Shown: piece after piece, positions 1 through 64,000 of the stretch
How the letters are laid out: every line of letters starts with the position of its first letter
Position numbering within the stretch: position 1 is the first letter of the stretch
Sequence record: PZ445511.1
DNA length: 64,000 nt
Source of the DNA: a phage
Reading direction: 5' to 3' (one strand)
Notes under the pieces: model-generated
What the model saw: the letters and a program-made list of their open reading frames with translations, nothing else
Databases searched by the model: none
What the model was told of the DNA's origin: nothing
Position numbers and translations under genes: made by a program

Positions 1-313
1 CAGTAGCATCCCACGTCCAGACTTTAACTTCATCAGTAAAAGGAACTGGAACCTTCAATTCACCCTTACCCCCACATAACAGATAGGAACAGAGAATAAA
101 TGGTAATCATACCGATTAGGTTGACAAACCGTACTAGACCTTTCCAGATACCCTTAAAAATCTTCTTCACCATATTCTCCCTCCTTAATAAGGAACTCTT
201 TCCATTCTGCTGTATCCTCATAGATAACGCAGAAATCATCACTCTTCCATGAGAAGTCATCAGTAGCAAATTCAAAACGGTAGCACCAACTACCGTCTGG
301 CCATACTAAAAGA

Positions 314-1165
314 TCACACATGCTTTTCTGGGACATAAATATTTCCCTCCATAAAAGCTTCAACTTGATCAATAAAGTGTTTATTACCAAAAACTTCGGC
401 AGCTCCAGCACGCCATACAGTAACACCACGTTTCTCATATTCAAGCTGTTCATCATAGCGAACTTGAGGGTTAACAACCATCATCTTAGTTCCACGACAT
501 ACAGCAGGGAATAGTTCCCAGTTGAAGTCAATCACTTGGTTGCTACAACCTACTACAATAACCATATCATTGCTAGTAAGTGTATCAAACAGGTTAATCT
601 GACCCATATACCACGGAGCCGTCTCACCAAAGAATGTTACGTTTGGTTTTACCCATTCGTAATCTTCAGGAACAATTGCAGTGTATCCAACATCTTCGAT
701 GATTTGATTGCGACCCCGACGATAGATCACCTCTTTCAAGTACCCGTGAGCGTGAATGATTTCATCACGAGGGATACCAGCACGTTCCAGAAGGTCATCA
801 ACGTTAGTAGTGAAGTTCTTCACGCTATCCGCACCATAACGCTGGAACCATTCTGCAATTCGCAGATGGGCAATGTTAGGCTCAACAGTCTGTAATTCCT
901 GACGACGCATGTTGTAGAACTCATGAGTCTTGAGATACAGATCGTTACCCTCTTCATCAATGCCAGGGAAACGAGCACTGAAGTAGTTAGGATCATCTTC
1001 ACCACAGAAGCGACGGAAGCCAGCTTCAAAGTTAGGCAAGCTACATACTTCCTCTAGATCGTACTCATCCCACAAAGATTTTCCACTAGCAGTATCAGTA
1101 CGGAAAGCACGAACACCACTATCAACACTTAAACCAGCACCACTAACAATGATTAGTCTACGCAT
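314..1165 (-). CDS. Sir2-family NAD-dependent protein (sirtuin-like)
   Basis: 283 aa ORF; sirtuin motifs GAGLSVDSGVRAFR, TTNVDDLLERAG, HAHG, FFGE, VVGCS. Confidence 0.6.
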   Translation of the reverse strand: MRRLIIVSGAGLSVDSGVRAFRTDTASGKSLWDEYDLEEVCSLPNFEAGFRRFCGEDDPNYFSARFPGIDEEGNDLYLKTHEFYNMRRQELQTVEPNIAHLRIAEWFQRYGADSVKNFTTNVDDLLERAGIPRDEIIHAHGYLKEVIYRRGRNQIIEDVGYTAIVPEDYEWVKPNVTFFGETAPWYMGQINLFDTLTSNDMVIVVGCSNQVIDFNWELFPAVCRGTKMMVVNPQVRYDEQLEYEKRGVTVWRAGAAEVFGNKHFIDQVEAFMEGNIYVPEKHV

Positions 1166-1359
1166 TATACGATTCCTTGCTTGAATCCTTCGATGATATT
1201 TTGGAGCAGAATTGCTTCTTCTGGGCGAACCTTCTCTTGCTTAATAAGCATATCCAAACCAGCAATACAGGTAGCTACTCCAGCATTATACCCAGCATTC
1301 CACTGCTCCATGAGCATATTTTCTAAATTACTTTTTAGATTCTGATTCAAGAAGTCCAT
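1165..1359 (-). CDS. hypothetical protein (64 aa; start chosen at ATG with GGAGGA RBS)
   Basis: ORF track 1165..1443; internal ATG at 1357-1359 preceded by RBS; start/stop overlap with neighbours. Confidence 0.35.
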   Translation of the reverse strand: MDFLNQNLKSNLENMLMEQWNAGYNAGVATCIAGLDMLIKQEKVRPEEAILLQNIIEGFKQGIV

Positions 1360-1531
1360 AAAGTTTTTCCTCCAATTCCATAATACGATTTTCGTAAGAA
1401 GCACGCAGCTTCTCGATGGACAAAGCACGAACTGTAACTTCATCTGAATTGATCGCTAGCTGAGCTAGATCTTCTGTTTCCATACGTCCGTTGTAAATTA
1501 AGCGATATTTAAGATGTTTTACGTTTTTCAT
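1328..1531 (-). CDS. hypothetical protein
   Basis: 67 aa ORF in minus-strand gene string. Confidence 0.4.
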   Translation of the reverse strand: MKNVKHLKYRLIYNGRMETEDLAQLAINSDEVTVRALSIEKLRASYENRIMELEEKLYGLLESESKK

Positions 1532-1540
1532 TCTTGTTCC

Positions 1541-1822
1541 TTAGTTCTGTACTGTAAATTCATTCTTATCACAGTGAGCATAATAATACCCATACATACG
1601 ATAAATTTTCACAGCCTTAGTAGACCCCTTCGATTCTTCATAATCAATCCAGAGCCACTTGTCTTTACCTACATAATGTACCCGAAACTTCTTAACTTTC
1701 TTATCATTCCATGTTGCAACAACACGACGATAATCAAATCCGCCCAACCAATCTAGAGCCTTACGTTCTTCACTAGGCTCTCCAAGATGGGAAACATCTA
1801 CTTTCGGAAGCAATTCGCTCAT
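1541..1822 (-). CDS. hypothetical protein
   Basis: 93 aa ORF. Confidence 0.5.
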   Translation of the reverse strand: MSELLPKVDVSHLGEPSEERKALDWLGGFDYRRVVATWNDKKVKKFRVHYVGKDKWLWIDYEESKGSTKAVKIYRMYGYYYAHCDKNEFTVQN

Positions 1823-1920
1823 AGCTTTCTCCTCTCAAATTTATAAATCAATTATACATAAGTTTTAGCTCGAAAGCAAATAAAATAAAAGCCAGGTCGA
1901 CTAGCAACCTGGCTGATTCA

Positions 1921-3795
1921 TTATTTAGCGCGAATGTCTTGATGTTTCACTCGACCCATAACCTCATGTTGTTTACCTGGGTTAAACGGACGAGCACCTG
2001 GATTTCCAAGATATCCACAAACTCGACGAGTTACCTCAAGAGTCTCAGGATCATGATTGCCACAAATTGGGCATTTGAAACCATCCTCAGAAGCTATAGT
2101 TTCACCCAAGAACCCACATTCCCCACAAGAGTCTACTGGAGTATTAATACCGAAGTAATGAACTTTACTTGCAGCATAGTTAATAACCCATTCCAGTGCA
2201 TCAGGGAATCGTTTCATATCAGGCAATTCCACATAGGAAATGCACCCACCAGAAGCAATTGGGGTAAAGTTAGACTCATAATCGAACTTCACGTTCGGAG
2301 CAACCTTACGCTCCACATCAAGGTGATGAGAGTTAGTGTAATATCCTTTAACCAGAATATCTTCATGCTCTGGGAAATACTCACGATCTAGACGACAGAA
2401 GCGATCACATAGAGATTCAGATGGTGTAGCATACAGACTATACCCTAATTGAGTCTCTTCCTTCTTCTGATCAGCACGATCACGCATGTATTGTAGCACA
2501 CGTTGAACGAACTTGATACAGGATTCAGACATTGTATCTACATCTTTACCAAACATGAACTGTAACATTTCGTGGCAGCCAATATATCCTAGAGATACAG
2601 AAGCACGCTTGTAGAAATGATCAAATACATATTCATCTGGCCCCAGACGTAATCCAAAGGCTCCTGACATATAGAGGATGGGCGCAGCTTTAGCTTGAAT
2701 GTACTTTAAGCGATCAACCCTCCACTCCAATGCTTTTAACGCGGTATCCACACGCAGCTCAAGCAGATCGAAGAATAGATCAATATTACCTTCCGCTTCG
2801 ATAGCAATTCGAGGTAGGTTTACAGAAACAACGCCTAAGTTGTTACGACCAGAAGTTTCACCATCTTCCGCAGCAGCCAGGAATGAACGACAGCCCATAG
2901 AGACTTTGTAGTCTCCCGTAACTTCTACAACCTTATCATAACTGATGTAGTCAGGATACATACGTTCAGCAGTACATTTCATAGCTAACTTCTTGATATC
3001 ATAGTTAACATCACCAGGTTTCATGTTTACGCCATCACGCAAAACAAATACCAGTTTAGGGAAGATAGCTGTACGTTTATTGATACCCAAACCATCCATA
3101 CGCACTTCTAGGATTGCTTTCTGTACAAGACGTGCTTCCCAAGAAGTTCCTAGACCAAACCCAAAGGTAATAAACGGACTTTGACCATTAGAGTTGAACA
3201 TCGTATTGATTTCATACTCCAGGCCCTGACAGGCATCGTAAACTTCTTTCTCAGTCATTTCCGTAGCCATTACAGATGCTTTAGCTTCATCCTTAGTCCA
3301 ACGCTTTGCAAACGCATGATTCTTATCATAAGACTTACGAACATAAGGAGCCAATACTTCATCTAATCGGTCTACAGAAGTACCCCCATATTGATGTGAA
3401 CTAACCTGAGTGATAATCTGAGCTGTGATAGCAGCCGCAGTAGTAATAGAGTTTGGTGTACTGATTTCAGCATTACCAACCTTCATACCATTCTTCAACA
3501 TATCTTCCAAAGCAACCAGGCAACAGTTAGTCATACCTAACGCAGCGTAATCAGCATCATGGAAGTGAATATCACCAATCATGTGAGCATTTCGAATCTG
3601 GATTGGCATTTCTTCCAGAATCAGATGTTTACTCAATTCCCCTGCAAGCATGTCCCTTTGTGTAGGGAAACGTTCGCTTGGTTTGTTCGCATTATTAAAG
3701 AGTAGCTCTTCATCTGCTGATCCTTCGATAATTTCTTTGCAGTTTCGAATTAAGGACTGCACTCCTTTATACTTTAGTTCTTCATTGAGATTCAT
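1921..3795 (-). CDS. nrdD: anaerobic ribonucleoside-triphosphate reductase
   Basis: 624 aa; C-terminal glycyl-radical motif RVCGY plus Cys4 cluster CGECG..CPICG; GGAGG RBS; consensus promoter upstream. Confidence 0.85.
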   Translation of the reverse strand: MNLNEELKYKGVQSLIRNCKEIIEGSADEELLFNNANKPSERFPTQRDMLAGELSKHLILEEMPIQIRNAHMIGDIHFHDADYAALGMTNCCLVALEDMLKNGMKVGNAEISTPNSITTAAAITAQIITQVSSHQYGGTSVDRLDEVLAPYVRKSYDKNHAFAKRWTKDEAKASVMATEMTEKEVYDACQGLEYEINTMFNSNGQSPFITFGFGLGTSWEARLVQKAILEVRMDGLGINKRTAIFPKLVFVLRDGVNMKPGDVNYDIKKLAMKCTAERMYPDYISYDKVVEVTGDYKVSMGCRSFLAAAEDGETSGRNNLGVVSVNLPRIAIEAEGNIDLFFDLLELRVDTALKALEWRVDRLKYIQAKAAPILYMSGAFGLRLGPDEYVFDHFYKRASVSLGYIGCHEMLQFMFGKDVDTMSESCIKFVQRVLQYMRDRADQKKEETQLGYSLYATPSESLCDRFCRLDREYFPEHEDILVKGYYTNSHHLDVERKVAPNVKFDYESNFTPIASGGCISYVELPDMKRFPDALEWVINYAASKVHYFGINTPVDSCGECGFLGETIASEDGFKCPICGNHDPETLEVTRRVCGYLGNPGARPFNPGKQHEVMGRVKHQDIRAK

Positions 3796-3824
3796 TACAC
3801 CCTCCTTCTCTAATTAAGACTACT

Positions 3825-3853
3825 ATTATAACTCATTCGAAGGCGGATGTCAA
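3825..3853 (-). promoter_or_regulatory. sigma70 promoter for nrdD (TTGACA-17-TATAAT)
   Basis: perfect consensus hexamers on minus strand, 17-bp spacer, about 30 nt upstream of nrdD start. Confidence 0.7.
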
Positions 3854-3904
3854 CAATATTTTACCATAAAGTTCTGTAACATGATCTGAGTCAAAAAATT
3901 TTAT

Positions 3905-3933
3905 TTGCCAACCTCTATTAAAAATAGTATAAT
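3905..3933 (+). promoter_or_regulatory. sigma70 promoter (TTGCCA-17-TATAAT)
   Basis: hexamers with 17-bp spacer in divergent nrdD/phoH intergenic region. Confidence 0.5.
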
Positions 3934-4045
3934 CACACGCCCGTGTACGCGATATAAAATGATTATCTAGTACCATACATCTCCCAATAAAAGCAAGTAA
4001 ATTTTTTATTTAAAAGCAATATCATGGGTTTATTTAAAATTATAC

Positions 4046-4074
4046 TTGCTTTTTGCTGTAAACCTTGTTATAAT
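4046..4074 (+). promoter_or_regulatory. early promoter (TTGCTT-17-TATAAT)
   Basis: member of repeated promoter family; upstream of phoH. Confidence 0.7.
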
Positions 4075-4150
4075 ATATTTGTAAGTTGATAAACAAGATC
4101 TCTTTGTTGATCCTCTGTTAGAAGCGAAGTACACTATAGGAGTGTTATTT

Positions 4151-4903
4151 ATGGGAAAAGCACGTCAAAAAAGAGAGAACCGCAATGGTTCAAGAAAGCG
4201 TGGCAACAAGTATGAGAGTAACGTAATTCAAGCAGATTTCTCTGGTGATTACGCCAATCCAGTTGCTAAATCCCTAGTTGGTAAAAACCGTGAGCAAAAA
4301 TCATATATCAATATGATCAAGAACAACACAGTGACTGTGGGTATTGGTGAACCAGGTACTGGTAAAACCTTTATTCCGTCCGTTCTTGCAGCTCAGGAAC
4401 TCGTAGACATTCACTCAGATATTGAGCAAGTGATCCTCGTGCGTCCGAACGAACCTCTAGGTAAATCTCTTGGTATGCTCCCAGGTGATCTGGCAGAAAA
4501 GCTAGAGCCTTGGTTGGAACCAATAGCCGATGGCATGAAATGGGCAATCGGTGATCACGCCTACAAAGGATATGTCGAACGTCAGAAAATTAAATTCCTG
4601 GCTATCGAACATGCCCGTGGCCGAACTTTCAACAACTCCTATGTAATTGTCGATGAAGCTCAGAATATCTCCGTTGAAGCAATGATCTGTCTCCTGACTC
4701 GTGTAGGACAAGATTGTCGTTTAATTATCTGTGGGGATATAGCGCAGAAAGACATCAAGGGTGATTCAGGTCTAGCACTTCTTATGGAAGTCTATGAGAA
4801 GTATGAAAACTCTCCTTTCTCTATGATCGAACTGATCGACAACGTTCGCTCACCAGAGTCTAAAGCATTCTACGATATCTTTAAGGATATGGGGAAGGTG
4901 TAA
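4151..4903 (+). CDS. phoH: PhoH-like ATPase
   Basis: Walker A GEPGTGKT; ORF track starts at GTG 4142, ATG 4151 has TAGGAG RBS. Confidence 0.8.
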   Translation: MGKARQKRENRNGSRKRGNKYESNVIQADFSGDYANPVAKSLVGKNREQKSYINMIKNNTVTVGIGEPGTGKTFIPSVLAAQELVDIHSDIEQVILVRPNEPLGKSLGMLPGDLAEKLEPWLEPIADGMKWAIGDHAYKGYVERQKIKFLAIEHARGRTFNNSYVIVDEAQNISVEAMICLLTRVGQDCRLIICGDIAQKDIKGDSGLALLMEVYEKYENSPFSMIELIDNVRSPESKAFYDIFKDMGKV

Positions 4904-4904
4904 T

Positions 4905-5147
4905 ATGGGAAACGTCGTACATCTGCACCGCAAAACTAAGATTCACCGTACTTCACTGAGTGCTGCTAATATGATTACACGTAAGGAAGGGGAAGAAAGT
5001 CCTAAGACTACCCTAGCGTGGAAAATTGTAGCCTCTAATCCAAATCGGCCTTTTAATTATAACGAATTGAGTACTTCTATAGACATTCTTATGGCTAAGG
5101 AAATACGACAGAAACTAACTGATATGACCGATAAACTTAAATGGTAA
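4905..5147 (+). CDS. hypothetical protein
   Basis: 80 aa ORF immediately after phoH. Confidence 0.45.
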   Translation: MGNVVHLHRKTKIHRTSLSAANMITRKEGEESPKTTLAWKIVASNPNRPFNYNELSTSIDILMAKEIRQKLTDMTDKLKW

Positions 5148-5155
5148 GACAGACG

Positions 5156-5188
5156 AGCCTGGGTATGAAAATATCCGGGCTCTTTTTA
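5156..5188 (+). terminator. rho-independent terminator
   Basis: 8-bp GC stem (gagcctgg/ccgggctc) followed by TTTTT. Confidence 0.55.
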
Positions 5189-5270
5189 TCTGTAAAATTG
5201 TACTTGCAAAATGACCCAAAACAAAGTAGAATATTTCCTAAATCCTGATAACTACAAAAAGGAAAGCCAA

Positions 5271-7601
5271 ATGAGCCATCGCATCGAAAAAGTAATTAAA
5301 CGTGACGGTACTGTTCAGGACTTTGCTCCTGAAAAACTCAATGATTGGGCTGCATGGGCATGTAAAGATACTGACGTAAGTTGGTCTGCCGTAGTTATGG
5401 CTGCCCTGAAAAATCTACCCAAAGGTGTTGTAGACTCCGATACACTCCAAGATGTGTTAATTAAAGCCGCTGAAGGTCTTATCAAAGACAACCCAGCATA
5501 TGATACTGTAGCAAAGGAATTACGTCTTGCGCAGATGCGTAAACGCCTATATGATTCCTTTGAACCTCCTTCTCTGCGTTTCTTCCACGATCATATGATT
5601 CGTGTTGGCGCCTGGGAAGACATGAGTGCATGGATTAGCGATGATCAGTTTGATGCTCTGAATCAAGTTATTGATCATGATCGCGATCGTTTATTCACCA
5701 GTGGTGGACTGAAACAGTTCTTCGACAAGTATTCCCGTCGTAATATTGCAACTGGTGAAATTTATGAAACCCCGCAGTTTGCCTACATGGGTATGGCAAT
5801 GGCGATGTTATCTCAACCTAACTGGACAATTCTCGATGCAATCGACCTCTACAACGCAATGTCACTCCATAAAATCAACGTGCCGACTCCACCTCTCGTG
5901 GGTCTTAGGAGCAGCGACCGCGGTTTTGCTTCTTGTTGTCTTGTTGATAGTACTGATACCCTCGATTCAATCGACACAGCCGAGCACATCGTCTTCAAAA
6001 TGGTCGCAGCCAGAGCGGGAATCGGGTATCATCTTGAAAGCCGATCAATTGCTGATCCGGTGCGAAATGGGGCATTCCCGCATTCCGGAAAACTGCCATA
6101 TTATCGACACATTGACCGATCAGTAAAAGCTAACACTCAGCAAACCCGTGGTGGTTCTGCTACTGTGTCTTACCCATACTTCGATCCTGAAATCATTCAG
6201 TTGATGCAGGTTAAGCAGCAACGTGCTACAGACGAGAATAAAATCGATAAGATGGATTACTCTCTGAGCTTTAACAACCTTCTGTTAAAACGTTACCTGA
6301 AAAATGAAGATATTACGCTAATGTCCTACTTCTACGCACCAGAAGTTCATGAAGCGTTTTATGGCGAAGATGAGGCTAAGTTTGAAGAAATCTACGTGGC
6401 AGCGGAGAAACGTGTGGCATCTCTTACAAAGATCGACCACGAAGGAAAAACAATTCCAGCAGCTCCTAGAATCTCTGCAAAAGAAATCCTAGATACTTGG
6501 TTACGTATCCGTATGGAAACAGGGCGTATGTATGCTCATCACATTGGTGAATCTAACCGTCATGGTAACTTCCTTGACCCGATTCGTATGACCAACCTTT
6601 GTGTTGAAATTACTCAGCCAACCCGTCCATTCCATCACATTACGGAGCTGTATAAGACCCAAGATCAGTTAGACGATATGCGTCCAGAAGATATTGGTGA
6701 AGTATCTCTGTGTAACTTAGGTGGTGTTGTACTAGGTCGTATGGAATCTCTGGCTGAATGGGAGAAAACTTGCTACATTCTTCTGAAATTCGTTGATACA
6801 ATCATCGAGATTCAGGATTACCCATTCCCAACTATGGAGTACACGGCTAAGAAACGTCGTAACGTTGGTATTGGTCTGATGAACGCAGCAGGTGCAATGG
6901 CAGCCGAAGGTTTGGCTTACGAAGGTGTTGAAGCCCGTAACTGGATTCACCGTGAAGCTGAAAAGCTGTCCTACTTCCTACATAAAGCCTCTGTACGTCT
7001 GGCTAAAGAACAAGGTGCATGTGACTGGTTTAATCGTACTAAACCATCCAAAGGAACTCTGGTAATCGACACGTACAAGAAAACTGTTGATGAACTGGTA
7101 ACTGTAGGTCTAGAAATGGATTGGGAATCTCTGCGTGCAGATATTCTGAAATATGGTATGCGCAACTCTGTTCTGACTGCTCAGATGCCGGGTGAAAGTT
7201 CCTCTGTACTGCTAGGTGTTACTAACTCTATCGAGCCGCCTCGTAAGATTGTATCTATCAAGGGTAGTGCAGTTAATAAAGTAATTGCAATTGCTCCAGG
7301 TGCAACCGATTGGGATACATTAATGAGTTATAAACTGGCTTATGATGTAGATCGTATCGAGTGGATCAAATGGGTAGCAACCATGCAGAAATTCTTCAGT
7401 CAGTCTATCAGTACGAATATGTACTATGACTACACCAAGTTTGAGAATGAAATCATTCCTGGTCCAGTAGTAGTTCGTGATTTCATGACTGCTGTTAAGT
7501 ACGGCTGGAAAACTTGGTACTACGCTAACTTCAACACTGAAAATGGTGGTGGAGCTGGTGAAGAAGCAGCAGGTTGTGCATCAGGTGGTTGTAACCTATA
7601 A
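5271..7601 (+). CDS. nrdA: ribonucleotide reductase class Ia large subunit
   Basis: ORF 5211..7601 (796 aa); ATP-cone-like N-terminus, C-terminal Cys pair; ATG 5271 has AAGGA RBS, 5211 has none. Confidence 0.85.
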   Translation: MSHRIEKVIKRDGTVQDFAPEKLNDWAAWACKDTDVSWSAVVMAALKNLPKGVVDSDTLQDVLIKAAEGLIKDNPAYDTVAKELRLAQMRKRLYDSFEPPSLRFFHDHMIRVGAWEDMSAWISDDQFDALNQVIDHDRDRLFTSGGLKQFFDKYSRRNIATGEIYETPQFAYMGMAMAMLSQPNWTILDAIDLYNAMSLHKINVPTPPLVGLRSSDRGFASCCLVDSTDTLDSIDTAEHIVFKMVAARAGIGYHLESRSIADPVRNGAFPHSGKLPYYRHIDRSVKANTQQTRGGSATVSYPYFDPEIIQLMQVKQQRATDENKIDKMDYSLSFNNLLLKRYLKNEDITLMSYFYAPEVHEAFYGEDEAKFEEIYVAAEKRVASLTKIDHEGKTIPAAPRISAKEILDTWLRIRMETGRMYAHHIGESNRHGNFLDPIRMTNLCVEITQPTRPFHHITELYKTQDQLDDMRPEDIGEVSLCNLGGVVLGRMESLAEWEKTCYILLKFVDTIIEIQDYPFPTMEYTAKKRRNVGIGLMNAAGAMAAEGLAYEGVEARNWIHREAEKLSYFLHKASVRLAKEQGACDWFNRTKPSKGTLVIDTYKKTVDELVTVGLEMDWESLRADILKYGMRNSVLTAQMPGESSSVLLGVTNSIEPPRKIVSIKGSAVNKVIAIAPGATDWDTLMSYKLAYDVDRIEWIKWVATMQKFFSQSISTNMYYDYTKFENEIIPGPVVVRDFMTAVKYGWKTWYYANFNTENGGGAGEEAAGCASGGCNL

Positions 7602-7609
7602 TAAAAACA

Positions 7610-7636
7610 AGGAGATCTTCGGGTCTCCTTTTTTCT
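7610..7636 (+). terminator. rho-independent terminator (UUCG tetraloop)
   Basis: stem aggagatc/ggtctcct, loop ttcg, followed by TTTTTT. Confidence 0.65.
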
Positions 7637-7648
7637 TTGAAATTTTAC

Positions 7649-7677
7649 TTGCTAATCGCTACCAGATTTGCTATAAT
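7649..7677 (+). promoter_or_regulatory. early promoter (TTGCTA-17-TATAAT)
   Basis: promoter family member upstream of nrdB. Confidence 0.7.
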
Positions 7678-7708
7678 ATTCCTGAAATAGTGAGAAAGAG
7701 GAAAATCA

Positions 7709-8854
7709 ATGACTACTTTACTAAACCTGAATTGGGATCATACTAACGCTGACCTTTTCCTGGGCGATTCTCTTGGTATCGCAGATTACGTTCGTGTAGC
7801 ACATCCTGAACTTGAGCGTCTAGCACTTCTGCAACGTTCTCAATTTTGGACTGAAACTGAAATCAGTCTGGAAGCTGATAAGAAACAATGGCCAAACCTC
7901 CCGCGTGATATCCAGGAAATTACTCTCCTGAACTTAGCATGGCAAACTCAAACAGATTCTTTCATTAGTCGTGCTCCTGAGGCAGCTATTATGCCACTTG
8001 TAAGCCGTCCTGAATTGGAAGGTATGCTCAAGCAGTGGAGCTACTTCGAAGATCTACATAGCCGTGCGTATAGTAACATTATTCGTAACGTTCTGACTGA
8101 CCCAGCAGAATTTATTGATTCTGTAACTAAAAACCAAGAAGCATTTGCACGTATCGCAGATTCTGTTGAACTGTTTGATGAATTGTATCTGTTAGGTCAG
8201 TATTTCCTTGCAGTACGTGATCATCAGGGTGATAATACTTATCCAGAAACTGAGTTCCCTGAAGTTAAACGTGAAACTCAGGCTAAACTGTTAGACGCTT
8301 ACTTTGCAATCTACGGTCTGGAAGCAATGCAGTTCTACGCATCCTTTGCATGTACCTTTGCTCTAGCAGAGAACGATATTCTGCAAGGTATTGCTAAGAA
8401 CCTGCAATTAATCGCTAAAGATGAAGCTCTACATACTCAAATGTCTAAAGCTATCATCCAGATTATGTTCCAGCAGTTTGATAAAGATCTGGTAGATGAA
8501 GCATTAGCTAAAGCACCAGCACAACTCCTAAAAACTCTGAAAACTGAGATTGAATGGGGCCACTTTATCTTTAAAGGCCGCAGTCTGATTGGTTTGAACG
8601 CAGAATTGCTTGAAGAATACCTTTACTTTGTAGGACGTAACGCATTTATGCACATTGGTGTAGAATGGCCAAGCCACTTACCTGTAATTACTAAGAACCC
8701 TATTCCGTGGATTATGAACTGGTTGGATACTACATCTTTACAACCTGCTCCACAAGAGATTCAGATTGGTGCAGCGTACCGTGTAGGTCAAGTAACTGAA
8801 ACCTCTGCTGATACTCTGAAAGATCTTGGCAACGAATTTGAGGATATGTTCTAA
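7709..8854 (+). CDS. nrdB: ribonucleotide reductase class Ia small subunit
   Basis: 381 aa; ferritin-like di-iron protein pattern; adjacent to nrdA. Confidence 0.8.
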   Translation: MTTLLNLNWDHTNADLFLGDSLGIADYVRVAHPELERLALLQRSQFWTETEISLEADKKQWPNLPRDIQEITLLNLAWQTQTDSFISRAPEAAIMPLVSRPELEGMLKQWSYFEDLHSRAYSNIIRNVLTDPAEFIDSVTKNQEAFARIADSVELFDELYLLGQYFLAVRDHQGDNTYPETEFPEVKRETQAKLLDAYFAIYGLEAMQFYASFACTFALAENDILQGIAKNLQLIAKDEALHTQMSKAIIQIMFQQFDKDLVDEALAKAPAQLLKTLKTEIEWGHFIFKGRSLIGLNAELLEEYLYFVGRNAFMHIGVEWPSHLPVITKNPIPWIMNWLDTTSLQPAPQEIQIGAAYRVGQVTETSADTLKDLGNEFEDMF

Positions 8855-9384
8855 TGATAGCAGCAATCTATGCAACTGGGCCGAATGGGGAGTTCGGCCT
8901 CAATGGTAAGCTCCCCTGGGGTTCTTTCAAAGAAGAACTAGATATCTTCTATGCTACATTGGATTCTCTGGCACCTGACAATATTATTGTAGGAGCAGGA
9001 ACTTGGTTAGCATTCCCTGAGACTCTGCAAAAAAGAATACTAGGAGATTCTGACCTATTTATTTATGCAAATAGACCACTACCGAACTCTATAAGATCAG
9101 CTACACGCATAAGCAACATTGGATACCGTCTGCCTGATTTTCTCAAGGAAGAGGTAACTGTAGTATTAGGGGGAGCAACTCTGCTTCTTGAAATGTATGT
9201 CAAAAATCATCTAGATATGGCGTATATCTCTACTGTTACTTCAGCCACACCATTATCTGCTGATGTACATCTGCATCATCATATTACTTTAACTAATTCA
9301 ATGGCAACTAGAATGGACTATGTGGCAGGACAGAATGCAGATAAAACGCTTTCATTCTTACAAGAATTGGTGATATTTAAATGA
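8854..9384 (+). CDS. frd: dihydrofolate reductase-like protein
   Basis: 176 aa; N-terminal IAAI..G..G.LPW motif typical of DHFR; sits between nrdB and thyA. Confidence 0.55.
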
Positions 9385-10235
9385 AGCAATATATTGAAAC
9401 TGGAAAACGTATTCTTGAAGAGGGTGTATGGGTAACGAATCCTAGAACAGGGGTTCGTTGCCTAACCATTATTGATGCAGACTTTACCTTTAACGTAGGA
9501 GCAGGAGAACTGCCGCTAGTAACTACTCGTAAAGCATTTGCTAAACAAGCAATAATGGAAATGATCGGATATCTACGTGGGTACGACTCAGCAGCACAAT
9601 TCCGCACTATTGGTGTTAATACATGGAATGCTAATGCAAATGAAAATATTGCCTGGCTAGGTAATCCATTCCGTAAAGGCGAGGATGATATGGGACGAGT
9701 CTATGGTGTTCAAGGACGTCATTGGACTAATTCTGATGGTATGGTATTTGATCAGTTAGCCAAAGTCTACCATAATTTGAAAAGAGGGATTGACGATCGT
9801 GGAGAAATTTTAACTTTTTGGAACCCTGGGGAATTTCGTAAAGGATGCCTACGTCCGTGTATGCATACCCATCAATTCTCTATTTTAGGTGATACACTAT
9901 ACCTAAACTCTTTCCAGAGGTCTAATGATTTCTTGCTGGGCCAAGTATTTAATATGGTGCAATGCTATGCACTTCTAGCTATTATGGCACAGATTACAGG
10001 TCTTAAGCCAGGTATTGCTCGTCAAAAGATTATTAATCTTCATATCTATGAAGATCAGTATAATGTTCTGATGGAGCACAAGCAATTCGATCGTGAACCT
10101 TTTGCACCTCCTACTTTAGAAATCAATCCAAATATTAGAACTTTGGATGATGTATTAACGTGGGTAAGTAAGGATGATTTTACTGTTCGTGGCTATGAAC
10201 ACCATCCTGCTATTGCATATCCATTTACGGTGTAA
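9381..10235 (+). CDS. thyA: thymidylate synthase
   Basis: 284 aa; N-terminus MKQY..G; catalytic region [11 protein letters not shown] resembles ThyA active-site Cys motif. Confidence 0.85.
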
Positions 10236-10238
10236 CAT

Positions 10239-10592
10239 ATGTTAATTATACTATTATTTGTCATATTCTTTCTAAAACATTTTATGGCCGATTATCCACT
10301 CCAAACACCATATATGCTAAGAAAGACGCATAAAATAGGGTGGAAACTTCCATTATTAACCCATTCGCTAGTACATGCTGGATTAACATTTGCAATTCTA
10401 ATCCTATTCACATCACCAGGAATGTCTATAGCTTTAGCTATTATGGAATTAATTCTACACTTTATTATAGATTATTGGAAAGCACAACGCTGTAAATACG
10501 CTATAAGCGATGCTAAGTTTTGGATAGCTTTAGGATTTGATCAGTTACTGCATTATCTGACATACGCCCTAATAATCTTGATTATAATCTAA
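10239..10592 (+). CDS. hypothetical membrane protein
   Basis: 117 aa, multiple hydrophobic segments. Confidence 0.5.
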   Translation: MLIILLFVIFFLKHFMADYPLQTPYMLRKTHKIGWKLPLLTHSLVHAGLTFAILILFTSPGMSIALAIMELILHFIIDYWKAQRCKYAISDAKFWIALGFDQLLHYLTYALIILIII

Positions 10593-10597
10593 TTCAA

Positions 10598-10622
10598 ATA
10601 GCCCTTCGGGGCTATTATATTT
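10598..10622 (+). terminator. hairpin terminator (UUCG loop)
   Basis: tagccc-ttcg-gggcta followed by T-rich tract. Confidence 0.5.
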
Positions 10623-10631
10623 AAATTTCAT

Positions 10632-10660
10632 TTGCTTACTGAGTGAAATTCAAATATAAT
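10632..10660 (+). promoter_or_regulatory. early promoter (TTGCTT-17-TATAAT)
   Basis: promoter family member. Confidence 0.7.
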
Positions 10661-10684
10661 ATATTTTATAAATTGGAGACACTT

Positions 10685-10939
10685 ATGGGACTCTTTAAAA
10701 AGAAAGTTTATTTAACACAAAGTCAAGAACGCAGGTTCTTAGCTCTGTCTCAGTATTACCATTTACCTTTCGATCATTTCATAGAACGGGCGTTAGAACA
10801 ATTCCTAGAAAAGGAATTAAGGGCAATTAGACCTGAACCGCCAAGAGCACCAAATGATGCACAGAGAGGTCATCCACATATCCCACCTATGCCGCCAGTT
10901 CCACCAGCGACTAGGGTCATTATAGAAGGTGAAAAATAA
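10685..10939 (+). CDS. hypothetical protein (Pro-rich C-terminus)
   Basis: ORF 10643..10939; ATG 10685 lies downstream of the promoter with GGAGAC RBS. Confidence 0.5.
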   Translation: MGLFKKKVYLTQSQERRFLALSQYYHLPFDHFIERALEQFLEKELRAIRPEPPRAPNDAQRGHPHIPPMPPVPPATRVIIEGEK

Positions 10940-11208
10940 TGTCTATTCTTTTATCTGCTTTAGAAGCAAAACAAAATACTATTGCTAGTATTAAAAAGGA
11001 AGTAATTGACTTAGAGTCACTTATTGCCGTAGAGATTGACAAAGCCATCAAAGATAAAGAATTTAACTGTCACATCCAGGGATTGACTGAATATTCAGAA
11101 AATGCTAGAAATAGCGTCATGCAAAAACTTAGCAAACTAGGTTATGTTGTGGAAGCTAAGTATGAGCAACGTGAAGGTTTTTGGCTTGAAATTGATTGGA
11201 GCAAATAA
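10939..11208 (+). CDS. hypothetical protein
   Basis: 89 aa ORF. Confidence 0.5.
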   Translation: MSILLSALEAKQNTIASIKKEVIDLESLIAVEIDKAIKDKEFNCHIQGLTEYSENARNSVMQKLSKLGYVVEAKYEQREGFWLEIDWSK

Positions 11209-11684
11209 TGTCGGTTTTCCACATATATACAGATGGTGCATGTAAGGGCAATCCTGGTTTAGGTGCGTGGGGATTCGTTGTCTATAATGATAATGATGAT
11301 CGTATTGGCTCTAAATCTGGCTTCAGCCATAAAACTACTAATAACGAAATGGAACTTACTGCAATTGTTGAAGTTCTTCGTTGGTCTACTAAGAAAGATA
11401 ATCGTCCAGTAATTATCTACACTGATTCTGCTTACTGCAAAAATGGTATGGAGAGTTGGGTATTTGCCTGGCAAAAGAAAGGATGGAAAAAAGCAGATGG
11501 TGAGGCCCCTCTTAATCTAGAACTATGGAAAGAGGCATTTTCTTTACTACAGAAATATATAAACTTCCATGACACTACGCCTACTTTTATAAAAGTCAAA
11601 GGTCACTCAGGGGACCCTAGAAATGATGAAGTAGATGCTCTATGTAACACAGTTATAACAGAGCAAGAATTAGCTGATATATAA
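11208..11684 (+). CDS. rnhA: ribonuclease H
   Basis: motifs IYTDGAC.GNPG, TNN.MEL, YTDS.Y, KGH.G; start placed at ATG overlapping upstream stop (TAATG). Confidence 0.8.
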   Translation: MSVFHIYTDGACKGNPGLGAWGFVVYNDNDDRIGSKSGFSHKTTNNEMELTAIVEVLRWSTKKDNRPVIIYTDSAYCKNGMESWVFAWQKKGWKKADGEAPLNLELWKEAFSLLQKYINFHDTTPTFIKVKGHSGDPRNDEVDALCNTVITEQELADI

Positions 11685-11686
11685 TT

Positions 11687-12199
11687 ATGCTAACACAAGA
11701 AATTCTCAAGCAATTGCTAGATTATGATCCACTATCCGGTATTTTTACATGGAAAACTAGAGATCCCGATAAGGGAGGATTTAATAAGCAATTTGCAGGT
11801 AAAGTAGCTGGAACCAAAAAATCTGGATATATCAGAATACAGATTAACGGAAAACCATACGATGCCCATAGACTAGCCTTCTTATTTATGGAGGGCTATA
11901 TACCAGAGCTGATAGACCATAAAGACAGAGTGGGAACAAACAACGCTTGGGACAATCTTAGAAAAGCTACTGATAGTCAAAATGCTGCAAACCAATCCGT
12001 CCGATCTACTAATATTTCTGGATATAAAAATGTATCCTGGGATAAGGCTAGAAATAAATGGTTAGTTAATATCATGAAGGATGGTAAAACTATATATGGT
12101 GGTAGATTCTCTGAATTAGAGGATGCAGTAAATGCTGCCAATACTCTACGTTTGTCTTTATTTGGTAGCTTTGCTCTTTACGAAGAATTTATAAAATAA
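11687..12199 (+). CDS. HNH homing endonuclease (HNH plus AP2-like domain)
   Basis: 170 aa; ..DHKD..N..N motif and GYKNVSW AP2-type motif. Confidence 0.75.
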   Translation: MLTQEILKQLLDYDPLSGIFTWKTRDPDKGGFNKQFAGKVAGTKKSGYIRIQINGKPYDAHRLAFLFMEGYIPELIDHKDRVGTNNAWDNLRKATDSQNAANQSVRSTNISGYKNVSWDKARNKWLVNIMKDGKTIYGGRFSELEDAVNAANTLRLSLFGSFALYEEFIK

Positions 12200-12212
12200 A
12201 TTAAAAATTCAC

Positions 12213-12241
12213 TTGCTTAAAGCCCTCGAATTTAGTATAAT
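12213..12241 (+). promoter_or_regulatory. early promoter (TTGCTT-17-TATAAT)
   Basis: promoter family member. Confidence 0.7.
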
Positions 12242-12268
12242 ATTCGTATTGAAAGTGAGGAGGGCTTT

Positions 12269-12547
12269 ATGCGAATTTACAACTCAAATTCATTAGGATT
12301 TAAACCTTTGAGAAAACGCGCACAATCTCCGCGTCAGATCAGAAAGGCAAATATTGGTGAGCCAGAAACTAGGCTTCCACCACCTCCGGAGCAACGTCTA
12401 GTTTACTTAGACGAAGAATTAGCCGAAAGGGAACGTAAAGCTCAAGAAGAAATTGAGCGCAAGAAACTGTGTACTGCTCCTGCATATAACAAGGGTGGTT
12501 ATCAGTACGTTTCCAGTGAGGAACAAGCTAAGATGATCGGCAGATAA
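12269..12547 (+). CDS. hypothetical protein
   Basis: 92 aa ORF with GAGGAGGG RBS. Confidence 0.55.
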   Translation: MRIYNSNSLGFKPLRKRAQSPRQIRKANIGEPETRLPPPPEQRLVYLDEELAERERKAQEEIERKKLCTAPAYNKGGYQYVSSEEQAKMIGR

Positions 12548-12563
12548 TTTTTAAAAAATTCAT

Positions 12564-12592
12564 TTGCTAAACGCTTCAAAATTTCGTATAAT
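12564..12592 (+). promoter_or_regulatory. early promoter (TTGCTA-17-TATAAT)
   Basis: promoter family member. Confidence 0.7.
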
Positions 12593-12630
12593 ATATCTCA
12601 TAAATTGATCAACAAAAAGGAAAACAAATA

Positions 12631-13146
12631 ATGGCTAAGCAGAAAAACGCAAAAACTCAGGCAGCTCCGGCAGTTAAAACTTTCGCTCAGACCGAAGCCA
12701 ATCGTAAGGCTCGTCTGGAACGTCATCTGCGTGAGCATCCTACTGATGCTCAGGCTCAGACTGCCCTGAAGTCTGCGGCTCCGGTTCGCCAGAAGCCGAA
12801 GGCCAAGAACTCTACTCGCGCAACTGCTAAGCAGGTTGTGTTCATCAAGGGTGAAGGTCATAAGTCTGTACCTGTAACTCTGAGCTTTAATGGCGGTGCT
12901 GAGATGTTCGCCCGCAACGGTATGGCTCTGAAAGACTACGAAAAAGCAGTCAATCAGAAGCGTAAGCCAATGGCTGACGTAATGCGTGAATCCCGTGGAC
13001 AGTTTGGCTCCGTTAAACCGAATATTTTCGGTGTAGAGTATAGCCGTGACAACGTTCGCGCTCTGTGCTACGGTATAGGTATTAAGTTTACTGGTGCTTC
13101 TGATCGTAAATCCGCTAAACCTACTCGTAAGCGTAAAGCGAAGTAA
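12631..13146 (+). CDS. basic Lys/Ala-rich protein, possible DNA-binding
   Basis: 171 aa; CGT/CTG-rich codon usage unlike neighbours; RBS AAAGGAAA. Confidence 0.6.
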   Translation: MAKQKNAKTQAAPAVKTFAQTEANRKARLERHLREHPTDAQAQTALKSAAPVRQKPKAKNSTRATAKQVVFIKGEGHKSVPVTLSFNGGAEMFARNGMALKDYEKAVNQKRKPMADVMRESRGQFGSVKPNIFGVEYSRDNVRALCYGIGIKFTGASDRKSAKPTRKRKAK

Positions 13147-13207
13147 TGATTGATGGGGCGAAAGCCCCATATACTAACTCTTTCTCTGACTAATCAAGGA
13201 TATTTTT

Positions 13208-13423
13208 ATGTTCTCTAAGAAACCACGTTCCGTTACTGAAATCGTTGCTTCCTTTACCACTATTACTGATGAACTTCAAGCTCGTATTGAAGCTGACCAG
13301 AAAACTGCTGCTGATATTCAGAAACAGCAGGAAGAACTCGCTCTGAAACTGGCTGAAACCAATAAGAGTGAAAAATCTGCTCAAACTATTAAGGAAAATA
13401 TCCTTAAACTGCTGGGCAAGTAA
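13208..13423 (+). CDS. hypothetical coiled-coil protein
   Basis: 71 aa; same optimised codon usage; followed by GNRA-loop hairpin. Confidence 0.5.
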   Translation: MFSKKPRSVTEIVASFTTITDELQARIEADQKTAADIQKQQEELALKLAETNKSEKSAQTIKENILKLLGK

Positions 13424-13464
13424 TTTAAATCAGGGGGCGAAAGCCCCTCTTATTTGGAGAAACT

Positions 13465-13677
13465 ATGCGTAACTTCGTTGCAAAGAATGATTTTAACCGT
13501 GCTAGCACTCACAAGTCTGCTAGAGACTACACTCGTCTTTCTAAACATGAGCTTCTAGAAGAAATCATGGAAGAAAACTGGGATGTTAGTGAAAATGGAA
13601 CAGACCTGTTTGAAGAAGAGGAACTTCCTCTGAAAGACCCCAAACAGTGGGAGTCTATTAAAGAGACAGCTCTTTAA
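13465..13677 (+). CDS. hypothetical acidic protein
   Basis: 70 aa ORF. Confidence 0.5.
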   Translation: MRNFVAKNDFNRASTHKSARDYTRLSKHELLEEIMEENWDVSENGTDLFEEEELPLKDPKQWESIKETAL

Positions 13678-13707
13678 TAGTTTTCTACAACAATAAAGGA
13701 CATAATT

Positions 13708-14409
13708 ATGAAATTCAAGCCCTTTGGTATGCTGGACATTGAATCTCTAGGTACTCCAGGAAATTGCGGTACTACTCATATTGCAATGCCTTCTTTCGCT
13801 TTTGTAGCGATGCACGGAATTGATAAAGATCCTGATCTGGTATTCGTTACTCTAGACGTTCAAGATCAGCTTAATGCGGGTGCTAAGGTAACTGCCTCTA
13901 CTATTGCATTCTGGATGGATCAAGCTAAAAACAGTCCATCTGCGCTCCATATTATGGAGGCTCTAAATGGTCGTAATCCTAAACTGATTGCCTTCCGTGA
14001 TGGTAAGCATCACTGCACTAATGACGTAGGCTCTAATTATGCTGCCTTCTCTATGGCTCAGAACATTATGGAATTGTCTCTAGGAGATAATGCTCTGTAT
14101 TATGGCAATGGCCCAGAGTTTGATATGACAATCTACTCTGCAAATACGTTCCATGCCGGAACCCATGAAGAAATAGTTCCGTGGAAATTCTGGAACTTAG
14201 GTAACGTTCGATCTTTCCGTAATCAGTGGATGCAAGCTGGTTATAGCTATAAAGATCTAGAAGCCGAAGGTGCTAGCTGGGCAAAAGCTAAAATGGAAAA
14301 GATGGACACCATTCGTTATGGAATCTATCCTGTGAAGCATGATCCAGCATTCGATGCTTTAGTTGAAAGTTATTGTGTAGCCGTCATGATCGAAAAAATC
14401 AAAATTTGA
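13708..14409 (+). CDS. DEDDh-type 3'-5' exonuclease-like protein
   Basis: 233 aa; N-terminal LDIESLG (Exo I-like D.E) and C-terminal H....D (HDPAFDAL) motifs. Confidence 0.45.
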   Translation: MKFKPFGMLDIESLGTPGNCGTTHIAMPSFAFVAMHGIDKDPDLVFVTLDVQDQLNAGAKVTASTIAFWMDQAKNSPSALHIMEALNGRNPKLIAFRDGKHHCTNDVGSNYAAFSMAQNIMELSLGDNALYYGNGPEFDMTIYSANTFHAGTHEEIVPWKFWNLGNVRSFRNQWMQAGYSYKDLEAEGASWAKAKMEKMDTIRYGIYPVKHDPAFDALVESYCVAVMIEKIKI

Positions 14410-14410
14410 T

Positions 14411-14439
14411 TTGCTTTCAGCTCCAAAATTCTGTATAAT
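14411..14439 (+). promoter_or_regulatory. early promoter (TTGCTT-17-TATAAT)
   Basis: promoter family member. Confidence 0.7.
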
Positions 14440-14479
14440 ATATTCATAAATTTGAGAGAACAACAAAAGGAAAATAATT

Positions 14480-14662
14480 ATGCCAGTATCTAAAAACGTC
14501 CGTAAAAATGGTAAAGTAGCAAAACGTAACCTGGGTCTGCGTCGTATGGCTGAGCGTCAGTCCGGCATCCAGAAAATCTTTAATGTGCTGAATCGCGCCA
14601 ACCCGAATATTGATAACAGTTCTGATACTGTTCTGCGCACTCTGCTAGCAATCGGTCTGTAA
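14480..14662 (+). CDS. hypothetical small basic protein
   Basis: 60 aa ORF with AAAGGAAAA RBS. Confidence 0.45.
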   Translation: MPVSKNVRKNGKVAKRNLGLRRMAERQSGIQKIFNVLNRANPNIDNSSDTVLRTLLAIGL

Positions 14663-14715
14663 TAGACCATTTTTAAAACAAATTCAAATCTCAAACTTCA
14701 TATAAGGAAGAAATA

Positions 14716-15354
14716 ATGACTACTCGTATCTCTAAAACTCGTGCTCTGGCAACTATCAAGTCTCTAGAAGCTAAAATCCGTAAAGCTACTGAACAACAGC
14801 TTTTGATTGCTGTTGGTGAAGGTAAGGATAAGAACCAAGTTGTAGTTGGCGCTGCAATCGAAGTAGATGCTCTGTCTACTCGTATTAAGACTGATTTCCA
14901 GTCTCTGTTGGATATGATGTCCCAGCGTGATCATCTGAAAGCAGCGCTGATCAAGAGCAATGCTGAAACTGTTGTAGAGATCGGTTCCCGATCTATGACT
15001 GTTGCGGAAGCAATCGAAGCTAAGCGTTCTATGGAACTCAAAGCTCAGTTGCTGGCTAACATGCGTAAGCAGTTCCATGCTGCTACTGTTAAGTTTAACA
15101 CTCAGAAGGCTCAGTTTGATAACAAGTATGAGCGTTTGCAGGATACCATGGCTACCCGCGACAAGAAGACTTCTGAGGATGAAGTTAAGATGCAGCTTAA
15201 CCTGCTGGAACTCAAGAACACTCCGTTCCTGATCGATCCGCTGGAGCTGGAAAAGCTGATCAAGCAACACGACGAAGAATACCAGGATTTTGCAACCAAC
15301 GTTGACTTTGTTCTGTCTGAGTCCAACGCCTCTACTTTTATCGAAGTAGAGTAA
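14716..15354 (+). CDS. hypothetical protein
   Basis: 212 aa; optimised codon usage. Confidence 0.6.
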   Translation: MTTRISKTRALATIKSLEAKIRKATEQQLLIAVGEGKDKNQVVVGAAIEVDALSTRIKTDFQSLLDMMSQRDHLKAALIKSNAETVVEIGSRSMTVAEAIEAKRSMELKAQLLANMRKQFHAATVKFNTQKAQFDNKYERLQDTMATRDKKTSEDEVKMQLNLLELKNTPFLIDPLELEKLIKQHDEEYQDFATNVDFVLSESNASTFIEVE

Positions 15355-15744
15355 TGATTTAAAAGACTAGTAAATCGGTAGACGAAAGCCCAAGCATCTT
15401 ACCTCGCAGCAGCGGTTGAAATACGAGGTTAAATAAGACCGCTGACCATACTATAAAGTATAATCTATTGGAGATTATCTTAATTTATTTTTCGGCAGAT
15501 GTTGCATCTGTCAAAATAAAACAAGACGTCGTTGGTAGTACCAACACAACTTCAAAGATCAACGCTCAAGTATGAAAGCTGAAAAGTTAAAAGCACTCAA
15601 ACTTCTAACCTTCTAAAGCTAAAAGATGCAAAGTATTCGTTGATGATTCAAACCCTAGATCAAAGGTACATGGCTCATAAGATATGGCCTGTGGCGCCTC
15701 TAGGCTGTTTATCGGTTTACTAGTTTCACAATTTAAAAATGTAT

Positions 15745-15773
15745 TTGCTAATTAGTTTAGTTTTCTGTATAAT
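15745..15773 (+). promoter_or_regulatory. early promoter (TTGCTA-17-TATAAT)
   Basis: promoter family member. Confidence 0.7.
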
Positions 15774-15803
15774 ATATTTTTAAATTGATGAGACGAGGCT
15801 ATT

Positions 15804-16067
15804 ATGATTTTTCATATTCTTATTGATGATGTGCGTAACCTTCATGGAATGGACATTATAATTCGAACCCCCGAAGCCGCTGTTGAGTTTCTGAATAAAA
15901 CCGATACCACAGGTCATTTCGTTTATATGGATAACGATCTGGCTGTAGATGATATGGAAGGTTATCAAATTCTTCGTTTACTCCTAGAATTTGGTCAGAG
16001 ACCCAAGAAAGTGGTACTAGTAACCTCGAACCCTTCGTCTAAGAGACCATGCGTAATGATCTCTTAG
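15804..16067 (+). CDS. hypothetical protein
   Basis: 87 aa ORF. Confidence 0.5.
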   Translation: MIFHILIDDVRNLHGMDIIIRTPEAAVEFLNKTDTTGHFVYMDNDLAVDDMEGYQILRLLLEFGQRPKKVVLVTSNPSSKRPCVMIS

Positions 16068-16125
16068 ACGAAGGGTATCAAGAAAGCCCTAATCGTATTG
16101 AGTACGATTGGCCGGAGTAAATAAA

Positions 16126-16575
16126 ATGAAGGCAGCTTTGCTTTTAATAGCTGCCCTAACCTATAGCTTCAATAGTCATGCTACCTACGACGCTAAACAG
16201 ATTGATTGCATTGCAAAAAATGTCTATTTTGAGAGCCGAGGTGAGGGCACGAAGGGAATGGTTGCAGTTGCACAGGTCACCAAAAACCGTGTTAACTCTG
16301 GTACATTCCCGGATTCTTACTGTAAAGTAGTATATCAGTCTAACCAGTTCTCTTGGGTATCTAAGAGACCAAAAGTTGATAAAACCGATGCGGCTTGGCA
16401 AACTGCTAAGAATGTAGCTAGAGTGATATACTACGTTGATTTACCCCATGATCCAACATATGGAGCGTTATACTTCCATAGTGGTAAAGAAAAGCCGTAC
16501 TGGACGAAAACGTTCAAGAAAACAACTAAAATTCAAGGCCACACGTTCTATAAGCCTGTGACTAAGAAAATTTAA
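16126..16575 (+). CDS. secreted cell-wall hydrolase (SleB/CwlJ-like)
   Basis: signal peptide; motifs NVYFESRGEG, VAQVTKNRV, QFSW; ORF track start 16108 is TTG. Confidence 0.6.
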   Translation: MKAALLLIAALTYSFNSHATYDAKQIDCIAKNVYFESRGEGTKGMVAVAQVTKNRVNSGTFPDSYCKVVYQSNQFSWVSKRPKVDKTDAAWQTAKNVARVIYYVDLPHDPTYGALYFHSGKEKPYWTKTFKKTTKIQGHTFYKPVTKKI

Positions 16576-16583
16576 AAATTCAA

Positions 16584-16612
16584 TTGCTTTAAGCCTTAAA
16601 ATTCTGTATAAT
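16584..16612 (+). promoter_or_regulatory. early promoter (TTGCTT-17-TATAAT)
   Basis: promoter family member. Confidence 0.7.
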
Positions 16613-16644
16613 AACTGTATAAATTGATGAGAGGAAAGCGAACA

Positions 16645-16815
16645 ATGAAAACCTTAGTAATTATTGGTGTTAATACTCATGGTATTCGTACTACGAAAAC
16701 AGTTAAAACTACTAACATTGCTGAAATTACTACAAATCCTAAGAAGTTTGATTTCGCCAAAGTCTCAGCAGTTATGACAGAACAATCTTTTAACCAAGCA
16801 CTGGGAATTAAATAA
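16645..16815 (+). CDS. hypothetical small protein
   Basis: ATG with GAGGAAA RBS inside ORF 16624..16815. Confidence 0.45.
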   Translation: MKTLVIIGVNTHGIRTTKTVKTTNIAEITTNPKKFDFAKVSAVMTEQSFNQALGIK

Positions 16816-17258
16816 TGGAAGAGAATATTCTAGATGTTTTGCGTAGGGCTTTGCAGGAATCCAAGTTTGATGGTTCTGATAAAGAAGTAGCTAAAAGCTA
16901 CCAGACCATAATCGGAGATCTTCAGCGTGTTGATAAAGACTTCATTACTTCTGAACAGTTTATATCTTATCTAAAAGCTCAACTGAAAAGCATTAATCAG
17001 ACGAAAGCTAAACTTCACAGTCAAGATCTTGATAATTATAGCTTGCAGTCTGCTCAGTATGAATATATACTGAACAAATGGTTACAGCAGTATTTGCCTC
17101 CTCAGCTATCTGATTCTGAGATTCGCAAATACTTCGCAGAATTAGTTAAGCTGAATCCTGGGATTACAAAGGGTATGCTGATGAAAGCGATTAAGGAAGA
17201 GTTTCCTGGTCGTTACGACGGTGGCATTGCTGCTCAGGTTGCTGGCGAATTTAATTAA
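16815..17258 (+). CDS. GatB/YqeY-domain-like protein
   Basis: 147 aa; C-terminal GMLMKAIKEEFPGRYDGG resembles YqeY domain. Confidence 0.45.
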   Translation: MEENILDVLRRALQESKFDGSDKEVAKSYQTIIGDLQRVDKDFITSEQFISYLKAQLKSINQTKAKLHSQDLDNYSLQSAQYEYILNKWLQQYLPPQLSDSEIRKYFAELVKLNPGITKGMLMKAIKEEFPGRYDGGIAAQVAGEFN

Positions 17259-17266
17259 AAATTAAT

Positions 17267-17295
17267 TTGCTAAACGCTTCAAAATTCTGTATAAT
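17267..17295 (+). promoter_or_regulatory. early promoter (TTGCTA-17-TATAAT)
   Basis: promoter family member; -10 ends 6 nt before ATG 17302. Confidence 0.7.
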
Positions 17296-17301
17296 ATATT
17301 C

Positions 17302-17784
17302 ATGAAAAGGAAAGAATACCCTACTAAAGAAATACTTGAAAAATATTTTGTAGCTGATCCTGATAATGGGATACTATATAGGAAAACAAAGAAAGGTTTG
17401 AAAGAGTGTTGTGCCAATAATAAGAAATCACATCCAGATGTGGGATTTCAGGGCGACACCTATCAACTGCATGTCTTATTATTTATTATGTACTATGGAT
17501 ATAGGCCTGAAGAAGTAGATCATAAGGATACTAATCCTAGAAATAATAGGAAAAATAATCTAAGGGACGCCTCTAGATCGCAAAATAATGCGAATAGAAA
17601 CCAACAATGCAATAATACTTCTGGGTACAAAGGAGTAAGTTGGGAAGGCTCTTCCTGGAGATACCAAGTAAGACATGAAGGAAAAAATTACAGTAAAAGA
17701 GGGTTTAAAACTGCGGAAGAGGCTTTCGAGGCCTCTAAGATATTAAGAGAATCCTTACATAAAGAATTTACTAACTTTGGTTAG
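17302..17784 (+). CDS. HNH homing endonuclease (HNH plus AP2)
   Basis: 160 aa; YGYRPEEVDHKD..N..N and GYKGVSW motifs. Confidence 0.7.
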   Translation: MKRKEYPTKEILEKYFVADPDNGILYRKTKKGLKECCANNKKSHPDVGFQGDTYQLHVLLFIMYYGYRPEEVDHKDTNPRNNRKNNLRDASRSQNNANRNQQCNNTSGYKGVSWEGSSWRYQVRHEGKNYSKRGFKTAEEAFEASKILRESLHKEFTNFG

Positions 17785-18414
17785 TAATAGTGGGGTGCCG
17801 AAACCACTTATGTAACAACACTGCCGTCCTAGTATAATAGGTATTATTAGGGCTTCACCGCCTGAAGATGTGGGTTCGAGTCCCACGGTCGGAAAGAGTT
17901 GGATAACTGGTGCTTCTAATGGCGAAGCAATCGCAGGCAGTTGCGCACTGCCAAAACCACGCGGTAGTTGGTTCCAGGCTAACCAACCACTCTTGAAAAG
18001 TATATACTACGGTTTTGCTTGTTCAGGAAGCTTCGCATCGAAAATCGGAGGTGCGATTTTATCAGACCGCGTGGAGGACGTCTCTCCGTTAAGTGACGAA
18101 AAGTGGGACGATTCAGGTAGAGCTGGATATGGAACACCTATACATATGCGGAGTGCGCACAAAGCATATTGCGGTGGTACTAAACGAAATTAGGAGTCAT
18201 GACCTGCACAAGTTTAGTATGTCATAACCGATGTACATTCAGTACAAAAACCACTGAAGCTAAGATAGATAGTCACCTTGACTTAAACTGGAAGATATTG
18301 TCTGACGGAAGGGCTGCAGAGCTTAATCTGAGGGGGCTGACCCTACCTACCGTCGGGTATCTTTAAGAGTTCTTACGAGAACTCTTAAAGATACCTAAAC
18401 ATTAAGGAATACTG
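17785..18414 (+). ncRNA. structured non-coding region (T-arm-like element and 17-bp perfect hairpin); identity unresolved
   Basis: 630 bp without convincing ORF or promoter; gtgggttcgagtcccac at 17870-17886; hairpin 18357-18394. Confidence 0.3.
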
Positions 18415-18924
18415 ATGAATCTAGGAACTACTTGTATATTTGATCACAGAGAAATGTGTTGCCCACATATTCTGTATGTAGTTCACTTTGCAGAACGTCT
18501 TACTCTGGATGAAGCTCGTGAGAAAATGGGTGGAATTACTGGATATGATTTCCGTGAAGGTGAATACTTTAGCATTGCTCTTGATTACATTGACAATACC
18601 CGTCTCTATCATCTAGTGCAGCTAGGGGAAGAAACTGATGAAGTGAAAATGGCGAAAGATACTCTACGTCGTTATCGTCCTCAGATTCTAGAACGTACAC
18701 TTCGTGGAGAACGTAGTGACCCATTGTTCTTGAAGTGCTATGACGCAGATGTTAATGAGTATCTAGGACAGCAACGGTTTTACACTGAAATCAAAGAGTT
18801 TGTTCGTGAAAAATACGACGCTCTACTAATTGATTCCAGAGCACGACGTGCAGCTAAAAATGCTGAGAAATCTGCTAAAGCAGCACTAGAAAGCCAAACC
18901 AAACTGAACGAAATCGTTAAGTGA
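18415..18924 (+). CDS. hypothetical protein
   Basis: 169 aa ORF with AAGGAA RBS. Confidence 0.6.
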   Translation: MNLGTTCIFDHREMCCPHILYVVHFAERLTLDEAREKMGGITGYDFREGEYFSIALDYIDNTRLYHLVQLGEETDEVKMAKDTLRRYRPQILERTLRGERSDPLFLKCYDADVNEYLGQQRFYTEIKEFVREKYDALLIDSRARRAAKNAEKSAKAALESQTKLNEIVK

Positions 18925-18932
18925 TCTAATTT

Positions 18933-19004
18933 CGGGGTGTAGTCTAAGGGATAGGCAGGAGTCTTCTAAATTCCTTTATGCAGGTTCGAATCCTGTCACC
19001 TCGG
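18933..19004 (+). tRNA. tRNA-Arg(UCU)
   Basis: hand-folded cloverleaf: acceptor cggggtg/cacctcg, anticodon loop cttctaa, T-loop ttcgaat, CCA encoded. Confidence 0.7.
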
Positions 19005-19033
19005 CCAATCTTATTACCTGTTAGGAAAATAAA

Positions 19034-19234
19034 ATGAAAACACGATATATAGTAAAAGTAGTAGGTGAACATTCGCAAGTAAATACCACGGATGTTACAG
19101 CACTAGCATTTGAGGTAGTCTCCGGTATAGTCATATTTCATAATGGGGATATCAAAGCTCCTGAATTTGCTGTGGATGCTGGCCTGTTTATTTCTGCAAC
19201 TAAAGTAACTGTAGTAGCTAACTCTTCTAAATAA
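19034..19234 (+). CDS. hypothetical protein
   Basis: 66 aa ORF. Confidence 0.4.
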   Translation: MKTRYIVKVVGEHSQVNTTDVTALAFEVVSGIVIFHNGDIKAPEFAVDAGLFISATKVTVVANSSK

Positions 19235-19245
19235 TAAGGAAATAT

Positions 19246-20190
19246 ATGTTTACTAAAAACACTAAAGAACTGACTTCTGAGCAAAAAGTAATTCGTACTA
19301 TTAAACGTTGGGGTGTTGGTGCTGCTATTAGTCTTGGTGCTCTTATTCTGGCTCTCAATTCCTATACAGTTGTTCAGGATGGTACTGTTAAGACCCAAAC
19401 CTTCCTGGGTAAAGTTAGCCCTAATCCTGTATTGCCAGGCTTCCATATTGTTAACCCATTTGCTTCTTTTGATACTTTTAGTACGAAAGATATTTCCATG
19501 AAACTGGATAAACTTCAGGTTCCTAGCCAGGATAAGTTTAAGTCCACTGTTGACATTACCGTTATGTTGCAGTTTGATGGTGCTAAAGCTCCTATGAACC
19601 GTGTTAACGCAGGTACTCAGGATCAAGCTCTGAACAAGTACGTTGAAGAGAAGATGCTGTCTACGATTCGTGAGTTTGGTAAGTCTGTACCAAAAGCACA
19701 AGATCTGTTCGACGCTAAGATTCAGGCTCAACTGCAAACCGCTATTCAGCAAGAAGTAGAAGAGTATGCGCGTCCTTATGGTTACACCGTTAAGCAAGTA
19801 TTCCTTCAGGATATTACTCTGCCACCGGTAATCATGGAACAGGTACAGAACACCAAAGTTCGTGAAGAACAAGTTAACGCTGCAAAAGCTGAACTGGCTC
19901 GTGTTGAACAAGAAGCACAGCAGAAAGTTAAGCAAGCTGAGGCGGATCGTTCCGCTCGTGAAAACATGGCAGTAGCTAACGAACGTGACGCAGATGCTAA
20001 ACTGTACGCAGCTAAGAAAGAAGCTGAAGCTAACGCCGCTCTGCAACGTACCATTACTCCTGAAATGATTCGTTGGAAGCAGCTGGAAGTTGAAATGCTT
20101 CGTGCTGAAAAATACCAAGGTGGTGTACCACAGACTGTTGTCGGTACTGGCTACGATGGTCAAATGATCATGGATATGCGTAACAAGTAA
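19246..20190 (+). CDS. SPFH/band-7 (prohibitin/HflC-like) membrane protein
   Basis: 314 aa; N-terminal TM; PGFHIVNPF motif; long Ala/Glu/Lys-rich coiled coil. Confidence 0.65.
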   Translation: MFTKNTKELTSEQKVIRTIKRWGVGAAISLGALILALNSYTVVQDGTVKTQTFLGKVSPNPVLPGFHIVNPFASFDTFSTKDISMKLDKLQVPSQDKFKSTVDITVMLQFDGAKAPMNRVNAGTQDQALNKYVEEKMLSTIREFGKSVPKAQDLFDAKIQAQLQTAIQQEVEEYARPYGYTVKQVFLQDITLPPVIMEQVQNTKVREEQVNAAKAELARVEQEAQQKVKQAEADRSARENMAVANERDADAKLYAAKKEAEANAALQRTITPEMIRWKQLEVEMLRAEKYQGGVPQTVVGTGYDGQMIMDMRNK

Positions 20191-20214
20191 TAGTTACACG
20201 TAATCTTCGAACCA

Positions 20215-20247
20215 AGCCCGCGTTTCCTTCGAGAGCGCGGGCTTTTC
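20215..20247 (+). terminator. rho-independent terminator
   Basis: agcccgcg...cgcgggct stem followed by TTTT. Confidence 0.6.
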
Positions 20248-20394
20248 TATATTTAAGGCAAAAGAAAAAGCCCATAAGTTATTCAACTAAGGTCTTTAGT
20301 ATTTAATTCTTTAGAATCATATACTATTATTGCAGCAACAACGTGCTAACCTTAAGTGCCCTGCGATTTTCCTCTAAAAAGTTAAAAAATTCGA

Positions 20395-20423
20395 TTGCTT
20401 GAATGCTAAATTCTCTGTATAAT
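20395..20423 (+). promoter_or_regulatory. early promoter (TTGCTT-17-TATAAT)
   Basis: promoter family member; 42-nt promoter-RBS cassette identical to 22256-22297. Confidence 0.7.
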
Positions 20424-20453
20424 ATATTTATAAATTTGAGAGAGGAATCAAAT

Positions 20454-21509
20454 ATGATTAAGACTGGTCTAGTAATTGGTAAGTTCGCACCATTAACGCG
20501 TGGTCATATTAACCTAATAAACACAGCAGCAACTATGTGTGAACGAGTTATTGTTGTAGTTAGTCATGATAATCGTTGGCTGGATAAGCAGAACACACGT
20601 GATAAGGAAGTATTACAGTTAAAGAATCGACTTCGTTGGTTAGAACAAACTTACGCGGATATTGAGCACATTTCGGTAGAGTACATTATTGAAGATGATA
20701 TTCCTGAATATCCGAATGGTTGGCCGGAATATGCTAGAATCCTTAATGAAAATTACGGACATTTGCCTGAGATCACCGTTTTCTCTAGCGAACTAGACTA
20801 TGATGCAGAATATAAGAAATATCTGCCGAAGTTTGGTCATTATATTGTAGATTCTGATCGGACTCGTGTTCCAATCTCAGCTACAATGATTCGTAATGAT
20901 CTTATGAAGTATTGGGAGTTTCTTCCTAGCGTAGTTCGTAAAGATTACGTGCGTAAGGTTGTAATCATTGGGACTGAAAGCTCGGGAAAGACTACTTTAA
21001 CAAAATACCTTGCGAAGCTATACAACACTTCGTGGGTAGAAGAATATGGTCGAACGTATTGTGAAGTTGATCTAGTTGGTAACGAAAATCTGCTTACCAG
21101 CGAAGATTATAGTAAAATTGCGTTCAGACACAAAGAGCTAGAGTTTGAAGCAGAACGTACTGCAAATAAGATCATGTTTGTGGATACAAATGCTTTTATT
21201 ACTGAGTTCTACCACAGACTTTATGAACATAGTAAGAATCCTGTGGTTACAGCAATTGCAAAAGAAGAACATTATGATTTAGTAATTGTTCTAGCGCCTA
21301 CTGTCAAGTGGGTAGATGATGGTTTACGTATTAACTCCGATCGTTCAATTACTTCTGAACTATTCGAGCAGATGAAGAAAGAATTTCCAAATCAGTTCCC
21401 TGAAGGGCGTACTGTTTACATCGACTCTCCGGACTACAAAGTTCGTATGGACGAAGCAGTAAACGCAGTAGACTGGCTGATTCATCACTTTAACGTTGGA
21501 GAGTTTTAA
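20454..21509 (+). CDS. nadR: bifunctional NMN adenylyltransferase / ribosylnicotinamide kinase (NadR-like)
   Basis: nucleotidyltransferase motif GKFAPLTRGH; P-loop GTESSGKTT in C-terminal half. Confidence 0.7.
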   Translation: MIKTGLVIGKFAPLTRGHINLINTAATMCERVIVVVSHDNRWLDKQNTRDKEVLQLKNRLRWLEQTYADIEHISVEYIIEDDIPEYPNGWPEYARILNENYGHLPEITVFSSELDYDAEYKKYLPKFGHYIVDSDRTRVPISATMIRNDLMKYWEFLPSVVRKDYVRKVVIIGTESSGKTTLTKYLAKLYNTSWVEEYGRTYCEVDLVGNENLLTSEDYSKIAFRHKELEFEAERTANKIMFVDTNAFITEFYHRLYEHSKNPVVTAIAKEEHYDLVIVLAPTVKWVDDGLRINSDRSITSELFEQMKKEFPNQFPEGRTVYIDSPDYKVRMDEAVNAVDWLIHHFNVGEF

Positions 21510-21510
21510 T

Positions 21511-22188
21511 ATGACTAACTATCTCGTAAATGACTTTAAAAACTGGAAACCTCTGGAATATCTGTGGCTGTTCATAGCGGTTGTCTTCATTAGTTTAGCA
21601 AACTATAATGGTACAGCTCTAGATTGGGCTACTGCAATAACCAATGTGGTTTGTGTTATTCTGGTTGCAAAAGGACGTATTTCCAACTATATTTGGGGCT
21701 TAGTGGGTGTTCTTACATATGGTATTACAGCTTTAAACGCAGATCTTTATGGTAACGCTGCACTAAACCTGCTATACTACGTTCCTATGCAGTTTTATGG
21801 AATGTACTTATGGCATAAAAATAAGCCAAGTAATCTGCCAGATGTTCCAACTAAGGTTCTGACTAAAGCCCAAGCTCTGCTGACTCTAGGGATTCTAGCA
21901 GTAGCCACGTTAGGGTATGGTAGTTTCTTAGCTACTACGGCTGATCCATTTCCAATGTTGGATGCATTTACTGCTGTAGGTAGTGTGATCGCTATGTGGC
22001 TTATGGTTAAGCAATATGCCGAGCAGTGGCTGATCTGGATTGCTATTAACATTGGTACTGTGTACATTTGGCTTGTAACTGCTCAATCTACAGGTGCATC
22101 TTATGCAATCCTAGCAATGTGGCTAGTATTCTTAGGTAACTCTATTATAGGAGCCTATAAAGGATACTTTGTACGCGTTAACAAATAA
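21511..22188 (+). CDS. pnuC: nicotinamide riboside transporter PnuC-like
   Basis: about 226 aa polytopic membrane protein directly downstream of nadR; GGAGAG RBS. Confidence 0.6.
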   Translation: MTNYLVNDFKNWKPLEYLWLFIAVVFISLANYNGTALDWATAITNVVCVILVAKGRISNYIWGLVGVLTYGITALNADLYGNAALNLLYYVPMQFYGMYLWHKNKPSNLPDVPTKVLTKAQALLTLGILAVATLGYGSFLATTADPFPMLDAFTAVGSVIAMWLMVKQYAEQWLIWIAINIGTVYIWLVTAQSTGASYAILAMWLVFLGNSIIGAYKGYFVRVNK

Positions 22189-22195
22189 AGTAGTT

Positions 22196-22218
22196 ATAGC
22201 CCTCGCTTAGAGGGCTAT
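22196..22218 (+). terminator. hairpin terminator
   Basis: atagccctc-gctta-gagggctat; weak T tract. Confidence 0.45.
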
Positions 22219-22235
22219 TATACAGAAATTTTCAC

Positions 22236-22264
22236 TTGCTTAATATAGAAAATTTCTGTATAAT
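22236..22264 (+). promoter_or_regulatory. early promoter (TTGCTT-17-TATAAT)
   Basis: promoter family member. Confidence 0.7.
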
Positions 22265-22294
22265 ATATTTATAAATTTGAGAGAGGAATCAAAT

Positions 22295-22591
22295 ATGAAA
22301 CGCATTGTACTTGCATTGACTCTAGTATCTACTTCTGTATTTGCTGCTCCACAACAGGAACTTTGTCAAGTTCAAGTTTGTAATAAGCTAGAACGATTTA
22401 CTCTAGACATTTGGTCCCACATTAAAGATAATATGGGTGAACAGTGTTTTGATATTGTTCTGCCAAAAGAACAAGCTGTTCCTGGGGCTGTTCTCAGCTC
22501 AGAATCACGTTGGTGGCAAGGTTCTTCTATCAACCCAACTAAGAAGTCAGTGACACGTATCAAACAAGTATATCAGTGCAACGTTCAGTAA
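22295..22591 (+). CDS. secreted small protein
   Basis: 98 aa with signal peptide MKRIVLALTLVSTSVFA. Confidence 0.55.
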   Translation: MKRIVLALTLVSTSVFAAPQQELCQVQVCNKLERFTLDIWSHIKDNMGEQCFDIVLPKEQAVPGAVLSSESRWWQGSSINPTKKSVTRIKQVYQCNVQ

Positions 22592-22599
22592 AATTTCAC

Positions 22600-22628
22600 T
22601 TGCTTAATGCCGAAATTTTCTGTATAAT
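22600..22628 (+). promoter_or_regulatory. early promoter (TTGCTT-17-TATAAT)
   Basis: promoter family member. Confidence 0.7.
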
Positions 22629-22661
22629 ATATTCATAAATTTGGAAGATTAGGAACTATTT

Positions 22662-23171
22662 ATGTTAGACTATGAGTCTATACTTTATAGATTCCGTTTA
22701 GAAGATGGTGTACTGGTGTGGAATCCGCTCTCCGGAAACTCCAGAGAGGAGAAGATATTTAATACTAAGTTTGCCAATAAACCTGCGGGATCTTTGCACA
22801 AAAGCTCTGGGTATATCAGAGTTAACGTTGATCACCAAGATTACTTAGCTCATATCATAGTATTTATACTATGATATGGGTATAGGCCGGAAATGGTTGA
22901 TCATAAAGACTGCAATAAGTTAAATATACATCCTTTAAATTTAAGAGCAGCGGATAGTACCACTAATACTCATAATGCTAGTAAATCTTCTAGGAATACT
23001 AGCGGATTTAAGGGAGTATCCTACCACAAAGCATCTGGTCAGTGGCAGGGTAGAATAATGTTTAAAGGTAAGTCATACTCCGCAGGGCTGCACAGTACTC
23101 CTGAAGCAGCAAATGAAGCTCTAATTCAACTGAGAGAGAAACTTCATGGGGAATATGCCCGAAATAATTAA
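22662..23171 (+). pseudogene. HNH endonuclease interrupted by in-frame TGA (22872-22874)
   Basis: ORFs 22662..22874 and 22893..23171 are in the same frame and together align with intact HNH genes at 11687 and 17302. Confidence 0.6.
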
Positions 23172-23257
23172 GGAAGAATAGCATAACGGTATTGCAGCAG
23201 ATTGCTAATCTGTCGGTTTGAAACATAGCCTTGTGGGTTCGATTCCCACTTCTTCCG
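23172..23257 (+). tRNA. tRNA-Ser(GCU)
   Basis: type II fold with long variable arm, discriminator G, anticodon loop ttgctaa, CCA encoded; starts 1 nt after HNH stop. Confidence 0.7.
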
Positions 23258-23265
23258 CCAAATTT

Positions 23266-23340
23266 GGTTCTCAAGCTCATTTGGTATGAGCCGTCGCCTC
23301 ATAAGCGAAAGGTAGGTAGGTTCGAATCCTCCGGGAGCCA
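23266..23340 (+). tRNA. tRNA-Met/Ile(CAU)
   Basis: acceptor ggttctc/gggagcc, anticodon loop ctcataa, T-loop ttcgaat; one T-stem mismatch. Confidence 0.5.
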
Positions 23341-23360
23341 CCAGATAACTAGGAGACTTT

Positions 23361-23435
23361 ATGTCACGCTTTCACGAAATTAAGCAAGAACTAGAAGAAT
23401 GTATGTGTACTGAATGTTGGGGTTCTGGCACTTAA
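23361..23435 (+). CDS. possible Cys-rich micro-protein (24 aa)
   Basis: AGGAGA RBS 5 nt upstream of ATG; CMCTECWG motif. Confidence 0.25.
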   Translation: MSRFHEIKQELEECMCTECWGSGT

Positions 23436-23492
23436 TGTTCCAGTGACTGGATTCCCTGATTGGCTGCAAGGTTACGAACTCTAACAAAATTT

Positions 23493-23575
23493 GGATCTGT
23501 GGTGGAATTGGCAATACACACCATGCTTAAAACGTGGCGCTTAAATGATTGAGGGTTCGAGCCCCTCCAGATCCA
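23493..23575 (+). tRNA. tRNA-Leu(UAA)
   Basis: acceptor ggatctg/cagatcc, anticodon loop cttaaaa, long variable arm, discriminator A, CCA encoded. Confidence 0.7.
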
Positions 23576-23594
23576 CCAAATTAAGGAAGTAAAA

Positions 23595-23717
23595 ATGAAA
23601 TCTATTAAGAAAGCTATTCGTGAACTTATCCGTTGTCGCTTCCATAACATCAAGGCTTCAACTAATGGTACTACTTACGATCGCTATGATCCTAAGTTTG
23701 GCTTACATTCTAAATAA
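23595..23717 (+). CDS. hypothetical small basic protein (40 aa)
   Basis: AAGGAAG RBS; separate frame from ORF track 23620..23937. Confidence 0.35.
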   Translation: MKSIKKAIRELIRCRFHNIKASTNGTTYDRYDPKFGLHSK

Positions 23718-23730
23718 CTGGAGAAAACAA

Positions 23731-23937
23731 ATGGCTAATCCTGAAATTACGGCACAACGTTTTATGCTGAAAGGAATTATTGCTGAAGCAGGCGTGACAC
23801 AAGAAGTGGAAGATTTCCATAAGCAGTTCCTAAATATTCTCACTCAAGCCAAAGAGCTAGGAGAGAAAGAACATGGCGCGGCTATTATGGCAATCACATT
23901 GGTTGGGCTTGATCTGGCAGAAGAATCAGGAGTTTAA
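23731..23937 (+). CDS. hypothetical protein (68 aa)
   Basis: in-frame ATG with GGAG RBS inside ORF 23620..23937. Confidence 0.5.
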   Translation: MANPEITAQRFMLKGIIAEAGVTQEVEDFHKQFLNILTQAKELGEKEHGAAIMAITLVGLDLAEESGV

Positions 23938-23967
23938 CTTCTCCAAGCAGAAATTTTAAAAATGTAC

Positions 23968-23997
23968 TTGCTTTTTACTTAAGATTTCTGCTATAAT
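23968..23997 (+). promoter_or_regulatory. early promoter (TTGCTT-18-TATAAT)
   Basis: promoter family member. Confidence 0.65.
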
Positions 23998-24026
23998 AGT
24001 TATATAAGTTGATGAGAGGAATCAGA

Positions 24027-24302
24027 ATGTTAAAACGTTTTGCAGCAACTGGTATTGAAAGCTCAGTATGTAAATCCTGGGGTGGTTGGGAAGGTGAGAT
24101 CGAGTGGCTTTATTTCTACAATGTAGAACTTCTTCCAGAGATCAAAGCTCAATGTATTGAGGCTGGTATGGCTCCTGATGCTACGGCTGATGTTGAAATC
24201 AGCATGAATAAGCTAGAGGGTCGAGTAGTCACTGTTACTGATGAAGGTGAAGAGGTATTCGAACTTCCATTCACTTTGAAAGTCACTCCTTCATTTGATT
24301 AA
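24027..24302 (+). CDS. hypothetical protein
   Basis: ORF 24009..24302 (TTG); ATG 24027 with GAGAGGAA RBS. Confidence 0.5.
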   Translation: MLKRFAATGIESSVCKSWGGWEGEIEWLYFYNVELLPEIKAQCIEAGMAPDATADVEISMNKLEGRVVTVTDEGEEVFELPFTLKVTPSFD

Positions 24303-24310
24303 CTGATACA

Positions 24311-24351
24311 GCACTTGAGCAAGTTCTTTAAAATTTGACTTGCTCAAGTGC
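24311..24351. repeat. 14-bp perfect inverted repeat overlapping promoter -35
   Basis: gcacttgagcaagt / acttgctcaagtgc separated by 13 bp. Confidence 0.8.
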
Positions 24352-24369
24352 CTTAAAACTTGATATAAT
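24340..24369 (+). promoter_or_regulatory. promoter (TTGCTC-18-TATAAT) ahead of a tRNA block
   Basis: hexamers with 18-bp spacer; no large ORF before tRNA-Tyr. Confidence 0.6.
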
Positions 24370-24493
24370 AGTTACCTAATTTGGAAACATATCTGAATGA
24401 GAAGTAATTAAGCGAGTTGCTTTGAGGGATAAAGTCAGGATAGCCGGAAATATTCCACCTTGAGTTTAACCGACTTACTTTTCATTCAAATAT

Positions 24494-24571
24494 GGGGGAT
24501 TGGCTCAGTGGCGACGGCGCCTGGCTGTAGACCGGGTATATCACGCGGAGGTTCGAGTCCTCCATCCCCCA
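24494..24571 (+). tRNA. tRNA-Tyr(GUA)
   Basis: acceptor gggggat/atccccc, anticodon loop ctgtaga, 10-nt variable region, discriminator A, CCA. Confidence 0.6.
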
Positions 24572-24582
24572 CCAAAATTAAT

Positions 24583-24654
24583 GCACCTATCGTCTAATGG
24601 TTAGGACATCAGGATTTCAATCTGAGAATTGAACTCCGATTCTCCGTGGGTGTG
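24583..24654 (+). tRNA. tRNA-like, probable tRNA-Glu(UUC) with degenerate T-arm
   Basis: acceptor gcaccta/tgggtgt with G-U pairs, good D and anticodon stems, loop atttcaa, CCA encoded. Confidence 0.4.
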
Positions 24655-24666
24655 CCAATTAATAAT

Positions 24667-24734
24667 TGGGGTACACATAGGTTGCTAGTGGGCCTCCAAA
24701 ACCCATGAAAAGGTTTCGAATACCTTTACCCCTG
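24667..24734 (+). tRNA. tRNA-Trp(CCA)-like with shortened D-arm
   Basis: 68 nt; anticodon loop ctccaaa, T-loop ttcgaat, 1-72 U-U mismatch; CCA encoded. Confidence 0.4.
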
Positions 24735-24743
24735 CCAATATTT

Positions 24744-24815
24744 GCACCTTTAGCTGAGATGGATTAGCGCTTGCCTGAAGAGCTTGAGAGGTTCGTTCAA
24801 TTCGAACAGGGTGCA
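24744..24815 (+). tRNA. tRNA-Phe(GAA)-like
   Basis: acceptor gcacctt/agggtgc, anticodon loop ctgaaga, two U-U mismatches in anticodon stem, CCA encoded. Confidence 0.5.
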
Positions 24816-24835
24816 CCAATTTGAAGGAGATGCTG

Positions 24836-25108
24836 ATGCATCCTGAAAACTTCTTTATATACTGTACTAGTCCTTTGCTTAAACGCCGGATTAATAAAGT
24901 ATATCACTACAGAGCTAGTCAACAGCCTTATGTTTATGATTCTAGTGGAGATCATATTCCACTTGAGCAACTAGGGACTGATTATATGGTTTTGAAGCAC
25001 TTTAATGAGGCGAAGATCTCTAGCGTTCATAACCGACAAAACTCTAAAACGTGGTGGCATAAGAAGCGTAAGAAAGGCATCAAATTTCTTAAAAATGTAG
25101 TTGCTTAA
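24836..25108 (+). CDS. hypothetical basic protein
   Basis: ORF 24821..25108 (TTG); ATG 24836 with AGGAG RBS. Confidence 0.5.
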   Translation: MHPENFFIYCTSPLLKRRINKVYHYRASQQPYVYDSSGDHIPLEQLGTDYMVLKHFNEAKISSVHNRQNSKTWWHKKRKKGIKFLKNVVA

Positions 25109-25129
25109 ATCCTTAAAGTTCTGTATAAT
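25101..25129 (+). promoter_or_regulatory. early promoter (TTGCTT-17-TATAAT)
   Basis: promoter family member, overlaps 3' end of upstream ORF. Confidence 0.7.
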
Positions 25130-25157
25130 TATTACATAAATTGAACTGGAGAACTAG

Positions 25158-25346
25158 ATGAAAGCACCTAAACCGAAATTAGTTAAGTTCGACTGCTGTG
25201 ATACTGAAATCTTATTTACTAAGTTTGGTGAATTTAAGATGTGTGAATGTGGAACATGTGGTTACGATCATGGTGATGGATATTATTGCAGAACCCTAGG
25301 GCCTTCTGAACTAATCCACTTCTCATGGCCGGAAAGTAAAGAATAA
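25158..25346 (+). CDS. Cys-rich small protein (putative zinc ribbon)
   Basis: 62 aa; CC..C.C..C..C pattern. Confidence 0.5.
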   Translation: MKAPKPKLVKFDCCDTEILFTKFGEFKMCECGTCGYDHGDGYYCRTLGPSELIHFSWPESKE

Positions 25347-25348
25347 TA

Positions 25349-25421
25349 CGACCGTTGGCTGAATGGCTTAGGCGGAGGCCTGCAAAACCTCCTTATGTGA
25401 GTTCGAATCTCATGCGGTCGT
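25349..25421 (+). tRNA. tRNA-Cys(GCA)
   Basis: acceptor cgaccgt/gcggtcg, anticodon loop ctgcaaa, T-loop ttcgaat, CCA encoded. Confidence 0.6.
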
Positions 25422-25426
25422 CCAAT

Positions 25427-25567
25427 TTGCTGAAAGAATTGTTAAATCAATTCAGGCACGCGTAGGAACACTGCCTCAGTAATTGAAAGATGAGGCACGG
25501 TTTGGAGAGGTATGCCGCTACACGCTACGGTGCTAACTCCGTCTAGGTGAAAATCCTAGTCAGCAAT
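25427..25567 (+). ncRNA. 141-nt tRNA-like RNA (acceptor-like stem plus T-arm-like hairpin around a long insert)
   Basis: ttgctga...tcagcaa terminal pairing; ctagg-tgaaaat-cctag hairpin; internal hairpins; not a canonical tRNA. Confidence 0.3.
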
Positions 25568-25576
25568 ATAAATTTA

Positions 25577-25656
25577 GGGTCGTTAGCCAAGCGGTTTGGC
25601 GGTGGACTGTTAATCCATGTCGAAAGACAACGTAGGTTCGAATCCTACACGGCCCG
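25577..25656 (+). tRNA. tRNA with GUU (Asn) anticodon on a type-II-like body
   Basis: acceptor gggtcgt/acggccc, 3-bp D stem, anticodon stem gtgga/tccat, loop ctgttaa, 13-nt variable arm, discriminator G, CCA. Confidence 0.5.
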
Positions 25657-25762
25657 CCATATTCTATGTAGGATTAAGTAAACCGGTAGCCAACCAGCTA
25701 TCATTACTGATATCGAATTCAGTCACAGATACCATTTTTCACTAACAACTGAGGAAATAGAT

Positions 25763-25948
25763 ATGACAACTCGTGCAATTGCTCGACTAGAAGCTGATCG
25801 TGATAATCTGATTAATAATATTAAGGTTCGTGGTAATATTATTAAGGCTCTGAAAGCTGAACTTCTTGAAGAACTTCAAGGTCAAGTAGAGCGTCGTGAA
25901 GCTCTAAAAGAGGTTGAGGAAGCTATCGAAAAACTCAAGGCTGAATAA
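25763..25948 (+). CDS. hypothetical coiled-coil protein
   Basis: 61 aa with GAGGAAA RBS. Confidence 0.45.
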   Translation: MTTRAIARLEADRDNLINNIKVRGNIIKALKAELLEELQGQVERREALKEVEEAIEKLKAE

Positions 25949-25951
25949 ATT

Positions 25952-26533
25952 ATGCACGGAATATCCTTACCCATTCCAGGGTTTGAGGAGTACTTAGTAA
26001 GTTTGGATGGGTTAGTATTTAGTATCAAATCAAACAAAATACTAACCCCAATAACCAGTAATTATGGATACTTATCTATACGTCTCCATAAAAATGGTCA
26101 ACAGAGAAATACCGGTGTACATAGGATTTTAGCATGTGCATTTAAGAAATTACCAAGTCTAGACTCTGAACTAGAAGTTGACCATATTAACACAGACATT
26201 ACTTATTGGGGTCTTAATAACTTACAAGTGCTCACAAAAGAGCAGCATCTAGAAAAGACTTTAAAAGATAAAGGATTTAGTAAACTAAATCATGATAATT
26301 GTTGTAAGGATTGTGGTAAAGCTATTTCTTTAAAAGCTGAAAAATGTCAGGAGTGCTCTTCACATAAACCAAAAGATATCTCTATAACTAAAGAAATAAT
26401 CGAGGTTACAGTAAGAGAGCTAGGCTGGTCAGGTGCAGGGAGAAAGTTAAATTATTCAGATAATGGGTTGCGTAAAAGATACACTTCTTTAGGAGGCAAT
26501 CCTAAAGAACTTAAAAAGTTAAAGGTACTATAG
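25952..26533 (+). CDS. HNH homing endonuclease with C-terminal Cys4 zinc ribbon
   Basis: 193 aa; EVDHIN..N motif; CKDCG...CQEC; 3' end overlaps tRNA-Asp by 10 nt. Confidence 0.7.
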   Translation: MHGISLPIPGFEEYLVSLDGLVFSIKSNKILTPITSNYGYLSIRLHKNGQQRNTGVHRILACAFKKLPSLDSELEVDHINTDITYWGLNNLQVLTKEQHLEKTLKDKGFSKLNHDNCCKDCGKAISLKAEKCQECSSHKPKDISITKEIIEVTVRELGWSGAGRKLNYSDNGLRKRYTSLGGNPKELKKLKVL

Positions 26534-26595
26534 TCTAACGGTTAGGATACTCCCCTGTCACGGGAGAGGTAGGGTTTCGATTACCCTTAGTACCG
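26524..26595 (+). tRNA. tRNA-Asp(GUC)
   Basis: acceptor ggtacta/tagtacc, anticodon stem ctccc/gggag, loop ctgtcac, T-loop ttcgatt, CCA. Confidence 0.75.
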
Positions 26596-26604
26596 CCAAA
26601 TTAT

Positions 26605-26678
26605 ACATCCATAGCTCAACTGGTCAGAGCTACCGCCTCTTAAGCGGAGGGTTGAAGGTTCAAGTCCTTCTGGGAGTA
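26605..26678 (+). tRNA. tRNA-Lys(CUU)
   Basis: D-stem gctc/gagc, anticodon loop ctcttaa, T-arm gaagg-ttcaagt-ccttc, CCA; one acceptor mismatch. Confidence 0.5.
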
Positions 26679-26686
26679 CCAAACAA

Positions 26687-26880
26687 ATAGAGTAAAGGCT
26701 ACAGTAGGTGCACCCTTACGGACTGCTACACCGGACTCTATTCATTAACAAACATTCTAGCGTGGTGGAGAGGGGACACCAGCTGTGCGAGGGTAGAAGC
26801 TTGTTCGATTCAAGTGAAAGAATGGTTCTCGTAAATCCGCAGCAGTGATAGTAGGTTCAAGTCCTACCTAGATTGACTTA
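26687..26880 (+). ncRNA. unresolved tRNA-like RNAs (two T-arm-like hairpins, one 66-nt acceptor-paired element)
   Basis: atagagt...actctat pairing; T-arm-like gcttg-ttcgatt-caagt and gtagg-ttcaagt-cctac without matching acceptors. Confidence 0.3.
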
Positions 26881-26884
26881 TTAT

Positions 26885-26955
26885 GCGTTCGTAGTTAAAA
26901 GGTATAATTTTTGGTTGCCAACCAGAAGTTGAGGGTTCGATTCCCTCCGACCGCA
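26885..26955 (+). tRNA. tRNA-Gly(GCC)
   Basis: anticodon stem tttgg/ccaga, loop ttgccaa, T-arm gaggg-ttcgatt-ccctc, CCA. Confidence 0.6.
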
Positions 26956-26959
26956 CCAA

Positions 26960-27180
26960 ATTTAGGGTTCTGCTTCCTAGAGAACGGACTCCTAGATAAA
27001 CAAGGCGATGAGTTTCCGGCCGGTTCTAGTCGCTGAAAATCCTCCCGACCAGGTAGGTGTAGGTAAACGAAAGTTTACTTATTGAGTAGGTTCCGATAGA
27101 TCGGCGGATCTATTCTGGCATTTAAGAGAAGTCTCGCAAACTTCTTTGTCAGCAGAGCGTTTGAAGCGTGAGGTGGCCTA
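26960..27180 (+). ncRNA. non-coding tRNA-cluster spacer with hairpins, candidate small RNA
   Basis: 220 nt, no ORF or canonical tRNA; gtcgctgaaaatcctcccgacc element resembles the T-arm-like hairpin of the 25427 element. Confidence 0.25.
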
Positions 27181-27209
27181 CACAATAAGTAAATTTATTA
27201 AAAACTCAT

Positions 27210-27238
27210 TTGCTATTTCACTTAATTCTCTTTATAAT
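27210..27238 (+). promoter_or_regulatory. early promoter (TTGCTA-17-TATAAT) for a tRNA block
   Basis: promoter family member directly upstream of tRNA-Pro. Confidence 0.7.
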
Positions 27239-27270
27239 ATATCTTATAAAGTGAGTTAACAAAGAATATT

Positions 27271-27345
27271 CTCCGTGTAGCTCAGTTTGGCCAGAGCGTT
27301 CCGTTTGGGGCGGTAGGGTCGGGGGTTCAAATCCTCCCACGGAGA
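27271..27345 (+). tRNA. tRNA-Pro(UGG)
   Basis: acceptor ctccgtg/cacggag perfect, anticodon loop tttgggg, T-loop ttcaaat, CCA. Confidence 0.65.
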
Positions 27346-27354
27346 CCAAACAAT

Positions 27355-27429
27355 TGCGGGTTAGATCTCTGGTAGAGATCGCTAGTCTCATAAGCTAGAA
27401 AGAGGTAGGTTCGATTCCTACACCCGCTT
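27355..27429 (+). tRNA. tRNA-Met/Ile(CAU), 1-72 unpaired
   Basis: anticodon stem ctagt/gctag, loop ctcataa, T-arm gtagg-ttcgatt-cctac, CCA; position 1-72 U-U. Confidence 0.5.
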
Positions 27430-27451
27430 CCAATTTAATAGAGGATACGAA

Positions 27452-27616
27452 ATGAAATTATTTCGATTGGTAGTAAGTGATAGACGGTCTAGCAAAGATC
27501 GTTCGAAGTATACCTTAGCCCATTATGGGAAAGATGAAAATGAAGTAATGGCTGAATTTGGTATTAATCATCGCTACTTAGAAGTTTACTCTATTAAGGA
27601 AGTTTATCCGTATTAA
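27452..27616 (+). CDS. hypothetical small protein (54 aa)
   Basis: GAGGA RBS 6 nt before ATG; stop abuts tRNA-Lys. Confidence 0.4.
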   Translation: MKLFRLVVSDRRSSKDRSKYTLAHYGKDENEVMAEFGINHRYLEVYSIKEVYPY

Positions 27617-27691
27617 GGGTCGTTAGCTCAATTGGTTAGTAGCACTTGCCTTTTAAGCAATAGGTTGAAGGTTCGAGTCCTTCACGACCCA
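27617..27691 (+). tRNA. tRNA-Lys(UUU)
   Basis: acceptor gggtcgt/acgaccc perfect, anticodon loop cttttaa, T-arm gaagg-ttcgagt-ccttc, CCA. Confidence 0.7.
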
Positions 27692-27703
27692 CCAAATTAC
27701 TTT

Positions 27704-27774
27704 GCTCGGTTAGTTTAATGGGAGAACCCCGTCTTTACACGGCGGTTGCGATAGTTCGATTCTATCACCGAGTA
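27704..27774 (+). tRNA. tRNA-Val(UAC)
   Basis: anticodon stem ccgtc/ggcgg, loop tttacac, T-arm gatag-ttcgatt-ctatc, CCA. Confidence 0.7.
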
Positions 27775-27802
27775 CCAATTAACTCAAAATAAGGAATTGC
27801 AA

Positions 27803-28156
27803 ATGCAATTATCAAGCAAGATTCAAGGCTATTTTGGTCATGTAACAATGGAGTTCGCTATCTCTAAAGGTTGGGATTTCGAGCAAGATCTAGCTGAGTT
27901 CTACAAAGATATTGATCTGAACGTACCATACATGGGACTCTCCACTGGTCAAGAGATCACAGAAGGCGATGTGTTCAAGGCAAGTCAAGGTGAGGTAACA
28001 CCTAATTTTGCCAAGTTCTGGTTAGGACTTACTTTGAAGGAAGATGCACCAGAGGATGGTGTGGTTATGCAGAGTATGCACTCTGGAAGCTCTGATTACC
28101 TTTTCGTTAGCGACGTTAAGGAACTACAAGAAATCGCTAAAAATGTACTTGCTTGA
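27803..28156 (+). CDS. hypothetical protein
   Basis: ORF 27797..28156; ATG 27803 with AAGGA RBS; stop overlaps next promoter -35. Confidence 0.55.
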   Translation: MQLSSKIQGYFGHVTMEFAISKGWDFEQDLAEFYKDIDLNVPYMGLSTGQEITEGDVFKASQGEVTPNFAKFWLGLTLKEDAPEDGVVMQSMHSGSSDYLFVSDVKELQEIAKNVLA

Positions 28157-28177
28157 TGCTTAATTTCTTGTTATAAT
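28149..28177 (+). promoter_or_regulatory. early promoter (TTGCTT-17-TATAAT) for a tRNA block
   Basis: promoter family member. Confidence 0.7.
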
Positions 28178-28179
28178 AT

Positions 28180-28439
28180 TTATATAAATTGATGAGGAGA
28201 AATCCTCATCAAAGTTCACTAAGGTATTAGCTCGACCTAGGGCTGGCTGCCAAAAAGCACAATTGCAATTAGACCCCTAATGGCGGGGGATACTTTGCAA
28301 TAAGTTCTAGATTAGTCCACTAGATTCAGTGGCAACTGAATAGTGTATCGGGTTTGTGAAGAGCGGTTATCCTCTACTGGCTAATGTCTGAGGGTAATAC
28401 GCACACCGAGCTAATAGCCTTAGTAAACTTAAAGATTTT
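28180..28439 (+). ncRNA. 260-nt structured leader or small RNA ahead of the tRNA-Ala pair
   Basis: hairpins gatgagga-gaaa-tcctcatc (28191-28210) and ccact-agattc-agtgg; no ORF. Confidence 0.3.
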
Positions 28440-28515
28440 GGGGAATGGGTCTGCTTGGAGTGGACACCTCGCTTGCACCGAGGATATCAGAAGAGTTCGA
28501 ATCTCTTATTCTCCA
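28440..28515 (+). tRNA. tRNA-Ala(UGC)-like
   Basis: G3-U70 pair, anticodon stem cctcg/cgagg, loop cttgcac, T-arm aagag-ttcgaat-ctctt, CCA; atypical D and variable lengths. Confidence 0.5.
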
Positions 28516-28523
28516 CCAAATTC

Positions 28524-28596
28524 GGGGTCATAGGTTATTTGGTTAAACTTACTGCCTTGCAAGCAGTGGAACTCAGTTCAATTCTGAGTGACTCCA
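28524..28596 (+). tRNA. tRNA-Ala(UGC)
   Basis: G3-U70 pair, anticodon stem actgc/gcagt, loop cttgcaa, T-arm ctcag-ttcaatt-ctgag, CCA. Confidence 0.65.
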
Positions 28597-28618
28597 CCAA
28601 ACAAATTAAGGAAATAAT

Positions 28619-28837
28619 ATGGTATTCTTAGCAGCCTCTGTAGTTCTTGCAGCTTTAGCACTAGCTATCTATTTTAGAACTATTAAAGATTTAGCTAAAG
28701 AAAAGAAAACTTTCTTTACTGATTATTCTTGGGGCGCTCCATATAACGTCCGCTTTATCAGCTTAGAAGCTATGCTGATAATGGTATTCAGTGGCATAGG
28801 TTCCATTGTTGCAGGGTTACTATTTATTTCTAACTAA
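28619..28837 (+). CDS. small membrane protein
   Basis: 72 aa with two hydrophobic helices. Confidence 0.5.
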   Translation: MVFLAASVVLAALALAIYFRTIKDLAKEKKTFFTDYSWGAPYNVRFISLEAMLIMVFSGIGSIVAGLLFISN

Positions 28838-28844
28838 ATAAAAT

Positions 28845-28922
28845 GGGGATGTGGCGAAATTGGCAGACGCGCTAGATTTAGGTTCTAGTCTTCGGGTGTG
28901 GGTTCGAGTCCCTCCATCCCTA
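28845..28922 (+). tRNA. tRNA-Leu(UAG)
   Basis: anticodon stem ctaga/tctag perfect, loop tttaggt, 9-nt variable region, discriminator A, CCA. Confidence 0.6.
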
Positions 28923-29099
28923 CCAAACATTGGATTAACTCATGATGAAAACTCCTATAACTGATATCTGGTTAGCTGTTAATACATCAACTAAAGAGTA
29001 TGTGTTTATAGAGTATGGTCAGAGGTATGACCAAAAGATGTATAATCTCATACTTCCAGTATCTGCTAATGAAGTTTATGATTTAATCCTGAGATCTAC

Positions 29100-29189
29100 G
29101 GAAGAGCAAATCGATTAGGTGACGAAAACCGCTTGGAAAGTGGCTGACTTGTTAAAGCAGGCTTGAGAGTTCGAATCTCTCTTCTTCCG
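29100..29189 (+). tRNA. tRNA-Ser(GGA)
   Basis: 90 nt, acceptor ggaagag/ttcttcc, anticodon loop ttggaaa, long variable arm, discriminator G, CCA. Confidence 0.55.
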
Positions 29190-29213
29190 CCAAACAACTA
29201 ATAGGGAATATAA

Positions 29214-29456
29214 ATGAAAGTCAAGATTATGATGTTGGATTTAGCTAATGATAAGTTTTTCTTGCGTCATACATTCCCTAGTAAGCAAGCTTTAGAGTTT
29301 CATATCAAGTACGCAATGGGCATGAAACTTCCTGAGCGAGAAATATTTGATAAAGCATGTGATACTGGAGTTATTTATGTATGGCAAACAACCTATCATG
29401 ATAATCCAGAAGATCTTCGAAAAGAAGTAGAACAAATACTAGAAGATAGTACGTAG
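29214..29456 (+). CDS. hypothetical protein
   Basis: 80 aa; 3' end overlaps tRNA-Ser(UGA) by 16 nt. Confidence 0.5.
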   Translation: MKVKIMMLDLANDKFFLRHTFPSKQALEFHIKYAMGMKLPEREIFDKACDTGVIYVWQTTYHDNPEDLRKEVEQILEDST

Positions 29457-29527
29457 TGGTATGTAACCGGTCTTGAAAACCGGCCCGCTGTAGTGATACG
29501 GTGATGGTTCGACTCCATTATCTTCTG
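29441..29527 (+). tRNA. tRNA-Ser(UGA)
   Basis: acceptor agaagat/atcttct perfect, anticodon stem ccggt/accgg, loop cttgaaa, long variable arm, discriminator G, CCA. Confidence 0.7.
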
Positions 29528-29530
29528 CCA

Positions 29531-29667
29531 AATCTTGAAGTATGCCGGAATCGGTAGACGGGGCTTCCTAAAGGGCGTAAGGGGAACATCCACTCCTCAT
29601 AAGATACCCGAAAACGAGGCTGAGATAACTGGTCTATCTCGTGAAGGTTCGAGTCCTTCTGCTTCTT
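29531..29667 (+). ncRNA. tRNA-like RNA with canonical T-arm but no clean cloverleaf
   Basis: T-arm gaagg-ttcgagt-ccttc at 29643-29659 preceded by hairpin gagata-actggtc-tatctc; best acceptor partner aggggaa at 29580 has a mismatch; no CCA. Confidence 0.3.
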
Positions 29668-29669
29668 GA

Positions 29670-29855
29670 TATTCATCAATGGCTCAAAGTGTAACGGTGC
29701 TATTTGATGCTCTTAGTAAGACTTTCCCGACATGCGTTCGGGAGTAAGCTGCTAAGGCTAGAGTAGAAGAGTTTCGGAGAGCCGCCACAATTGAAGTCTT
29801 TAGAATGGGTATCGCCCTTTAGCCCCTCCGAAAGGGATAACTAGAGATTTCAATT
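29670..29855 (+). ncRNA. structured non-coding segment bounded by 11-bp inverted repeat
   Basis: ccacaattgaa (29776-29786) and ttcaattgtgg (29849-29859) flank a GC hairpin ccctttagcccctccgaaaggg. Confidence 0.25.
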
Positions 29856-29929
29856 GTGGCTATATCATAATTGGTTAATGATCCTGATTGTGAATCAGGC
29901 CTATGTGGATTCGAATTCCACTAGCCACC
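29856..29929 (+). tRNA. tRNA-His(GUG)
   Basis: acceptor gtggcta/tagccac perfect, anticodon stem cctga/tcagg, loop ttgtgaa, T-arm gtgga-ttcgaat-tccac, CCA. Confidence 0.7.
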
Positions 29930-29938
29930 CCAAATATT

Positions 29939-30010
29939 GCGTCCTTATTTCAACGGAAAGAATGTAAAGCTACGAACTTTACGATCGGGGTTCGATTCCC
30001 TGAGGATGCA
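29939..30010 (+). tRNA. tRNA-Arg(ACG)
   Basis: anticodon stem taaag/cttta, loop ctacgaa, T-arm cgggg-ttcgatt-ccctg, CCA. Confidence 0.7.
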
Positions 30011-30037
30011 CCAATTAACTTAAACAGGAAATAAAAT

Positions 30038-30238
30038 ATGGCTGATTTCTGCAAAGAATGCTCTATTGATATGTGGGGCAGAGATACTGGTGATCTTTCT
30101 GGTCTGATTACAGAAGCCGAAGTTAAAGAAGGCTATGGTGCTGTTGTAATCTGTGAAGGTTGTGGCATTATCCGTGTTGATCATAATGGTAAACGTCTAG
30201 AAGAACCTGATCCAATCGCCACGGTTCCTGTAGAATAA
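30038..30238 (+). CDS. Cys-rich small protein (CxxC...CxxC)
   Basis: 66 aa; CKEC...CEGCG. Confidence 0.5.
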   Translation: MADFCKECSIDMWGRDTGDLSGLITEAEVKEGYGAVVICEGCGIIRVDHNGKRLEEPDPIATVPVE

Positions 30239-30245
30239 AAATTAT

Positions 30246-30318
30246 TGGGATGTAGATCAATTGGTAGATCGTCGGCCTCTGACTCCGAAGGTTCCACGTT
30301 CGATCCGTGGCATCCCAG
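30246..30318 (+). tRNA. tRNA-Gln(CUG)
   Basis: U1-A72, anticodon loop ctctgac, T-arm ccacg-ttcgatc-cgtgg, CCA. Confidence 0.65.
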
Positions 30319-30327
30319 CCAAACAAT

Positions 30328-30400
30328 TGGAGAGTAGTGTAACGGTTAGCACAACGGCCTTTGACTCCGTTAATGGTAGGTTCGATTCCTCCTTCTCCAG
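30328..30400 (+). tRNA. tRNA-Gln(UUG)
   Basis: paralog of previous; anticodon loop ctttgac; U1-A72; CCA. Confidence 0.65.
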
Positions 30401-30409
30401 CCAATTTAT

Positions 30410-30481
30410 GCGTGATTAGTTCAGTGGCTAGAATAACTGGCTTCCAACCAGTAGACACGAGTTCGACTCTCGTATCCCGCA
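30410..30481 (+). tRNA. tRNA-Gly(UCC)
   Basis: anticodon stem actgg/ccagt, loop cttccaa, T-arm acgag-ttcgact-ctcgt, CCA. Confidence 0.7.
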
Positions 30482-30500
30482 CCAAATATAAGGAAACGTT

Positions 30501-30722
30501 ATGGACGTTTTTGAGTTTCGTAATAAAAATCCTAATAGACGAGTTTTAATTATTGGTGAAACATACCGAGCTTATGAACAGGAAGACGGTTCGGTTTTAT
30601 TAAATGATGAAAAGCAAGGCTATAGCTTTCATCCAGAAGAAACATATGAAGAATTTCGTACTAAGTTTCTTTTACCAGACTGGCTAGCAATAGCTGAGCA
30701 AAGAGAACCCGAAGAGGGCTGA
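30501..30722 (+). CDS. hypothetical acidic protein
   Basis: 73 aa with AAGGAAA RBS. Confidence 0.5.
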   Translation: MDVFEFRNKNPNRRVLIIGETYRAYEQEDGSVLLNDEKQGYSFHPEETYEEFRTKFLLPDWLAIAEQREPEEG

Positions 30723-30750
30723 TAATCTAAAGCTAAAGGTTGATAAGCAA

Positions 30751-30879
30751 ATGAAGTGTGTTGAGGTTGAGTTGGGTGAAGAACGTTTAAAACTCTCATT
30801 CGAATTTCTACAGCAGTTGGCTATGACAGTAATGTCTGATAAGTCCCTTATATTTGAAAAAGAAATCCCGTTGAAATAA
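30751..30879 (+). CDS. possible small protein (42 aa)
   Basis: ATG with AAAGG upstream; below ORF-track length cutoff. Confidence 0.25.
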   Translation: MKCVEVELGEERLKLSFEFLQQLAMTVMSDKSLIFEKEIPLK

Positions 30880-30889
30880 TGGGTTTATT

Positions 30890-30961
30890 GCTCCTAAAGC
30901 ATTGCTGGCGATGCAGTTGCCTTGTAAGCATCTGAACCGGGTTCGATTCCAGGTGGGAGCA
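30890..30961 (+). tRNA. tRNA-Thr(UGU)
   Basis: acceptor gctccta/tgggagc, anticodon loop cttgtaa, T-loop ttcgatt, CCA; single mismatches in stems. Confidence 0.55.
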
Positions 30962-30980
30962 CCAAATTTAAAAAATTCAT

Positions 30981-31009
30981 TTGCCTTCTCTCTTATTTCT
31001 TGTTATAAT
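30981..31009 (+). promoter_or_regulatory. early promoter (TTGCCT-17-TATAAT)
   Basis: promoter family member. Confidence 0.65.
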
Positions 31010-31039
31010 ATTTATATAAATTAATTAGAGGGAAACCAA

Positions 31040-31333
31040 ATGAAACGTTATCTTTCTGTCGTGTTCCAAACTGGTGGTCAACGCTACACTTATGAATTTC
31101 CTGAGTCCTGGAAAATTAAAGAAGGTGATCAAGTTGTTGTATTAACACCTCGTGAAGGCTTCAAAGTAGTAACGGTTAAACAAGTATTTCCAAAAGATCA
31201 CGAACCATCTAAGTCTATTCAGTACAAGATGATTCACGGTCTGGTACGAAAAGTACCTAGAACAGAAGTCGAAGTAGATAAAACTGGGGGAGTTAAGTAT
31301 CAATATACATCCTACTTAGACGAGATGATGTAA
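31040..31333 (+). CDS. hypothetical protein
   Basis: 97 aa ORF. Confidence 0.55.
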   Translation: MKRYLSVVFQTGGQRYTYEFPESWKIKEGDQVVVLTPREGFKVVTVKQVFPKDHEPSKSIQYKMIHGLVRKVPRTEVEVDKTGGVKYQYTSYLDEMM

Positions 31334-31533
31334 TGAGAATTACTTTCACAGAAAAGATTATGTGTAATGGTGTTATGATCATTACAGCGTGGGACGGTAA
31401 ATTGTGGTGTAACGTATCTGGTCTAAAGCCAGAAGATCAAACACCTGAAAACATCCGCAAAGTAAAGCGAAAAATGGCGGAACGTGCCCAACTTCCAGGT
31501 GCTCCAAGAAATGGAGGCTATTTTTCAACCTAA
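31333..31533 (+). CDS. hypothetical protein
   Basis: 66 aa ORF, start overlaps upstream stop. Confidence 0.5.
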   Translation: MRITFTEKIMCNGVMIITAWDGKLWCNVSGLKPEDQTPENIRKVKRKMAERAQLPGAPRNGGYFST

Positions 31534-31534
31534 T

Positions 31535-31607
31535 GCTCCGATAGTTCAACAGGTTAGAACAGGCGACCGATAATCGTCAAATCTTGGTTCGATCCCAAGT
31601 CGGAGTA
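31535..31607 (+). tRNA. tRNA-Ile(GAU)
   Basis: D-stem gttc/gaac, anticodon stem ggcga/tcgtc, loop ccgataa, T-arm cttgg-ttcgatc-ccaag, CCA. Confidence 0.6.
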
Positions 31608-31616
31608 CCAAATTAT

Positions 31617-31689
31617 AGTTAGTTGGCAGAACGGTTATGCACCTCCTTCATACGGAGCGACTACAGTGGTTCAACTCCACTACTAACTA
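31617..31689 (+). tRNA. tRNA-Met/Ile(CAU)
   Basis: acceptor agttagt/actaact perfect, anticodon loop ttcatac, T-arm agtgg-ttcaact-ccact, CCA. Confidence 0.55.
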
Positions 31690-31875
31690 CCAAAGATAAG
31701 ATCAGGCCTTTGTGCCAGATCTCTGTGTTTATTAAACTGAATGGGACTATCAATCCACAAGCCGGACTACGAGCGATTATCGGGTATTCACTTAATAAAC
31801 AGCCTGCCTCCCAGTTTTTATCTTGCTTCTGGGTTAACAAAAAGCTGAGCCAAATTCTAACATCAGGGAGATCTA

Positions 31876-32244
31876 ATGAAAGCATATCAAAGTCTTAAGT
31901 CTGGCGTAATTAACATTGTTCATAACAATCAGATCATTCAACTATATTCTAAAGATGGTAAACTTAAACAGAAAGTTCTAGTCGAAGATCTAGAAGGTAT
32001 CACACCTCACTTTGACCCTGAGGCCTTTCGCATTGTAGATGTGGAAGTGGTTCCTCAAGTCGAGGGTGGTCAGCACCTAAATGTCAATGTGTTAAGCCGT
32101 GATCAGCTTTTGGATGCACAGAAACATCCTGAAAAATATCCTCAGTTGACCATCCGTGTCTCTGGCTATGCTGTTCGATTTAACGCATTGACGCGTGAAC
32201 AACAGAACGACGTTATTAGTCGTACATTTACTCAGGCGATATAA
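31876..32244 (+). CDS. grcA: autonomous glycyl-radical cofactor (GrcA/YfiD-like)
   Basis: 122 aa; C-terminal block GGQHLNVNV...[20 protein letters not shown] matches my recollection of E. coli GrcA including the RVSGY radical motif. Confidence 0.75.
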
Positions 32245-32325
32245 TGGGGTTTGGATACGATTTCTCCCAGCTACGCAAGGTAGTCGAGCAAACTCCATTT
32301 ATCTCCCAAGTTTTAGGAGAAATGT

Positions 32326-32625
32326 GTGGATCGAGCATTAAGACGCCATCACCGGCAACGTGTGAAAAACAATCGCAAAAAGTATTGGACAGTCTTCCCA
32401 CATGAAGAAAGTCCTAAGCGGTTAGGCATTATCACTACCACTCCTTGCATCTGTTCTTGTTGGATGTGTGGGAATCCTCGCAAATACTATAAGAATAGTA
32501 AAGCAGGTATGAAAATCTCGGAGATTAAAAAGATGGGTGCAATGATTATGGGCATCACCTTTACAGGCGGTATCTCTGATGAATTCGACGGTTTTGTAAC
32601 TCAGGATATTGTCGAAATTATCTAA
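32326..32625 (+). CDS. hypothetical basic, Cys-containing protein (GTG start)
   Basis: 99 aa; AGGAGA RBS 6 nt upstream of GTG; CICSCWMC cluster. Confidence 0.4.
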   Translation: MDRALRRHHRQRVKNNRKKYWTVFPHEESPKRLGIITTTPCICSCWMCGNPRKYYKNSKAGMKISEIKKMGAMIMGITFTGGISDEFDGFVTQDIVEII

Positions 32626-32689
32626 TTAATAATAAACCCCAGCTATTGAATAGGTAGTCTGGGGTTTTCTTGTATGTAGGATTTTCGAA

Positions 32690-32875
32690 ATGAAAATTTT
32701 TAAAGTGAACTATAGCGGCCTGTGGTTAGGTGGTAAAGCTATTGTCGTTGCAGAAACTGCAGAAGAAGCAATCGAACTGGCTAGAAACCATAGAAGTTCT
32801 ATAGAATTCGAGGATGTGACAGTAGAAGAACTCCCGAGCAGTGGGGTAGTATACAACGACAACGGAGATTACTGA
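32690..32875 (+). CDS. hypothetical protein
   Basis: 61 aa ORF. Confidence 0.45.
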   Translation: MKIFKVNYSGLWLGGKAIVVAETAEEAIELARNHRSSIEFEDVTVEELPSSGVVYNDNGDY

Positions 32876-32933
32876 TGTTATATTTTGAAGTTCGCCCACA
32901 TTAAGTTAATTTAAAAGACTTAATGGAGGTAAT

Positions 32934-33329
32934 ATGAGCCGTACATATCGTAAACAATCTGGTGATCGTCACTGGCGTGATGCACATCGTTCTACTTATA
33001 ATTTTCATAGCACTAATATCCGTATTCCGTATATCTACACGGATAGGGATGGTAAGCAGTGGAAGTATTATCAAGTTCGATCCAATGAAGCATGGGCTAA
33101 AACTTGGGATGAAATTGAGAAGGAGATTCAGGAAAATATCATCCGTAACGAGAAGAAAGATGGGCACTGGTGGGATTCTGTTAGTAGGAATGTTAAGTGG
33201 CATTCTAACAAAATGGTTCGTCATGGAAACCGTCGTGAACTTCACCGTGTGATGAAAGATCCAGAAAATTACGACTATAATCGTGATCATGACCTGCGTA
33301 AGCGTGGGTTATGGTGGGTTTACGACTAA
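32934..33329 (+). CDS. hypothetical basic protein
   Basis: 131 aa with GGAGG RBS. Confidence 0.55.
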   Translation: MSRTYRKQSGDRHWRDAHRSTYNFHSTNIRIPYIYTDRDGKQWKYYQVRSNEAWAKTWDEIEKEIQENIIRNEKKDGHWWDSVSRNVKWHSNKMVRHGNRRELHRVMKDPENYDYNRDHDLRKRGLWWVYD

Positions 33330-33346
33330 TTTCATAAATAATTCAT

Positions 33347-33375
33347 TTGCTAAAACCCTCTCCTTTTGATATAAT
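33347..33375 (+). promoter_or_regulatory. early promoter (TTGCTA-17-TATAAT)
   Basis: promoter family member. Confidence 0.7.
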
Positions 33376-33405
33376 ATTTATATAAATTGATGAGAGGGCT
33401 TTGAA

Positions 33406-33678
33406 ATGAAAGAAGCAGAAATTAATGAAATGGCTAGAATATTCATCGTTTCCTATATGCAAGGCAGTTGCAATAGTTTATTCGAGTCTGCTATAGTATT
33501 TCAGGAAATGTTAGCCGAGAAAGGCGTACATATGGAAGATACTGAAATTGAAGATCTTCTAATGGAAACTTGTAGTAGTGCTGAAGTCTTCCAGTGTGGT
33601 AACTGTAATTGGTGGTGTCCAGAGCATGATCGTTCTGAAGAAGGTTCCTACTGTTCCGATTGTGAAGGAGAAGAATAA
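33406..33678 (+). CDS. hypothetical protein with C-terminal Cys cluster
   Basis: 90 aa; CGNCNWWC...CSDC. Confidence 0.5.
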   Translation: MKEAEINEMARIFIVSYMQGSCNSLFESAIVFQEMLAEKGVHMEDTEIEDLLMETCSSAEVFQCGNCNWWCPEHDRSEEGSYCSDCEGEE

Positions 33679-33977
33679 TGAATAAGTTTATTATTGCTCT
33701 AGTAATTTCAGCAGTTAGTTTCGGTTCTCTGGCATCTACCAAAGTTTCTATGAAAAATGGTAATGTTAAAGTTCAGCAGAATGGCATTACCACCGAATAT
33801 GGTAAAGTACGTGATGTAAAAGAACGTAATGGCAAAGTAGAAATATATACTAATAAAAACTTCTCTACTCCGGCTGTTACTGTTAGTAAACGTGGTGAAA
33901 TCACTACTCAACGTACTAATAGTTCTGATTCTTTTACTTGCCGTTATGACTGCGGCTTTGAAGGTGAAGATGAGTAA
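33678..33977 (+). CDS. secreted small protein
   Basis: 99 aa with signal peptide. Confidence 0.5.
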   Translation: MNKFIIALVISAVSFGSLASTKVSMKNGNVKVQQNGITTEYGKVRDVKERNGKVEIYTNKNFSTPAVTVSKRGEITTQRTNSSDSFTCRYDCGFEGEDE

Positions 33978-34389
33978 TTTAGACCCTAGAATTAAACATG
34001 CAGTTGAAGAAATCCAAGATCAAATCGATGAGGATTTCACTGTTTGGTCAAGATTTGGTAATGGTGAAGGTTGTCAGCTTTATAACATGAAAATGGGTAT
34101 CTCGATTGAACTTAGTATCAATCCCGAGGGTAACGTAGAAGCCCAACCCATGTTCAGTGTTCCAGGCTTCTCTGGATTTGTTATGGGCATGAAACTATGT
34201 CTACCAAATAAACATCTTTACCGTGTTATCTGTCAGCTAGAAACAATTAAACATTTCTTGCCAGAAGATAACATTAATGACTACTATCATGAAGTTGTAG
34301 CAGCTTACATGATGAAAGAACGCAAACGTCGGAGAGCAGAACGTGAAAGAGCTAAATCTCAACAGTCTAGTACAGATTCCAGCAACTGA
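33970..34389 (+). CDS. hypothetical protein
   Basis: ATG 33970 in frame within ORF 33892..34389, overlapping upstream stop by 8 nt. Confidence 0.45.
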   Translation: MSNLDPRIKHAVEEIQDQIDEDFTVWSRFGNGEGCQLYNMKMGISIELSINPEGNVEAQPMFSVPGFSGFVMGMKLCLPNKHLYRVICQLETIKHFLPEDNINDYYHEVVAAYMMKERKRRRAERERAKSQQSSTDSSN

Positions 34390-34639
34390 TGCTGTACTAG
34401 ACTTCCCCAAGCAGGAACATATTAAGTTCTGGACTAACTATGCAGAACAGTACGAAGAAACTTCTAGTGCAATAACATTCGCGGATAAACGAATAGCTGA
34501 GTATACAGATCCTAGAGTTAAAAATGGTATGATTACCTTACCACTTTGGGATGTAATGGAAAAGTTTGGTAAAGATTTGTGCCCAGGTTGTATACCATTG
34601 TTTGTTACTATTCTAATTGACGAAAAGGATCTTAAATGA
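34343..34639 (+). CDS. hypothetical protein
   Basis: 98 aa; 47-nt overlap with upstream gene makes the start uncertain. Confidence 0.4.
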   Translation: MKELNLNSLVQIPATDAVLDFPKQEHIKFWTNYAEQYEETSSAITFADKRIAEYTDPRVKNGMITLPLWDVMEKFGKDLCPGCIPLFVTILIDEKDLK

Positions 34640-34920
34640 TTATCTCTCCATTTGCTTTGTGGTTTGTTATTGGTGCAGTTGTCGCGATTTACAGTCTGAT
34701 TGATGATCTGTATATCTCTAAAAATAAAGATGTTATTCTTTATGTTATAAACAAATATCGTCCGCCAGAATTAACAGAATTTGACGATGAAAAGATGTTC
34801 AAATTCATTATGTCAGGTATGCTTATTATGGACACCTTGTTCGGGCCAGTAGCTACTTATTTCTTCTTACGTAAAACTCGTAAGATGAAAAAGTTCCGTG
34901 CTGAAATGCAGAGCAAGTAA
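34636..34920 (+). CDS. small membrane protein
   Basis: 94 aa, two hydrophobic segments. Confidence 0.5.
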   Translation: MIISPFALWFVIGAVVAIYSLIDDLYISKNKDVILYVINKYRPPELTEFDDEKMFKFIMSGMLIMDTLFGPVATYFFLRKTRKMKKFRAEMQSK

Positions 34921-35036
34921 AGAACTCGCGTAGGACCGAGTTGCGTCACCTGCAACTGTTACGGATAAGGGAGTCGTGCCCCTTAGTGCGGTAAGTGGTG
35001 AGTTGGTCGCTGACCTCAACTTTAACTGGAGATATC

Positions 35037-35384
35037 ATGAGCTTTATTTTATTCATTGTAGCAGCATGGTTTATTATTGGTTTAGGCTATGCTATTGCAG
35101 TTATTCGTCATCTGGATGAATATTCTGCTGAATGGTTTATTAAGTACCTACGTTTAGACGATCAAGAACACGAGTTCGACAGTGCTGAGGAAAGACAGGC
35201 TGTCCAGTCAATGACTCCCAAAGAATGCTTGCTTTACATGCGTGTAATTGGTTTCTTTGGACTGTTGGTAGCGGGGCCGTTAGGTCTTACTATTGCTCCC
35301 TACAAAGAAGTTGTTGACGACATTAAACTATGGAGAACCGCTGGATCGCTACGTCGTGCTAGAGAATTAAGTAAACAAGAGTGA
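35037..35384 (+). CDS. small membrane protein
   Basis: ATG 35037 with GGAG RBS inside ORF 34995..35384. Confidence 0.5.
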   Translation: MSFILFIVAAWFIIGLGYAIAVIRHLDEYSAEWFIKYLRLDDQEHEFDSAEERQAVQSMTPKECLLYMRVIGFFGLLVAGPLGLTIAPYKEVVDDIKLWRTAGSLRRARELSKQE

Positions 35385-35419
35385 TGATAATCACCTCCTA
35401 GCAAGAATAATAATGACAA

Positions 35420-35455
35420 AGCCCAGCCTGCAATTTTGCGACTGGGCTATTTTTG
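35420..35455 (+). terminator. rho-independent terminator
   Basis: agcccag...ctgggct stem followed by TTTTT. Confidence 0.6.
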
Positions 35456-35469
35456 TAATAAAATTTCAG

Positions 35470-35498
35470 TTGCTCAGATGCCACAAGTATTGTATAAT
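35470..35498 (+). promoter_or_regulatory. early promoter (TTGCTC-17-TATAAT)
   Basis: promoter family member. Confidence 0.65.
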
Positions 35499-35529
35499 AT
35501 GTTTATAGATTGAGGCAAAAGGATAATTT

Positions 35530-36228
35530 ATGAGAATCATTTCAAAGTTCAATGATGTATACGATTTGCAGAATAGTTTATTTGATCCAGATCGTGTCTG
35601 GGAGCGTAAAACTGAAGAGCTGCTAGTAAAAGTAACTGACGATGTAGAAAAGAATATCGTTCATAATCGTCAGGTGTTTCGTGAGGGTTCCTTATCCTTC
35701 CGTGGTGACTTCGAATACTCAGTAAATCCACTGTTTATTGCAGGTGAAGTTTACTGGTTACATGAACTGTCCTGCTGGCATCCAGCATTCAGTTTCAAAA
35801 CGTTCAACATCGATGCTGTGTTCGATAAAATGGAAGAAATGGGATTACATGCCCGTTCTTACTTACTAGATAAGAATCGTGGTGATGTTCGTGAAACCAT
35901 GCGAGATATGTTGGTTGAAGCAAAACCTAAAGCAGAACGTATCTTATCTGAACTGCGCGTACCAATTGCATATGTGAAAGGTATTAAGAAGAACGATAAC
36001 GATGATGTTCGTAACTTCGTAATTCAGACAAACATTCGTTTCCATCAGTCAGGTATTCCGTGGCAGGAAATTGAAAGTAACTTATACCGTTTACACCAAG
36101 TTCTCGAACAGTATATTTTCGGTGTACTAGGAACTGGTGAGCCTGATATGATTACCGTATCAGATAAAGACAGGTTAGCAGCACATGGATTTGATACAAA
36201 AACTTCTTTCAGGAATATGGCAAGGTAA
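35530..36228 (+). CDS. hypothetical protein
   Basis: 232 aa ORF. Confidence 0.6.
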   Translation: MRIISKFNDVYDLQNSLFDPDRVWERKTEELLVKVTDDVEKNIVHNRQVFREGSLSFRGDFEYSVNPLFIAGEVYWLHELSCWHPAFSFKTFNIDAVFDKMEEMGLHARSYLLDKNRGDVRETMRDMLVEAKPKAERILSELRVPIAYVKGIKKNDNDDVRNFVIQTNIRFHQSGIPWQEIESNLYRLHQVLEQYIFGVLGTGEPDMITVSDKDRLAAHGFDTKTSFRNMAR

Positions 36229-36634
36229 GTGGTATATCCTGGGAGCTGGTCTTGCGATAGGTATCGGATTCGGTGCTTATCACTTAGTAAATAAGGTTGA
36301 AACTCTAGCTGGGGATCTTGCAGTTGCGGCTAAAAAGATCTCCACTCTAGAGACTTCCCTTAATAAGGTGAAAACTGAAAGTGAACTTCGGGAGACTCGA
36401 ATGAACCAGTATTTCACAATGAATAATATTTCGCAAGCAGATCTAGACAAAAAGATTAAGCAGTTAGATAAAGCTCTTAATCGTCAAGATGTTATCGCTG
36501 CAAAGCCTGGATTGGTAACATTAATTGCTAAAAAGCAGAATAAAGAGTTCGAGGAAAGATTAGCGTGTTTAACTGGAAACTTGGAGTACTGCTCGCAGCC
36601 GCAATCACAATCACAGGCTGTGCAGAAGAAATAA
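36185..36634 (+). CDS. membrane-anchored coiled-coil protein (i-spanin-like)
   Basis: N-terminal TM WYILGAGLAIGIGFGAY followed by coiled coil; overlaps next gene by 70 nt. Confidence 0.4.
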   Translation: MDLIQKLLSGIWQGKWYILGAGLAIGIGFGAYHLVNKVETLAGDLAVAAKKISTLETSLNKVKTESELRETRMNQYFTMNNISQADLDKKIKQLDKALNRQDVIAAKPGLVTLIAKKQNKEFEERLACLTGNLEYCSQPQSQSQAVQKK

Positions 36635-36918
36635 AACCAGAGCCATCCCATGAGTTAAAGCAAGCTCATATCGATTGGCCTAAAGGACTTCAGCCTTGTA
36701 GTTTTGATTTCAAATTCGAAAAGAAATTAGCTACAAATGGTGAAGATGGCGTAGTAGTTGTTGTACCTTACAAAGATTGGAATGCAAAAGCAAAATGCGA
36801 GGAAGCAGTTTACTCTTACATTTCACGACTGACCGGTATGGTTTGCTTCTATCGTCAGGATTTACAAGAAAAACGTTGCTTAGTTTATTATCCACCCATT
36901 ACAAATAGGAAAGATTAA
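36565..36918 (+). CDS. lipoprotein (o-spanin-like)
   Basis: signal peptide with lipobox ITGC; gene embedded in 3' end of preceding ORF. Confidence 0.45.
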   Translation: MFNWKLGVLLAAAITITGCAEEIKPEPSHELKQAHIDWPKGLQPCSFDFKFEKKLATNGEDGVVVVVPYKDWNAKAKCEEAVYSYISRLTGMVCFYRQDLQEKRCLVYYPPITNRKD

Positions 36919-37670
36919 TGTCAGTATTAGTCGGTTTACATGGTGAGGCTGGTGCGGGAAAAGATACTGTTGCAAAATTAATGATTGACTGGTGTAATGA
37001 CACGTTCCCAACGTGTTTATCCCGTCGTTATAGTTTTGCTAAACCCGTTTACGAACTTGCATCCGTAATCCTCGGGGTAACTCCAGAGTTTCTGGGAGAG
37101 CGCAGGGGAAAAGAGATTGACCAATGGTTTACGATCACACAATCTCAATTGGAGCGAGCTAGAGACGTATGGTTTAAGTATGGTATCGATAAGTTTGAGG
37201 ACTTCTCGTACGTTTGGCCGATTTTTGAAGGAAAATACCTTGATCCTCAGCAGTTAATTGGGCAAGCTGATGATGCGCTGTATAGCGTGTTTATCTCCCC
37301 AAGAAAAATGCTACAGCTTGTAGGTACTGAGTTAGGAAGGCAGCTGGTGCATGAACGCATTTGGCTCATAATTCTGGAGCAATCCATCGATAAAGACGAC
37401 CCAGACGTCGCAATCGTTACCGATGTGCGTTTCCCCAATGAGGGAGAGCTAATCATGGAAACCAATACTCTAGATATGGATTCCATGCTTATTAAGGTTG
37501 AATCTGGTATTACTAATAAGTATCGCATCGAGACAGATCATCCGTCTGAAAGCGGTATTCCTGAAAAATACATTTCTCATAAATTTGAGAATACCTTCAA
37601 CGGACTTGATGCACTTCGTACCGATGTGTACCACTTCTGTGACTTAGAGCTAGAACCACTAGTTGGATAA
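36918..37670 (+). CDS. dnk: deoxynucleoside monophosphate kinase
   Basis: 250 aa; P-loop GEAGAGKDT at N-terminus. Confidence 0.65.
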   Translation: MSVLVGLHGEAGAGKDTVAKLMIDWCNDTFPTCLSRRYSFAKPVYELASVILGVTPEFLGERRGKEIDQWFTITQSQLERARDVWFKYGIDKFEDFSYVWPIFEGKYLDPQQLIGQADDALYSVFISPRKMLQLVGTELGRQLVHERIWLIILEQSIDKDDPDVAIVTDVRFPNEGELIMETNTLDMDSMLIKVESGITNKYRIETDHPSESGIPEKYISHKFENTFNGLDALRTDVYHFCDLELEPLVG

Positions 37671-37682
37671 TTAAGGATCACT

Positions 37683-38282
37683 ATGACTAATAAGAAAGAA
37701 GAAAAGACTAACTTGTTTCACACTGTTCGCCAATCTAACGAATATACCTTTTTCTTTGATGAAGAATTAGGCTCACCGGATGAGTATCGTGACCTATCCA
37801 TGATACTTATGCAGGCTGGTGAAGAAGATGAAATTAATCTGATGATTAATGGGCCTGGTGGTTACGTTGATACTGCTGCACAACTATCTAACCTAATCGC
37901 TAACTGTCGTGGAACGGTTATTGGACACCTGCTCGGTCCTAGTGCTTCTGCTTACTGTACAATCTTCCTGTCTTGCCACGGTTGGGTTGTACATCCACAT
38001 GCTACGCTTATGGGACATACGTTCTCTGGCGGATTCTGCGAGAAAGGTCAAGAAATCAAGAAAGCCTATGAATCCTACAACCAGTTTGTAGAAGATATGA
38101 TGCTAGATATTTACTTTCCGTTCTTCTCTGTCGACGAAATCGAGGATATGGTAAAAGAGAATAAGAATATCTATCTCAACAGCAAAGAAATCAATAAGCG
38201 TATTGAAATTTTGGCGAATTATCGTAAAGAGCAGTGTAGTAAAGCTCAAGCCCCGCATCCAGAAGAACATGGAGAAGTGTAA
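37683..38282 (+). CDS. ClpP-like serine protease
   Basis: 199 aa; INGPGGYV and GPSASAY motifs. Confidence 0.5.
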   Translation: MTNKKEEKTNLFHTVRQSNEYTFFFDEELGSPDEYRDLSMILMQAGEEDEINLMINGPGGYVDTAAQLSNLIANCRGTVIGHLLGPSASAYCTIFLSCHGWVVHPHATLMGHTFSGGFCEKGQEIKKAYESYNQFVEDMMLDIYFPFFSVDEIEDMVKENKNIYLNSKEINKRIEILANYRKEQCSKAQAPHPEEHGEV

Positions 38283-38291
38283 GTAGTTTTA

Positions 38292-38320
38292 AGCCAGAGT
38301 TTAACGACTCTGGCTTTTCT
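38292..38320 (+). terminator. rho-independent terminator
   Basis: agccagagt-ttaacg-actctggct followed by TTTT. Confidence 0.65.
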
Positions 38321-38385
38321 TTTGCCTAAAATTCTTCTTGACAACGACAAAAAATTGTGCTCCAGAAGTGATCTTAAAAAACACA

Positions 38386-38414
38386 TTGTAATTTTACTCT
38401 AGAATTAGTATAAT
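38386..38414 (+). promoter_or_regulatory. promoter (TTGTAA-17-TATAAT) for lysis genes
   Basis: hexamers with 17-bp spacer upstream of holin; TTGACA hexamer at 38338 has no matching -10. Confidence 0.5.
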
Positions 38415-38438
38415 GGTAGTGGTTAGAGGAGGTTACAA

Positions 38439-39095
38439 GTGGAAAAGTTTATACAACTATTAACGATACTGCTACAAGAAGCGAAAGATCCAGCTTCGCT
38501 ACTAAAACGTCTGCTAACTATCTTAGTTGCTGTCATTATTTTCTTGTTTATAAGTAACACTAGCGAGGTGATGTCATTTTTAAAGACTTTCTCCACGTCT
38601 TCGGTTTTACAGGATGTTCAAACCCAAAGGATAGATAACTTTCCTAATGTAGCACGAGAAAAGAGTATGGTTCTTTTCTCCCAGACTGGTGCGGATGCCG
38701 TTTTTGTAGTAAAGTATAAACCAGATGCTATAAATGATTATTCAAACATTATTGCATGGGAAAGCAATGCGCAATTGGATAGGGCTGACTTGGCCGATAA
38801 AGCAGTAAACAAGACGTCTGAACTTTATAGACGTCACCTGGAAGGCTTTAACTATGCTGCGGATTTAAGTGTAAAAGTAAATAAATATACGGGGTCAAAT
38901 ATACCAGCGTTTAAGAACATTACTTTTAATTACGTCTACACTTGTCCATATTTCAACCTAAATAATATCTATGCTGGATACATAGGTATTGCATGGAAGG
39001 ATAAACCCGTAGATACAGCTGATTCGGAACAATTTAATGAGTACTTAGCAAAGCTCTGTTCCCCACAACGGAGATCATTAGGTAGATCTATATGA
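38439..39095 (+). CDS. holin-like membrane protein
   Basis: 218 aa, GTG start with GAGGAGG RBS, N-terminal TM, directly upstream of and overlapping endolysin. Confidence 0.55.
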   Translation: MEKFIQLLTILLQEAKDPASLLKRLLTILVAVIIFLFISNTSEVMSFLKTFSTSSVLQDVQTQRIDNFPNVAREKSMVLFSQTGADAVFVVKYKPDAINDYSNIIAWESNAQLDRADLADKAVNKTSELYRRHLEGFNYAADLSVKVNKYTGSNIPAFKNITFNYVYTCPYFNLNNIYAGYIGIAWKDKPVDTADSEQFNEYLAKLCSPQRRSLGRSI

Positions 39096-39505
39096 GTTTT
39101 AAATTTGGTAAAAATAGCGAAAAACAATTAGCAACTGTTAAGCCCGAGCTACAGAAGGTAGCTCGTAGGGCTTTAGAATTATCTCCATATGATTTCACAA
39201 TCGTACAGGGTATTCGTACAGTAGCACAAAGTGCCCAAAACATTGCTAATGGTACTTCATTTTTGAAAGACCCTAGCAAAAGTAAGCATGTAACTGGAGA
39301 CGCTATCGATTTTGCACCATATATTAATGGTAAGATTGATTGGAAAGATCTGGAAGCATTTTGGGCTGTTAAGAAGGCTTTTGAACAAGCTGGTAAGGAA
39401 CTTGGTGTCAAACTTCGTTTTGGTGCCGACTGGAATAGTTCTGGTGATTATCATGATGAGATCGATCGTGGTACTTACGACGGTGGTCACGTAGAATTAG
39501 TCTGA
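39092..39505 (+). CDS. endolysin, L-alanyl-D-glutamate peptidase type
   Basis: 137 aa; size and sequence fit my recollection of T5-type Zn peptidase endolysin. Confidence 0.7.
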   Translation: MSFKFGKNSEKQLATVKPELQKVARRALELSPYDFTIVQGIRTVAQSAQNIANGTSFLKDPSKSKHVTGDAIDFAPYINGKIDWKDLEAFWAVKKAFEQAGKELGVKLRFGADWNSSGDYHDEIDRGTYDGGHVELV

Positions 39506-39516
39506 TAATAAATCAA

Positions 39517-39539
39517 GGCGGGGTAATTCCCGCCTTTTA
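39517..39539 (+). terminator. rho-independent terminator
   Basis: aggcggg-gtaatt-cccgcct followed by TTTT. Confidence 0.6.
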
Positions 39540-39580
39540 AAGCAAAGGGGGCTTTAAAAACTTAATGATAGGAGAAAGCC

Positions 39581-39997
39581 ATGTTTGCAGAACTATTCAC
39601 CATGATATTACTAGGAATATGGAAAATAAGCCTAGTAGTTTTCATCTTAATGATAATTCTCACTGTTGTCGCACTAGTTACCCAAAATGATACATTAAAG
39701 AAAGTCGTTCATGGGCTAGAGTATATAATTATGGGCACATTCGGCGTTTGCAAATGCAACTGCCAGAGGAATACGAAATATTGTTGGCTTTGGATGGAGT
39801 TAGAGAACTGCATCACAGTAGCCTTGGCTGTCTCATTCGGTATGATTCTTATGGCCCTTACTCTAGCATTGATACCACTAATGTTAGCTGGGGGAGTCAC
39901 GGCTTATTTCACCCTTTTCTCCCCTATACTTATGTATTCAATATACCCAATAACTATGTACTTAGTTAGGAAGAGATTCCCACATCAAGCACACTAA
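39581..39997 (+). CDS. polytopic membrane protein
   Basis: 138 aa, several hydrophobic helices. Confidence 0.5.
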   Translation: MFAELFTMILLGIWKISLVVFILMIILTVVALVTQNDTLKKVVHGLEYIIMGTFGVCKCNCQRNTKYCWLWMELENCITVALAVSFGMILMALTLALIPLMLAGGVTAYFTLFSPILMYSIYPITMYLVRKRFPHQAH

Positions 39998-40010
39998 TAT
40001 AAAAAAGTAG

Positions 40011-40039
40011 TTGACTTTCCGCTGAAATTTTTATATAAT
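40011..40039 (+). promoter_or_regulatory. early promoter (TTGACT-17-TATAAT)
   Basis: 17-bp spacer. Confidence 0.7.
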
Positions 40040-40072
40040 ATTTGTATAAATTGAATCAGAGGAGTTTCACAA

Positions 40073-40483
40073 ATGTCAGATCGTTACTATACTCAGATGG
40101 CTAACCATTACAATATGGCTCCGTATGAATTGAACATCGCATTACGTGACCTCGATTCACCAGAGCGTGCAAAACTTGAGAAAAAGGCGGGAATTCGTAT
40201 GTCTAGCAAGGGCAAGAAACTTACTCGTATTGACTTAAATACCATGCTAATGGAAGAGCTTGGCGTGAATATTGAAGGTCAGAAGTTGCCTCTCAATGTT
40301 CTTGAAACGATGCTGGATAAAGTCAAGAAGAAAACCTATAAGAAAGTACAAGTACCGGAAGGCAGGCTAAAAGCCCCTTATCAAGCTGCTGTATCCGAGT
40401 GCTTAGGTGCTACCTTAGATCTTAGCACTGCAACTGTCAAGGTAATGAAAGGCTTTTTGGAGGCCATTAATAAACATGAGTAA
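40073..40483 (+). CDS. hypothetical protein
   Basis: 136 aa with GAGGAG RBS. Confidence 0.55.
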   Translation: MSDRYYTQMANHYNMAPYELNIALRDLDSPERAKLEKKAGIRMSSKGKKLTRIDLNTMLMEELGVNIEGQKLPLNVLETMLDKVKKKTYKKVQVPEGRLKAPYQAAVSECLGATLDLSTATVKVMKGFLEAINKHE

Positions 40484-40766
40484 ATTAATATATCTATTAA
40501 AAGGTTCCACTTGCAACCCATGTAAACTTTTCGAGCCTGTATTCGATAAAGTAGTACAGGGCTACAGTCTAGAAGTTCATAAAGAGACTGATAATACAGA
40601 ACTTATGCAGAAGTTCGGTGTTAGACAAGTTCCTGTAGTAGTTCTAGCAGATCGTCTACCGAATGGTCGTGTGGAAGCCAACCACATTCTGATTGGTCGT
40701 CAGCTTCGTAAGGAAACTATGCACGATGCAATCAAAAACTTCCTGGAAGATAATCCAGAAGATTAA
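40476..40766 (+). CDS. thioredoxin/glutaredoxin-like redoxin (CNPC active site)
   Basis: 96 aa; CxxC near N-terminus in thioredoxin-fold context; likely RNR reductant. Confidence 0.55.
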   Translation: MSKLIYLLKGSTCNPCKLFEPVFDKVVQGYSLEVHKETDNTELMQKFGVRQVPVVVLADRLPNGRVEANHILIGRQLRKETMHDAIKNFLEDNPED

Positions 40767-40773
40767 TAAATCC

Positions 40774-40805
40774 AACCCAGATCTTAGCTGATCTGGGTTT
40801 TTCTT
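40774..40805 (+). terminator. rho-independent terminator
   Basis: aacccagatc-ttagct-gatctgggtt followed by TTTTTC. Confidence 0.65.
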
Positions 40806-40808
40806 TAT

Positions 40809-40837
40809 TTGCTAAACGCTTAAAATTTTGATATAAT
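40809..40837 (+). promoter_or_regulatory. early promoter (TTGCTA-17-TATAAT)
   Basis: promoter family member. Confidence 0.7.
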
Positions 40838-40868
40838 ATACCTATAAACTTGAGAAAGGAACCAGATA

Positions 40869-41732
40869 ATGAAAAAAGAATTTAACCTGCATGAAATGTT
40901 AGTAGTACCAGACGATGTTAACCTGTTCTTCGTAGGAGATATTCACGGCTGTAATGATATGCTGGAAGATGCTCTTAAACTAGCAGGATATAAAGAGAAG
41001 CGTGACTATGTTGTCTGTGTTGGCGACTTAATTGACCGTGGCCCGCAGAACTTACAGGTTCTAGCCAAATTCTTATATAACCCACGCTTCCGCAGCGTTC
41101 GTGGCAACCATGATCAGTTTATGATTGCTGGTGACTACGCCAACTGGATGTATAATGGTGGAATGTGGGCAATGAATGATCTGGATACCGATACAATTAA
41201 AGGTATCGCAGAAGATATGGCAGTTAAAATGCCAGTATTCATGACTGTACTCCATCGTGGCAAGAAATACGGTGTTGTTCATGGTGGAATACCATTCCAA
41301 TATAAAGATGCGGGATTCGATGTACATACACCTAATTGGGACGATATTATTGATCATATCGCTGCAAGTGAAAATGATCCTAATGACCATCCTAGTTATT
41401 ATATTGAACCATATTTGTGGGATCGTGATGTAATTCAGGAAATTGGTTTTCATCTATCTAAGCAAGGTGCAGAACATCCTTATTTCCAGCGTTATACAGG
41501 CTTTAAAGATGAATTGACGGTGGAAGTACCAGAAGTTGAAAGTGTGGATTTCGTATTCCACGGCCACACTGGTGTTCCTTACCCGATTCTATATAAGAAC
41601 CGTGTTTATCTTGATACTGGCGGTGTTTTCAACGGGCAGTTGACGGTTGCGCAAGTTAATGATGAAGCCGGTAAAATCATGACATTTACCACAGATAAAA
41701 ATGATAGCTGTGGTGTACAGAGGATTCTATAA
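40869..41732 (+). CDS. Ser/Thr protein phosphatase (calcineurin-like metallophosphoesterase)
   Basis: motifs GDIHG, GDLIDRG, GNHD. Confidence 0.75.
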   Translation: MKKEFNLHEMLVVPDDVNLFFVGDIHGCNDMLEDALKLAGYKEKRDYVVCVGDLIDRGPQNLQVLAKFLYNPRFRSVRGNHDQFMIAGDYANWMYNGGMWAMNDLDTDTIKGIAEDMAVKMPVFMTVLHRGKKYGVVHGGIPFQYKDAGFDVHTPNWDDIIDHIAASENDPNDHPSYYIEPYLWDRDVIQEIGFHLSKQGAEHPYFQRYTGFKDELTVEVPEVESVDFVFHGHTGVPYPILYKNRVYLDTGGVFNGQLTVAQVNDEAGKIMTFTTDKNDSCGVQRIL

Positions 41733-42100
41733 TGGAACGTGAAGAACGTTATGTAGTAATAAAGTTGTCTGATATTGAGAAAGCCCTAGAATTAGGGCAT
41801 ATCACTCAAAGCAACTTTACCACTTTGGAACATATCTTATCCAAACTGTGGTATAGTCGAGCACAACGTGGAAAAGAGGATCTCAAAACCGTTGTGGTAG
41901 AGCATGACTGGCCAGAGTATGAAGAAGTCTGGAAAATGCTAGAGAATCGTGTTGATTTTGAGCAAGCACGACAAGAAGAACTTGACAAAGGATATCAAGA
42001 AGCAAAAGAACATCATGAGATTCATGATGAAATATTCAAACTTCGTGGTATTAGTAGTTATTGTCAGGGTTGGAATAAATATGCGGAGGAAGTTCTGTAA
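41732..42100 (+). CDS. hypothetical protein
   Basis: 122 aa. Confidence 0.5.
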   Translation: MEREERYVVIKLSDIEKALELGHITQSNFTTLEHILSKLWYSRAQRGKEDLKTVVVEHDWPEYEEVWKMLENRVDFEQARQEELDKGYQEAKEHHEIHDEIFKLRGISSYCQGWNKYAEEVL

Positions 42101-42618
42101 TGAAAGTTTATTTTTGGAGCGACCTACACTTAGGGCATGTTAATATCCCTAAGTTTCGAACTATGTTCTCTAGTATGGAAGAGCACGACGAATTTATCAT
42201 GGATACTATTACGTCTATGAAGGATAAACGTACTGTATTTTTCATTTTAGGGGACGCATTTGTATCTAGAAAGGGTCTGGAGAAGTTTGAAAAACTATTT
42301 AGCAATGTTAGGACTACTTTAGTTCTGGGGAACCACGATTTGGAACGAGAAGGCTTATCTTTTACAGACTTAGTAGGTGTAGTAGATAATGTGCAGTCTT
42401 TAGTTAAATATAAGAACTTCTGGCTTTCTCATGCCCCCGTGCACCCAGGAGAGTTAAGGGGTAAAAAGAATTTACATGGGCATACTCACTTTGAATTAAT
42501 GGGAGATCCACGTTACATTAACGTTTGTGTTGAGTATGCAAAGTCGCCTGTACGATTAGAAGATATTATGAGTGGTAAGTATACTTCTCATGATAAAACT
42601 AGCTGGATGTTGGAATGA
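42100..42618 (+). CDS. metallophosphoesterase
   Basis: motifs SDLHLGH, GD, GNHD. Confidence 0.6.
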   Translation: MKVYFWSDLHLGHVNIPKFRTMFSSMEEHDEFIMDTITSMKDKRTVFFILGDAFVSRKGLEKFEKLFSNVRTTLVLGNHDLEREGLSFTDLVGVVDNVQSLVKYKNFWLSHAPVHPGELRGKKNLHGHTHFELMGDPRYINVCVEYAKSPVRLEDIMSGKYTSHDKTSWMLE

Positions 42619-43082
42619 TATGGATACAAATTACAGAATATCCTAACTATGCTGTATCAGAAGATGGTGAAGTTAAGAATATATCACGAGGTAGACTTTT
42701 AACTCCCCATATAGATAGAGATGGATATGTTATTTATACACTATATAACAAGGGTAAACCTAAAAAGTTAAAAGCCCATAGATTAGTCGCGCAATACCAT
42801 CTAGATTTACCAGATAACTGGGAAAACCTACCTGTTAATCACAAGGATGGGGATAAGCAGAATAACCATAAATCTAATGTAGAATGGTCTACTATACTGG
42901 AAAATAATAGACATGCTAGAATTAATGGGTTAACTACAGATGCGCTTACAGTAGAACAAGTATGGGAAATTAGAAGTCTGCTTATACAAGGCAGATCTAA
43001 TACCGAAATTGCCAAAATCTATAAAGTAGATCAGTCTACTATCAGTAATATAAAGACAGGAAGAACGTGGAATTATGTTTGA
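42615..43082 (+). CDS. HNH homing endonuclease with C-terminal HTH
   Basis: 155 aa; VNHKDGDKQNNHKSN motif. Confidence 0.7.
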   Translation: MIWIQITEYPNYAVSEDGEVKNISRGRLLTPHIDRDGYVIYTLYNKGKPKKLKAHRLVAQYHLDLPDNWENLPVNHKDGDKQNNHKSNVEWSTILENNRHARINGLTTDALTVEQVWEIRSLLIQGRSNTEIAKIYKVDQSTISNIKTGRTWNYV

Positions 43083-43148
43083 TTTTGATGGCATGGCTCG
43101 TGAGATATTTATAGCAATAGGGATAGTAGTTCTTATCTCTTTCTTTAC

Positions 43149-43170
43149 GGGCCTAGGCTTAGGCCTTTTA
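43149..43170 (+). terminator. rho-independent terminator
   Basis: ggcct-aggctt-aggcc followed by TTTT. Confidence 0.55.
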
Positions 43171-43184
43171 TTTTAAAACTTCAT

Positions 43185-43213
43185 TTGCTAAAATGCTTAG
43201 TTTTCTGTATAAT
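43185..43213 (+). promoter_or_regulatory. early promoter (TTGCTA-17-TATAAT)
   Basis: promoter family member. Confidence 0.7.
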
Positions 43214-43244
43214 TACTTTATAAATTGATGAGAAGGAATCAAAA

Positions 43245-43676
43245 ATGCAAAAGATTGATAAAGCACTTTTAATCGCAACAGCAGATAAGTTTGAGCAAGT
43301 TAAAACTACTTTTAAGGCAGTCTTTCAGTCCTATGTTCAAGACAAATCGAACCCGATTTCTGAGCGTTTGATGATGTGGGAATGTTTTACTTGCAATGCT
43401 CTGCTAATTTCCGATTATAGGGGAGAAGTATCTGAGGAATTGCAGGAGATCTTTATTAATGAAGATACTCCACGCTATCAGTTAGTGAACTTCCAGGATC
43501 TAGCCGAGCAAGTTATTCCAGATGATCTTTGGGACAAGTATTACGGTGATCCTGAAGAAGATGGTATGGAACCTGAGAAGTGCATCGAACTGATCTGTAA
43601 GGATTATCCTGAAATTGCTGAGAAATTTGAGTTAGTATTTGCTTCGGAGTTCTCAGGTTTCGTTAACGATTGGTAA
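43245..43676 (+). CDS. hypothetical protein
   Basis: 143 aa. Confidence 0.55.
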   Translation: MQKIDKALLIATADKFEQVKTTFKAVFQSYVQDKSNPISERLMMWECFTCNALLISDYRGEVSEELQEIFINEDTPRYQLVNFQDLAEQVIPDDLWDKYYGDPEEDGMEPEKCIELICKDYPEIAEKFELVFASEFSGFVNDW

Positions 43677-43689
43677 ATAAATAATTTAC

Positions 43690-43718
43690 TTGCTAAATGT
43701 CCAGAAATCTTATATAAT
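43690..43718 (+). promoter_or_regulatory. early promoter (TTGCTA-17-TATAAT)
   Basis: promoter family member; last in window. Confidence 0.7.
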
Positions 43719-43750
43719 ATATTTATAAATTAATGAGAGAGGAAGTTCAA

Positions 43751-44011
43751 ATGGAAAACATGACTAAAACTGAAATGGCAAACGTATTGGCTATCCTGCT
43801 GGACATGCAAGGGTTTGAAGGTCAGCTCATGAAGATGTCTATTCCGGCAATGAAAAAGATGTATGATTCTCTGAACAAGAATGCTATGGCATTCAACCTA
43901 GCAAAACAGGAAGCACGTTTTGCGAAAGAGCATCAGGCAACTGCCGAACGTCGTGCAGCATCTTTTGAGCGTGAAGTTAAGCAACTGAAAGGTAAGAAAA
44001 ATGGAAGCTAA
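43751..44011 (+). CDS. hypothetical protein
   Basis: ATG 43751 with GAGAGAGGAAG RBS inside ORF 43733..44011. Confidence 0.5.
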   Translation: MENMTKTEMANVLAILLDMQGFEGQLMKMSIPAMKKMYDSLNKNAMAFNLAKQEARFAKEHQATAERRAASFEREVKQLKGKKNGS

Positions 44012-44143
44012 ACTAGCTATATTAGTAGTATTAGCTTTCCAAGCAATGGTATTAGGATTTATTCATGGTAAAGTGTCCCATTTAGAGAATTCAGTGAAGG
44101 AATTAAAAGTAGAAATGTGCAAAAATATCCCAGATAATGAAAA

Positions 44144-44440
44144 ATGCAGGAGCACTTAATGATTACAGAAATTTTAATTGGATTGCTGGTTCTTACTACT
44201 TTAGCAGCAATTGGAGGAATCATTGGCATTCTTAATGCTAGTAAAAATATGGAAGCAATGAAGGCTACCAACAATGCGCTTTGGGAAAAATATATAGCTG
44301 CGGAAAAAGATATCGAGGACACACAAAGACGTTCAGATCTTCTTAAAGAAAAGCTAAAGAATGTTGAAACTCTTGTTGGTAACACTAAACTTCCTATTAA
44401 AGTCCTGCGCGCTCAGGTAATCACGGAGATTAAGAAATGA
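44144..44440 (+). CDS. membrane-anchored coiled-coil protein
   Basis: 98 aa. Confidence 0.5.
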   Translation: MQEHLMITEILIGLLVLTTLAAIGGIIGILNASKNMEAMKATNNALWEKYIAAEKDIEDTQRRSDLLKEKLKNVETLVGNTKLPIKVLRAQVITEIKK

Positions 44441-44682
44441 TGTTAATTATCTTAGCTTTTTATCTGGTTATTGTTGGTGTTCTGGTTACTAAGTATCACA
44501 CCTGGACTCCGAAGAACGTTGGTAAAGTAGCACTGTTTGTTCTGCCAGTTCCTATCATCATCGTTGCAATGCTGTTCACGATGTTGGCCGGTAAAGTGAC
44601 AAAAACTGACGTTAAACGCATTGTAGACGAACTACAGCAATCTTCTGACATGATCGAGGATATTCTGAAAGATGAAGCTTAA
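44437..44682 (+). CDS. small membrane protein
   Basis: 81 aa. Confidence 0.5.
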   Translation: MMLIILAFYLVIVGVLVTKYHTWTPKNVGKVALFVLPVPIIIVAMLFTMLAGKVTKTDVKRIVDELQQSSDMIEDILKDEA

Positions 44683-45004
44683 TTTTAGTGAATTAACCCT
44701 GCTGGACGAGTTTCTAGGTTTTGTTACTGAACGTGGGTTTATTAACGTAGACCACCAGACACTAGAAGTCCTTCAATCTATCCAGAATAAAACTAAAACA
44801 GATCTGGAAGACTTATGGCGACCGCTTTCTGAGTTAACTCCTCTTAATATGAAAGTGATTGTTAAAAATATTGAAACTGGTGAAGAACGTGAGATGGTTC
44901 GTAAAGAACTGGCTAATAGTTATTCTCCAGAGTCCCTAGTGATGCATCATGACGATGAACCAGAAACACTTTGGACAGCCCATTATATTTGGCGTCTGCC
45001 TTGA
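44672..45004 (+). CDS. hypothetical protein
   Basis: 110 aa. Confidence 0.5.
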   Translation: MKLNFSELTLLDEFLGFVTERGFINVDHQTLEVLQSIQNKTKTDLEDLWRPLSELTPLNMKVIVKNIETGEEREMVRKELANSYSPESLVMHHDDEPETLWTAHYIWRLP

Positions 45005-45103
45005 TTGATTTAACAACTGTTACGGCAATCTTAATCTTCGGTTTAGTGGTTGCAGTTTTCATAATCGTTGAGCAGGCCAAAGTAATACGGAGACTTAAAA
45101 ACA

Positions 45104-45304
45104 ATGCTAAGACTTCTTAGTTCCAAGCTCTCCCAATCCATTTGGGAGTATTTTATAATTCTACCAGCTTTTATGTTAAGTTGTGCAATCATTAACATTA
45201 TGTATCAAGAAGCTGGTTGGACAGTCCAAGATTTCCACATTTCACAAGTTCTTCCCTTCATGTATGAAGGCGTTATCGCAGCAATAAATGGAGTTCGTAA
45301 ATGA
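45104..45304 (+). CDS. small membrane protein
   Basis: 66 aa. Confidence 0.4.
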   Translation: MLRLLSSKLSQSIWEYFIILPAFMLSCAIINIMYQEAGWTVQDFHISQVLPFMYEGVIAAINGVRK

Positions 45305-45768
45305 CAGCACTGCAAAGATTACAAAATTACTGGTTTGATGGCCAATTTAATGATTTATTCATCCAGTTGTTTGTCGAAACGAATGGACGCTTTAACTACC
45401 GCTTCTTTAATACCTTCCATGAAACGAAGTTCTCACATACAGAGATTAATGCGGCGATTCAAGATCTCACCGGTTCTAAGGTAGTTCCTTATCGTGATGT
45501 AGATTTTGCACCTGACTGTTTTGGTTTTGAACTGTTCAAGAAAGCATATAAGTTCGGTAAGTTTGAAAATGCACGACATTGGGTTCATGACTTCTGGTAT
45601 AATACCGATATCGTTCCTAGCCGTGTACTGATCCTCAACTGGATTGCTAAACAACATCCGCCGAAAGCACAATCGGCATTCCTTCCAACTGATACAGGAA
45701 ACCTTTACCATGACACAAAAGAAAAATCCAGTGCTAGAGCAGATGAAGCAGTTGGAGAAGCAGATTGA
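45301..45768 (+). CDS. hypothetical protein
   Basis: 155 aa. Confidence 0.55.
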   Translation: MTALQRLQNYWFDGQFNDLFIQLFVETNGRFNYRFFNTFHETKFSHTEINAAIQDLTGSKVVPYRDVDFAPDCFGFELFKKAYKFGKFENARHWVHDFWYNTDIVPSRVLILNWIAKQHPPKAQSAFLPTDTGNLYHDTKEKSSARADEAVGEAD

Positions 45769-46093
45769 GGAAGGAAGCGTTGATGGGCAGTCAATTGTCA
45801 ATCATGCTTTCGATCTTACAGTAGGATGTGCTAATCCGCTGGTGGCAGGTGAAACAACAGATATTCTTGGGCTTTTAATGGCTGTTGGCCAGTTAATTGA
45901 GATTACCAAAGAAGAGTTAGACAAGGATGAAGAAGTAACTGTTCATGATGTTCTTGGTGCTCTAGATCTGATTGTTAATGCTTATGCCTATAAACGCCGC
46001 CACTCAATTGATGAATATCTAGTTTCTCGAGAGATTACCGAATCTCTTCTGGAAACTGCTGATATGGCCTTAAACGGCAAGCAACTTCACTAA
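45710..46093 (+). CDS. hypothetical protein
   Basis: ATG 45710 in frame within ORF 45644..46093; start uncertain. Confidence 0.4.
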   Translation: MTQKKNPVLEQMKQLEKQIEEGSVDGQSIVNHAFDLTVGCANPLVAGETTDILGLLMAVGQLIEITKEELDKDEEVTVHDVLGALDLIVNAYAYKRRHSIDEYLVSREITESLLETADMALNGKQLH

Positions 46094-46147
46094 TCCTAGA
46101 GGCCAGGACTTAATTGTTCTGGCCTTTCGTGTATACAGGAATATAAC

Positions 46148-46345
46148 ATGAAATCACTAGATAATTACTTAAAGGCTAAATACAGTCCTATAGAAGATCA
46201 ATCTGCTGTAACTTGTGAAATAAGTCGAAATAATACATTACGATTAGCTCAAAAAGGTGGAGGAGCATCCGCCAGCATTATTTGGCTATCCGAAGAACAA
46301 GCAAAAGACTTGTACCATAAGCTAGACAAGTTATTTAATAAGTAA
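46148..46345 (+). CDS. hypothetical protein
   Basis: 65 aa. Confidence 0.45.
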   Translation: MKSLDNYLKAKYSPIEDQSAVTCEISRNNTLRLAQKGGGASASIIWLSEEQAKDLYHKLDKLFNK

Positions 46346-46346
46346 T

Positions 46347-46865
46347 ATGAGAGATAAAATAAACGAATTACTTTATGAGGAAGCACTACAATTCCCCATA
46401 AATAGATTCACTAAATCAGATGGATCTATTAATAGAACTAAACTCAAACAACTTCATCCAGACTTCCAGCAAGATGCACTTAATCTAATCTTTATTAGAA
46501 GATCTGTAGAAGCACATGGCAAGTTCTTTGGGTATGAAAGAGTTAAGTATAGAACTATGCAACAGCAGGTTGAGATCTATTGTCCAGATCATGACGGTTA
46601 CTTCCTGCAAACTGCACGATCTCACTTAGAAGGACATGGTTGCCGATTATGTGCTCATAAAGTTGTGACACGCTTAACAGAATATGGAGTGTACACCGTA
46701 CCAGCACCTTTCCACAAATTTGTAGTTGACGGTGAGCATATAATTTGGTATAATAAAGATCAAAAGTTAAAACAGGAGTTAAAGAAAGATGGAGTACGTA
46801 GTCTGGTCAAACCCATTAGCTCTACTCTCCCACAAACTGTTCAAGACGACGTGGGGAAGGCATGA
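46347..46865 (+). CDS. hypothetical protein
   Basis: 172 aa. Confidence 0.55.
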   Translation: MRDKINELLYEEALQFPINRFTKSDGSINRTKLKQLHPDFQQDALNLIFIRRSVEAHGKFFGYERVKYRTMQQQVEIYCPDHDGYFLQTARSHLEGHGCRLCAHKVVTRLTEYGVYTVPAPFHKFVVDGEHIIWYNKDQKLKQELKKDGVRSLVKPISSTLPQTVQDDVGKA

Positions 46866-47073
46866 AGTCTTTATAGATACAAATCCTTATCCAAATAGCC
46901 CTCCATTAGTTCCTACATTATTTAAGGTAAAAATTGATGGTAAAGAATATTTACTAGATTCTTTTGGGCATGAGTTTGTAATAGAAGCTGTAGAAAATAA
47001 TAGTATCTCTATGCGTGAAGTAATTAATAGAGCAGCCACCTTTGATAAGAGTTGGATGTTAATCTGGGGTTAA
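46789..47073 (+). CDS. hypothetical protein (start uncertain)
   Basis: 94 aa ORF overlapping upstream gene by 77 nt. Confidence 0.3.
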   Translation: MEYVVWSNPLALLSHKLFKTTWGRHEVFIDTNPYPNSPPLVPTLFKVKIDGKEYLLDSFGHEFVIEAVENNSISMREVINRAATFDKSWMLIWG

Positions 47074-47074
47074 T

Positions 47075-47308
47075 ATGGAAATTATAGTAAGTGTCTTAGT
47101 AGTTATGTTATTCATCGTAATACTCGTATCTTTCGCTATTATGCGTAGAGCTAGAGAACTAGCAGCAGATCTAACAAAGTTACGTGGCGAAGTAGCTGGT
47201 TTTAAACTACAACGTGAAGCTCTCAAGTTATTCGTGGCTCAAGGTAGCCTAGAACATAAAGCGGAAGACTTTATCGTATATCTTAAACATTACATGGGAA
47301 TCAAATAA
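47075..47308 (+). CDS. small membrane protein
   Basis: 77 aa. Confidence 0.45.
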   Translation: MEIIVSVLVVMLFIVILVSFAIMRRARELAADLTKLRGEVAGFKLQREALKLFVAQGSLEHKAEDFIVYLKHYMGIK

Positions 47309-47493
47309 TGGAAACATTACTTCTTGTATTACTAGGCGGCTCACTCTTAACCATCCTAGGCTTGATAATTGTGTGCAGTCGCCTCAATACTAAGAATCTA
47401 GAGTTAATCTGTGAGAATGAAATTCTCAATAATGAACTCTTTCAATATAACATCGCAGCTCATAAACTGTTAGACAAACTGGAGAATATATAA
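47308..47493 (+). CDS. small membrane protein
   Basis: 61 aa. Confidence 0.45.
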   Translation: METLLLVLLGGSLLTILGLIIVCSRLNTKNLELICENEILNNELFQYNIAAHKLLDKLENI

Positions 47494-48098
47494 TGTTTAC
47501 ACAACAACCTATTCAAGTAGTACCGGATCATGAACTGAACACATGGGATTATAGCTTTAAAGATTTAACTGCTACTGTACAATTCAAATCTATGAAGCTA
47601 ACATTTGCACACAATGACCTTAGAGCATGTAAAGATCTTGAGGGTAAGCTCGAAGATGCTCGCAAGATTTTTGGTAAGGCTCGCATCCCGGCGGATAATC
47701 TGATTAATGCACTGATCGATGCAGGATACAAACTCGTGAAGACTGAGGTGAACCGCCCGAGTACTACAACTATTCCTCGTAATGACCCTTGGCATATTAC
47801 TGCACTGACTAATTCTGATAAAAGATTAATGTCGGATATGCACAATGTTCCTTGTGGTGGCGTGGTAAGCAATACGCAATCATATAAGTTTGGGGAGGAT
47901 TGCAGTCCTTCTGTACAATTGAAACATACTCAAGAAGCTCTTGAATCTGATATGCGAAGCGTAGCACCAGCGGATACTGGAGTTTCTAGGAACTCATACA
48001 CCATTCATCTGAGTACACCATCTAGTAGAAATGAGAGCTTTGCTGATGCAGTTATGGAAGCTCTTGTTGATCTGACTAATAGTAAGGGTTTTAATTAA
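47493..48098 (+). CDS. hypothetical protein
   Basis: 201 aa. Confidence 0.55.
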   Translation: MFTQQPIQVVPDHELNTWDYSFKDLTATVQFKSMKLTFAHNDLRACKDLEGKLEDARKIFGKARIPADNLINALIDAGYKLVKTEVNRPSTTTIPRNDPWHITALTNSDKRLMSDMHNVPCGGVVSNTQSYKFGEDCSPSVQLKHTQEALESDMRSVAPADTGVSRNSYTIHLSTPSSRNESFADAVMEALVDLTNSKGFN

Positions 48099-48448
48099 TG
48101 GAACTAGTTACTGAATTTACTATAGGCCACTGCAAGGTGGCTTTTCTTAATGAAAAGTCTTTTAATAACGAAGAAACTATTGGGATCTTTGAAATTAAGG
48201 AGGATGAATATGAACGTGTGGAAAGGCTAGCGTATTTATTCTTTGCTGATGGTCATTTAATGAATGATCTCAAAGAGCTAGTATTTAGGCTGCCAAAAGA
48301 TATACCTTTCACAGCTAGAAACATGTCTCATATTGTTGCTCAACTAAATCTAATATGGATTAAATTAGATCCCGCTATAGATAGAGTCATAACATTAAAA
48401 GAAAGACCAGTTAAAAAATTTACAGGTGATCAAGCCTGTGATATCTAG
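48098..48448 (+). CDS. hypothetical protein
   Basis: 116 aa. Confidence 0.5.
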   Translation: MELVTEFTIGHCKVAFLNEKSFNNEETIGIFEIKEDEYERVERLAYLFFADGHLMNDLKELVFRLPKDIPFTARNMSHIVAQLNLIWIKLDPAIDRVITLKERPVKKFTGDQACDI

Positions 48449-48524
48449 TAATAAAGCATGAGCCTCTACGGAGGCTCTAAAATAAAAAGAAGGTCACAAT
48501 GACCTTAAAAACGAGATATAACTA

Positions 48525-49406
48525 ATGTATAACTTTAAAGATAAACTAAGACAAAATGCTGGTAAAGGAAAAGCTAAAGAGAACAATAATATTCCTAGTG
48601 CTAAAATATTATCTTTTCCTGAACTAACACAGGAAGAAAAAGATAAACTAGCATTTATGTTCGATGCACTTATAGGATTAAGTGGACGCCTATATTCCAC
48701 TCTTAGTATTAATGAGAAACGTCTAGTAGAGATGTTCTGCAAACGTTATCAAGTTACTTCAAAAGGTAACTCTTATAAAGAAGGTGAAAAAGCATTCACA
48801 GTCTTAAAAATCAGTGCGTATGCACATCGTTTCTTAGTTTATGGATTACAGATGGAATACTTCACCCTCCCACCATTTAAATCATTCCATATCTTTGAAG
48901 ATGAACGAATGAATATTGATGATCTTTATGGAGATACGTACAAATATTCAGGAAGCCCATTCCATGATGCATTAAGAAGCTACCCTACTAGTTACCTACC
49001 AGTTAGAGCATCACAAGGCAAAGCTAGCATCTTTGCTGTATACTCAGGATCTAAAGCATCTGATCTAGAAACTTATATATTTAAAGAGCGTAAATCTGCA
49101 ATTCCAGATGAAGCATTATATAATAATCCACTTCTTCCAGAAGAACCGGAGAAAATTGATGTAACTCCCCCAATCCCATCCGAATCTCAATATTTAGTCT
49201 ATGAAAAACAAGTTAAGTTGTCTCTAGACATTGGGTTGGTTACACCGCTTGCTGCAGCATTCATAAATAAGTATCTAGAAATTCCTGACGAGTTCCATGC
49301 ACGTTATAACACGAATATTCAGATCACAGATGAACTAGTTGCATTAGCAAAAGATACACCTACTGACACTGAGGCGTATCAAAAAGCATACCAAGAGTTA
49401 CTGTAA
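48525..49406 (+). CDS. hypothetical protein
   Basis: 293 aa; last gene before the repeat region. Confidence 0.6.
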   Translation: MYNFKDKLRQNAGKGKAKENNNIPSAKILSFPELTQEEKDKLAFMFDALIGLSGRLYSTLSINEKRLVEMFCKRYQVTSKGNSYKEGEKAFTVLKISAYAHRFLVYGLQMEYFTLPPFKSFHIFEDERMNIDDLYGDTYKYSGSPFHDALRSYPTSYLPVRASQGKASIFAVYSGSKASDLETYIFKERKSAIPDEALYNNPLLPEEPEKIDVTPPIPSESQYLVYEKQVKLSLDIGLVTPLAAAFINKYLEIPDEFHARYNTNIQITDELVALAKDTPTDTEAYQKAYQELL

Positions 49407-49789
49407 GATCCTGCAAGTCTCGGTGCACAATACCTGTACCGAGACTCAAATACAAACTCTCGTTGACAGATAACTAAATGTATGTTATCATAACTCTATG
49501 AGTTAATAAAATTAACCATTTAGAGTTGCCACACAGAAGGTGTGGTGGTTCAGGAATCTTAAATTACTGACTTGTAGCGTAGGTTACGGAGCGACAGGAC
49601 AAGTCAACAGGTAATTTAATAAAGATTACTAGAAACATCACGAGACCTTCTGGCGGGGGCAAAGCTCTATATGAGAACCCTGGGGGGATCTTATACTTAT
49701 ATAAAAACTAATACTGTTGAATAGATAAATTAACGTTCAAGATGATACACTCGGTTGCCGCTCATCTGCTAGGATGGCACAACACTTTC

Positions 49790-50110
49790 TTCTAGACTCC
49801 TAAGTTTCTAGGAAAACTCTCGTCAACTCAGGCGGTTTTCATTGTTCCTAGAAACTCTAGCAATAGGCGGTTAATACAGGGCGGTTATAGGGAGGGCGGT
49901 TATTTCTAGGAGTCATTTTTTGAAAACACATTTCTGGAGATTGCTATCGGATTTGCACATTATGTTTCTAGAAATTTATGGTCGGATTTGCACAATTGCC
50001 TAAGTTTTTAGGAACATATAATCTCCCGAAAATAGCAGCATTATTTCGGGCCGAAGGCCCATGATTGCCTGAGTTTTTAGAGCCACAGGAATTTTCACTT
50101 GTCAAGCTAT
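49790..50110 (+). repeat. short direct repeats (GGCGGTT x4; CT[AG]AGTTT[CT]TAG[AG] x5)
   Basis: seen directly in gene-free region upstream of the iteron array. Confidence 0.6.
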
Positions 50111-50546
50111 TTTGCCCCATTTTGCTAATAAAATTTCGCTTTATCTCCCCCAATCTCAATTCTAGCCAAAACATCCCGCATTATCCCCAAAAACGCAGCA
50201 AACCGGTGCTAAAGCACCATCACCGCTGCTCCTTCCGTAGTTACTCCCAAAATCTCATCGGATTCGCACTTCTCCCCAAACTCACACAATCACACACCCT
50301 CCAATCGAAGTCACAAAAATCTTGTCGGATTCGCACACCTTAACACTTGTCGGTTTTGCACATATTCTAGTAAATCCAGCTGGATTGCATCGCAGTTGCG
50401 GATTGCTGGAGTTTTTAGGAAAATTCATTGTCGGATTCGCACACTATAAAAATATTTGCCATCGGATTTGCACACTACCAAAAATTGTCGGATTCGCACA
50501 TGCACGCTGGCACGTAATCCGTGGGGGCAAATGTCGGATTTGCACA
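49947..50546 (+). repeat. iteron-like array: 9 direct copies of 13-bp TCGG(A/T)TT(T/C)GCACA
   Basis: copies start at 49947, 49982, 50258, 50325, 50350, 50431, 50462, 50488, 50534; irregular spacing; no ORF. Confidence 0.85.
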
Positions 50547-50569
50547 AAAGCGCAGGGCAATTTGCCCTG

Positions 50570-50720
50570 CCTGCCGAAATGCGAATGATAATGAGAATGA
50601 TTCTCTTTTGGGAAGTTGAATGATAATGATTCGCATTTGAGAAGTTGAATGCGAATGAGAACAGTTATCATTTGACTACCGGAATACGAATGAGTCGCAT
50701 AATGAGAATGATTTGCATTT
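50570..50720. repeat. AT-rich GAATGA(G/T)AATGA repeat block with partial palindromes
   Basis: gcgaatgataatgagaatgattc, gaatgataatgattcgcattt, cgaatgagtcgcataatgagaatgatttgcattt. Confidence 0.7.
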
Positions 50721-50752
50721 AGAAAGCGAAGTGAGAAACACTGTTATTTAAG

Positions 50753-50761
50753 TTATCCACA
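50753..50761 (+). promoter_or_regulatory. DnaA box (TTATCCACA, perfect)
   Basis: exact 9-mer; two TTATCAACA variants at 50815-50834. Confidence 0.6.
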
Positions 50762-50844
50762 GGTTTATTAACAGCACGATCTGACTTGACAAAATCCTAG
50801 TGATTTTGAGGCGTTATCAACAGACTTATCAACAGGTTATTCTA

Positions 50845-50860
50845 CTGTATATTTATACAG
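50845..50860. repeat. 16-bp palindrome CTGTATATTTATACAG (copy 1)
   Basis: identical copy at 54516-54531. Confidence 0.8.
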
Positions 50861-50893
50861 TATTACTGCGTAGTGAATAACTCTAATATAGCC

Positions 50894-50922
50894 CTAAAAC
50901 GCTCTGTAACTCATTCTAAGCG
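50894..50922 (+). repeat. 29-bp direct repeat CTAAAACGCTCTGTAAC..TTCTAAGCG (copy 1)
   Basis: 27/29 identical to 54943-54971. Confidence 0.8.
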
Positions 50923-51232
50923 ATTTAATTTTGGAGGAGGTATTTTAATAAGGGGAAATTTGAGGAAGGCCAGAAAAAGCGGGGCGCAACTATCGGCCCC
51001 GTTATTATTAGTCTGGTAGTCGATGTGTGATCTTTTCGCTTTCGCCGTAGGAGTCTACCAAATGTTGATAGTAACCATCGTTATCATAAATCACTTTATC
51101 ATAACGCCATCGCTCCTAGAATGAGAATGATTATCAATATCATTGTAAAGCCATTACCAAATCGTAAACGCTGGGAATGTTTCCCAGCGGTATTATTAGA
51201 TTTATGGCTTTGTGTTTTTCGCCACCAGCTAT

Positions 51233-51445
51233 TCACGGTTTTAAATTCTCTATAGTTAATTTTGCGCGAATAGTGATTCCATATAATTCGCCTCCCTTGT
51301 TTCTTACATCAGGTAGCCAGTCCCACAATTCAGGGTATCCGCTTAAAATTCCTAGCGATGCAAGATTAGCAATAAAACCGGCTATAGTAACCGCTTCCAG
51401 TGAAATAGTTACACGATTATTAATAACTAAAGTAAACTTTTTCAT
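51233..51445 (-). CDS. hypothetical protein (cassette gene 8)
   Basis: 70 aa; start overlaps upstream stop (ATGA). Confidence 0.4.
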   Translation of the reverse strand: MKKFTLVINNRVTISLEAVTIAGFIANLASLGILSGYPELWDWLPDVRNKGGELYGITIRAKLTIENLKP

Positions 51446-51786
51446 TGCGACACCTTTCGAAACGCTGTTTCGATACTTTCAGCGGTTGATTGAATATACG
51501 CGCCTTTCATAATCAGGCGCTCTGTACACACTTTGCGGAAAATGTCAATAAATTCATTTTCATTTTCCGCTATTAACGCTTCCCCCATAACCTGAACATC
51601 ACAAGACCCAAAAGTTAAAAATTGAAATGCTAGTTCACGGGCGACAACGGCAGAAATTTTATAATGTGCTTTGCCCTCATAGATATTAACCACGCCTTTA
51701 TAAACTGGTGAAAGCTGATTTAAATAGTTTGCTAATAATGCCGGACGGCAATTAGTTACAAATCGGTTGCCCTCGTAAATTACCAT
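51442..51786 (-). CDS. hypothetical protein (cassette gene 7)
   Basis: 114 aa. Confidence 0.5.
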   Translation of the reverse strand: MVIYEGNRFVTNCRPALLANYLNQLSPVYKGVVNIYEGKAHYKISAVVARELAFQFLTFGSCDVQVMGEALIAENENEFIDIFRKVCTERLIMKGAYIQSTAESIETAFRKVSQ

Positions 51787-51913
51787 CTGCCAACCTCCCT
51801 AGCAAATAGCCAAAACAAATCGAATAAACGCCTAACAGTGCAGGATCACTTTTAAAGTAGGTAGCAATAAAGCCACCAGCAGCACCGAGCAAAATAGAAA
51901 ATAAAGTTTTCAT
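51752..51913 (-). CDS. small membrane protein, 53 aa (cassette gene 6)
   Basis: hand-translated MKTLFSILLGAAGGFIATYF...; below ORF-track cutoff. Confidence 0.35.
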   Translation of the reverse strand: MKTLFSILLGAAGGFIATYFKSDPALLGVYSICFGYLLGRLADGNLRGQPICN

Positions 51914-52122
51914 AATACCCCACGAAACGCAGCGTAAAAGGTGGCAAAGTGTTTAACCGTTTCGGCTACCAAATTGCCGCGCTTGTCAAATTTCTTATCT
52001 GTAACACGGAAAGCGTTTTTGTTGCGTGCTACATATTCGATTTTACAATCTGGACGCTCGAACGTGTTAACATCCACCAGCTTAAAACCTTTGGAACGGG
52101 CAAGGGAAACATTCTTTAACAT
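51910..52122 (-). CDS. hypothetical basic protein (cassette gene 5)
   Basis: 70 aa. Confidence 0.45.
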   Translation of the reverse strand: MLKNVSLARSKGFKLVDVNTFERPDCKIEYVARNKNAFRVTDKKFDKRGNLVAETVKHFATFYAAFRGVL

Positions 52123-52124
52123 TT

Positions 52125-52274
52125 TTATTCCCCTTTACCAGTCATACAGCCTAACAAGTAAGAAAACCCCGCGATACCTGCTCCGATAATAACCACGTGA
52201 ACGCCGAAAGCTATTACAAACAGCGATAAAATAGCGCCCAAGATACTAGCCAGAATAGATCGAAAAATAACCAT
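52125..52274 (-). CDS. small membrane protein, 49 aa (cassette gene 4)
   Basis: hand-translated MVIFRSILASILGAILSLFVIAFGVHVVIIGAGIAGF...; TAGGAGG RBS. Confidence 0.4.
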   Translation of the reverse strand: MVIFRSILASILGAILSLFVIAFGVHVVIIGAGIAGFSYLLGCMTGKGE

Positions 52275-52381
52275 TTTAACGCCTCCTAGAAATTAGGGAA
52301 AATTTTCAGTCCACCGTTTCGGTGTAAAGGCATTATAACAAAAAAGGCCGCCGATTAGGGCGACCTTTACAAAACTTTACA

Positions 52382-52876
52382 TTAGACTATTTCTAATGCT
52401 TCCACACCGAAACAGCGTTTTAGTTCTTTCTGTAAAACGGCATATTCATCCCAACGGGAATTATCAGGAATATAAACAAGCTGTTTTAATCGATTTGCAT
52501 ATAATAACGCCTTGTTACCAATTATTTCCGCGCCACCGTGTTTAATAATTAATTTCATAACGGTATTAATAGGATCGCCGCCATTTACATAAATACCGGA
52601 TTTACTCAATTGATAATGATAAATACTCGCATAAACATTATCATTTTCAATCCATTCCCCTGTTTCTTCATCTTCTTCCCCATCACTACCGAAACGAGAA
52701 GCATTATCATATGCGTGTTCGTTTGCGAAAGCGTCCAGATCACAGCCAGCGGGAACAAAATGTTCCTCCGTCCAGCCTTCCCCACAATAGCCAGTGTGAC
52801 AATCAACTAAAACGATCATATCGTGTTTAGCTTCATTCACACTTTCTAGAGAAAAGCCATATTTTTCTTCTGACAT
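52382..52876 (-). CDS. hypothetical acidic protein (cassette gene 3)
   Basis: 164 aa, Asp/Glu-rich central segment. Confidence 0.55.
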   Translation of the reverse strand: MSEEKYGFSLESVNEAKHDMIVLVDCHTGYCGEGWTEEHFVPAGCDLDAFANEHAYDNASRFGSDGEEDEETGEWIENDNVYASIYHYQLSKSGIYVNGGDPINTVMKLIIKHGGAEIIGNKALLYANRLKQLVYIPDNSRWDEYAVLQKELKRCFGVEALEIV

Positions 52877-52889
52877 AACTAGACTCCTA

Positions 52890-53198
52890 TTAATTAGCAG
52901 GGAAATAAAGAGAATTTGCTACACTGTAAAATACTTTATTTAAGAAAATTACGTCATCACGGACTATTTCATCCATTCCATAATCCAGCAAAGTTTCGTC
53001 TACAAAAATACATAGCCAGCCATAACCACGATCAAAGAAAGCATGATAATTATTAGCGCTTTCTACATGTTCCCATAAAAAGGGACGGCCTTGTTTTTCC
53101 CATATAGGAATATTGCTTTGATCGTCCGAATAATTAACATGGGGGCTATTCGGCATTTTTTCGGCTAATTGCGTCAACATGATTTGATTCAGTTGCAT
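52890..53198 (-). CDS. hypothetical protein (cassette gene 2)
   Basis: 102 aa. Confidence 0.5.
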   Translation of the reverse strand: MQLNQIMLTQLAEKMPNSPHVNYSDDQSNIPIWEKQGRPFLWEHVESANNYHAFFDRGYGWLCIFVDETLLDYGMDEIVRDDVIFLNKVFYSVANSLYFPAN

Positions 53199-53264
53199 AA
53201 TAAGTAGTCTCCTAACAATTAACAGGGAAATAGTAAAGCGGGAAATAATCCCCGCTAGTAATTA

Positions 53265-54266
53265 TTACTCTGTTTCGGCGCTTTGGGTAAAGGTAGAAAT
53301 GTCAATGCCTTTTACCATTTCATCGATCATTTCAGCAATATTGAAACTCTGTACCATTTCCAGCATTGCCGCTTCCATTGCCGCGCCTGCTACCGCTTTC
53401 GCTTTCTGATTAGTCGGGGCGTACTGGTCAACCGCTACGCTTAACAGGTTAGCGATCACTACGCGACCAATCGGAGTATCAATATAACCTTTAATCATAA
53501 ACGGCGCTTTTTTCGCCGCTACTTTTGTGATTTGAGTCAGTGCAATTTTACCCGCTTCCAGTTTTGCAGCATTTACAACAGCGGATTTATTAGCAGCAAC
53601 GATAGAAGATACTTTAGTCATGATATTTCCTTTATTTTCAGTAGTTTGCGCATTTGCGCTTGAAGTTTGAGAGTTTACAGCCTGTTTTGTTACGTTGTCA
53701 ACTGGTTTTAGTGTAAATCCAGCATTTGCAACGTTTGATTCATTCCCATAACATAAATAATCGTCAGGGATCAACATGTTACCGCTAGCGCGTTCAAAAC
53801 ATAATACGCCAGTTGTTTCGATTGCGTCACTATCCGCACCTTTATAGCTTGACGATAATTCCCGCCAGATACTATTTAATAACGATCCGACACTATCCAG
53901 TCTGATATTATTTATTTTTGTTGCTGTTACCTGCTCTTTTTCTTGCACGTTATATAATCGCGCAATGTAACCACTATGAGACTCACTATAACCAACAATG
54001 ATAAAATCAATATCAGTTCCCCGACTATTACGGAAAATGTGATAATCACGGTTGAAAATTACTAGCGCCCTTGTCTGGTCTAGTAATAGCGTGAAATCAT
54101 CGACTGAATAATGAGTATCATTATTATCTAAAATTTCATCGTGAATCTTTTCAACCATTGCCGCCGTATGTTGTACGCTTGCCGCACTACTACCATCTAG
54201 CAGGTTGCGCAAACTACCCTTAATAATAGTGGCGTTTGCTGGTACTGCAATTCTTACAGTAGACAT
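53265..54266 (-). CDS. hypothetical protein (cassette gene 1)
   Basis: 333 aa; Ala/Lys-rich C-terminal third; no recognisable motif. Confidence 0.6.
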   Translation of the reverse strand: MSTVRIAVPANATIIKGSLRNLLDGSSAASVQHTAAMVEKIHDEILDNNDTHYSVDDFTLLLDQTRALVIFNRDYHIFRNSRGTDIDFIIVGYSESHSGYIARLYNVQEKEQVTATKINNIRLDSVGSLLNSIWRELSSSYKGADSDAIETTGVLCFERASGNMLIPDDYLCYGNESNVANAGFTLKPVDNVTKQAVNSQTSSANAQTTENKGNIMTKVSSIVAANKSAVVNAAKLEAGKIALTQITKVAAKKAPFMIKGYIDTPIGRVVIANLLSVAVDQYAPTNQKAKAVAGAAMEAAMLEMVQSFNIAEMIDEMVKGIDISTFTQSAETE

Positions 54267-54454
54267 TTCTTTGTCTCCCTCGTTAATCAGTGAGTGAATG
54301 ATATAGATAATTGTTCGCTAGGGGCAAGAAAAAAGAAAAGGTTTTTTATTCCTTGCCTACTGCCCGTTTTTATGATAATCGCGCGTTTTCTATTTCTAGC
54401 TCTCTGTAAGCGTACACAAGGCTTTATTATAATAAGGGTCACACTGAGAAAACC

Positions 54455-54474
54455 GTCTAGAATCGATTCTAGAC
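54455..54474. promoter_or_regulatory. 20-bp perfect palindrome GTCTAGAATCGATTCTAGAC (operator-like)
   Basis: exact inverted repeat in divergent control region. Confidence 0.7.
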
Positions 54475-54515
54475 GCCTTAAAATCGACATCCTTATAATA
54501 TGCTACCAGTTTACC

Positions 54516-54531
54516 CTGTATATTTATACAG
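54516..54531. repeat. 16-bp palindrome CTGTATATTTATACAG (copy 2)
   Basis: identical to 50845-50860. Confidence 0.8.
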
Positions 54532-54553
54532 TAGGATAACCTGTATATAAGTC

Positions 54554-54611
54554 TGTGGATAAGTCCTCATATAGTCGCCTATTACGTCAAGTTATTTTGT
54601 GCTGTGGATAA
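54554..54611 (-). promoter_or_regulatory. two perfect DnaA boxes (TGTGGATAA at 54554-54562 and 54603-54611)
   Basis: exact reverse-complement 9-mers 41 bp apart; third 8/9 box at 54888-54896. Confidence 0.6.
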
Positions 54612-54942
54612 CTTTGGGGATAAGTTAAATGATAGTGGTTCTCACTTAGCCCGATAGTTTCTCATAGTTATTATTTCCCATTAATTTATGTGTATATTAT
54701 ATATTATGAAATAGTTAGTTGGCTAATAGGATTTTCCGTGATTAATAGTCTGCTAATGATAACGCATGTTTCAATCCACCAGCGTGATTATCATCCTAGC
54801 AACTATTAGAGTGCTAATGACCTGATACACGTCCAGACTTATTTGTCAATGAAAAATAACAGCAGAAAATACTTTTTTGAAAAATCAAGTGGATAACTCA
54901 TTAAATTTCATTTTTGCTTTTTGTATAAGTTATTAACAGGGT

Positions 54943-54971
54943 CTAAAACGCTCTGTAACGCGTTCTAAGCG
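54943..54971 (+). repeat. 29-bp direct repeat (copy 2)
   Basis: 27/29 identical to 50894-50922. Confidence 0.8.
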
Positions 54972-55374
54972 CCTTTGATGAAAAGCTATCCCATCATAAG
55001 GGGAGGTGTCCGAAAACCTCACCACGAGGATTTTAGATTTTGTCAAGTAGGCAAGAGCAGAAATAAATGAAAAAATTACTTGCTAAACTGCTTATTTGTG
55101 TGTTATTCGTGCGCCCGTTTCATTAAATTTAGTGCGCCGCTGGACGTGGTGCGGTGGCGTTTGTCTTTACGTTTCTTTACAAAAATAAGGTTGCGCCCTT
55201 CTCGGTATTCTCCTATTATTTATCACGTAGGGCGGCAATGACGAACTACACGGCGGGGATAACAGCGATTGACAGTCTGTTTGACCTTTCAAAACCCTGC
55301 CATGCTCTTTAAAAATTAGGGAACATCTTAAAGCCTATCGGCGGTAAACTTAGATATTATAAGGAATCGACGAT

Positions 55375-55584
55375 ATGAAACAAACGCTTTTGATCACTGG
55401 CAAGCCTATCAAGTCACTTGATAGCAGAACAAAAAATTTGTTGACAGTAGCGCAACGATCTGTAAAATACAGATTCAAGCAATACAAGAAAGGCAAGCAA
55501 CAAGGGCTGGAAATGGTGTGGCGTAATATAATGATTGATTTATATAACTCATATCAAATAGAAAAAAGTTTAAAAAACGCTTGA
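55375..55584 (+). CDS. hypothetical small basic protein (may be spurious)
   Basis: 69 aa; contains internal TTGACA-16-TAAAAT promoter-like motif. Confidence 0.3.
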   Translation: MKQTLLITGKPIKSLDSRTKNLLTVAQRSVKYRFKQYKKGKQQGLEMVWRNIMIDLYNSYQIEKSLKNA

Positions 55585-55609
55585 CACGCTAGCCGATAGG
55601 TTTTAAGAT
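55581..55609 (+). promoter_or_regulatory. putative promoter (TTGACA-17-TAAGAT)
   Basis: consensus -35 with weaker -10. Confidence 0.35.
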
Positions 55610-55815
55610 GTTCCCTAGTTTTTAAAGAGTGATAACTTGATAAAATTTGACGGTCGGCACTTACCATAATGTGCCCCGCCCCCTAACTGGGATATAGCGG
55701 CCCGCGTGGAGTTCTTTAAATTTATTATATTGGCTAGCGGATTATAATCTAATAGCGTTTCAAAGTATCGAGGCGCTATTGTGGAATAATCCCCCAATAA
55801 ACCGGAGTATTAAAA

Positions 55816-56067
55816 ATGCAAAACGTTATCACCGCACCGAAAGTAGGTCAATCCGTTTTTATTCCTTTCGTTACTAAAACGGATGAATTAACTGGAAAAG
55901 CTGAACGTATTAAAGGTGCGGCGCTTGATCCCTTTGATAAAATTGAAGCGGTATACGCGGAAACGGAACGCAGTAACAACGGCAAGCCAATTTATAACGT
56001 TCGCGTTAAATCTGGCGACGTTGTAAAAATCATTCAGAAAGATGATAAATGGCAAGCTATTAGCTAA
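55816..56067 (+). CDS. hypothetical protein
   Basis: 83 aa. Confidence 0.5.
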   Translation: MQNVITAPKVGQSVFIPFVTKTDELTGKAERIKGAALDPFDKIEAVYAETERSNNGKPIYNVRVKSGDVVKIIQKDDKWQAIS

Positions 56068-56166
56068 TTAGTGTTACTTTTATATTCCCCTGAAATATGG
56101 GGAATATATGGATTAACATTAGTTAATCATAATCCCTTAATTAATAATTGAATGGAGTATTAAATT

Positions 56167-56583
56167 ATGTCTAACGTTAAAACCGAAAAAACCGCAAAAT
56201 TCTCTTGGAACGAAGAAAACACCGAAAAGGCTGTTTCTATGTATTCTGAAATGGTCGCTAAAAGCGGAATTGAATTTGCTAACAGTGACGGCTTGAAAGA
56301 AATCGCCGCCGCCGTTGGTGCTGCTAGTCCGGTGTCTGTACGTTCTAAATTGACCAGTGCAAAAGCCTACCAGAAAAGCGACAAGCCGCGTAAAGTTGGC
56401 GGCGGTAGCTCTGTCCGTAAAGCTCACTATGTGCGCGTCATTGCTAAACATGCCATTGATAGCGGCATTGTAAAAGACGCTGACGATCTGGCAAGTCTGG
56501 AAAGTGCTAAACTGGAAACACTGGACGCCGTAGCGCAATTATTAGGCGTAGCGGAGGAAGTAAAACAGGCCGCAGGTGAATAA
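56167..56583 (+). CDS. A2: pre-early A2-like protein
   Basis: 138 aa immediately upstream of A1-like gene; assignment by size and position only. Confidence 0.4.
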   Translation: MSNVKTEKTAKFSWNEENTEKAVSMYSEMVAKSGIEFANSDGLKEIAAAVGAASPVSVRSKLTSAKAYQKSDKPRKVGGGSSVRKAHYVRVIAKHAIDSGIVKDADDLASLESAKLETLDAVAQLLGVAEEVKQAAGE

Positions 56584-56633
56584 ATTTTAATTAGCGGGGA
56601 ATATTCCCCGCTAACCCTTAAAGGAGAATAATC

Positions 56634-56861
56634 TTGATCTTTTATCCTAGCGAAGCGTTTATTTTAGGTTTATTTATTATTGCCGCTATATTTATATTTA
56701 ATTACGGCAAATATATAATTTCTATTATCGGCATTAATTCAGCTTATGCCGCTGATATGTTTAAACGTCAAGCTAATAAACAAAAATATCTGGCGATTAT
56801 ATTTTTAACGCTGGCTATTAGTTGCGGTTTTAGTTCTAGTCTTATGCCAATTCTAGAATAA
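56634..56861 (+). CDS. small membrane protein
   Basis: 75 aa. Confidence 0.4.
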   Translation: MIFYPSEAFILGLFIIAAIFIFNYGKYIISIIGINSAYAADMFKRQANKQKYLAIIFLTLAISCGFSSSLMPILE

Positions 56862-56969
56862 TATTGCAAATTATAACGCCTTTTAAATTGTCCTCACTTC
56901 AGGCAAGGCGTTATATTTGGCAATATTGCCAGTATTAATATTTATCCCTTTAATGGAGTTAATTAACTT

Positions 56970-58634
56970 ATGAATATTTCCGCAGAAAAACAAGCTCAAA
57001 TTTTGAAAATGGCCGCAGATTTTAACTTCTACGGTAAGCGTTTACGCGCTACTAAATTGGAAGTTTGCGACGATATTTCAAAAGCTGTTTATGATACGCC
57101 GAAACATTCAACCGCAATTTGTGATTGGCTGGAAGCAAACAAGCCAGCGAAACCGAAAGCGGCAAAAGCTGAAAAGGCGATTAAAAATGATGATCGCCCC
57201 GAAGCGGCGGGAATTGTTTCTAGTACCGTTGAACAATGGGAAGTTAAATCCGGTCGCCGTTTTATTCTAACGTCGATTCAAAATAATACTTTCCCTCATA
57301 AAAACTTTTTAGCAAGTCTAGAAAAATTCGCTGAATATTGCGGCGCTGAATTGCTGATTAGTAAATTCATTTATAATAAAAATGGATTCCAGAACGGGGA
57401 AGGGGCAAACGGTATTAAATACGATCCCGCATTTGATAAATATGTTTGTGATAAAAACGTATTTTTAAATAACCGCCGCTTTGCTTTCATGGCTGAAATT
57501 AACGTTTTGCCAACGGCAGATTATCCGCTTTCAGGATTCGCAGAAACTGCCACCGCTTTAAATATTGAAGGTCTGGCAATTGGTCACGCAAAAATTACCG
57601 CCGAAAGCGTGCCAGCTTTAAAAGGTGAAGTAGTGCGCCGTATGTATTCAACCGGAACGGCTACACTTAAAAACTATATTCAGCAGAAAGCAGGTCAAAA
57701 AGCTGAGGCTTTACATAATTACGGCGCTTTGCTGGTAGAATTTGACGACGACGGCGAATTTTTCGTGCGCCAGCTTGAAACAATGGACGAAAGCGGAATG
57801 TTCTATGATCTGAATATTTGCGCCACTCCTAGCGGTTGCAAAGAAATTACCGGACACATTTTAGGCTTACAATATGGCGATATTCACGCCGAAAAATTAG
57901 ATGATGAATGCGCCGTCGCTTCATGGGCTAGTGAAAATTCATTGCTTGATATTCTTAAACCGAAATATCAGTTTATTCATGATGTGCATGATTTTACATC
58001 GCGTAACCATCACAACCGCGCTAGTGGTGTATTCCTTGCTAAACAGTACGCCGCAGGACGTGATAAAGTTATTGATGATCTCATTGATACCGGTCGCGTG
58101 TTGGAATCTATGGAACGTGAATTTAGTCAAACAATCATTGTGGAATCCAACCATGATTTAGCTCTTTCACGCTGGCTTGATGATCGTAACGCAAACATTA
58201 AGGACGATCCCGCAAACGCCGAGCTATACCACAGCCTAAACGCTGCGATTTACGCCGCAATTGCAAAACAAGATGATACCTTTAACGTATTGGATTACGC
58301 GCTTAGAAACGTTGCAGGTTGCGAATTTAACGCTATTTTCCTGACTACTGACCAGTCATTTAAAATCGCTGGCATTGAATGTGGCGTACATGGTCACAAC
58401 GGCATTAATGGCAGTCGGGGCAATCCTAAACAGTTTAAAAAGTTGGGACGCCTTAACACTGGTCACACTCACACGGCTAGCATATACGGCGGCGTTTATA
58501 CCGCTGGCGTTGCTGGTAGTCTCGATATGGGTTACAACGTGGGCGCGTCAAGCTGGACGCAAACGCATTTAATTACCTATGCAAACGGGCAACGTACTTT
58601 GATTGATTTCAAAAACGGTAAATTCTTTGCATAA
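56970..58634 (+). CDS. A1: pre-early A1-like metallophosphoesterase
   Basis: 554 aa; phosphoesterase motifs GDIHAE, HDVHD, HTHT; size fits my recollection of T5 A1. Confidence 0.6.
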   Translation: MNISAEKQAQILKMAADFNFYGKRLRATKLEVCDDISKAVYDTPKHSTAICDWLEANKPAKPKAAKAEKAIKNDDRPEAAGIVSSTVEQWEVKSGRRFILTSIQNNTFPHKNFLASLEKFAEYCGAELLISKFIYNKNGFQNGEGANGIKYDPAFDKYVCDKNVFLNNRRFAFMAEINVLPTADYPLSGFAETATALNIEGLAIGHAKITAESVPALKGEVVRRMYSTGTATLKNYIQQKAGQKAEALHNYGALLVEFDDDGEFFVRQLETMDESGMFYDLNICATPSGCKEITGHILGLQYGDIHAEKLDDECAVASWASENSLLDILKPKYQFIHDVHDFTSRNHHNRASGVFLAKQYAAGRDKVIDDLIDTGRVLESMEREFSQTIIVESNHDLALSRWLDDRNANIKDDPANAELYHSLNAAIYAAIAKQDDTFNVLDYALRNVAGCEFNAIFLTTDQSFKIAGIECGVHGHNGINGSRGNPKQFKKLGRLNTGHTHTASIYGGVYTAGVAGSLDMGYNVGASSWTQTHLITYANGQRTLIDFKNGKFFA

Positions 58635-58686
58635 TTAAATTTAATCGGCGGTTGAAATATACCGCCATTAATAAAAGGTTTATTAA

Positions 58687-58965
58687 ATGGCTAGTAAAAT
58701 TAATATATCTATCCCTGATAGCAATTGTTTAGAAGATATTGCATGGTCTGAAATGTCTTTTGATAGTTGCGTTTATTTAGTTACCCGTGGAATGTACGCG
58801 GGAATGTACGCCGTATGGGATAGTAATATTGGCGAAAATATGATCTTTTTCGGAAAAGATTCTATTCAGGTAATGACAGGCGATTACCTTAATCAAGAAA
58901 GGAAAGACGGCGACGAAACATATTTTCGTAAAACTGATTTATCTTTAAATGTATTTTTTCAATAA
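58687..58965 (+). CDS. hypothetical protein
   Basis: 92 aa. Confidence 0.5.
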   Translation: MASKINISIPDSNCLEDIAWSEMSFDSCVYLVTRGMYAGMYAVWDSNIGENMIFFGKDSIQVMTGDYLNQERKDGDETYFRKTDLSLNVFFQ

Positions 58966-58997
58966 ATCCCGTAATTAAATAATCTGGAGTCATAAAC

Positions 58998-59390
58998 ATG
59001 AAAAACCAAAACATTCCTTTTGATCGTGCTACTTCTTCCATCGTTCTAGTTTATTCTAATGGCGAACGTTATCACGTCGAAGCGGGGCAAGTTAATTTCG
59101 ATTTGCTGAATTATAACGACGCTTTGCAGGTTACTACCTTTGCTTATGATACCGGCAAAGTGGCAAGCCATACGAAAGCAAAAGGCGTTTACGCTGATAC
59201 TTTGACAGTGCAAACAATCATTATTGATGCGCTTAAATCCGGTCTAGCGTTTGCGGTTGTTAAGCCGTGTCCGGTCTGCAATCCCGAAGCTAGCGCAATG
59301 GTTTATACTTGCGCGGGTATCCGTTCTAGCGTACATGGTGAAGATCTTTCCTTTATCGGTGACGCGCTAGCGTATGGCCTCACTAACTAA
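58998..59390 (+). CDS. hypothetical protein
   Basis: 130 aa. Confidence 0.5.
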   Translation: MKNQNIPFDRATSSIVLVYSNGERYHVEAGQVNFDLLNYNDALQVTTFAYDTGKVASHTKAKGVYADTLTVQTIIIDALKSGLAFAVVKPCPVCNPEASAMVYTCAGIRSSVHGEDLSFIGDALAYGLTN

Positions 59391-59477
59391 TAGTTAATTG
59401 AACATTGCCAGCTAATCTAATATAATTAGCTGGCAAGATTGAATTAACCTAAATCCCTTAAATGGAGAATGTAACAA

Positions 59478-60212
59478 ATGAATCAAGTCAACATGAATAT
59501 TACCCGCACTTTCCCGCATATTTCCCGCGTTATGATTTGGGATTTAGACGGGACAATCATTAATTCATTCCATCGTGTAGCGCCTTGCTTTGATGATAAC
59601 GGGAATTTAGATTTAAATAAGTATTCCCGCGAAGCCTGCAAACATGAATTAATTATGCAGGATTCCTTATTACCATTGGTTGAATATATGCGCCAATGTA
59701 TGAATGATCCCAATACCTTAAACCTTATTTGTACCGCTCGCTTAATGGGTAAATCTGATTATTATTTCTTGCGTAAACAAAGTCTAAGAGGGCGCGGAAA
59801 TAGTAATATTCGCGTATTTTCCCGCGATACATTACATAAATACTTTGATGCAAATAAGGTTAGTGAAATATATCACAGCAAAGACGCAGTATATAAAAGC
59901 TATTACTTTGAACTGTTTAAACAGCTATATCCTAACGCTGATTTTACGATGATTGATGATCATAAAGGCGTATTATCAGCAGCAGCAAACGCAGGATTTA
60001 AAACGCTGGACGCTCAAGCTGTTAACGATATCCTATCAATTGGGGTAACATTGATTGGTGAAACCTTTATTGATGAATCGCTTGATGATGATAACGATTA
60101 TCAATTCCTAGCCGAACGTTTAAAAATGTGTTGGGAAGGTATGACCGAGGAAGAACGCGCAGAATATAGTACCACTCCGCAACAGTTCATCGACAAATTA
60201 AAAGTTGCCTAA
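59478..60212 (+). CDS. dmp: HAD-superfamily phosphatase, 5'-deoxyribonucleotidase-like
   Basis: 244 aa; HAD motif IWDLDGTI; size fits T5 Dmp. Confidence 0.6.
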   Translation: MNQVNMNITRTFPHISRVMIWDLDGTIINSFHRVAPCFDDNGNLDLNKYSREACKHELIMQDSLLPLVEYMRQCMNDPNTLNLICTARLMGKSDYYFLRKQSLRGRGNSNIRVFSRDTLHKYFDANKVSEIYHSKDAVYKSYYFELFKQLYPNADFTMIDDHKGVLSAAANAGFKTLDAQAVNDILSIGVTLIGETFIDESLDDDNDYQFLAERLKMCWEGMTEEERAEYSTTPQQFIDKLKVA

Positions 60213-60375
60213 CAATTAAAAATAAAATAGTCACACTGTGTAATGATAACATGGTGTGACTATTAGCTTGCTAAGTACCGGGGCGGTAATGAGACTCATT
60301 CTCATCTGTGGAACCTCTGGGCACACCTTCATGTGTAATCTTATGAAATTTCGAGAATTGGTAATTAGCGCTAAC

Positions 60376-60621
60376 TTAGGAAGAACACCGGTCTACTGGC
60401 TTGTCTCCTGATTCTGACATACGAAATCTCCTCCGCGACGCCCGAGATCCATCCGACCACTCTCGCTCAAACTCCGCACGTTTCTCCGCAAACTTCCGCT
60501 CCCTTTCCGAAAGCTCCCGCGATACTCCCGCAATATATTCACGATGCTTATTAATCGCCCCGAGTGTTCCGAAGATTCCCGCAAGTACCCCGATAATGAA
60601 GATAGCTACAAAGCTAAACAT
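60376..60621 (-). CDS. small membrane protein
   Basis: 81 aa with N-terminal TM. Confidence 0.45.
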   Translation of the reverse strand: MFSFVAIFIIGVLAGIFGTLGAINKHREYIAGVSRELSERERKFAEKRAEFEREWSDGSRASRRRFRMSESGDKPVDRCSS

Positions 60622-60808
60622 CTAATTCCCTCTCAAGTTGGTGAATACGTGCCCGATCATTACGTTGGGAGTCCAGTAACTTATCCATATTAATGTTTAG
60701 TTGGGTGACTTTATCCTCTAGCCGCTGTATACGATTACGATGTGACGTCATATATCCAACAATCCAGACAAGCCATACTACAAGTGTAATAAGTCCTAGC
60801 CAATCCAT
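60614..60808 (-). CDS. small membrane protein
   Basis: 64 aa with N-terminal TM. Confidence 0.45.
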   Translation of the reverse strand: MDWLGLITLVVWLVWIVGYMTSHRNRIQRLEDKVTQLNINMDKLLDSQRNDRARIHQLERELDV

Positions 60809-60912
60809 TATTTATCTCCCCGCAGCTTACGTTCGATATGAGCTAAGTGGTTATCTAAAATGCACTGCCCGATAATTACCACAACTAGTAAAGCAATAAT
60901 TACTACTTCCAT
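60809..60912 (-). CDS. small membrane protein (34 aa)
   Basis: hand-translated MEVVIIALLVVVIIGQ...; abuts downstream gene. Confidence 0.3.
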
Positions 60913-61376
60913 TATAACCACCCCGCCATAGCTGCTAACCAAAAGAGTACAAAGATAAAGAATAACACAGTCCCGAATCCGAAACTATTTATCCAACTTT
61001 CGTACACTTCCCCGCGTCTGTTCTTTCTTCTGTTGTCGCCTGACATCTCTTTGCTTCTCCTGTAAGTCCGGTATTTGGAATACCCTAGCAAATTGCACGA
61101 ACCATTATGACTGTCCCGATAAGATCCATTACTTCGTCGAAGCCGGATTCTTCTAGTAAGAAGGATGTTCCCATCACGTCTTCTATTGTATCTTCTATGA
61201 CGTCTTGAATGATTTCATCAATTGCATCATGTATTGCTTTTTAGTCCTGGGATCTATTTCAAAGTTAACAGGTTCCTGAAAGGACTTTTCTTCATCTTGC
61301 ATTGTGTTTGCTACCTGTACCTCATCCCAGAAATAAAAATTTTTGTTTACTTCGAGATCTTTTTACTTTATACTAA

Positions 61377-61643
61377 TTACAAGTGACCAGATTGTTCTAG
61401 TTTAAATTTGCAATCGCCATATTTGAGATCAAACTGTGACAGATCCCACCACCCAAACTTAGTGCGTAACTGAGTTTTAGGGAATCGATAGCCCACAGTA
61501 CGTGCTTCTCGAATATCTAAAGCATAGTGTTCTTCACCAACATGACCATAAGACTTCACGTATGCCTTACAGAACGGCTTAGGAGCTGGTACACAACCAG
61601 TCAACACTACTGCTGCAACTACGATAGCTAGTAACTTTTTCAT
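61377..61643 (-). CDS. llp: Llp-like lipoprotein (candidate receptor-blocking superinfection-exclusion protein)
   Basis: 88 aa; signal peptide with lipobox LTGC; divergent from and adjacent to RBP gene. Confidence 0.55.
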   Translation of the reverse strand: MKKLLAIVVAAVVLTGCVPAPKPFCKAYVKSYGHVGEEHYALDIREARTVGYRFPKTQLRTKFGWWDLSQFDLKYGDCKFKLEQSGHL

Positions 61644-61726
61644 AATCGTTCCTCTGTTTAATTTATAAATATATTATAGCAAAATAGAGGGATCTAAGCA
61701 AATACATTTTTAAAGAAGGAGATTGT

Positions 61727-63508
61727 ATGAGTTTTTTCGCAGGAAAATTTAGTGATGGTAAAACTGTATTATCTCTAAACGCTGCTAATGGTGGTGATAT
61801 AAATCAGCACTACTCTCCAAATACTAATAGTATCTTCCACTCAGATATGCCATTTGTCCTAGTTGATGGGACTTACGAGGCTGCTCTAGGTGATGCAGGT
61901 AATGGGTATTTTGTTACTCAGATGCCTTGGGATATTATAAACATTAAATCCAATGATCCTGGTAGAGTTATATTAACTGCTATTGAGATAAATGGTACTC
62001 ATAGGGGTTTCCTTAATGGTACACAATCTCAGGTTGGCCAGTTCTTATCATTCTTTGAAGACCAACCACGTGCTGGTGCTGAATTATCTGTAACATCTGC
62101 TTTTGCTATCGGTGATAGTTTAGCTCATGGTACCTATATCTATAATGGTGGTCTTGGCCATGAGGAATCTATTGCTCGGCAAGGTTCTGGAGGCAGTTTA
62201 CTACAGTCCTCTGGTTTCCAGATCTTTAGACCTGGTGGTGTTTCTGCTGGTGAAGCCATTGCCAGAGCCTGGAGTCTTATGGGTTTTCCAACTGGTGTCT
62301 CTACTGTTCCTTTAGATGGTGGTAACGCAGATTATTGGGATCCTAACTGGCAGGCGCCTATTGGTTCTGCTGGTAGAGGCCATGATTGGTTTTATGTTTG
62401 TAGTTCTAATATTCGTGGCTTCGCAGGTAAAAAAGGCGTACTACCAGATAACGTAAACATTAACTACCAATCCCCCTCCTTTCCTACTAAAGTATACGTT
62501 TGTAGGGGTTCTACAACTAATATGGCTGCGCAAGCCACTAGAAAGGTGTATGTACAGGACTGGTACAACGTTACGCCAACTAAGGTTATTTGGTATGTAC
62601 TAAATCTGCGCTATTCTAATGGTAGTATGGGAGTTTCTGGTAATCCATTTACCGGTTCAGATATCCTAATATCTCCATCTAACTTTACTATTAAAGGTGT
62701 TAGCCTACCAAATACAGGCTATAAATTTATCAACCAGAATGCTTTCGGAAACTTAGGCTATCGCCCTGATATGGAGTATGTTGGTAATAACGCTGCGTAT
62801 ACCGGAGTTTTTGGTGATAATACTGCACGATGTGAATTTATCGGCTCTAGTAATGGTGGGTTGTGGTCGCCCGTTAACTATGGGGGTGCAGCTTCCCAAA
62901 TTAGCCTATATAAATTTGGTGTAGGTAAACAATGGTATGTAGATACTAATACCAACTCCATCGGTAATGAACATGGACCTGTGTGGAGTCCTAGTACTGT
63001 ACCCCTCAGGTTATTTCCAGGCAACGTTGCAAGTACTTATGTTGGTGATGATATAACTCCTTCCTACCCTGGTGCTGGTGACTTCTATACACCTTTGGCC
63101 ACTGTTTGGTTAGGATTACCTAATGCTCACTCTACCGTTATATTAACTACTGAAGTTATTATGGGTAATCTTAATACTGCTGGAATGCCTGTGCGTACTT
63201 ACGGCGGTAGCGCTTGGCAGGTACAAGGTAGACGTCAACAAAGTTATACAGCTGGTGATGGTGTATTCCATCAGATTCTTACTCTGCCACCTGGATATCT
63301 AGTACCTTATCACAGTACAACTTCCTATAGTTATACACAAACTTGGGCTAGTAGGCCAGATGAGTTTGCTTTCCGTAGGAACGGATATATTTATACTATT
63401 AAAAACCTTGGTAATGGCAACGTTGAATTGGGTGTTATCATTCACGCTGCGGAAGCGGCGGCTGTTTTCTTGCCAAGACTACGTGTAACAGTTCAACGCC
63501 TAACCTAA
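61727..63508 (+). CDS. oad: receptor-binding tail protein, pb5-like
   Basis: 593 aa; N-terminus MSFFAGK and C-terminus QRLT match my recollection of T5 pb5; Gly/Asn-rich. Confidence 0.6.
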
Positions 63509-63518
63509 AGGAGGATAT

Positions 63519-64000
63519 ATGGCAAATGATGTATTAGTTCCCGATCTCATGTCTCCTGAGGGCATGGATGTTATTGAAGCCTATTTACAGTGCGGTAGTG
63601 ATGTTCCTGCCGCCGCTCGTAGTCTTGGAATGTCCGAGATTGCATTTCGTGATATAATGAATCGTGGGGAAGTTAAAAACTATCTCAACGATATCTTTAT
63701 GGAAAGCGGCTTCCGTAATCGTGACCGCTTATTCGGAGTTCTTGACGAAGTTATCAAGCGTAAGCTGGAAGAACTTGAAGAAACTGGCATGGGTTCTGAC
63801 CAGGATATCATGGATATTCTCTGGAAGGCGCACAAGATGAAAATGGAAGAAATGAAAATGATGGTAGAACTGGAGAAAGTGAAGGCAGCAGCCCGTACTC
63901 CGGCTAACCAGACTAACATTCAGAATAATATTATTGCTGGAAGTGGTGACGAAAACTATATGAATCTTATTACCGCTCTAGCAGGAGGAGGTAAGAGATA
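63519..64000 (+). CDS. HTH-containing protein, 3'-truncated by window end
   Basis: ATG 63519 with AGGAGGA RBS; open to window edge; N-terminal helix-turn-helix-like segment. Confidence 0.5.

What the first reader, a model, noticed from the sequence alone, without database searches (positions are those of the whole stretch)
29531..29667. Second tRNA-like element with a canonical T-arm but no cloverleaf
A textbook T-arm (GAAGG-TTCGAGT-CCTTC) and 3' acceptor strand are preceded by a 6-bp hairpin and GC-rich segments that I could not fold into a D-arm and anticodon arm. There is no CCA, unlike nearly all the neighbouring tRNAs.
Basis: seen in the sequence. Interest (0 to 1): 0.4.

Follow-up and report, generated by a model that had tools for sequence, protein, structure and literature searches.

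The report
Phage T5 RNA1: anticodon-less tRNA mimic
This is the local copy of "RNA1", a small stable RNA already annotated in phages T5 and BF23: a leucine-type tRNA whose anticodon loop has been replaced by a conserved 48-base extension, so it keeps the tRNA shape but cannot read a codon, and its job is still unknown.

Summary
There is a perfect T-arm (29643-29659), a 3' acceptor strand, a 6-bp hairpin and no CCA, and neither standard ARAGORN nor Rfam calls a tRNA. The interpretation "no cloverleaf" is wrong.

- **Fold.** In 30 distinct homologues the element folds as a long-variable-arm (class II), tRNA-Leu-like cloverleaf. It has an acceptor stem, D-arm, 5-bp anticodon stem, 7-bp variable arm and T-arm. 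97.9% of pair cells are paired, and 15 of 36 pairs show compensatory changes, against 2-3 in shifted controls.
- **Anticodon loop.** It is replaced by a 48-nt rod made of two covarying helices. The rod ends in an almost invariant 8-nt loop, ACAUCC(A/G)C.
- **Intron reading.** ARAGORN with introns allowed finds the same cloverleaf. The "anticodon" it assigns changes between lineages (Phe, Met, Leu, Val), so this is not a decoding tRNA.
- **Identity.** It is about 80% identical over the whole element to "rna1: tRNA-like stable RNA with unknown functions" in the T5 and BF23 GenBank records. It occurs in 493 T5-like phage records.
- **Dispensability.** It lies inside a T5 deletion that leaves the phage viable.

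Verdict: an already annotated RNA family that is absent from Rfam and has no known function. It most likely acts as a non-decoding tRNA mimic.

The parts
29441..29530 (+). Context: tRNA-Ser(UGA), ending in CCA. Five bases separate it from the first acceptor base of the element, the same spacing as between neighbouring tRNAs in this cluster.
   Evidence: ARAGORN; sequence
29532..29534 (+). 5' leader bases AUC that can pair with trailer GAU (29668-29670) across a UU/UU internal loop. The T5 record starts RNA1 at the C equivalent to 29534.
   Evidence: Pairs 3:139 and 4:138 are paired in 30/30 sequences. Pair 3:139 occurs as U-A, A-U and G-C. RNAalifold also predicts them. T5 annotation.
29536..29542 (+). 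Acceptor stem, 5' strand (U)GAAGUA.
   Evidence: 5 of 6 pairs show changes on both sides; 98.9% of cells are paired.
29543..29562 (+). U8 and G9 equivalents, the class II D-arm (CCG / GAAUCGGUAGA / CGG) and the G26 equivalent. U8, A14, A15 and G18G19 are all present.
   Evidence: ARAGORN -i cloverleaf. The columns are invariant apart from the usual variable D-loop positions 16/17. The stem is not tested by covariation, and RNAalifold prefers a local hairpin 13-17/22-26.
29563..29567 (+). Anticodon-stem equivalent, 5' strand GCUUC. It pairs with 29616-29620.
   Evidence: 3 of 5 pairs have compensatory changes; 98.7% paired.
29568..29615 (+). 48-nt insertion in place of the anticodon loop. In order: internal loop, inner helix (29573-29576 with 29606-29609), internal loop, apical hairpin (29580-29599).
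   Evidence: Inner helix: 2 of 4 pairs compensatory. Apical helix: 4 of 6 pairs compensatory. The helices proposed only by the minimum-free-energy fold fail in most homologues.
29586..29593 (+). Apical 8-nt loop ACAUCCAC. It is invariant apart from one A-to-G change in T5, in phages of Escherichia, Salmonella, Klebsiella, Enterobacter and Pectobacterium.
   Evidence: Alignment A2; metagenome variants.
29616..29620 (+). Anticodon-stem equivalent, 3' strand GAGGC.
29621..29641 (+). Long variable arm: 7-bp stem and a 7-nt loop A(C/A)UGGUC.
   Evidence: 99.5% paired, with A-U / U-A / C-G exchange at one pair. Five of the seven loop positions (U100-C104) are invariant; A98 belongs to the closing pair.
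29642..29659 (+). U48 equivalent plus the T-arm GAAGG-UUCGAGU-CCUUC.
   Evidence: 100% paired. The loop varies only at tRNA positions 57 (R), 59 and 60.
29660..29667 (+). Acceptor stem 3' strand UGCUUC(U), then a U at the discriminator position. No CCA.
29668..29680 (+). Trailer/spacer up to the 5' G of RNA I. T5 and BF23 include the equivalent bases in their 144-nt RNA1.
29681..29787 (+). Context: orthologue of T5/BF23 RNA I (107 nt), ending ...GAGAGCC-GCCA.

Best explanation
The element is the orthologue of phage T5/BF23 RNA1 in an Epseptimavirus-type T5-like phage. It is a stable non-coding RNA derived from a class II, leucine-type tRNA.

**Shown here**
- It keeps the acceptor stem, the T-arm and a 5-bp anticodon stem. 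It also keeps the nucleotides that build the tRNA elbow (U8, A14, A15-U48, G18G19, T54-A58).
- It has a 7-bp variable arm.
- The anticodon loop is replaced by a 48-nt irregular rod of two further covarying helices. The rod is capped by a nearly invariant loop, ACAUCC(A/G)C.
- No anticodon is conserved and no CCA is encoded.
- The family is maintained independently of its neighbours.

**Inferred**
- It is co-transcribed with the flanking tRNAs and released by the host tRNA-processing enzymes. RNase P, which recognises the acceptor/T-arm stack and the elbow, probably acts at or near its 5' side.
- It accumulates unspliced and uncharged.
- It does not decode. It probably works as a tRNA mimic: the tRNA body docks it on a host or phage factor that recognises tRNA shape. 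The extended arm and the two conserved loops make the specific contact or block the reaction normally done at the anticodon.
- Its dispensability in laboratory E. coli fits an accessory role, such as counter-defence or tuning of tRNA metabolism.

**My confidence by level**
- Identity as RNA1: about 0.97.
- Fold: about 0.9.
- Non-decoding functional RNA: about 0.8.
- Mimic or decoy mode of action: about 0.3.
For: **Homology and synteny**
- 80% identity over the whole element to BF23 rna1 and T5 rna1. These are annotated "tRNA-like (stable) RNA with unknown functions".
- The gene order is the same: tRNA-Ser(UGA), RNA1, RNA I, RNA III, tRNA-His.
- 493 phage records hold it, all at 80% coverage or more.

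**Fold**
- 97.9% of pair cells are paired, and 15 of 36 pairs have double-sided changes. Shifted controls give 39-50% paired and 2-3 such pairs. None of 500 shuffles reaches the observed values.
- RNAalifold independently recovers every helix except the D stem.
- ARAGORN in intron mode draws the same cloverleaf.
- Single changes in extra metagenome variants are wobble-compatible.

**Leucine-type origin**
- The model built from the family scores the phage's own tRNA-Leu(UAG) at 38.7 bits and tRNA-Leu(UAA) at 30.4 bits. Every other tRNA scores 22.9 bits or less.
- In the T5 lineage the 3' side of the insertion reads CUUAAAA, a perfect Leu-UAA anticodon loop.

**Not decoding**
- The anticodon that ARAGORN assigns differs by lineage: Phe-AAA, Met-CAU, Leu-UAA, Val-AAC.
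- The apical loop is far more conserved than that segment.

**Not coding**
- The ORFs that span it in the window are broken in other lineages.

**Autonomous module**
- RNA1 persists where RNA I or the upstream tRNA-Ser is absent.

**Dispensable**
- T5-123 deletes 29191-32442 in AY543070 coordinates. That covers rna1 at 30501-30644, and the phage still grows (PMC11464382).
- The region is a known deletion hotspot (PMC12483538).
Against: - No expression, end-mapping or binding data could be read. "Stable RNA" rests only on the wording of the T5 and BF23 GenBank records.
- The D stem never varies, so covariation does not test it. RNAalifold prefers a competing local hairpin.
- The single-sequence fold is not unusually stable (z = -0.74).
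- The acceptor helix has a U.U at the 1:72 position, and the leader and trailer can pair. That could hinder RNase P, and the T5 record starts the RNA 2-3 nt upstream of the canonical site.
- No binding partner or target is identified. Complements of the apical loop occur in the window at chance level only.
- Dispensability is equally compatible with a marginal role.
Confidence: 0.6

Rival explanations
1. It is a genuine decoding tRNA gene interrupted by a 40-41-nt intron in the anticodon loop. This is how one phage record annotates it: tRNA-Phe(AAA).
For: In T5 and BF23, removing 40 nt leaves a perfect Leu-UAA anticodon loop.
Against: - The predicted anticodon and intron position change between close relatives: Phe, Met, Leu, Val.
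- With fixed boundaries, most lineages are left with an 8-nt loop.
- The supposed intron contains the most conserved bases of the element, together with covarying helices.
- From general knowledge: 41 nt is far too short for a group I intron, and no other tRNA-splicing route is known in enterobacteria.
- No CCA is encoded and the discriminator is U.
- T5 and BF23 annotate a 144-nt, unspliced RNA.
Confidence: 0.04
2. It is a decaying tRNA pseudogene: a tRNA-Leu gene disrupted by an insertion and carried along without function.
For: It has no CCA and no usable anticodon. Standard tRNA finders do not call it. It lies in a dispensable, deletion-prone region.
Against: - All helices are kept by compensatory changes across phages of at least five host genera.
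- The tertiary-interaction bases and two loops are invariant.
- It is present in 493 records at full length.
- It is kept even where its neighbours are lost.

A neutral relic would not keep 97.9% pairing.
Confidence: 0.05
3. It has no function of its own as a free RNA. It is a tRNA-shaped processing signal (punctuation) that recruits RNase P and other tRNA nucleases to cut the polycistronic transcript, or that protects neighbouring RNAs and small-ORF mRNAs.
For: It sits in line in the tRNA array with tRNA-like spacing and directly upstream of RNA I. No promoter or terminator signal of its own exceeds chance. T4 likewise makes its species I and II RNAs from the tRNA precursor (PMC2330249).
Against: - A processing signal needs only the acceptor/T-arm half.
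- It does not explain the strict conservation of the 48-nt extension, its apical loop or the variable-arm loop.
- RNA1 persists in genomes without RNA I and with different upstream neighbours.
Confidence: 0.15
4. It is a small protein gene. The candidates are a 44-aa ORF on the + strand at 29535-29669 and a 53-aa ORF on the - strand at 29518-29679. Several phage records annotate hypothetical proteins here.
For: Both ORFs are open in the window. CDS features overlap the element in vB_SenS-3, Roth49 and PMBT22.
Against: Both frames are interrupted in other lineages: the longest open stretch falls from 45-46 codons to 17-29. The T5 group carries a 1-nt deletion. The substitutions are compensatory for RNA pairing.
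Confidence: 0.01

Closest known systems
RNA1 (rna1) of phages T5 (AY543070, 30501-30644) and BF23 (NC_042564, 3237-3380)
   Same: About 80% identity over the whole length, the same helices, the same position between tRNA-Ser(UGA) and RNA I / tRNA-His, and no CCA.
   Different: - In the window it directly follows tRNA-Ser, whereas T5 and BF23 have a small ORF in between.
- Acceptor-stem and inner-helix sequences differ by compensatory changes.
- The 3' side of the first internal loop is 1 nt longer and does not read as a Leu anticodon loop.
Class II tRNA-Leu
   Same: - Acceptor stem, T-arm and a 3-bp D stem.
- The D-loop AAUYGGUAGA, and the A15-U48 combination.
- A long variable arm.
- Highest cross-score of the family model among the phage's own tRNAs.
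- The resemblance to the E. coli tRNA-Leu D-arm is recalled from memory and was not tested.
   Different: - No 7-nt anticodon loop: 48 nt sit in its place.
- The variable stem of 7 bp is longer than is usual for Leu.
- The discriminator is U rather than A.
- There is no CCA.
- No Rfam tRNA match at all (no RF00005 hit even at E<=10).
T4 species I and II RNAs (rnaC, rnaD)
   Same: Small stable RNAs of unknown function, encoded inside a phage tRNA cluster and cut from the same precursor as the tRNAs (PMC2330249).
   Different: blastn with the element returned only records that match it almost end to end, and every record examined is T5-like. The structures of the T4 RNAs were not compared here.
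tmRNA tRNA-like domain
   Same: A tRNA mimic with an acceptor stem and T-arm and no anticodon (from general knowledge).
   Different: - ARAGORN's tmRNA search and Rfam find nothing.
- RNA1 has a real D stem and an anticodon stem.
- It has no tag reading frame, no G3-U70 pair and no CCA.
- Pseudoknots were not looked for.
Bacterial Y-RNA-like YrlA, and other non-decoding tRNA mimics (B. cereus tRNA-Other, herpesvirus MHV68 tRNA-like RNAs, mascRNA)
   Same: A tRNA-shaped module attached to, or replacing, a functional stem. These RNAs are processed by tRNA enzymes but are not used for decoding (from general knowledge).
   Different: - No Rfam match.
- In YrlA the RNA ends lie in the stem that replaces the anticodon arm. 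Here the ends lie in the acceptor stem and the anticodon arm is closed, so the topology is the circular permutation.
- There is no evidence of a common origin.

Membership tests
T5/BF23 RNA1 (tRNA-like stable RNA) | Sequence homology over the full length to the annotated rna1 of T5 and BF23 | tested here: met
   80.4% identity to BF23 and 79.7% to T5, over positions 3-140.
T5/BF23 RNA1 (tRNA-like stable RNA) | Same genomic position in the tRNA cluster: after tRNA-Ser(UGA), before RNA I and tRNA-His | tested here: met
T5/BF23 RNA1 (tRNA-like stable RNA) | Shared secondary structure | tested here: met
   One structure fits all 30 distinct homologues, with 97.9% of cells paired and 15 covarying pairs. 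The family model scores the window copy at 159 bits.
T5/BF23 RNA1 (tRNA-like stable RNA) | Accumulates as a stable RNA of about 144 nt in infected cells | not testable with these tools
   Only the wording of the GenBank records is available. The primary papers are not in the library.
Canonical tRNA (Rfam RF00005 / ARAGORN) | Cloverleaf with a 7-nt anticodon loop and a score above the family threshold | tested here: not met
   No ARAGORN call in standard mode. No RF00005 match even at E<=10.
Canonical tRNA (Rfam RF00005 / ARAGORN) | Acceptor stem, D-arm, T-arm and elbow nucleotides | tested here: met
   The D stem is supported by ARAGORN and by conservation only, not by covariation.
Canonical tRNA (Rfam RF00005 / ARAGORN) | Anticodon conserved among orthologues | tested here: not met
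   Phe-AAA, Met-CAU, Leu-UAA and Val-AAC in different lineages.
Canonical tRNA (Rfam RF00005 / ARAGORN) | 3' CCA, which is encoded in this cluster | tested here: not met
   The acceptor strand is followed by UUGA. 28 of 29 neighbours encode CCA. Addition after transcription is not testable here.
Intron-containing bacterial or phage tRNA | An intron of a type that can be spliced (group I fold), leaving a conserved 7-nt anticodon loop | tested here: not met
   The insert is 40-48 nt with no Rfam intron match. The loop left after removal is neither conserved in sequence nor constant in length.
tmRNA | tRNA-like domain together with a tag reading frame, detected by ARAGORN or Rfam | tested here: not met
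YrlA / bacterial Y RNA | Match to a described family model, with the RNA ends in a Ro/Rsr-binding stem | tested here: not met
   Nothing credible in Rfam for this element. The ends lie in the acceptor stem. Rsr binding is not testable here.

The most novel reading that the evidence does not exclude
RNA1 is a dedicated counter-defence or host-takeover RNA. It would be a tRNA-Leu-derived decoy whose intact tRNA body engages a tRNA-recognising host enzyme, for example an anticodon nuclease of an abortive-infection system, a class II synthetase or a tRNA-processing enzyme. Its uncleavable extended arm and conserved loops would then trap or redirect that enzyme. One concrete variant: the invariant UGGU of the variable loop pairs with NCCA 3' ends, as T-box and RNase P RNAs do. 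This would add an RNA decoy to the known role of T5 tRNAs in defeating PARIS and retron Eco7.
Probability: 0.15. Interest if true: 0.7.

Novelty: already known. Interest (0 to 1): 0.3.

Why it matters
T5-like phages are workhorses of current phage-defence research, and their tRNA cluster is now known to neutralise tRNA-cleaving immune systems. RNA1 sits in that cluster and is conserved in nearly 500 sequenced phages. It keeps a complete tRNA body while discarding the anticodon.

Despite that, it has no assigned function and no Rfam family. Genome records mislabel it as tRNA-Phe or as hypothetical proteins, or leave it unannotated.

The covariation-backed structure given here could seed an Rfam family and correct those annotations. 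It also points to two loops as the obvious targets for mutagenesis. For this scan, however, the element is a recognisable member of a known family, not a discovery.

Tried and rejected
- **Rfam.** Searches at E<=1 over 16 kb and at E<=10 over the element plus RNA I and RNA III gave nothing credible.
- **Minimum-free-energy fold of the single sequence.** Four of its helices fail in most homologues, with 69-93% pairing, so I rejected it in favour of the comparative model.
- **First specific pattern scan of viral contigs.** It returned zero because I miscounted a spacer by one base. I corrected this after checking the patterns locally.
- **Other pattern scans.**
  - The 14-mer scan gave almost only chance matches.
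  - The bacterial-genome scan gave only chance matches when screened with blastn and nhmmer.
- **Variable-loop/T-arm scan and metagenome D-arm scan.** These added only T5-like copies plus unrelated sequences. No distant relative outside T5-like phages was found.
- **blastn of an "intron-removed" version against 5,426 E. coli genomes.** No match.
- **Complements of the apical loop in the window.** 5 found against 4.0 expected, one of them the element itself. No antisense target was found.
- **Promoter and terminator scan around the element.** Chance level.
- **Literature.** The primary papers on T5 RNA1, RNA I and RNA III are not in the library. Only indirect context could be cited.

Full report
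**What the window is.** The region from about 17.8 to 31.7 kb is the tRNA cluster of a T5-like phage. ARAGORN finds 28 tRNAs on the + strand. The 501 bases around the finding are 99.6% identical to Salmonella phage vB_SenS-3, an Epseptimavirus.

**Checking the observation.**
- The T-arm GAAGG-UUCGAGU-CCUUC lies at 29643-29659.
- The 3' acceptor strand UGCUUC(U) lies at 29660-29666.
- A 6-bp hairpin lies at 29622-29627 and 29635-29640.
- The acceptor strand is followed by UUGA. By contrast, 28 of 29 neighbouring tRNAs end in CCA.
- Standard ARAGORN does not call the element.
- Rfam gives no tRNA or any other credible family, even when only 336 bases are searched at E<=10.

**What it is homologous to.**
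- A blastn search of the phage collection hit the BF23 tRNA-region record and the T5 genome. In both, the matching bases are annotated as a misc_RNA named rna1.
  - BF23 describes it as "tRNA-like RNA with unknown functions".
  - T5 describes it as "tRNA-like stable RNA with unknown functions".
- It is 144 nt long. In T5 and BF23 it lies after tRNA-Ser(UGA) and a small ORF, and before RNA I (107 nt), RNA III and tRNA-His.
- The window aligns to BF23 and T5 over the whole element at about 80% identity. It continues into a near-identical RNA I at 29681-29787.
- The element alone finds 493 phage records, every one covering at least 80% of it. The hosts are Salmonella, Escherichia, Klebsiella, Citrobacter, Yersinia, Pectobacterium and others.
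- Some copies are 100% identical to the window.

**Structure.** I collected 34 distinct copies from viral contigs and phage records. I aligned 30 of them (A2). Positions below are numbered so that 1 = window 29531. The comparative model has these helices:

| Helix | Positions |
|---|---|
| Acceptor stem | 7-12 with 130-135 |
| D stem | 15-17 with 29-31 |
| Anticodon-stem equivalent | 33-37 with 86-90 |
| Inner helix | 43-46 with 76-79 |
| Apical helix | 50-55 with 64-69 |
| Variable-arm helix | 91-97 with 105-111 |
| T stem | 113-117 with 125-129 |

- 97.9% of pair cells are standard pairs, and 15 of 36 pairs show changes on both sides.
- Sliding the 3' partners by 1-3 columns gives 39-50% pairing and 2-3 such pairs. 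None of 500 column shuffles reaches the observed values.
- Compensatory pairs per helix: acceptor stem 5, anticodon stem 3, inner helix 2, apical helix 4, variable arm 1.
- The single-sequence minimum-free-energy fold proposes four other helices. These fail in most homologues, with 69-93% pairing.
- RNAalifold, run independently, recovers every helix of my model except the D stem. There it prefers a local hairpin, 13-17 with 22-26.
  - Both alternatives are invariant, so covariation cannot choose between them.
  - The tRNA-type D stem is favoured by ARAGORN's cloverleaf.
  - It is also favoured because U8, A14, A15, G18G19, U48 and the T54-A58 positions are all present and invariant.
  - D-loop and T-loop variation falls exactly on the positions that vary in real tRNAs: 16, 17, 57 (purine), 59 and 60.
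- Six further variants from metagenomes differ only by changes that keep pairing or wobble.

**The element is a cloverleaf with an insertion.** It has a long variable arm, so it is class II. Forty-eight nucleotides (29568-29615) sit where the 7-nt anticodon loop should be.

**Origin.**
- The covariance model built from the family finds no second copy in the window.
- Its next-best hits are the phage's own tRNA-Leu(UAG) at 38.7 bits and tRNA-Leu(UAA) at 30.4 bits. All other tRNAs score 22.9 bits or less.
- In the T5 lineage the 3' side of the insertion reads CUUAAAA, a perfect Leu-UAA anticodon loop.
- A leucine-type class II tRNA is therefore the likely ancestor.
- No recent paralogue exists among the window's tRNAs.
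- blastn against E. coli genomes finds no counterpart.

**Is it a tRNA with an intron?**
In the whole window, this mode adds only this locus.
- One public record annotates it as tRNA-Phe(aaa).
- However, the anticodon that is called changes among close relatives: Phe-AAA at two different positions, Met-CAU, Leu-UAA and Val-AAC.
- With fixed boundaries, most lineages would be left with an 8-nt loop.
- The supposed intron holds the most conserved bases of the element. GGAACAUCCACUCC has a single A-to-G change, in T5. It also holds two covarying helices.
- T5 and BF23 annotate the unspliced length.
- I therefore reject a decoding role.

**Is it coding?** Two ORFs are open across it in the window, and several records annotate hypothetical proteins there. 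Both frames are broken in other lineages, and the T5 group carries a 1-nt deletion. It is not coding.

**Ends and processing (inferred).**
- Five bases separate the CCA of tRNA-Ser from the first acceptor base, as between other tRNAs in the array.
- Nothing resembling its own promoter or terminator exceeds chance.
- Co-transcription and release by host tRNA-processing enzymes are therefore likely.
- Leader bases 3-4 pair with trailer bases 138-139 in all 30 sequences. Pair 3:139 occurs as U-A, A-U and G-C. The acceptor helix may thus continue past a UU/UU internal loop.
- The T5 record starts RNA1 at the C of that extension and ends it at the base before RNA I.
- Whether RNase P cuts at the canonical site cannot be decided here.

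**Autonomy and dispensability.**
- RNA1 is present in phages that lack RNA I, and in phages with different upstream neighbours. The Klebsiella, Pectobacterium and several Epseptimavirus-type copies show this.
- It is therefore not merely a processing signal for RNA I.
- In AY543070 coordinates, the viable T5-123 mutant lacks 29191-32442, which includes rna1 at 30501-30644 (PMC11464382).
- The region is a known deletion hotspot (PMC12483538).
- The role is therefore accessory under laboratory conditions.

**Mechanism.**

*What is shown:*
- The RNA is under selection to keep a full tRNA body, a rod-like extension of the anticodon arm and two invariant loops.
- The loops are ACAUCC(A/G)C at the tip of the rod and A(C/A)UGGUC on the variable arm.
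- It has no conserved anticodon and no encoded CCA.

*What I infer:*
- It acts as a non-decoding tRNA mimic. The body gives it processing, stability and access to proteins that recognise tRNA shape. The extension and loops make the specific contact.
- T5 tRNAs are now known to neutralise tRNA-cleaving defences. Published examples are PARIS (PMC11464382) and retron Eco7 together with anticodon-loop escape (both cited in PMC10644984).
- A decoy or counter-defence role is therefore the most interesting reading that remains open. I found no direct evidence for it: no target complementarity in the window and no relative outside T5-like phages.

**Comparison with known families.**
- It is a member of the T5/BF23 RNA1 family. 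Homology, synteny and structure were all tested and met.
- It is not a canonical tRNA, an intron-containing tRNA, a tmRNA or a Y-RNA-like RNA. Defining features of each were tested and not met.
- Its closest functional analogues are the T4 species I and II RNAs (PMC2330249) and other non-decoding tRNA mimics.

**Verdict.** The finding is real and is explained by an already annotated RNA family of unknown function. Two things are added here: a covariation-backed structure, and the demonstration that the "no cloverleaf", "tRNA-Phe" and "hypothetical protein" readings are all wrong.

Noticed in passing
window 29099-29193 (+): Orthologue of T5/BF23 tRNA-Ser2(GGA), ending in CCA. ARAGORN does not call it, and Rfam gives only a 23.8-bit tRNA-Sec match. 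It is probably the "first tRNA-like element" implied by the finding's title. The T5 record notes that this tRNA cannot be converted into an amber suppressor.
   Followed up: partly
window 29681-29787 (+): Orthologue of T5/BF23 RNA I (107 nt, stable RNA of unknown function). It folds as a rod closed by GGCUC/GAGCC and ends in GCCA, so it has a tRNA-like 3' end although the rest is not tRNA-like. Fold z-score is -2.2. It has no Rfam family.
   Followed up: partly
window 29788-29855 (+): The stretch corresponding to RNA III of T5/BF23 is much shorter here, about 64 nt against 106 nt. It forms a long hairpin closed by CCACAAUUGAA / UUCAAUUGUGG, directly abutting tRNA-His.
   Followed up: no
window 24583-24657 (+): Rfam calls a tRNA here at 35.2 bits, but ARAGORN misses it. 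Read by eye, the anticodon loop is AUUUCAA, which gives tRNA-Glu(UUC). The T-arm is atypical.
   Followed up: partly
window 17822-17895 (+): ARAGORN labels this tRNA-SeC(tca). It is the only tRNA of the cluster without an encoded CCA (it ends AAA) and scores only 33 bits in Rfam. It may be an opal-reading or otherwise unusual tRNA.
   Followed up: no
L149 (Salmonella phage vB_Sen_I1, MT233524), RNA1 copy: A natural chimera. The 5' acceptor strand is of the T5 type (GGAAUA) and the 3' strand is of the window type (UGCUUC). This gives an A.C mismatch and suggests recombination inside the element.
   Followed up: no
L144 (JLBYU43), L002 (vB_SenS-3), L142 (Roth49), L152 (PMBT22): Public records annotate the RNA1 locus inconsistently: as tRNA-Phe(aaa), as hypothetical proteins on either strand, or not at all. 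Only the T5 and BF23 records call it RNA1.
   Followed up: yes
L142 (Klebsiella phage Roth49) 589-728: The Klebsiella-phage copies are 92% identical to the window in the core. Their acceptor stem is completely different and longer: about 11 pairs, including the leader and trailer, with one G.G mismatch. No RNA I follows; a GTGGGG...CCCCAC hairpin follows instead.
   Followed up: partly
L296 (soil metagenome contig Ga0126371_10898887) 396-548: An unrelated sequence with the same class II D-arm (UGCCGGAAUUGGUAGACGGGGCU), followed about 100 nt later by a GGUUCGAAUCC T-loop motif and CGCCA. It scores 22 bits with the RNA1 model. It may be another tRNA carrying a long insertion.
   Followed up: no

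Follow-up and report, generated by a model that had tools for sequence, protein, structure and literature searches.

The stretch of DNA examined here, referred to as the window, comprises 64,000 nt of sequence record PZ445511.1 and belongs to a T5-like Salmonella/E. coli phage (Demerecviridae, Markadamsvirinae, Epseptimavirus). Two glycyl-radical proteins, and only two, were found in it: the product of a small gene resembling grcA (yfiD) of E. coli, and NrdD. The GrcA-like gene starts 184 nt past a tRNA-Met gene, on the same strand and in the early region (Table 1). The window corresponds to 61.9-114.5 kb plus 0-13 kb of phage rutana. With respect to phages already known it is a mosaic: its nrdD and A1 match those of Salmonella phage S147 at 100% identity, and the region of the GrcA-like gene shares 99.1% identity with S.Typ Adana and approximately 98.5% with S147 and rutana.

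Table 1. Features of the window that are discussed in the text, in window coordinates.
Feature	Position	Strand	Remarks
Sir2-family NAD-dependent deacylase gene	314..1165	-	PF02146
ORF, phrog_7953	1541..1822	-	93 aa
nrdD, class III anaerobic ribonucleotide reductase	1921..3795	-	624 aa; NF006732, PF13597
phoH	4142..4903		
nrdA	5211..7601		
Cluster of 28 tRNAs	17822..31692		
tRNA, anticodon TCA	17822..17895	+	tRNA-SeC according to ARAGORN
tRNA-Met	31617..31692	+	last of the 28-tRNA cluster; ARAGORN
Shine-Dalgarno-like AGGGAGA	31865..31871	+	4 nt 5' of the ATG of the GrcA-like gene; read from the sequence
GrcA-like CDS, including stop	31876..32244	+	122 aa, ATG start; T5-like counterpart of E. 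coli GrcA/YfiD and T4 vs.6/Y06I
N-terminal half, codons 1-60	31876..32055	+	variable; loose alignment to bacterial GrcA
Glycyl-radical domain, codons 61-122	32056..32241	+	equivalent to YfiD 61-127 and PFL 693-759
Gly97 codon GGC	32164..32166	+	predicted radical site in RVSGYAV; aligns with G102 of GrcA and G734 of PFL
ORF, phrog_31464	32244..32405	+	53 aa
ORF, phrog_4499	32326..32625	+	99 aa
DUF7295 gene	32934..33329	+	131 aa; PF23967, E 3.4e-58; phrog_5021
A1	56965..58634		

The GrcA-like reading frame is bounded by stop codons, its ATG is the earliest start past the in-frame stop, and the product is a stand-alone small protein in the class of approximately 115-130 aa. The Pfam domain Gly_radical (PF01228) was matched at residues 62-103 with an E-value of 3.9e-18 (66.4 bits, cutoff 22.2). 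In BLASTP searches the protein showed 74% identity to residues 54-127 of E. coli GrcA (query residues 51-122, E 1e-37), with the glycine-radical motif conserved, and 77% identity to residues 700-760 of PflB. The initial annotation had recognized, from the sequence alone, that the C-terminal 60 residues including RVSGY resemble E. coli GrcA, and these searches bear it out. Among PDB sequences the top match was E. coli GrcA/YfiD (6owr, E 2.5e-29), with PFL next (E 1.6e-26). The similarity to T4 vs.6 (Y06I) covers residues 1-122 against 1-120 (51% identity, E 4e-38), and phrog_1209 matches the protein over its full length (E 5.7e-47). The NCBIfam equivalog model TIGR04365 (spare_glycyl) scored 118.3 bits against a cutoff of 170 and aligned to residues 54-121 only, because the N-terminal 55 or so residues diverge and are unmatched by the model; the GrcA2 and GrcA3 variant models likewise scored under their cutoffs. 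The model for formate C-acetyltransferase, TIGR01255, reached 84.3 bits against a cutoff of 994.2, at model positions 683-743 only. PflB and TdcE end in the same loop and helix, but they are enzymes of about 760 aa, whereas the phage protein is without their catalytic barrel of about 700 residues and without the Cys418/Cys419 pair. The GrcA-like protein is not an enzyme by itself.

In an alignment of 35 phage and bacterial GrcA-family sequences, 35 columns of the glycyl-radical domain were invariant, and RVSGYA was invariant as well. Over its last 61 residues the GrcA-like protein is identical to TdcE at 52 (85%), to GrcA at 49 (80%), to PflB at 47 (77%), and to T4 vs.6 also at 47. The segment past the radical glycine bears a TdcE signature and resembles TdcE more than it does PflB or GrcA, which explains why some public records label the gene '2-ketobutyrate formate-lyase'; the segment before the glycine is more GrcA-like by manual count on the tail alignment. 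The N-terminal 50 or so residues showed no detectable likeness to E. coli GrcA in phmmer and HMM searches, and about 60 residues of this half are common to T4 vs.6 and, loosely, to GrcA. An AF2 model of the protein (mean pLDDT 73) reproduced the glycyl hairpin and the C-terminal helix, and Foldseek retrieved with its C-terminal half the NMR structure of YfiD (6owr, E 1.6e-6, TM 0.75 on target) and 2pfl (E 2e-4). According to this model, the C-terminal half is predicted to adopt the fold of YfiD 61-127 and PFL 693-759. The N-terminal half was modeled as beta-strands with a pLDDT of approximately 80, and approximately 88 in a bacterial GrcA control. The first 60 residues of YfiD in isolation are disordered by NMR, and YfiD's N-terminal half helps binding and activation of cleaved PFL (cPFL) but not catalysis (PMC8683613). 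Since AF2 predicts the beta sheet in bacterial GrcA too, though NMR finds disorder, the model gives no evidence of a difference, and an ordered N-terminal domain was dropped as a phage-specific novelty.

The other glycyl-radical protein is well defined by its family models. NrdD scored 840.6 bits with NF006732 (cutoff 657) and matched PF13597 with an E-value of 1.4e-172; together with the PF01228 match of the small protein, these results agree with the earlier count of two glycyl-radical proteins in the window. NrdD keeps the cysteine equivalent to C175, the Met-Gly-Cys thiyl loop, the four zinc cysteines and RRVCGY, which places it in class III. Judged by these residues the enzyme is intact and of the formate-dependent E. 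coli/T4 type, which is marked by the Met-Gly-Cys loop; formate is the reductant of the class III ribonucleotide reductases of E. coli and T4 (PMC4390871). NrdD aligns with the NF006732 model only from position 89 onward and thus is without the N-terminal ATP-cone. E. coli NrdD has an ATP-cone, whereas T4 NrdD, as the window NrdD, has none, and presumably there is no on-off regulation of the window enzyme by dATP and ATP. The neighbors of nrdD are phoH and nrdA, and no nrdG lies among them. NrdD without NrdG was described for phages T5, EPS7 and SPC35 (Dwivedi et al., 2013; PMC3653736), and their layout with nrdAB and phoH does not differ materially from that of the window. A host-like glycyl loop of NrdD was considered as a sign that host NrdG is used. 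The window loop shares 25 of 31 residues with E. coli, and T4 shares 18 of 31; Vibrio phage Brizo has its own NrdG yet scores 24 of 31, so loop likeness does not discriminate and the measure was dropped.

The absence of a radical-SAM activase, asserted in the initial annotation for the window, was examined with E. coli NrdG, E. coli PflA, T4 NrdG and NrdG profiles of two to three sequences as queries (phmmer/hmmsearch --max). No homolog of NrdG or PflA was detected when every ORF of 35 aa or longer, in all six frames of the window, was searched with filters off, and the best E-value there and in rutana, S.Typ Adana and S147 was 0.05. With the same method NrdG was recovered in Brizo (1e-62), T4 (4e-47) and a FelixO1-like phage (6e-16), and the PflA query recovered NrdGs across families (E 5.6e-12); therefore, the sensitivity of the search was adequate. 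A credible CX3CX2C ORF (at least 150 aa, with NrdG/PflA homology) was absent from the window, rutana, S.Typ Adana and S147. To cover an nrdG located just outside the window, the close relatives were searched: none was found in the approximately 48 kb beyond the window in S147 and S.Typ Adana, nor in the whole rutana genome. Positions 1-50000 of S147 abut positions 1..2147 (99.7% identity) and 63519..64000 (97.7%) of the window, and the searched segment of S.Typ Adana overlaps both window ends; the annotations of these segments list structural and replication genes only. By proxy, assuming that the phage resembles its 98-100% identical relatives, an activase should be absent from the rest of the genome as well. 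Dependence on host activases, as proposed before, follows from the absence in the window and in three close relatives, at the level of sequence evidence.

Two candidates for an activase were considered and rejected. The 99-aa ORF downstream of the GrcA-like gene, the only real gene found with a string like CX3CX2C, was evaluated as a mini or truncated radical-SAM protein, for it contains CICSCWMC with 'TFTGG' 40 residues on and matches the NCBIfam model of HxsC with an E-value of 0.028. The members of its family (T5 ORF053/T5.055, n = 88) are 55-104 aa long and have no Pfam domain; 'TFTGG' lies in an indel-prone segment and is missing in most of them, a conserved GG motif is lacking, and TPCxCSCxMC is the sole invariant cysteine motif. 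The 93-aa ORF downstream of nrdD, where nrdG would be expected, showed 25 residues of likeness to NrdG ('KDxWLWxxY', E 0.02-0.07). This likeness was attributed to chance: the ORF has no cysteine cluster and no Pfam or NCBIfam match, hhalign gave a probability of 0.2%, and the motif is missing in divergent relatives. Salmonella phage GE_vB_B3 (109 kb) seemed to be an NrdG-bearing T5-like phage, but it belongs to Ounavirinae (FelixO1-like) and is hence irrelevant. In Brizo (Ermolyevavirinae, a distant member of Demerecviridae), positions 883..6483 hold nrdD, a small ORF, two class I ribonucleotide reductase genes, annotated only as 'ribonucleotide reductase', and nrdG. Because Brizo keeps nrdG, the absence of nrdG is a trait of the enterobacterial T5 subfamily.

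The GrcA-like protein is widespread among phages. With tblastn, 1,584 phage records yielded homologs; those at 80% identity or more, about 440, constitute the T5-like clade, and the remainder are T4-like, jumbo, and Vibrio/Aeromonas phages. Megablast counts among T5-like records were approximately 433 for the GrcA-like gene, approximately 441 for the hallmark gene A1, and 394 for nrdD. The dN/dS of the gene (Nei-Gojobori, against T5-like alleles approximately 10% divergent in protein from EC122, SCF and SHSML-45) was 0.07-0.12 overall, 0.09-0.18 for codons 1-60, and approximately 0.03 for codons 61-122, and both halves are under purifying selection. Public labels of the gene include 'glycyl radical cofactor', 'autonomous glycyl radical cofactor', 'pyruvate formate-lyase', '2-ketobutyrate formate-lyase', 'acetyltransferase-related protein', 'ribonucleotide reductase subunit', and 'hypothetical'. 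The GrcA-like gene of T5-like phages is thus known and already annotated in several records; a text search of the literature found no paper on a T5-specific GrcA-like protein or nrdG. The mixed labels in T5-like records should all become 'autonomous glycyl radical cofactor (GrcA/Y06I-like)', and the importance of the gene beyond correct annotation is small. The sole mildly new detail is that the T5-like proteins have a TdcE-like tail, and nothing departs from known kinds.

The nearest known entity is T4 vs.6/Y06I, which was characterized in 2001 according to the account in PMC8683613. Both proteins are phage-encoded and about 120 aa long, their similarity includes the N-terminal half, they have the same RVSGYAV, and neither phage carries pflA. 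They differ in the C-terminal 61 residues, which in T4 vs.6 are identical to E. coli GrcA at 59 positions and in the T5-like protein are closest to TdcE. The genomic neighbors of the two genes are unrelated, and no conserved gene pairing with the neighbors of T4 vs.6 was found. T4 encodes its own NrdG, whereas the phage of the window does not; since T4 has NrdG yet no PflA, the missing NrdG and the missing PflA are separate issues. The link drawn earlier between the GrcA-like gene and a lacking NrdG needs revision in this respect: NrdG is absent indeed, but for a GrcA-type protein PflA is the activase that matters. E. coli GrcA/YfiD (6owr; TIGR04365; IPR011140) is similar in size and two-part layout, and 6owr is the best fold match in the PDB; it is encoded by a stress-regulated chromosomal gene, whereas the GrcA-like gene lies in the tRNA/early-gene region of a lytic phage.

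Active PFL is cleaved by O2 at G734. Catalysis is restored once YfiD or T4 Y06I has bound to this cleaved form and host PFL-AE has given it a glycyl radical, and these two are the only validated spare parts (PMC8683613). The restoration of O2-cleaved PFL by T4 Y06I with host PFL-AE was reported by Wagner et al. (2001), as summarized in PMC8683613. In vivo, GrcA restores formate output to a PflB G734A strain, and the radical moves from G102 to C419 (PMC12338860). The host gene set of E. coli includes pflA, nrdG, pflB, tdcE, and grcA. With the identity in sequence and predicted fold, the conservation, the selection and the absence of activases established for the GrcA-like gene, its product in T5-like phages most likely functions in PFL rescue, by analogy with the homologs T4 Y06I and E. 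coli YfiD. We consider it quite probable that the protein belongs to the GrcA/YfiD/Y06I kind as a glycyl-radical 'spare part' that stands alone and would rescue host PFL with the aid of host PflA. In an anaerobic or microaerobic host, oxygen would cleave active PFL at its radical glycine, and maybe the paralog TdcE likewise. The C-terminal domain of the phage protein would then dock into the damaged enzyme and take the place of the glycyl loop and C-terminal helix that were lost; host PflA (PFL-AE) would put a radical on Gly97, and its transfer to the catalytic cysteine of the enzyme would bring back the production of acetyl-CoA and formate. The plausible benefit is that the supply of ATP and formate may be sustained during infection.

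An early event in T5-type infection is the shut-off and degradation of the host genome. As one molecule would be used per rescue and host GrcA would not be replenished after the shut-off, it makes sense that the phage supplies this part, whereas activases are catalytic and the host pool is pre-existing, so that neither pflA nor nrdG would need to be carried. The phage NrdD would likewise have to use host NrdG. The client of the spare part is likely host PflB and/or TdcE, rather than glycyl-radical enzymes (GREs) in general or the phage NrdD. The earlier proposal of a rescue of oxygen-damaged GREs therefore holds in so far as such a rescue by the T4 homolog with PFL-AE is on record, but its range should probably be narrowed to PflB/TdcE. 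On the whole, the initial annotation is supported as essentially right at the level that sequence analysis can reach. If this assignment is correct, the gene represents another case in which lytic phages of gut enterobacteria supply the anaerobic metabolism of the host with a consumable repair part and leave the catalytic activases to the host.

PFL yields formate, the reductant of NrdD of the window type, and this suggests a possible link between the two glycyl-radical genes. In its full form, the two genes of enterobacterial T5-like phages would be one unit relying wholly on host activases, in which the GrcA-like protein, with a TdcE-like tail and an N-terminal half of its own, keeps the formate of host PflB/TdcE available, despite fluctuating oxygen and once the host is shut off, for the orphan NrdD, itself activated by host NrdG. 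This is a speculative proposal that we think is probably wrong; more T5-like records contain the GrcA-like gene than contain nrdD, so a formate coupling is not obligatory. If the proposal were true, the spare part would serve anaerobic dNTP supply rather than being a general metabolic aid, and the formate-NrdD link would provide a testable model of dNTP synthesis of T5-like phages in the oxygen-fluctuating gut and be of modest interest for anaerobic phage therapy.

The rescue of PFL has to be weighed against other interpretations of the gene. The client could be TdcE (2-ketobutyrate/pyruvate formate-lyase of the anaerobic threonine pathway) instead of PflB, the part being derived from TdcE or tuned to it. 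The tail nearest to TdcE, its signature past the glycine, the contrast with the GrcA-like tail of T4 vs.6, and the '2-ketobutyrate formate-lyase' label in several records all point to TdcE. However, the differences among the tails of TdcE, GrcA and PflB are few and conservative, the segment before the glycine leans toward GrcA, and other phage GrcA-like proteins likewise contain 'DVIS' and 'NALT', so that the signature may be lineage drift. Moreover, the tails of PflB and TdcE are 85% identical, which means that one spare part may serve both, and no spare-part rescue of TdcE was found in the literature examined; an exclusive TdcE client is accordingly improbable in our judgment. NrdD, which is also cleaved by oxygen at its glycine, was considered as the client as well, since nrdD occurs in the same genome and spare parts for other GREs were speculated on (PMC8683613). 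Compared with the 77% identity to PflB, the GrcA-like protein showed no similarity to NrdD of the window or of E. coli (blastp E > 30, phmmer E 0.22), from which it follows that it is not a spare part for NrdD; it is also without the zinc-binding CxxC...CxxC and the RRVCGY of the NrdD C-terminus, and its gene is commoner than nrdD among T5-like records. We give this interpretation almost no credence.

The confinement of the PFL/TdcE match to the C-terminal 61 residues, together with the inconsistent labels, many of which read 'pyruvate formate-lyase', would be expected if the gene were a captured, non-functional fragment of host pflB or tdcE. Against such an origin, the gene has its own start codon and a Shine-Dalgarno sequence, its N-terminal 60 or so residues are conserved, common to T4 vs.6 and loosely related to GrcA, and the T4 homolog is biochemically active (PMC8683613). 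The low dN/dS, in the N-terminal half too, and the near-universal presence in the approximately 440 T5-like genomes indicate a maintained functional gene and not a captured pflB fragment, which makes this explanation extremely unlikely. Inhibitory mimics are frequent in phages, and the divergent N-terminal half could in principle alter partner binding; on these grounds the protein might work as a decoy by titrating host PflA or by capping PFL, and so redirect or shut down host fermentation. In the radical domain, however, every residue relevant to catalysis is invariant and purifying selection is very strong (dN/dS approximately 0.03), which a decoy would not need, and the T4 homolog restores activity (PMC8683613), so that a decoy function is very unlikely.

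Further observations concern the surroundings of the two genes. The ATG of the 53-aa ORF overlaps the stop codon of the GrcA-like gene (TAATG), and this ORF also overlaps the 99-aa ORF in a different frame. Public records annotate either one or the other; given the overlap, at most one of the two gene models may be right. The family of the 99-aa ORF consists of small basic proteins that are found in T5-like phages only and share an invariant RRHHRxR besides the four-cysteine TPCxCSCxMC; the product probably binds metal. A DUF7295 gene follows downstream on the same strand. Between nrdD and phoH, rutana carries at positions 15798..16469 an extra hypothetical ORF of 223 aa, rutana_78, which is absent from the window (3750..3957), has no similarity to activases, and is probably a mobile insertion. 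The Sir2-family deacylase gene adjoins the ribonucleotide reductase cluster, and in the syntenic stretch of rutana genes for a NadR-like adenylyltransferase and a PnuC transporter (rutana_104/105) form with Sir2 an NAD-related module. The tRNA with the anticodon TCA, called tRNA-SeC in the window, is recorded as 'tRNA-OTHER' in rutana and could be opal-suppressor-like.

What the first reader, a model, noticed from the sequence alone, without database searches (positions are those of the whole stretch)
49407..61376. Pre-early-type block lies between the early region and llp/oad: probably a collapsed terminal repeat
As I recall T5, the dmp/A1/A2 block lies in a roughly 10-kb direct terminal repeat at the genome ends. 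Here about 11 kb carrying the equivalent genes and an injection-stop-like repeat region sits internally, with early genes on one side and the Llp-like/pb5-like pair on the other. That is what a single collapsed copy of the repeat in a circularised assembly would look like, so this window may span the physical genome ends.
Basis: inference. Interest (0 to 1): 0.45.

Follow-up and report, generated by a model that had tools for sequence, protein, structure and literature searches.

The report
Collapsed T5-type terminal repeat, boundaries refined
This is the ordinary, well-known long terminal repeat of a T5-like Salmonella phage, present once because the two end copies were merged into a circular-looking sequence; the true genome ends map to window positions 50080 and 60322.

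Summary
The window comes from a T5-like Salmonella phage (genus Epseptimavirus). It is 99.5% identical over the flagged block to phage S147, whose record is circular, 111,447 bp, with one repeat copy.

In relatives deposited with both repeat copies, or opened at an end (T5, vB_SenS-3, EscoHU1, SIY1lw, BF23, NBSal002, NBSal005, Seabear, KKP_3831 and others), the repeat boundaries or record ends map within 4 bp to window 50080 and within 1 bp to 60322. One copy flanked by both unique ends cannot be virion DNA. It is the collapsed, concatemer-like form.

The true repeat is 50080-60322 (10,243 bp), not 49407-61376. The first 673 bp are a unique non-coding spacer. The last 1,054 bp are unique DNA with four small membrane-protein genes and a pseudogene.

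For the relative SIY1lw the same collapse is documented: a 113,831-bp SPAdes contig plus a 10,101-bp repeat gives the 123,932-bp genome.

This is already known biology and a routine assembly artefact, so interest is low. Read depth was not testable here.

The parts
48525..49406 (+). Homologue of T5.018, the last gene of the unique early region before the repeat. It is flanking DNA, not part of the repeat.
   Evidence: 90.5% aa identity to T5.018 over 294 aa; phrog_8583. In T5, T5.018 lies 717 bp inside the end of the left repeat.
49407..50079 (.). Unique non-coding spacer just outside the repeat. It holds a hairpin after the T5.018-homologue stop (49416-49446) and two of the nine TCGGATTYGCACA repeats (49947, 49982). 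It is about 90% identical to T5.
   Evidence: Outside the annotated repeat in T5, vB_SenS-3, EscoHU1 and SIY1lw. Repeats. Conservation profile.
50080..60322 (.). Predicted long direct terminal repeat (first-step-transfer, pre-early region), 10,243 bp, present as one collapsed copy. In the window's orientation the virion DNA is predicted to start at 50080 and end at 60322.
   Evidence: Boundary mapping from four annotated full-length relatives and from records that begin or end at the homologous bases. Single copy in the window.
49947..50546 (+). Array of nine direct repeats TCGGATTYGCACA, equivalent to the nine DRD repeats of T5 Repeat Region 3. It straddles the repeat end: two copies outside, seven inside.
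   Evidence: 12 matches in the window against 2.1 expected, nine of them here. Davison 2020, bioRxiv 10.1101/866236. The T5 major nick at 9748/9749 maps to 50549/50550.
50578..50730 (+). Second repeat family, AATGAGAATGATT, including a 29-nt tandem unit. It lies in the injection-stop region. Several related GenBank records were opened here.
   Evidence: The rokbiter record starts at about window 50616 and ends at about 50651.
50726..50860 (.). Inverted-repeat arm equivalent to T5 IRD'-spacer-IRC', with two pairs of DnaA-type boxes: TTATCCACA-ggt-TTATTAACA and TTATCAACA-gac-TTATCAACA.
   Evidence: Architecture as described for 25 T5-like phages.
54516..54650 (.). Partner inverted-repeat arm equivalent to T5 IRC-spacer-IRD (Repeat Region 2), with two pairs of DnaA-type boxes on the minus strand: TTATCCACA-gac-TTATATACA and TTATCCCCA-aag-TTATCCACA.
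51442..54266 (-). Leftward pre-early gene cluster:
- T5.015 homologue, 51442-51786.
- T5.014 homologue, 51910-52122.
- T5.013 homologue, about 52128-52274.
- A 164-aa ORF, 52382-52876, absent from T5.
- A 102-aa ORF, 52890-53198, absent from T5.
- T5.011 homologue (DUF7566), 53265-54266.
   Evidence: 88%, 91%, 62% and 57% identity to T5.015.014.013 and .011. (phrog_4379, phrog_6741, phrog_4263, PF24450). The 164-aa ORF is 98% identical to EscoHU1_011.
55305..55629 (.). 38-nt inverted repeat, 95% complementary (55305-55342 / 55592-55629), in the central non-coding and promoter region between the divergent pre-early clusters. It brackets the T5.008 homologue (55375-55584).
   Evidence: By its position it probably corresponds to T5 Repeat Region 1 (inference).
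55816..60212 (+). Rightward pre-early gene cluster:
- T5.007 homologue, 55816-56067.
- A2, 56167-56583.
- T5.005 homologue, 56634-56861.
- A1, 56970-58634.
- A 92-aa ORF, 58687-58965.
- T5.002 homologue, 58998-59390.
- dmp, 59478-60212.
   Evidence: 80%, 89%, 44%, 90%, 73% and 88% aa identity to T5.007, A2, T5.005, A1, T5.002 and dmp. (phrog_1745 DNA transfer protein; phrog_1725 DNA-binding protein). (the 92-aa ORF is 98% identical to EscoHU1_003).
60323..61376 (-). Unique DNA between the repeat and llp:
- T5.162 homologue, 60376-60621.
- T5.161 homologue, 60614-60808.
- T5.160 homologue, about 60811-60912.
- T5.159 homologue, about 60915-61037.
- A stop-riddled remnant of an EscoHU1_155-like gene, 60988-61302.
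This DNA is not part of the repeat.
   Evidence: In T5 these four small membrane-protein genes precede the right repeat. tblastn. phrog_6447.
61377..63508 (.). llp-like receptor-blocking lipoprotein (61377-61643, -) and pb5-like receptor-binding protein (61727-63508, +). They belong to the late region of the unique DNA and are flanking.
   Evidence: phrog_1119, phrog_4815. S147 annotation: 'T5 Llp-like', 'T5 Pb5-like'. oad is only 29% identical to T5 pb5.

Best explanation
The window is part of a T5-like (Epseptimavirus) phage genome written in collapsed, circular form. In the virion, the 10,243-bp segment 50080-60322 is predicted to occur twice, once at each end of a linear genome of roughly 120 kb.

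Short-read assemblers merge the two identical copies. The single copy then ends up joined on one side to the last early gene (T5.018 homologue) and on the other to the T5.159-162 / llp / oad end of the late region. This is also the arrangement expected at a junction in replicative concatemers.

Functionally, the segment is the first-step-transfer DNA. By analogy with T5, the dmp-side end (60322) enters the cell first. Entry pauses in the repeat-rich injection-stop region (about 50.1-51.1 kb). The pre-early genes (dmp, A1, A2 and small ORFs) are expressed from the central divergent promoter region, and A1/A2 then allow the rest of the genome to enter.

Shown here: gene content, repeat anatomy, single copy in the window, and boundary homology. 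Inferred: duplication in this isolate's virions, and the injection behaviour.
For: 1. The block is 99.5% identical to Salmonella phage S147, a 111,447-bp 'circular' record with one copy.
2. It is fully colinear, in reverse orientation, with T5.001-T5.021 and T5.156-T5.162.
3. Repeat boundaries annotated in T5, vB_SenS-3, EscoHU1 and SIY1lw map to window 50080/50076 and 60322/60323. The flanking sequences are near-identical: 99.8% over 600 nt for vB_SenS-3 at the iss side and 96.5% for EscoHU1 at the dmp side.
4. NBSal002 and NBSal005 start at the homologue of 50080. The BF23 repeat (9,743 bp, PhageTerm) ends there. KKP_3831 and Seabear start at the homologue of 60322, and NBEco002 does by a 2-nt extension of its match.
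5. Only about 1 in 10 related records hold these end segments twice (428 places in 390 records; 304 in 278), so single-copy deposition is the norm.
6. SIY1lw: a 113,831-bp SPAdes contig was re-organised with PhageTerm into 123,932 bp with 10,101-bp repeats.
7. The injection-stop anatomy matches Davison 2020: nine DRD repeats and an inverted pair carrying eight DnaA-type boxes in four 3-bp-spaced pairs.
8. There is no second copy in the window.
Against: - There are no reads, so neither the twofold depth nor the read-start peaks could be checked for this isolate.
- Boundaries are transferred by homology. vB_SenS-3 differs by 4 bp at one end and T5 by 1 bp at the other, so the ends are good only to a few bases.
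- The window covers 64 kb only, so the rest of the source sequence and its declared topology are unseen.
- The collapsed form cannot be told apart from a genuine concatemer or circular junction by sequence alone.
Confidence: 0.93

Rival explanations
1. The single internal copy is the true virion arrangement. On this view the isolate has lost the terminal duplication, for example through a circularly permuted, headful-packaged genome, and the pre-early block is simply an internal region.
For: Most related GenBank records, including the closest (S147, 'circular'), show the block once and internally. Nothing in the sequence alone proves duplication.
Against: Every relative whose ends were determined has the block at both ends, with boundaries mapping to the same bases. 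The sequences around both boundaries are nearly invariant from T5 to this phage. The first-step-transfer genes and injection-stop anatomy, which presuppose a terminal position, are intact. The single-copy records are explained by assembler collapse, as documented for SIY1lw.
Confidence: 0.02
2. The sequence is not an assembly artefact. It is a real molecule: a junction in replicative concatemers or a circular intracellular form, sampled for example from infected cells or a metagenome, where one repeat copy naturally separates successive genomes.
For: The arrangement unique-right / repeat / unique-left is what is expected at a concatemer junction of a direct-terminal-repeat phage (general knowledge of T7/T5-type packaging). 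The sequence cannot distinguish the two origins.
Against: Short-read assemblies of purified virions give the same product, and this is the common origin of such records. This rival changes nothing about the identity, boundaries or function of the element.
Confidence: 0.04
3. The whole flagged block 49407-61376 (about 12 kb) is the terminal repeat.
For: The block is bounded by clear gene ends. The TCGGATTYGCACA repeats extend to 49947, left of 50080.
Against: In T5, vB_SenS-3, EscoHU1 and SIY1lw the homologues of 49407-50079 and of 60323-61376 (the T5.159-162 genes) lie outside the annotated repeats and occur once. Records that start at the termini start at the homologues of 50080 or 60322.
Confidence: 0.01

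Closest known systems
Terminal repeats of Escherichia phage T5 (AY543070: 1-10219 and 111532-121750), the first-step-transfer DNA with dmp, A1, A2 and the injection stop signal
   Same: - Same gene order and orientation (dmp ... A1 ... A2 ... central non-coding region ... T5.011-T5.015 ... iss).
- Same neighbours: T5.018 on one side, and T5.159-162, llp and oad on the other.
- Same boundary sequences.
- Same repeat anatomy: nine DRD repeats and an inverted pair with eight DnaA-type boxes.

   Different: - 10,243 bp against 10,219 bp.
- No homologue found of the HNH endonuclease hegG (T5.010), T5.012 or T5.016. T5.017 is only a remnant.
- The T5.003 position holds an unrelated 92-aa ORF.
- Two extra ORFs (164 and 102 aa).
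- Proteins are 44-91% identical.
- Here only one copy is written, internally.
Salmonella phage S147 (NC_048012 / MH370386), Epseptimavirus S147
   Same: 99.5% nucleotide identity over the whole block. Same single-copy, internal placement in a record declared circular, 111,447 bp.
   Different: About 100 mismatches and a few indels over the block and its flanks, including roughly 80-100 bp extra in S147 near window 51100-51116. The window is therefore a close relative, not necessarily the same isolate.
Full-length Epseptimavirus records with both repeat copies: vB_SenS-3 MT004791 (9,455 bp), EscoHU1 LC659915 (9,914 bp), vB_SalS-SIY1lw PP105779 (10,101 bp)
   Same: Same repeat ends to within 0-4 bp when mapped to the window. 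Same flanking genes.
   Different: They are written as linear virion genomes with the repeat at both ends. Repeat length varies by several hundred bp because the small pre-early ORF content differs.
Short direct terminal repeats of T7/T3-type phages
   Same: Same principle: exact ends, terminal duplication, twofold read depth, and collapse with an arbitrary start point in assemblies.
   Different: 131-231 bp in T3/T7 against about 10 kb here. They have no two-step DNA entry and no genes inside the repeat (general knowledge of T7).

Membership tests
T5-type long direct terminal repeat / first-step-transfer region (Demerecviridae, Markadamsvirinae) | Carries the pre-early genes dmp, A1 and A2 in the conserved order | tested here: met
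   88%, 90% and 89% aa identity to T5.001, T5.004 and T5.006, colinear with T5. PHROG matches for A1 and A2.
T5-type long direct terminal repeat / first-step-transfer region (Demerecviridae, Markadamsvirinae) | Non-coding injection-stop region with the conserved repeat architecture: nine DRD repeats, and the IRD'-spacer-IRC' / IRC-spacer-IRD inverted pair with eight DnaA-type boxes in 3-bp-spaced pairs | tested here: met
   Nine TCGGATTYGCACA copies at 49947-50546. Inverted pair at 50726-50860 / 54516-54650. Three box pairs found by pattern (0.03 expected) plus a fourth read directly from the sequence. Architecture as in Davison 2020.
T5-type long direct terminal repeat / first-step-transfer region (Demerecviridae, Markadamsvirinae) | Boundaries coincide with the determined genome termini of relatives | tested here: met
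   Four annotated records map to 50080 (50076) and 60322 (60323). NBSal002, NBSal005 and BF23 agree at one end; KKP_3831, Seabear and NBEco002 at the other.
T5-type long direct terminal repeat / first-step-transfer region (Demerecviridae, Markadamsvirinae) | Adjoins the T5.018 side of the early region at one boundary and the T5.159-162 / llp / oad side of the late region at the other | tested here: met
   The intergenic distance from the dmp stop to the T5.162-homologue stop is 163 bp here, against 123 + 41 bp across the two T5 ends.
T5-type long direct terminal repeat / first-step-transfer region (Demerecviridae, Markadamsvirinae) | Physically present twice, at both ends of the virion DNA (twofold read depth, read-start peaks, end-terminating long reads) | not testable with these tools
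   No reads are available and the window holds one copy only. Duplication is inferred from relatives.
T5-type long direct terminal repeat / first-step-transfer region (Demerecviridae, Markadamsvirinae) | Two-step DNA entry that pauses at the injection stop signal and needs A1 and A2 to resume | not testable with these tools
   This is an experimental property, known for T5 and BF23. Here it is inferred from conserved genes and repeats.

The most novel reading that the evidence does not exclude
Two sequence blocks are nearly invariant from T5 (Tequintavirus) to this Epseptimavirus. One is a ~115-nt block spanning the iss-side terminus (about 50027-50140). The other is a ~30-nt block lying immediately outside the dmp-side terminus (about 60321-60350). 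In SIY1lw the second block is kept even though the sequence just beyond it diverges where that phage carries an extra gene. These blocks could be the cis-acting signals that tell the packaging machinery where to cut and so define the long terminal repeat. I found no description of such signals in the papers I searched.
Probability: 0.3. Interest if true: 0.3.

Novelty: already known. Interest (0 to 1): 0.07.

Why it matters
The value is practical rather than scientific.
- It tells an annotator that the source sequence is about 10.2 kb shorter than the virion genome.
- The biologically meaningful start is at 60322 (T5 convention) or 50080.
- The roughly 15 genes inside 50080-60322 are diploid in the virion.
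- 'Circular' topology for such a record is an assembly convention.
- The four small membrane-protein genes next to llp are not pre-early genes.

No new biology is implied.

Tried and rejected
- I looked for a motif shared by the two cut sites, in direct or inverted orientation, within 60 nt on either side. Only GAAATTT(C) recurs, at different distances from the cut and imperfectly in this phage, so it is not convincing.
- The sigma-70 promoter scan of the block gave 50 sites against 38 expected and was not informative. The terminator scan gave plausible hairpins but nothing bearing on the question.
- Pfam found nothing for dmp, A1, A2, Llp or pb5. PHROGs and direct comparison with T5 did. The PHROG label 'polynucleotide kinase' for dmp is only a family label.
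- The single consensus DnaA box pattern TTWTNCACA is not enriched in the window as a whole (9 found against 7.5 expected). Only the paired arrangement is significant.
- The motif CCTRAGTTTTTAG, which ends exactly at the 50080 cut, is barely enriched (11 against 4.5 expected; 3 of 100 shuffles reach 11).
- A literature search for T5 terminase cut sites returned nothing relevant.
- Searches failed for technical reasons.
- I considered that rokbiter and gmork, which start near window 50616-50657, mark a different terminus. I rejected this: those records are opened inside a tandem repeat, and the start and end of the rokbiter record overlap by about 35 nt (one repeat unit), which is typical of an arbitrary circularisation point.

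Full report
**What the window is.**
The flagged block (49407-61376) is 99.5% identical to Salmonella phage S147. That phage is an Epseptimavirus (Demerecviridae, Markadamsvirinae) whose record is 111,447 bp, declared circular, and holds the block once. The block also matches 556 phage records, mostly T5-like Salmonella and Escherichia phages. The S147 annotation and a tRNA scan show what lies left of the block: ribonucleotide reductases, thymidylate synthase, 28 tRNA genes, lysis genes and many small ORFs, all on the + strand. This is the T5-type early region. The window runs in the reverse orientation of the standard T5 map.

**Check of the observation.**
tblastn with T5 proteins gives a complete, colinear match.
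- dmp: 59478-60212, 88% aa identity.
- T5.002: 58998-59390.
- A1: 56970-58634, 90%.
- T5.005: 56634-56861.
- A2: 56167-56583, 89%.
- T5.007, T5.008 and T5.009 follow on the + strand.
- On the - strand come T5.011 (53265-54266, Pfam DUF7566), T5.013, T5.014 and T5.015.

PHROGs agrees for A1 (DNA transfer protein), A2 (DNA-binding protein), Llp (Cor-type exclusion protein) and pb5 (receptor-binding tail protein). Pfam is silent on most of these proteins.

On the left, the 293-aa ORF ending at 49406 is the T5.018 homologue (90.5%), preceded by T5.019-T5.021 homologues. On the right lie llp (61377-61643, -), oad (61727-63508, +) and the T5.156 homologue.

**The injection-stop-like region.**
The 1.7 kb from 49407 to about 51100 has no convincing ORF and is dense with repeats.
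- Nine same-strand copies of TCGGATTYGCACA lie at 49947-50546. The window has 12 matches against 2.1 expected, and no shuffle reaches 12.
- An AATGAGAATGATT family with a 29-nt tandem unit lies at 50578-50730.
- A ~135-bp segment at 50726-50860 is repeated in inverted orientation at 54516-54650.
- Each arm carries two pairs of DnaA-type boxes spaced by 3 bp:
  - TTATCCACA-ggt-TTATTAACA
  - TTATCAACA-gac-TTATCAACA
  - TTATCCACA-gac-TTATATACA
  - TTATCCCCA-aag-TTATCCACA
- Three of these pairs match a strict pattern expected 0.03 times in the window.

This is the architecture Davison described for T5 and 24 relatives: nine DRD repeats, and IRD'-spacer-IRC' with its partner IRC-spacer-IRD carrying eight boxes in pairs (bioRxiv 10.1101/866236). 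A global alignment with T5 9100-10950 shows about 90% identity over much of this non-coding DNA. It also places the T5 major nick (9748/9749) at window 50549/50550, just after the last DRD copy.

**Where the repeat really begins and ends.**
T5 (AY543070) annotates the left repeat as 1-10219 and the right repeat as 111532-121750. T5.018 lies 717 bp inside the unique region. oad, llp and four small membrane-protein genes (T5.159-162) lie just before the right repeat.

Three Epseptimavirus records deposited with both copies were fetched:
- vB_SenS-3, repeat 9,455 bp.
- EscoHU1, repeat 9,914 bp.
- SIY1lw, repeat 10,101 bp.

The annotated copies are identical to each other in T5, EscoHU1 and SIY1lw. 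Those of vB_SenS-3 fell out of register in the ungapped comparison, so its two copies were not verified as identical.

Probes of 600 nt centred on each annotated boundary map as follows.
- The iss-side boundary maps to window 50079|50080 for T5, EscoHU1 and SIY1lw, and to 50075|50076 for vB_SenS-3.
- The dmp-side boundary maps to 60322|60323 for vB_SenS-3, EscoHU1 and SIY1lw, and to 60323|60324 for T5.

Independent records agree.
- NBSal002 and NBSal005 begin at the base homologous to 50080.
- The BF23 record aligns so that its 9,743-bp repeat, determined with PhageTerm (PMC10644984), ends at 50080.
- KKP_3831 and Seabear (annotated 'repeat region predicted by PhageTerm') begin at the base homologous to 60322. 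NBEco002 does so after a 2-nt extension of its match, and 8sent65 is one base off.

The predicted repeat is therefore 50080-60322, 10,243 bp.
- Left overshoot: a unique, conserved, non-coding spacer holding two of the nine DRD copies.
- Right overshoot: unique DNA with homologues of T5.162.161.160 and .159, plus a stop-riddled remnant of an EscoHU1_155-like gene.

**Why this means a collapsed copy.**
In every full-length relative, the T5.018 side touches the repeat at one end of the linear genome. The T5.162/llp/oad side touches the other copy at the opposite end. A single copy joined to both unique ends, as in this window, cannot be a piece of virion DNA. It is also the arrangement expected at a concatemer junction.

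The window has no second copy of any part of the segment beyond short internal repeats. The collapse is routine.
- The 151-nt end segments occur as 428 places in 390 records and as 304 places in 278 records. About nine in ten related records therefore hold them once.
- For SIY1lw the paper states that SPAdes gave a 113,831-bp contig, which PhageTerm re-organised. The deposited genome is 123,932 bp with 10,101-bp repeats, exactly one repeat longer.
- The PhageTerm paper states that the region between the termini of such phages shows twice the average coverage, and that assemblers place the first base arbitrarily (PMC5557969).

**How it works (inferred from T5 and BF23).**
In the virion the DNA would start at 50080 and end at 60322 in window orientation. 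In the T5 convention the left end is 60322. That end enters first, and transfer pauses in the repeat-rich region at about 50.1-51.1 kb. The pre-early genes are transcribed divergently from the central non-coding region (about 54.3-55.8 kb). A1 and A2 are needed for the rest of the DNA to enter. None of this was tested here.

**What was not resolved.**
Read depth and read-start peaks for this isolate are unavailable, so duplication is inferred from relatives, and the ends are good only to a few bases. No motif common to the two cut sites was found.

**Side observation.**
The sequence around both ends is unusually conserved between T5 and the Epseptimavirus members.
- About 115 nt spanning the iss-side cut are nearly invariant.
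- About 30 nt immediately outside the dmp-side cut are nearly invariant, while the DNA just inside that cut is diverged in T5.
- In SIY1lw the similarity to the other phages ends right after the 30-nt block, which is kept. That phage carries an additional small gene in this interval.

These blocks are candidates for the end-cutting signals. That is speculation.

**Verdict.**
The feature is the well-known T5-type long terminal repeat in the usual collapsed representation. Novelty: already known. Interest: low.

Noticed in passing
window 50027-50140 and 60321-60350: The sequence around both predicted genome ends is nearly invariant between T5 and four Epseptimavirus sequences. About 115 nt span the iss-side cut. 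About 30 nt lie just outside the dmp-side cut, whereas the DNA just inside that cut is diverged in T5. In SIY1lw, similarity to the others ends right after the 30-nt block, where that phage carries an extra small gene. These blocks may be end-cutting signals.
   Followed up: partly
window 60988-61302 (- strand): Remnant of a 104-aa gene that is intact in EscoHU1 (EscoHU1_155) and vB_SenS-3, located between llp and the T5.159 homologue. Here it is broken by stop codons and a frameshift, and it is not annotated in S147.
   Followed up: partly
window 17822-17895 (+): One of the 28 tRNA genes has the anticodon TCA. ARAGORN labels it tRNA-SeC and the S147 record labels it tRNA-Sec. It could be an opal-suppressor-type tRNA.
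   Followed up: no
window about 50616-50657; loci L004 (rokbiter), gmork: Several related GenBank records (rokbiter, gmork and others in the same series) are linear records opened inside the terminal repeat, within the 29-35-nt tandem repeat of the injection-stop region. In rokbiter the start and end overlap by about one unit. Their position 1 is therefore not a physical end.
   Followed up: partly
window 52382-52876 and 52890-53198 (- strand); 58687-58965 (+): Three ORFs inside the repeat (164, 102 and 92 aa) have no T5 counterpart. The 164-aa and 92-aa ORFs are conserved in EscoHU1 (98%). Conversely, hegG (HNH endonuclease), T5.012 and T5.016 of T5 have no homologue in the repeat here. The accessory pre-early gene content is thus variable.
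   Followed up: partly
window about 51100-51116: The alignment to S147 breaks here. S147 carries roughly 80-100 bp more at this point, next to a copy of the AATGAGAATGATT repeat. This is either real length variation or an assembly difference in repetitive DNA.
   Followed up: no
window 61727-63508 (+) and 61377-61643 (-): The receptor-binding protein is only 29% identical to T5 pb5, and the llp gene gives no tblastn match to T5 Llp. It falls in the Cor-type exclusion family instead. This fits the use of a receptor other than FhuA, as in BF23-like phages.
   Followed up: no
window 1-4000 (- strand), by homology to S147 47348-51648: The S147 annotation places two Sir2-like (NAD-dependent deacetylase) genes and an anaerobic ribonucleotide reductase on the opposite strand at the start of the window. 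NadR-like and PnuC-like NAD salvage genes lie further in, at about 20.4-22.2 kb.
   Followed up: no
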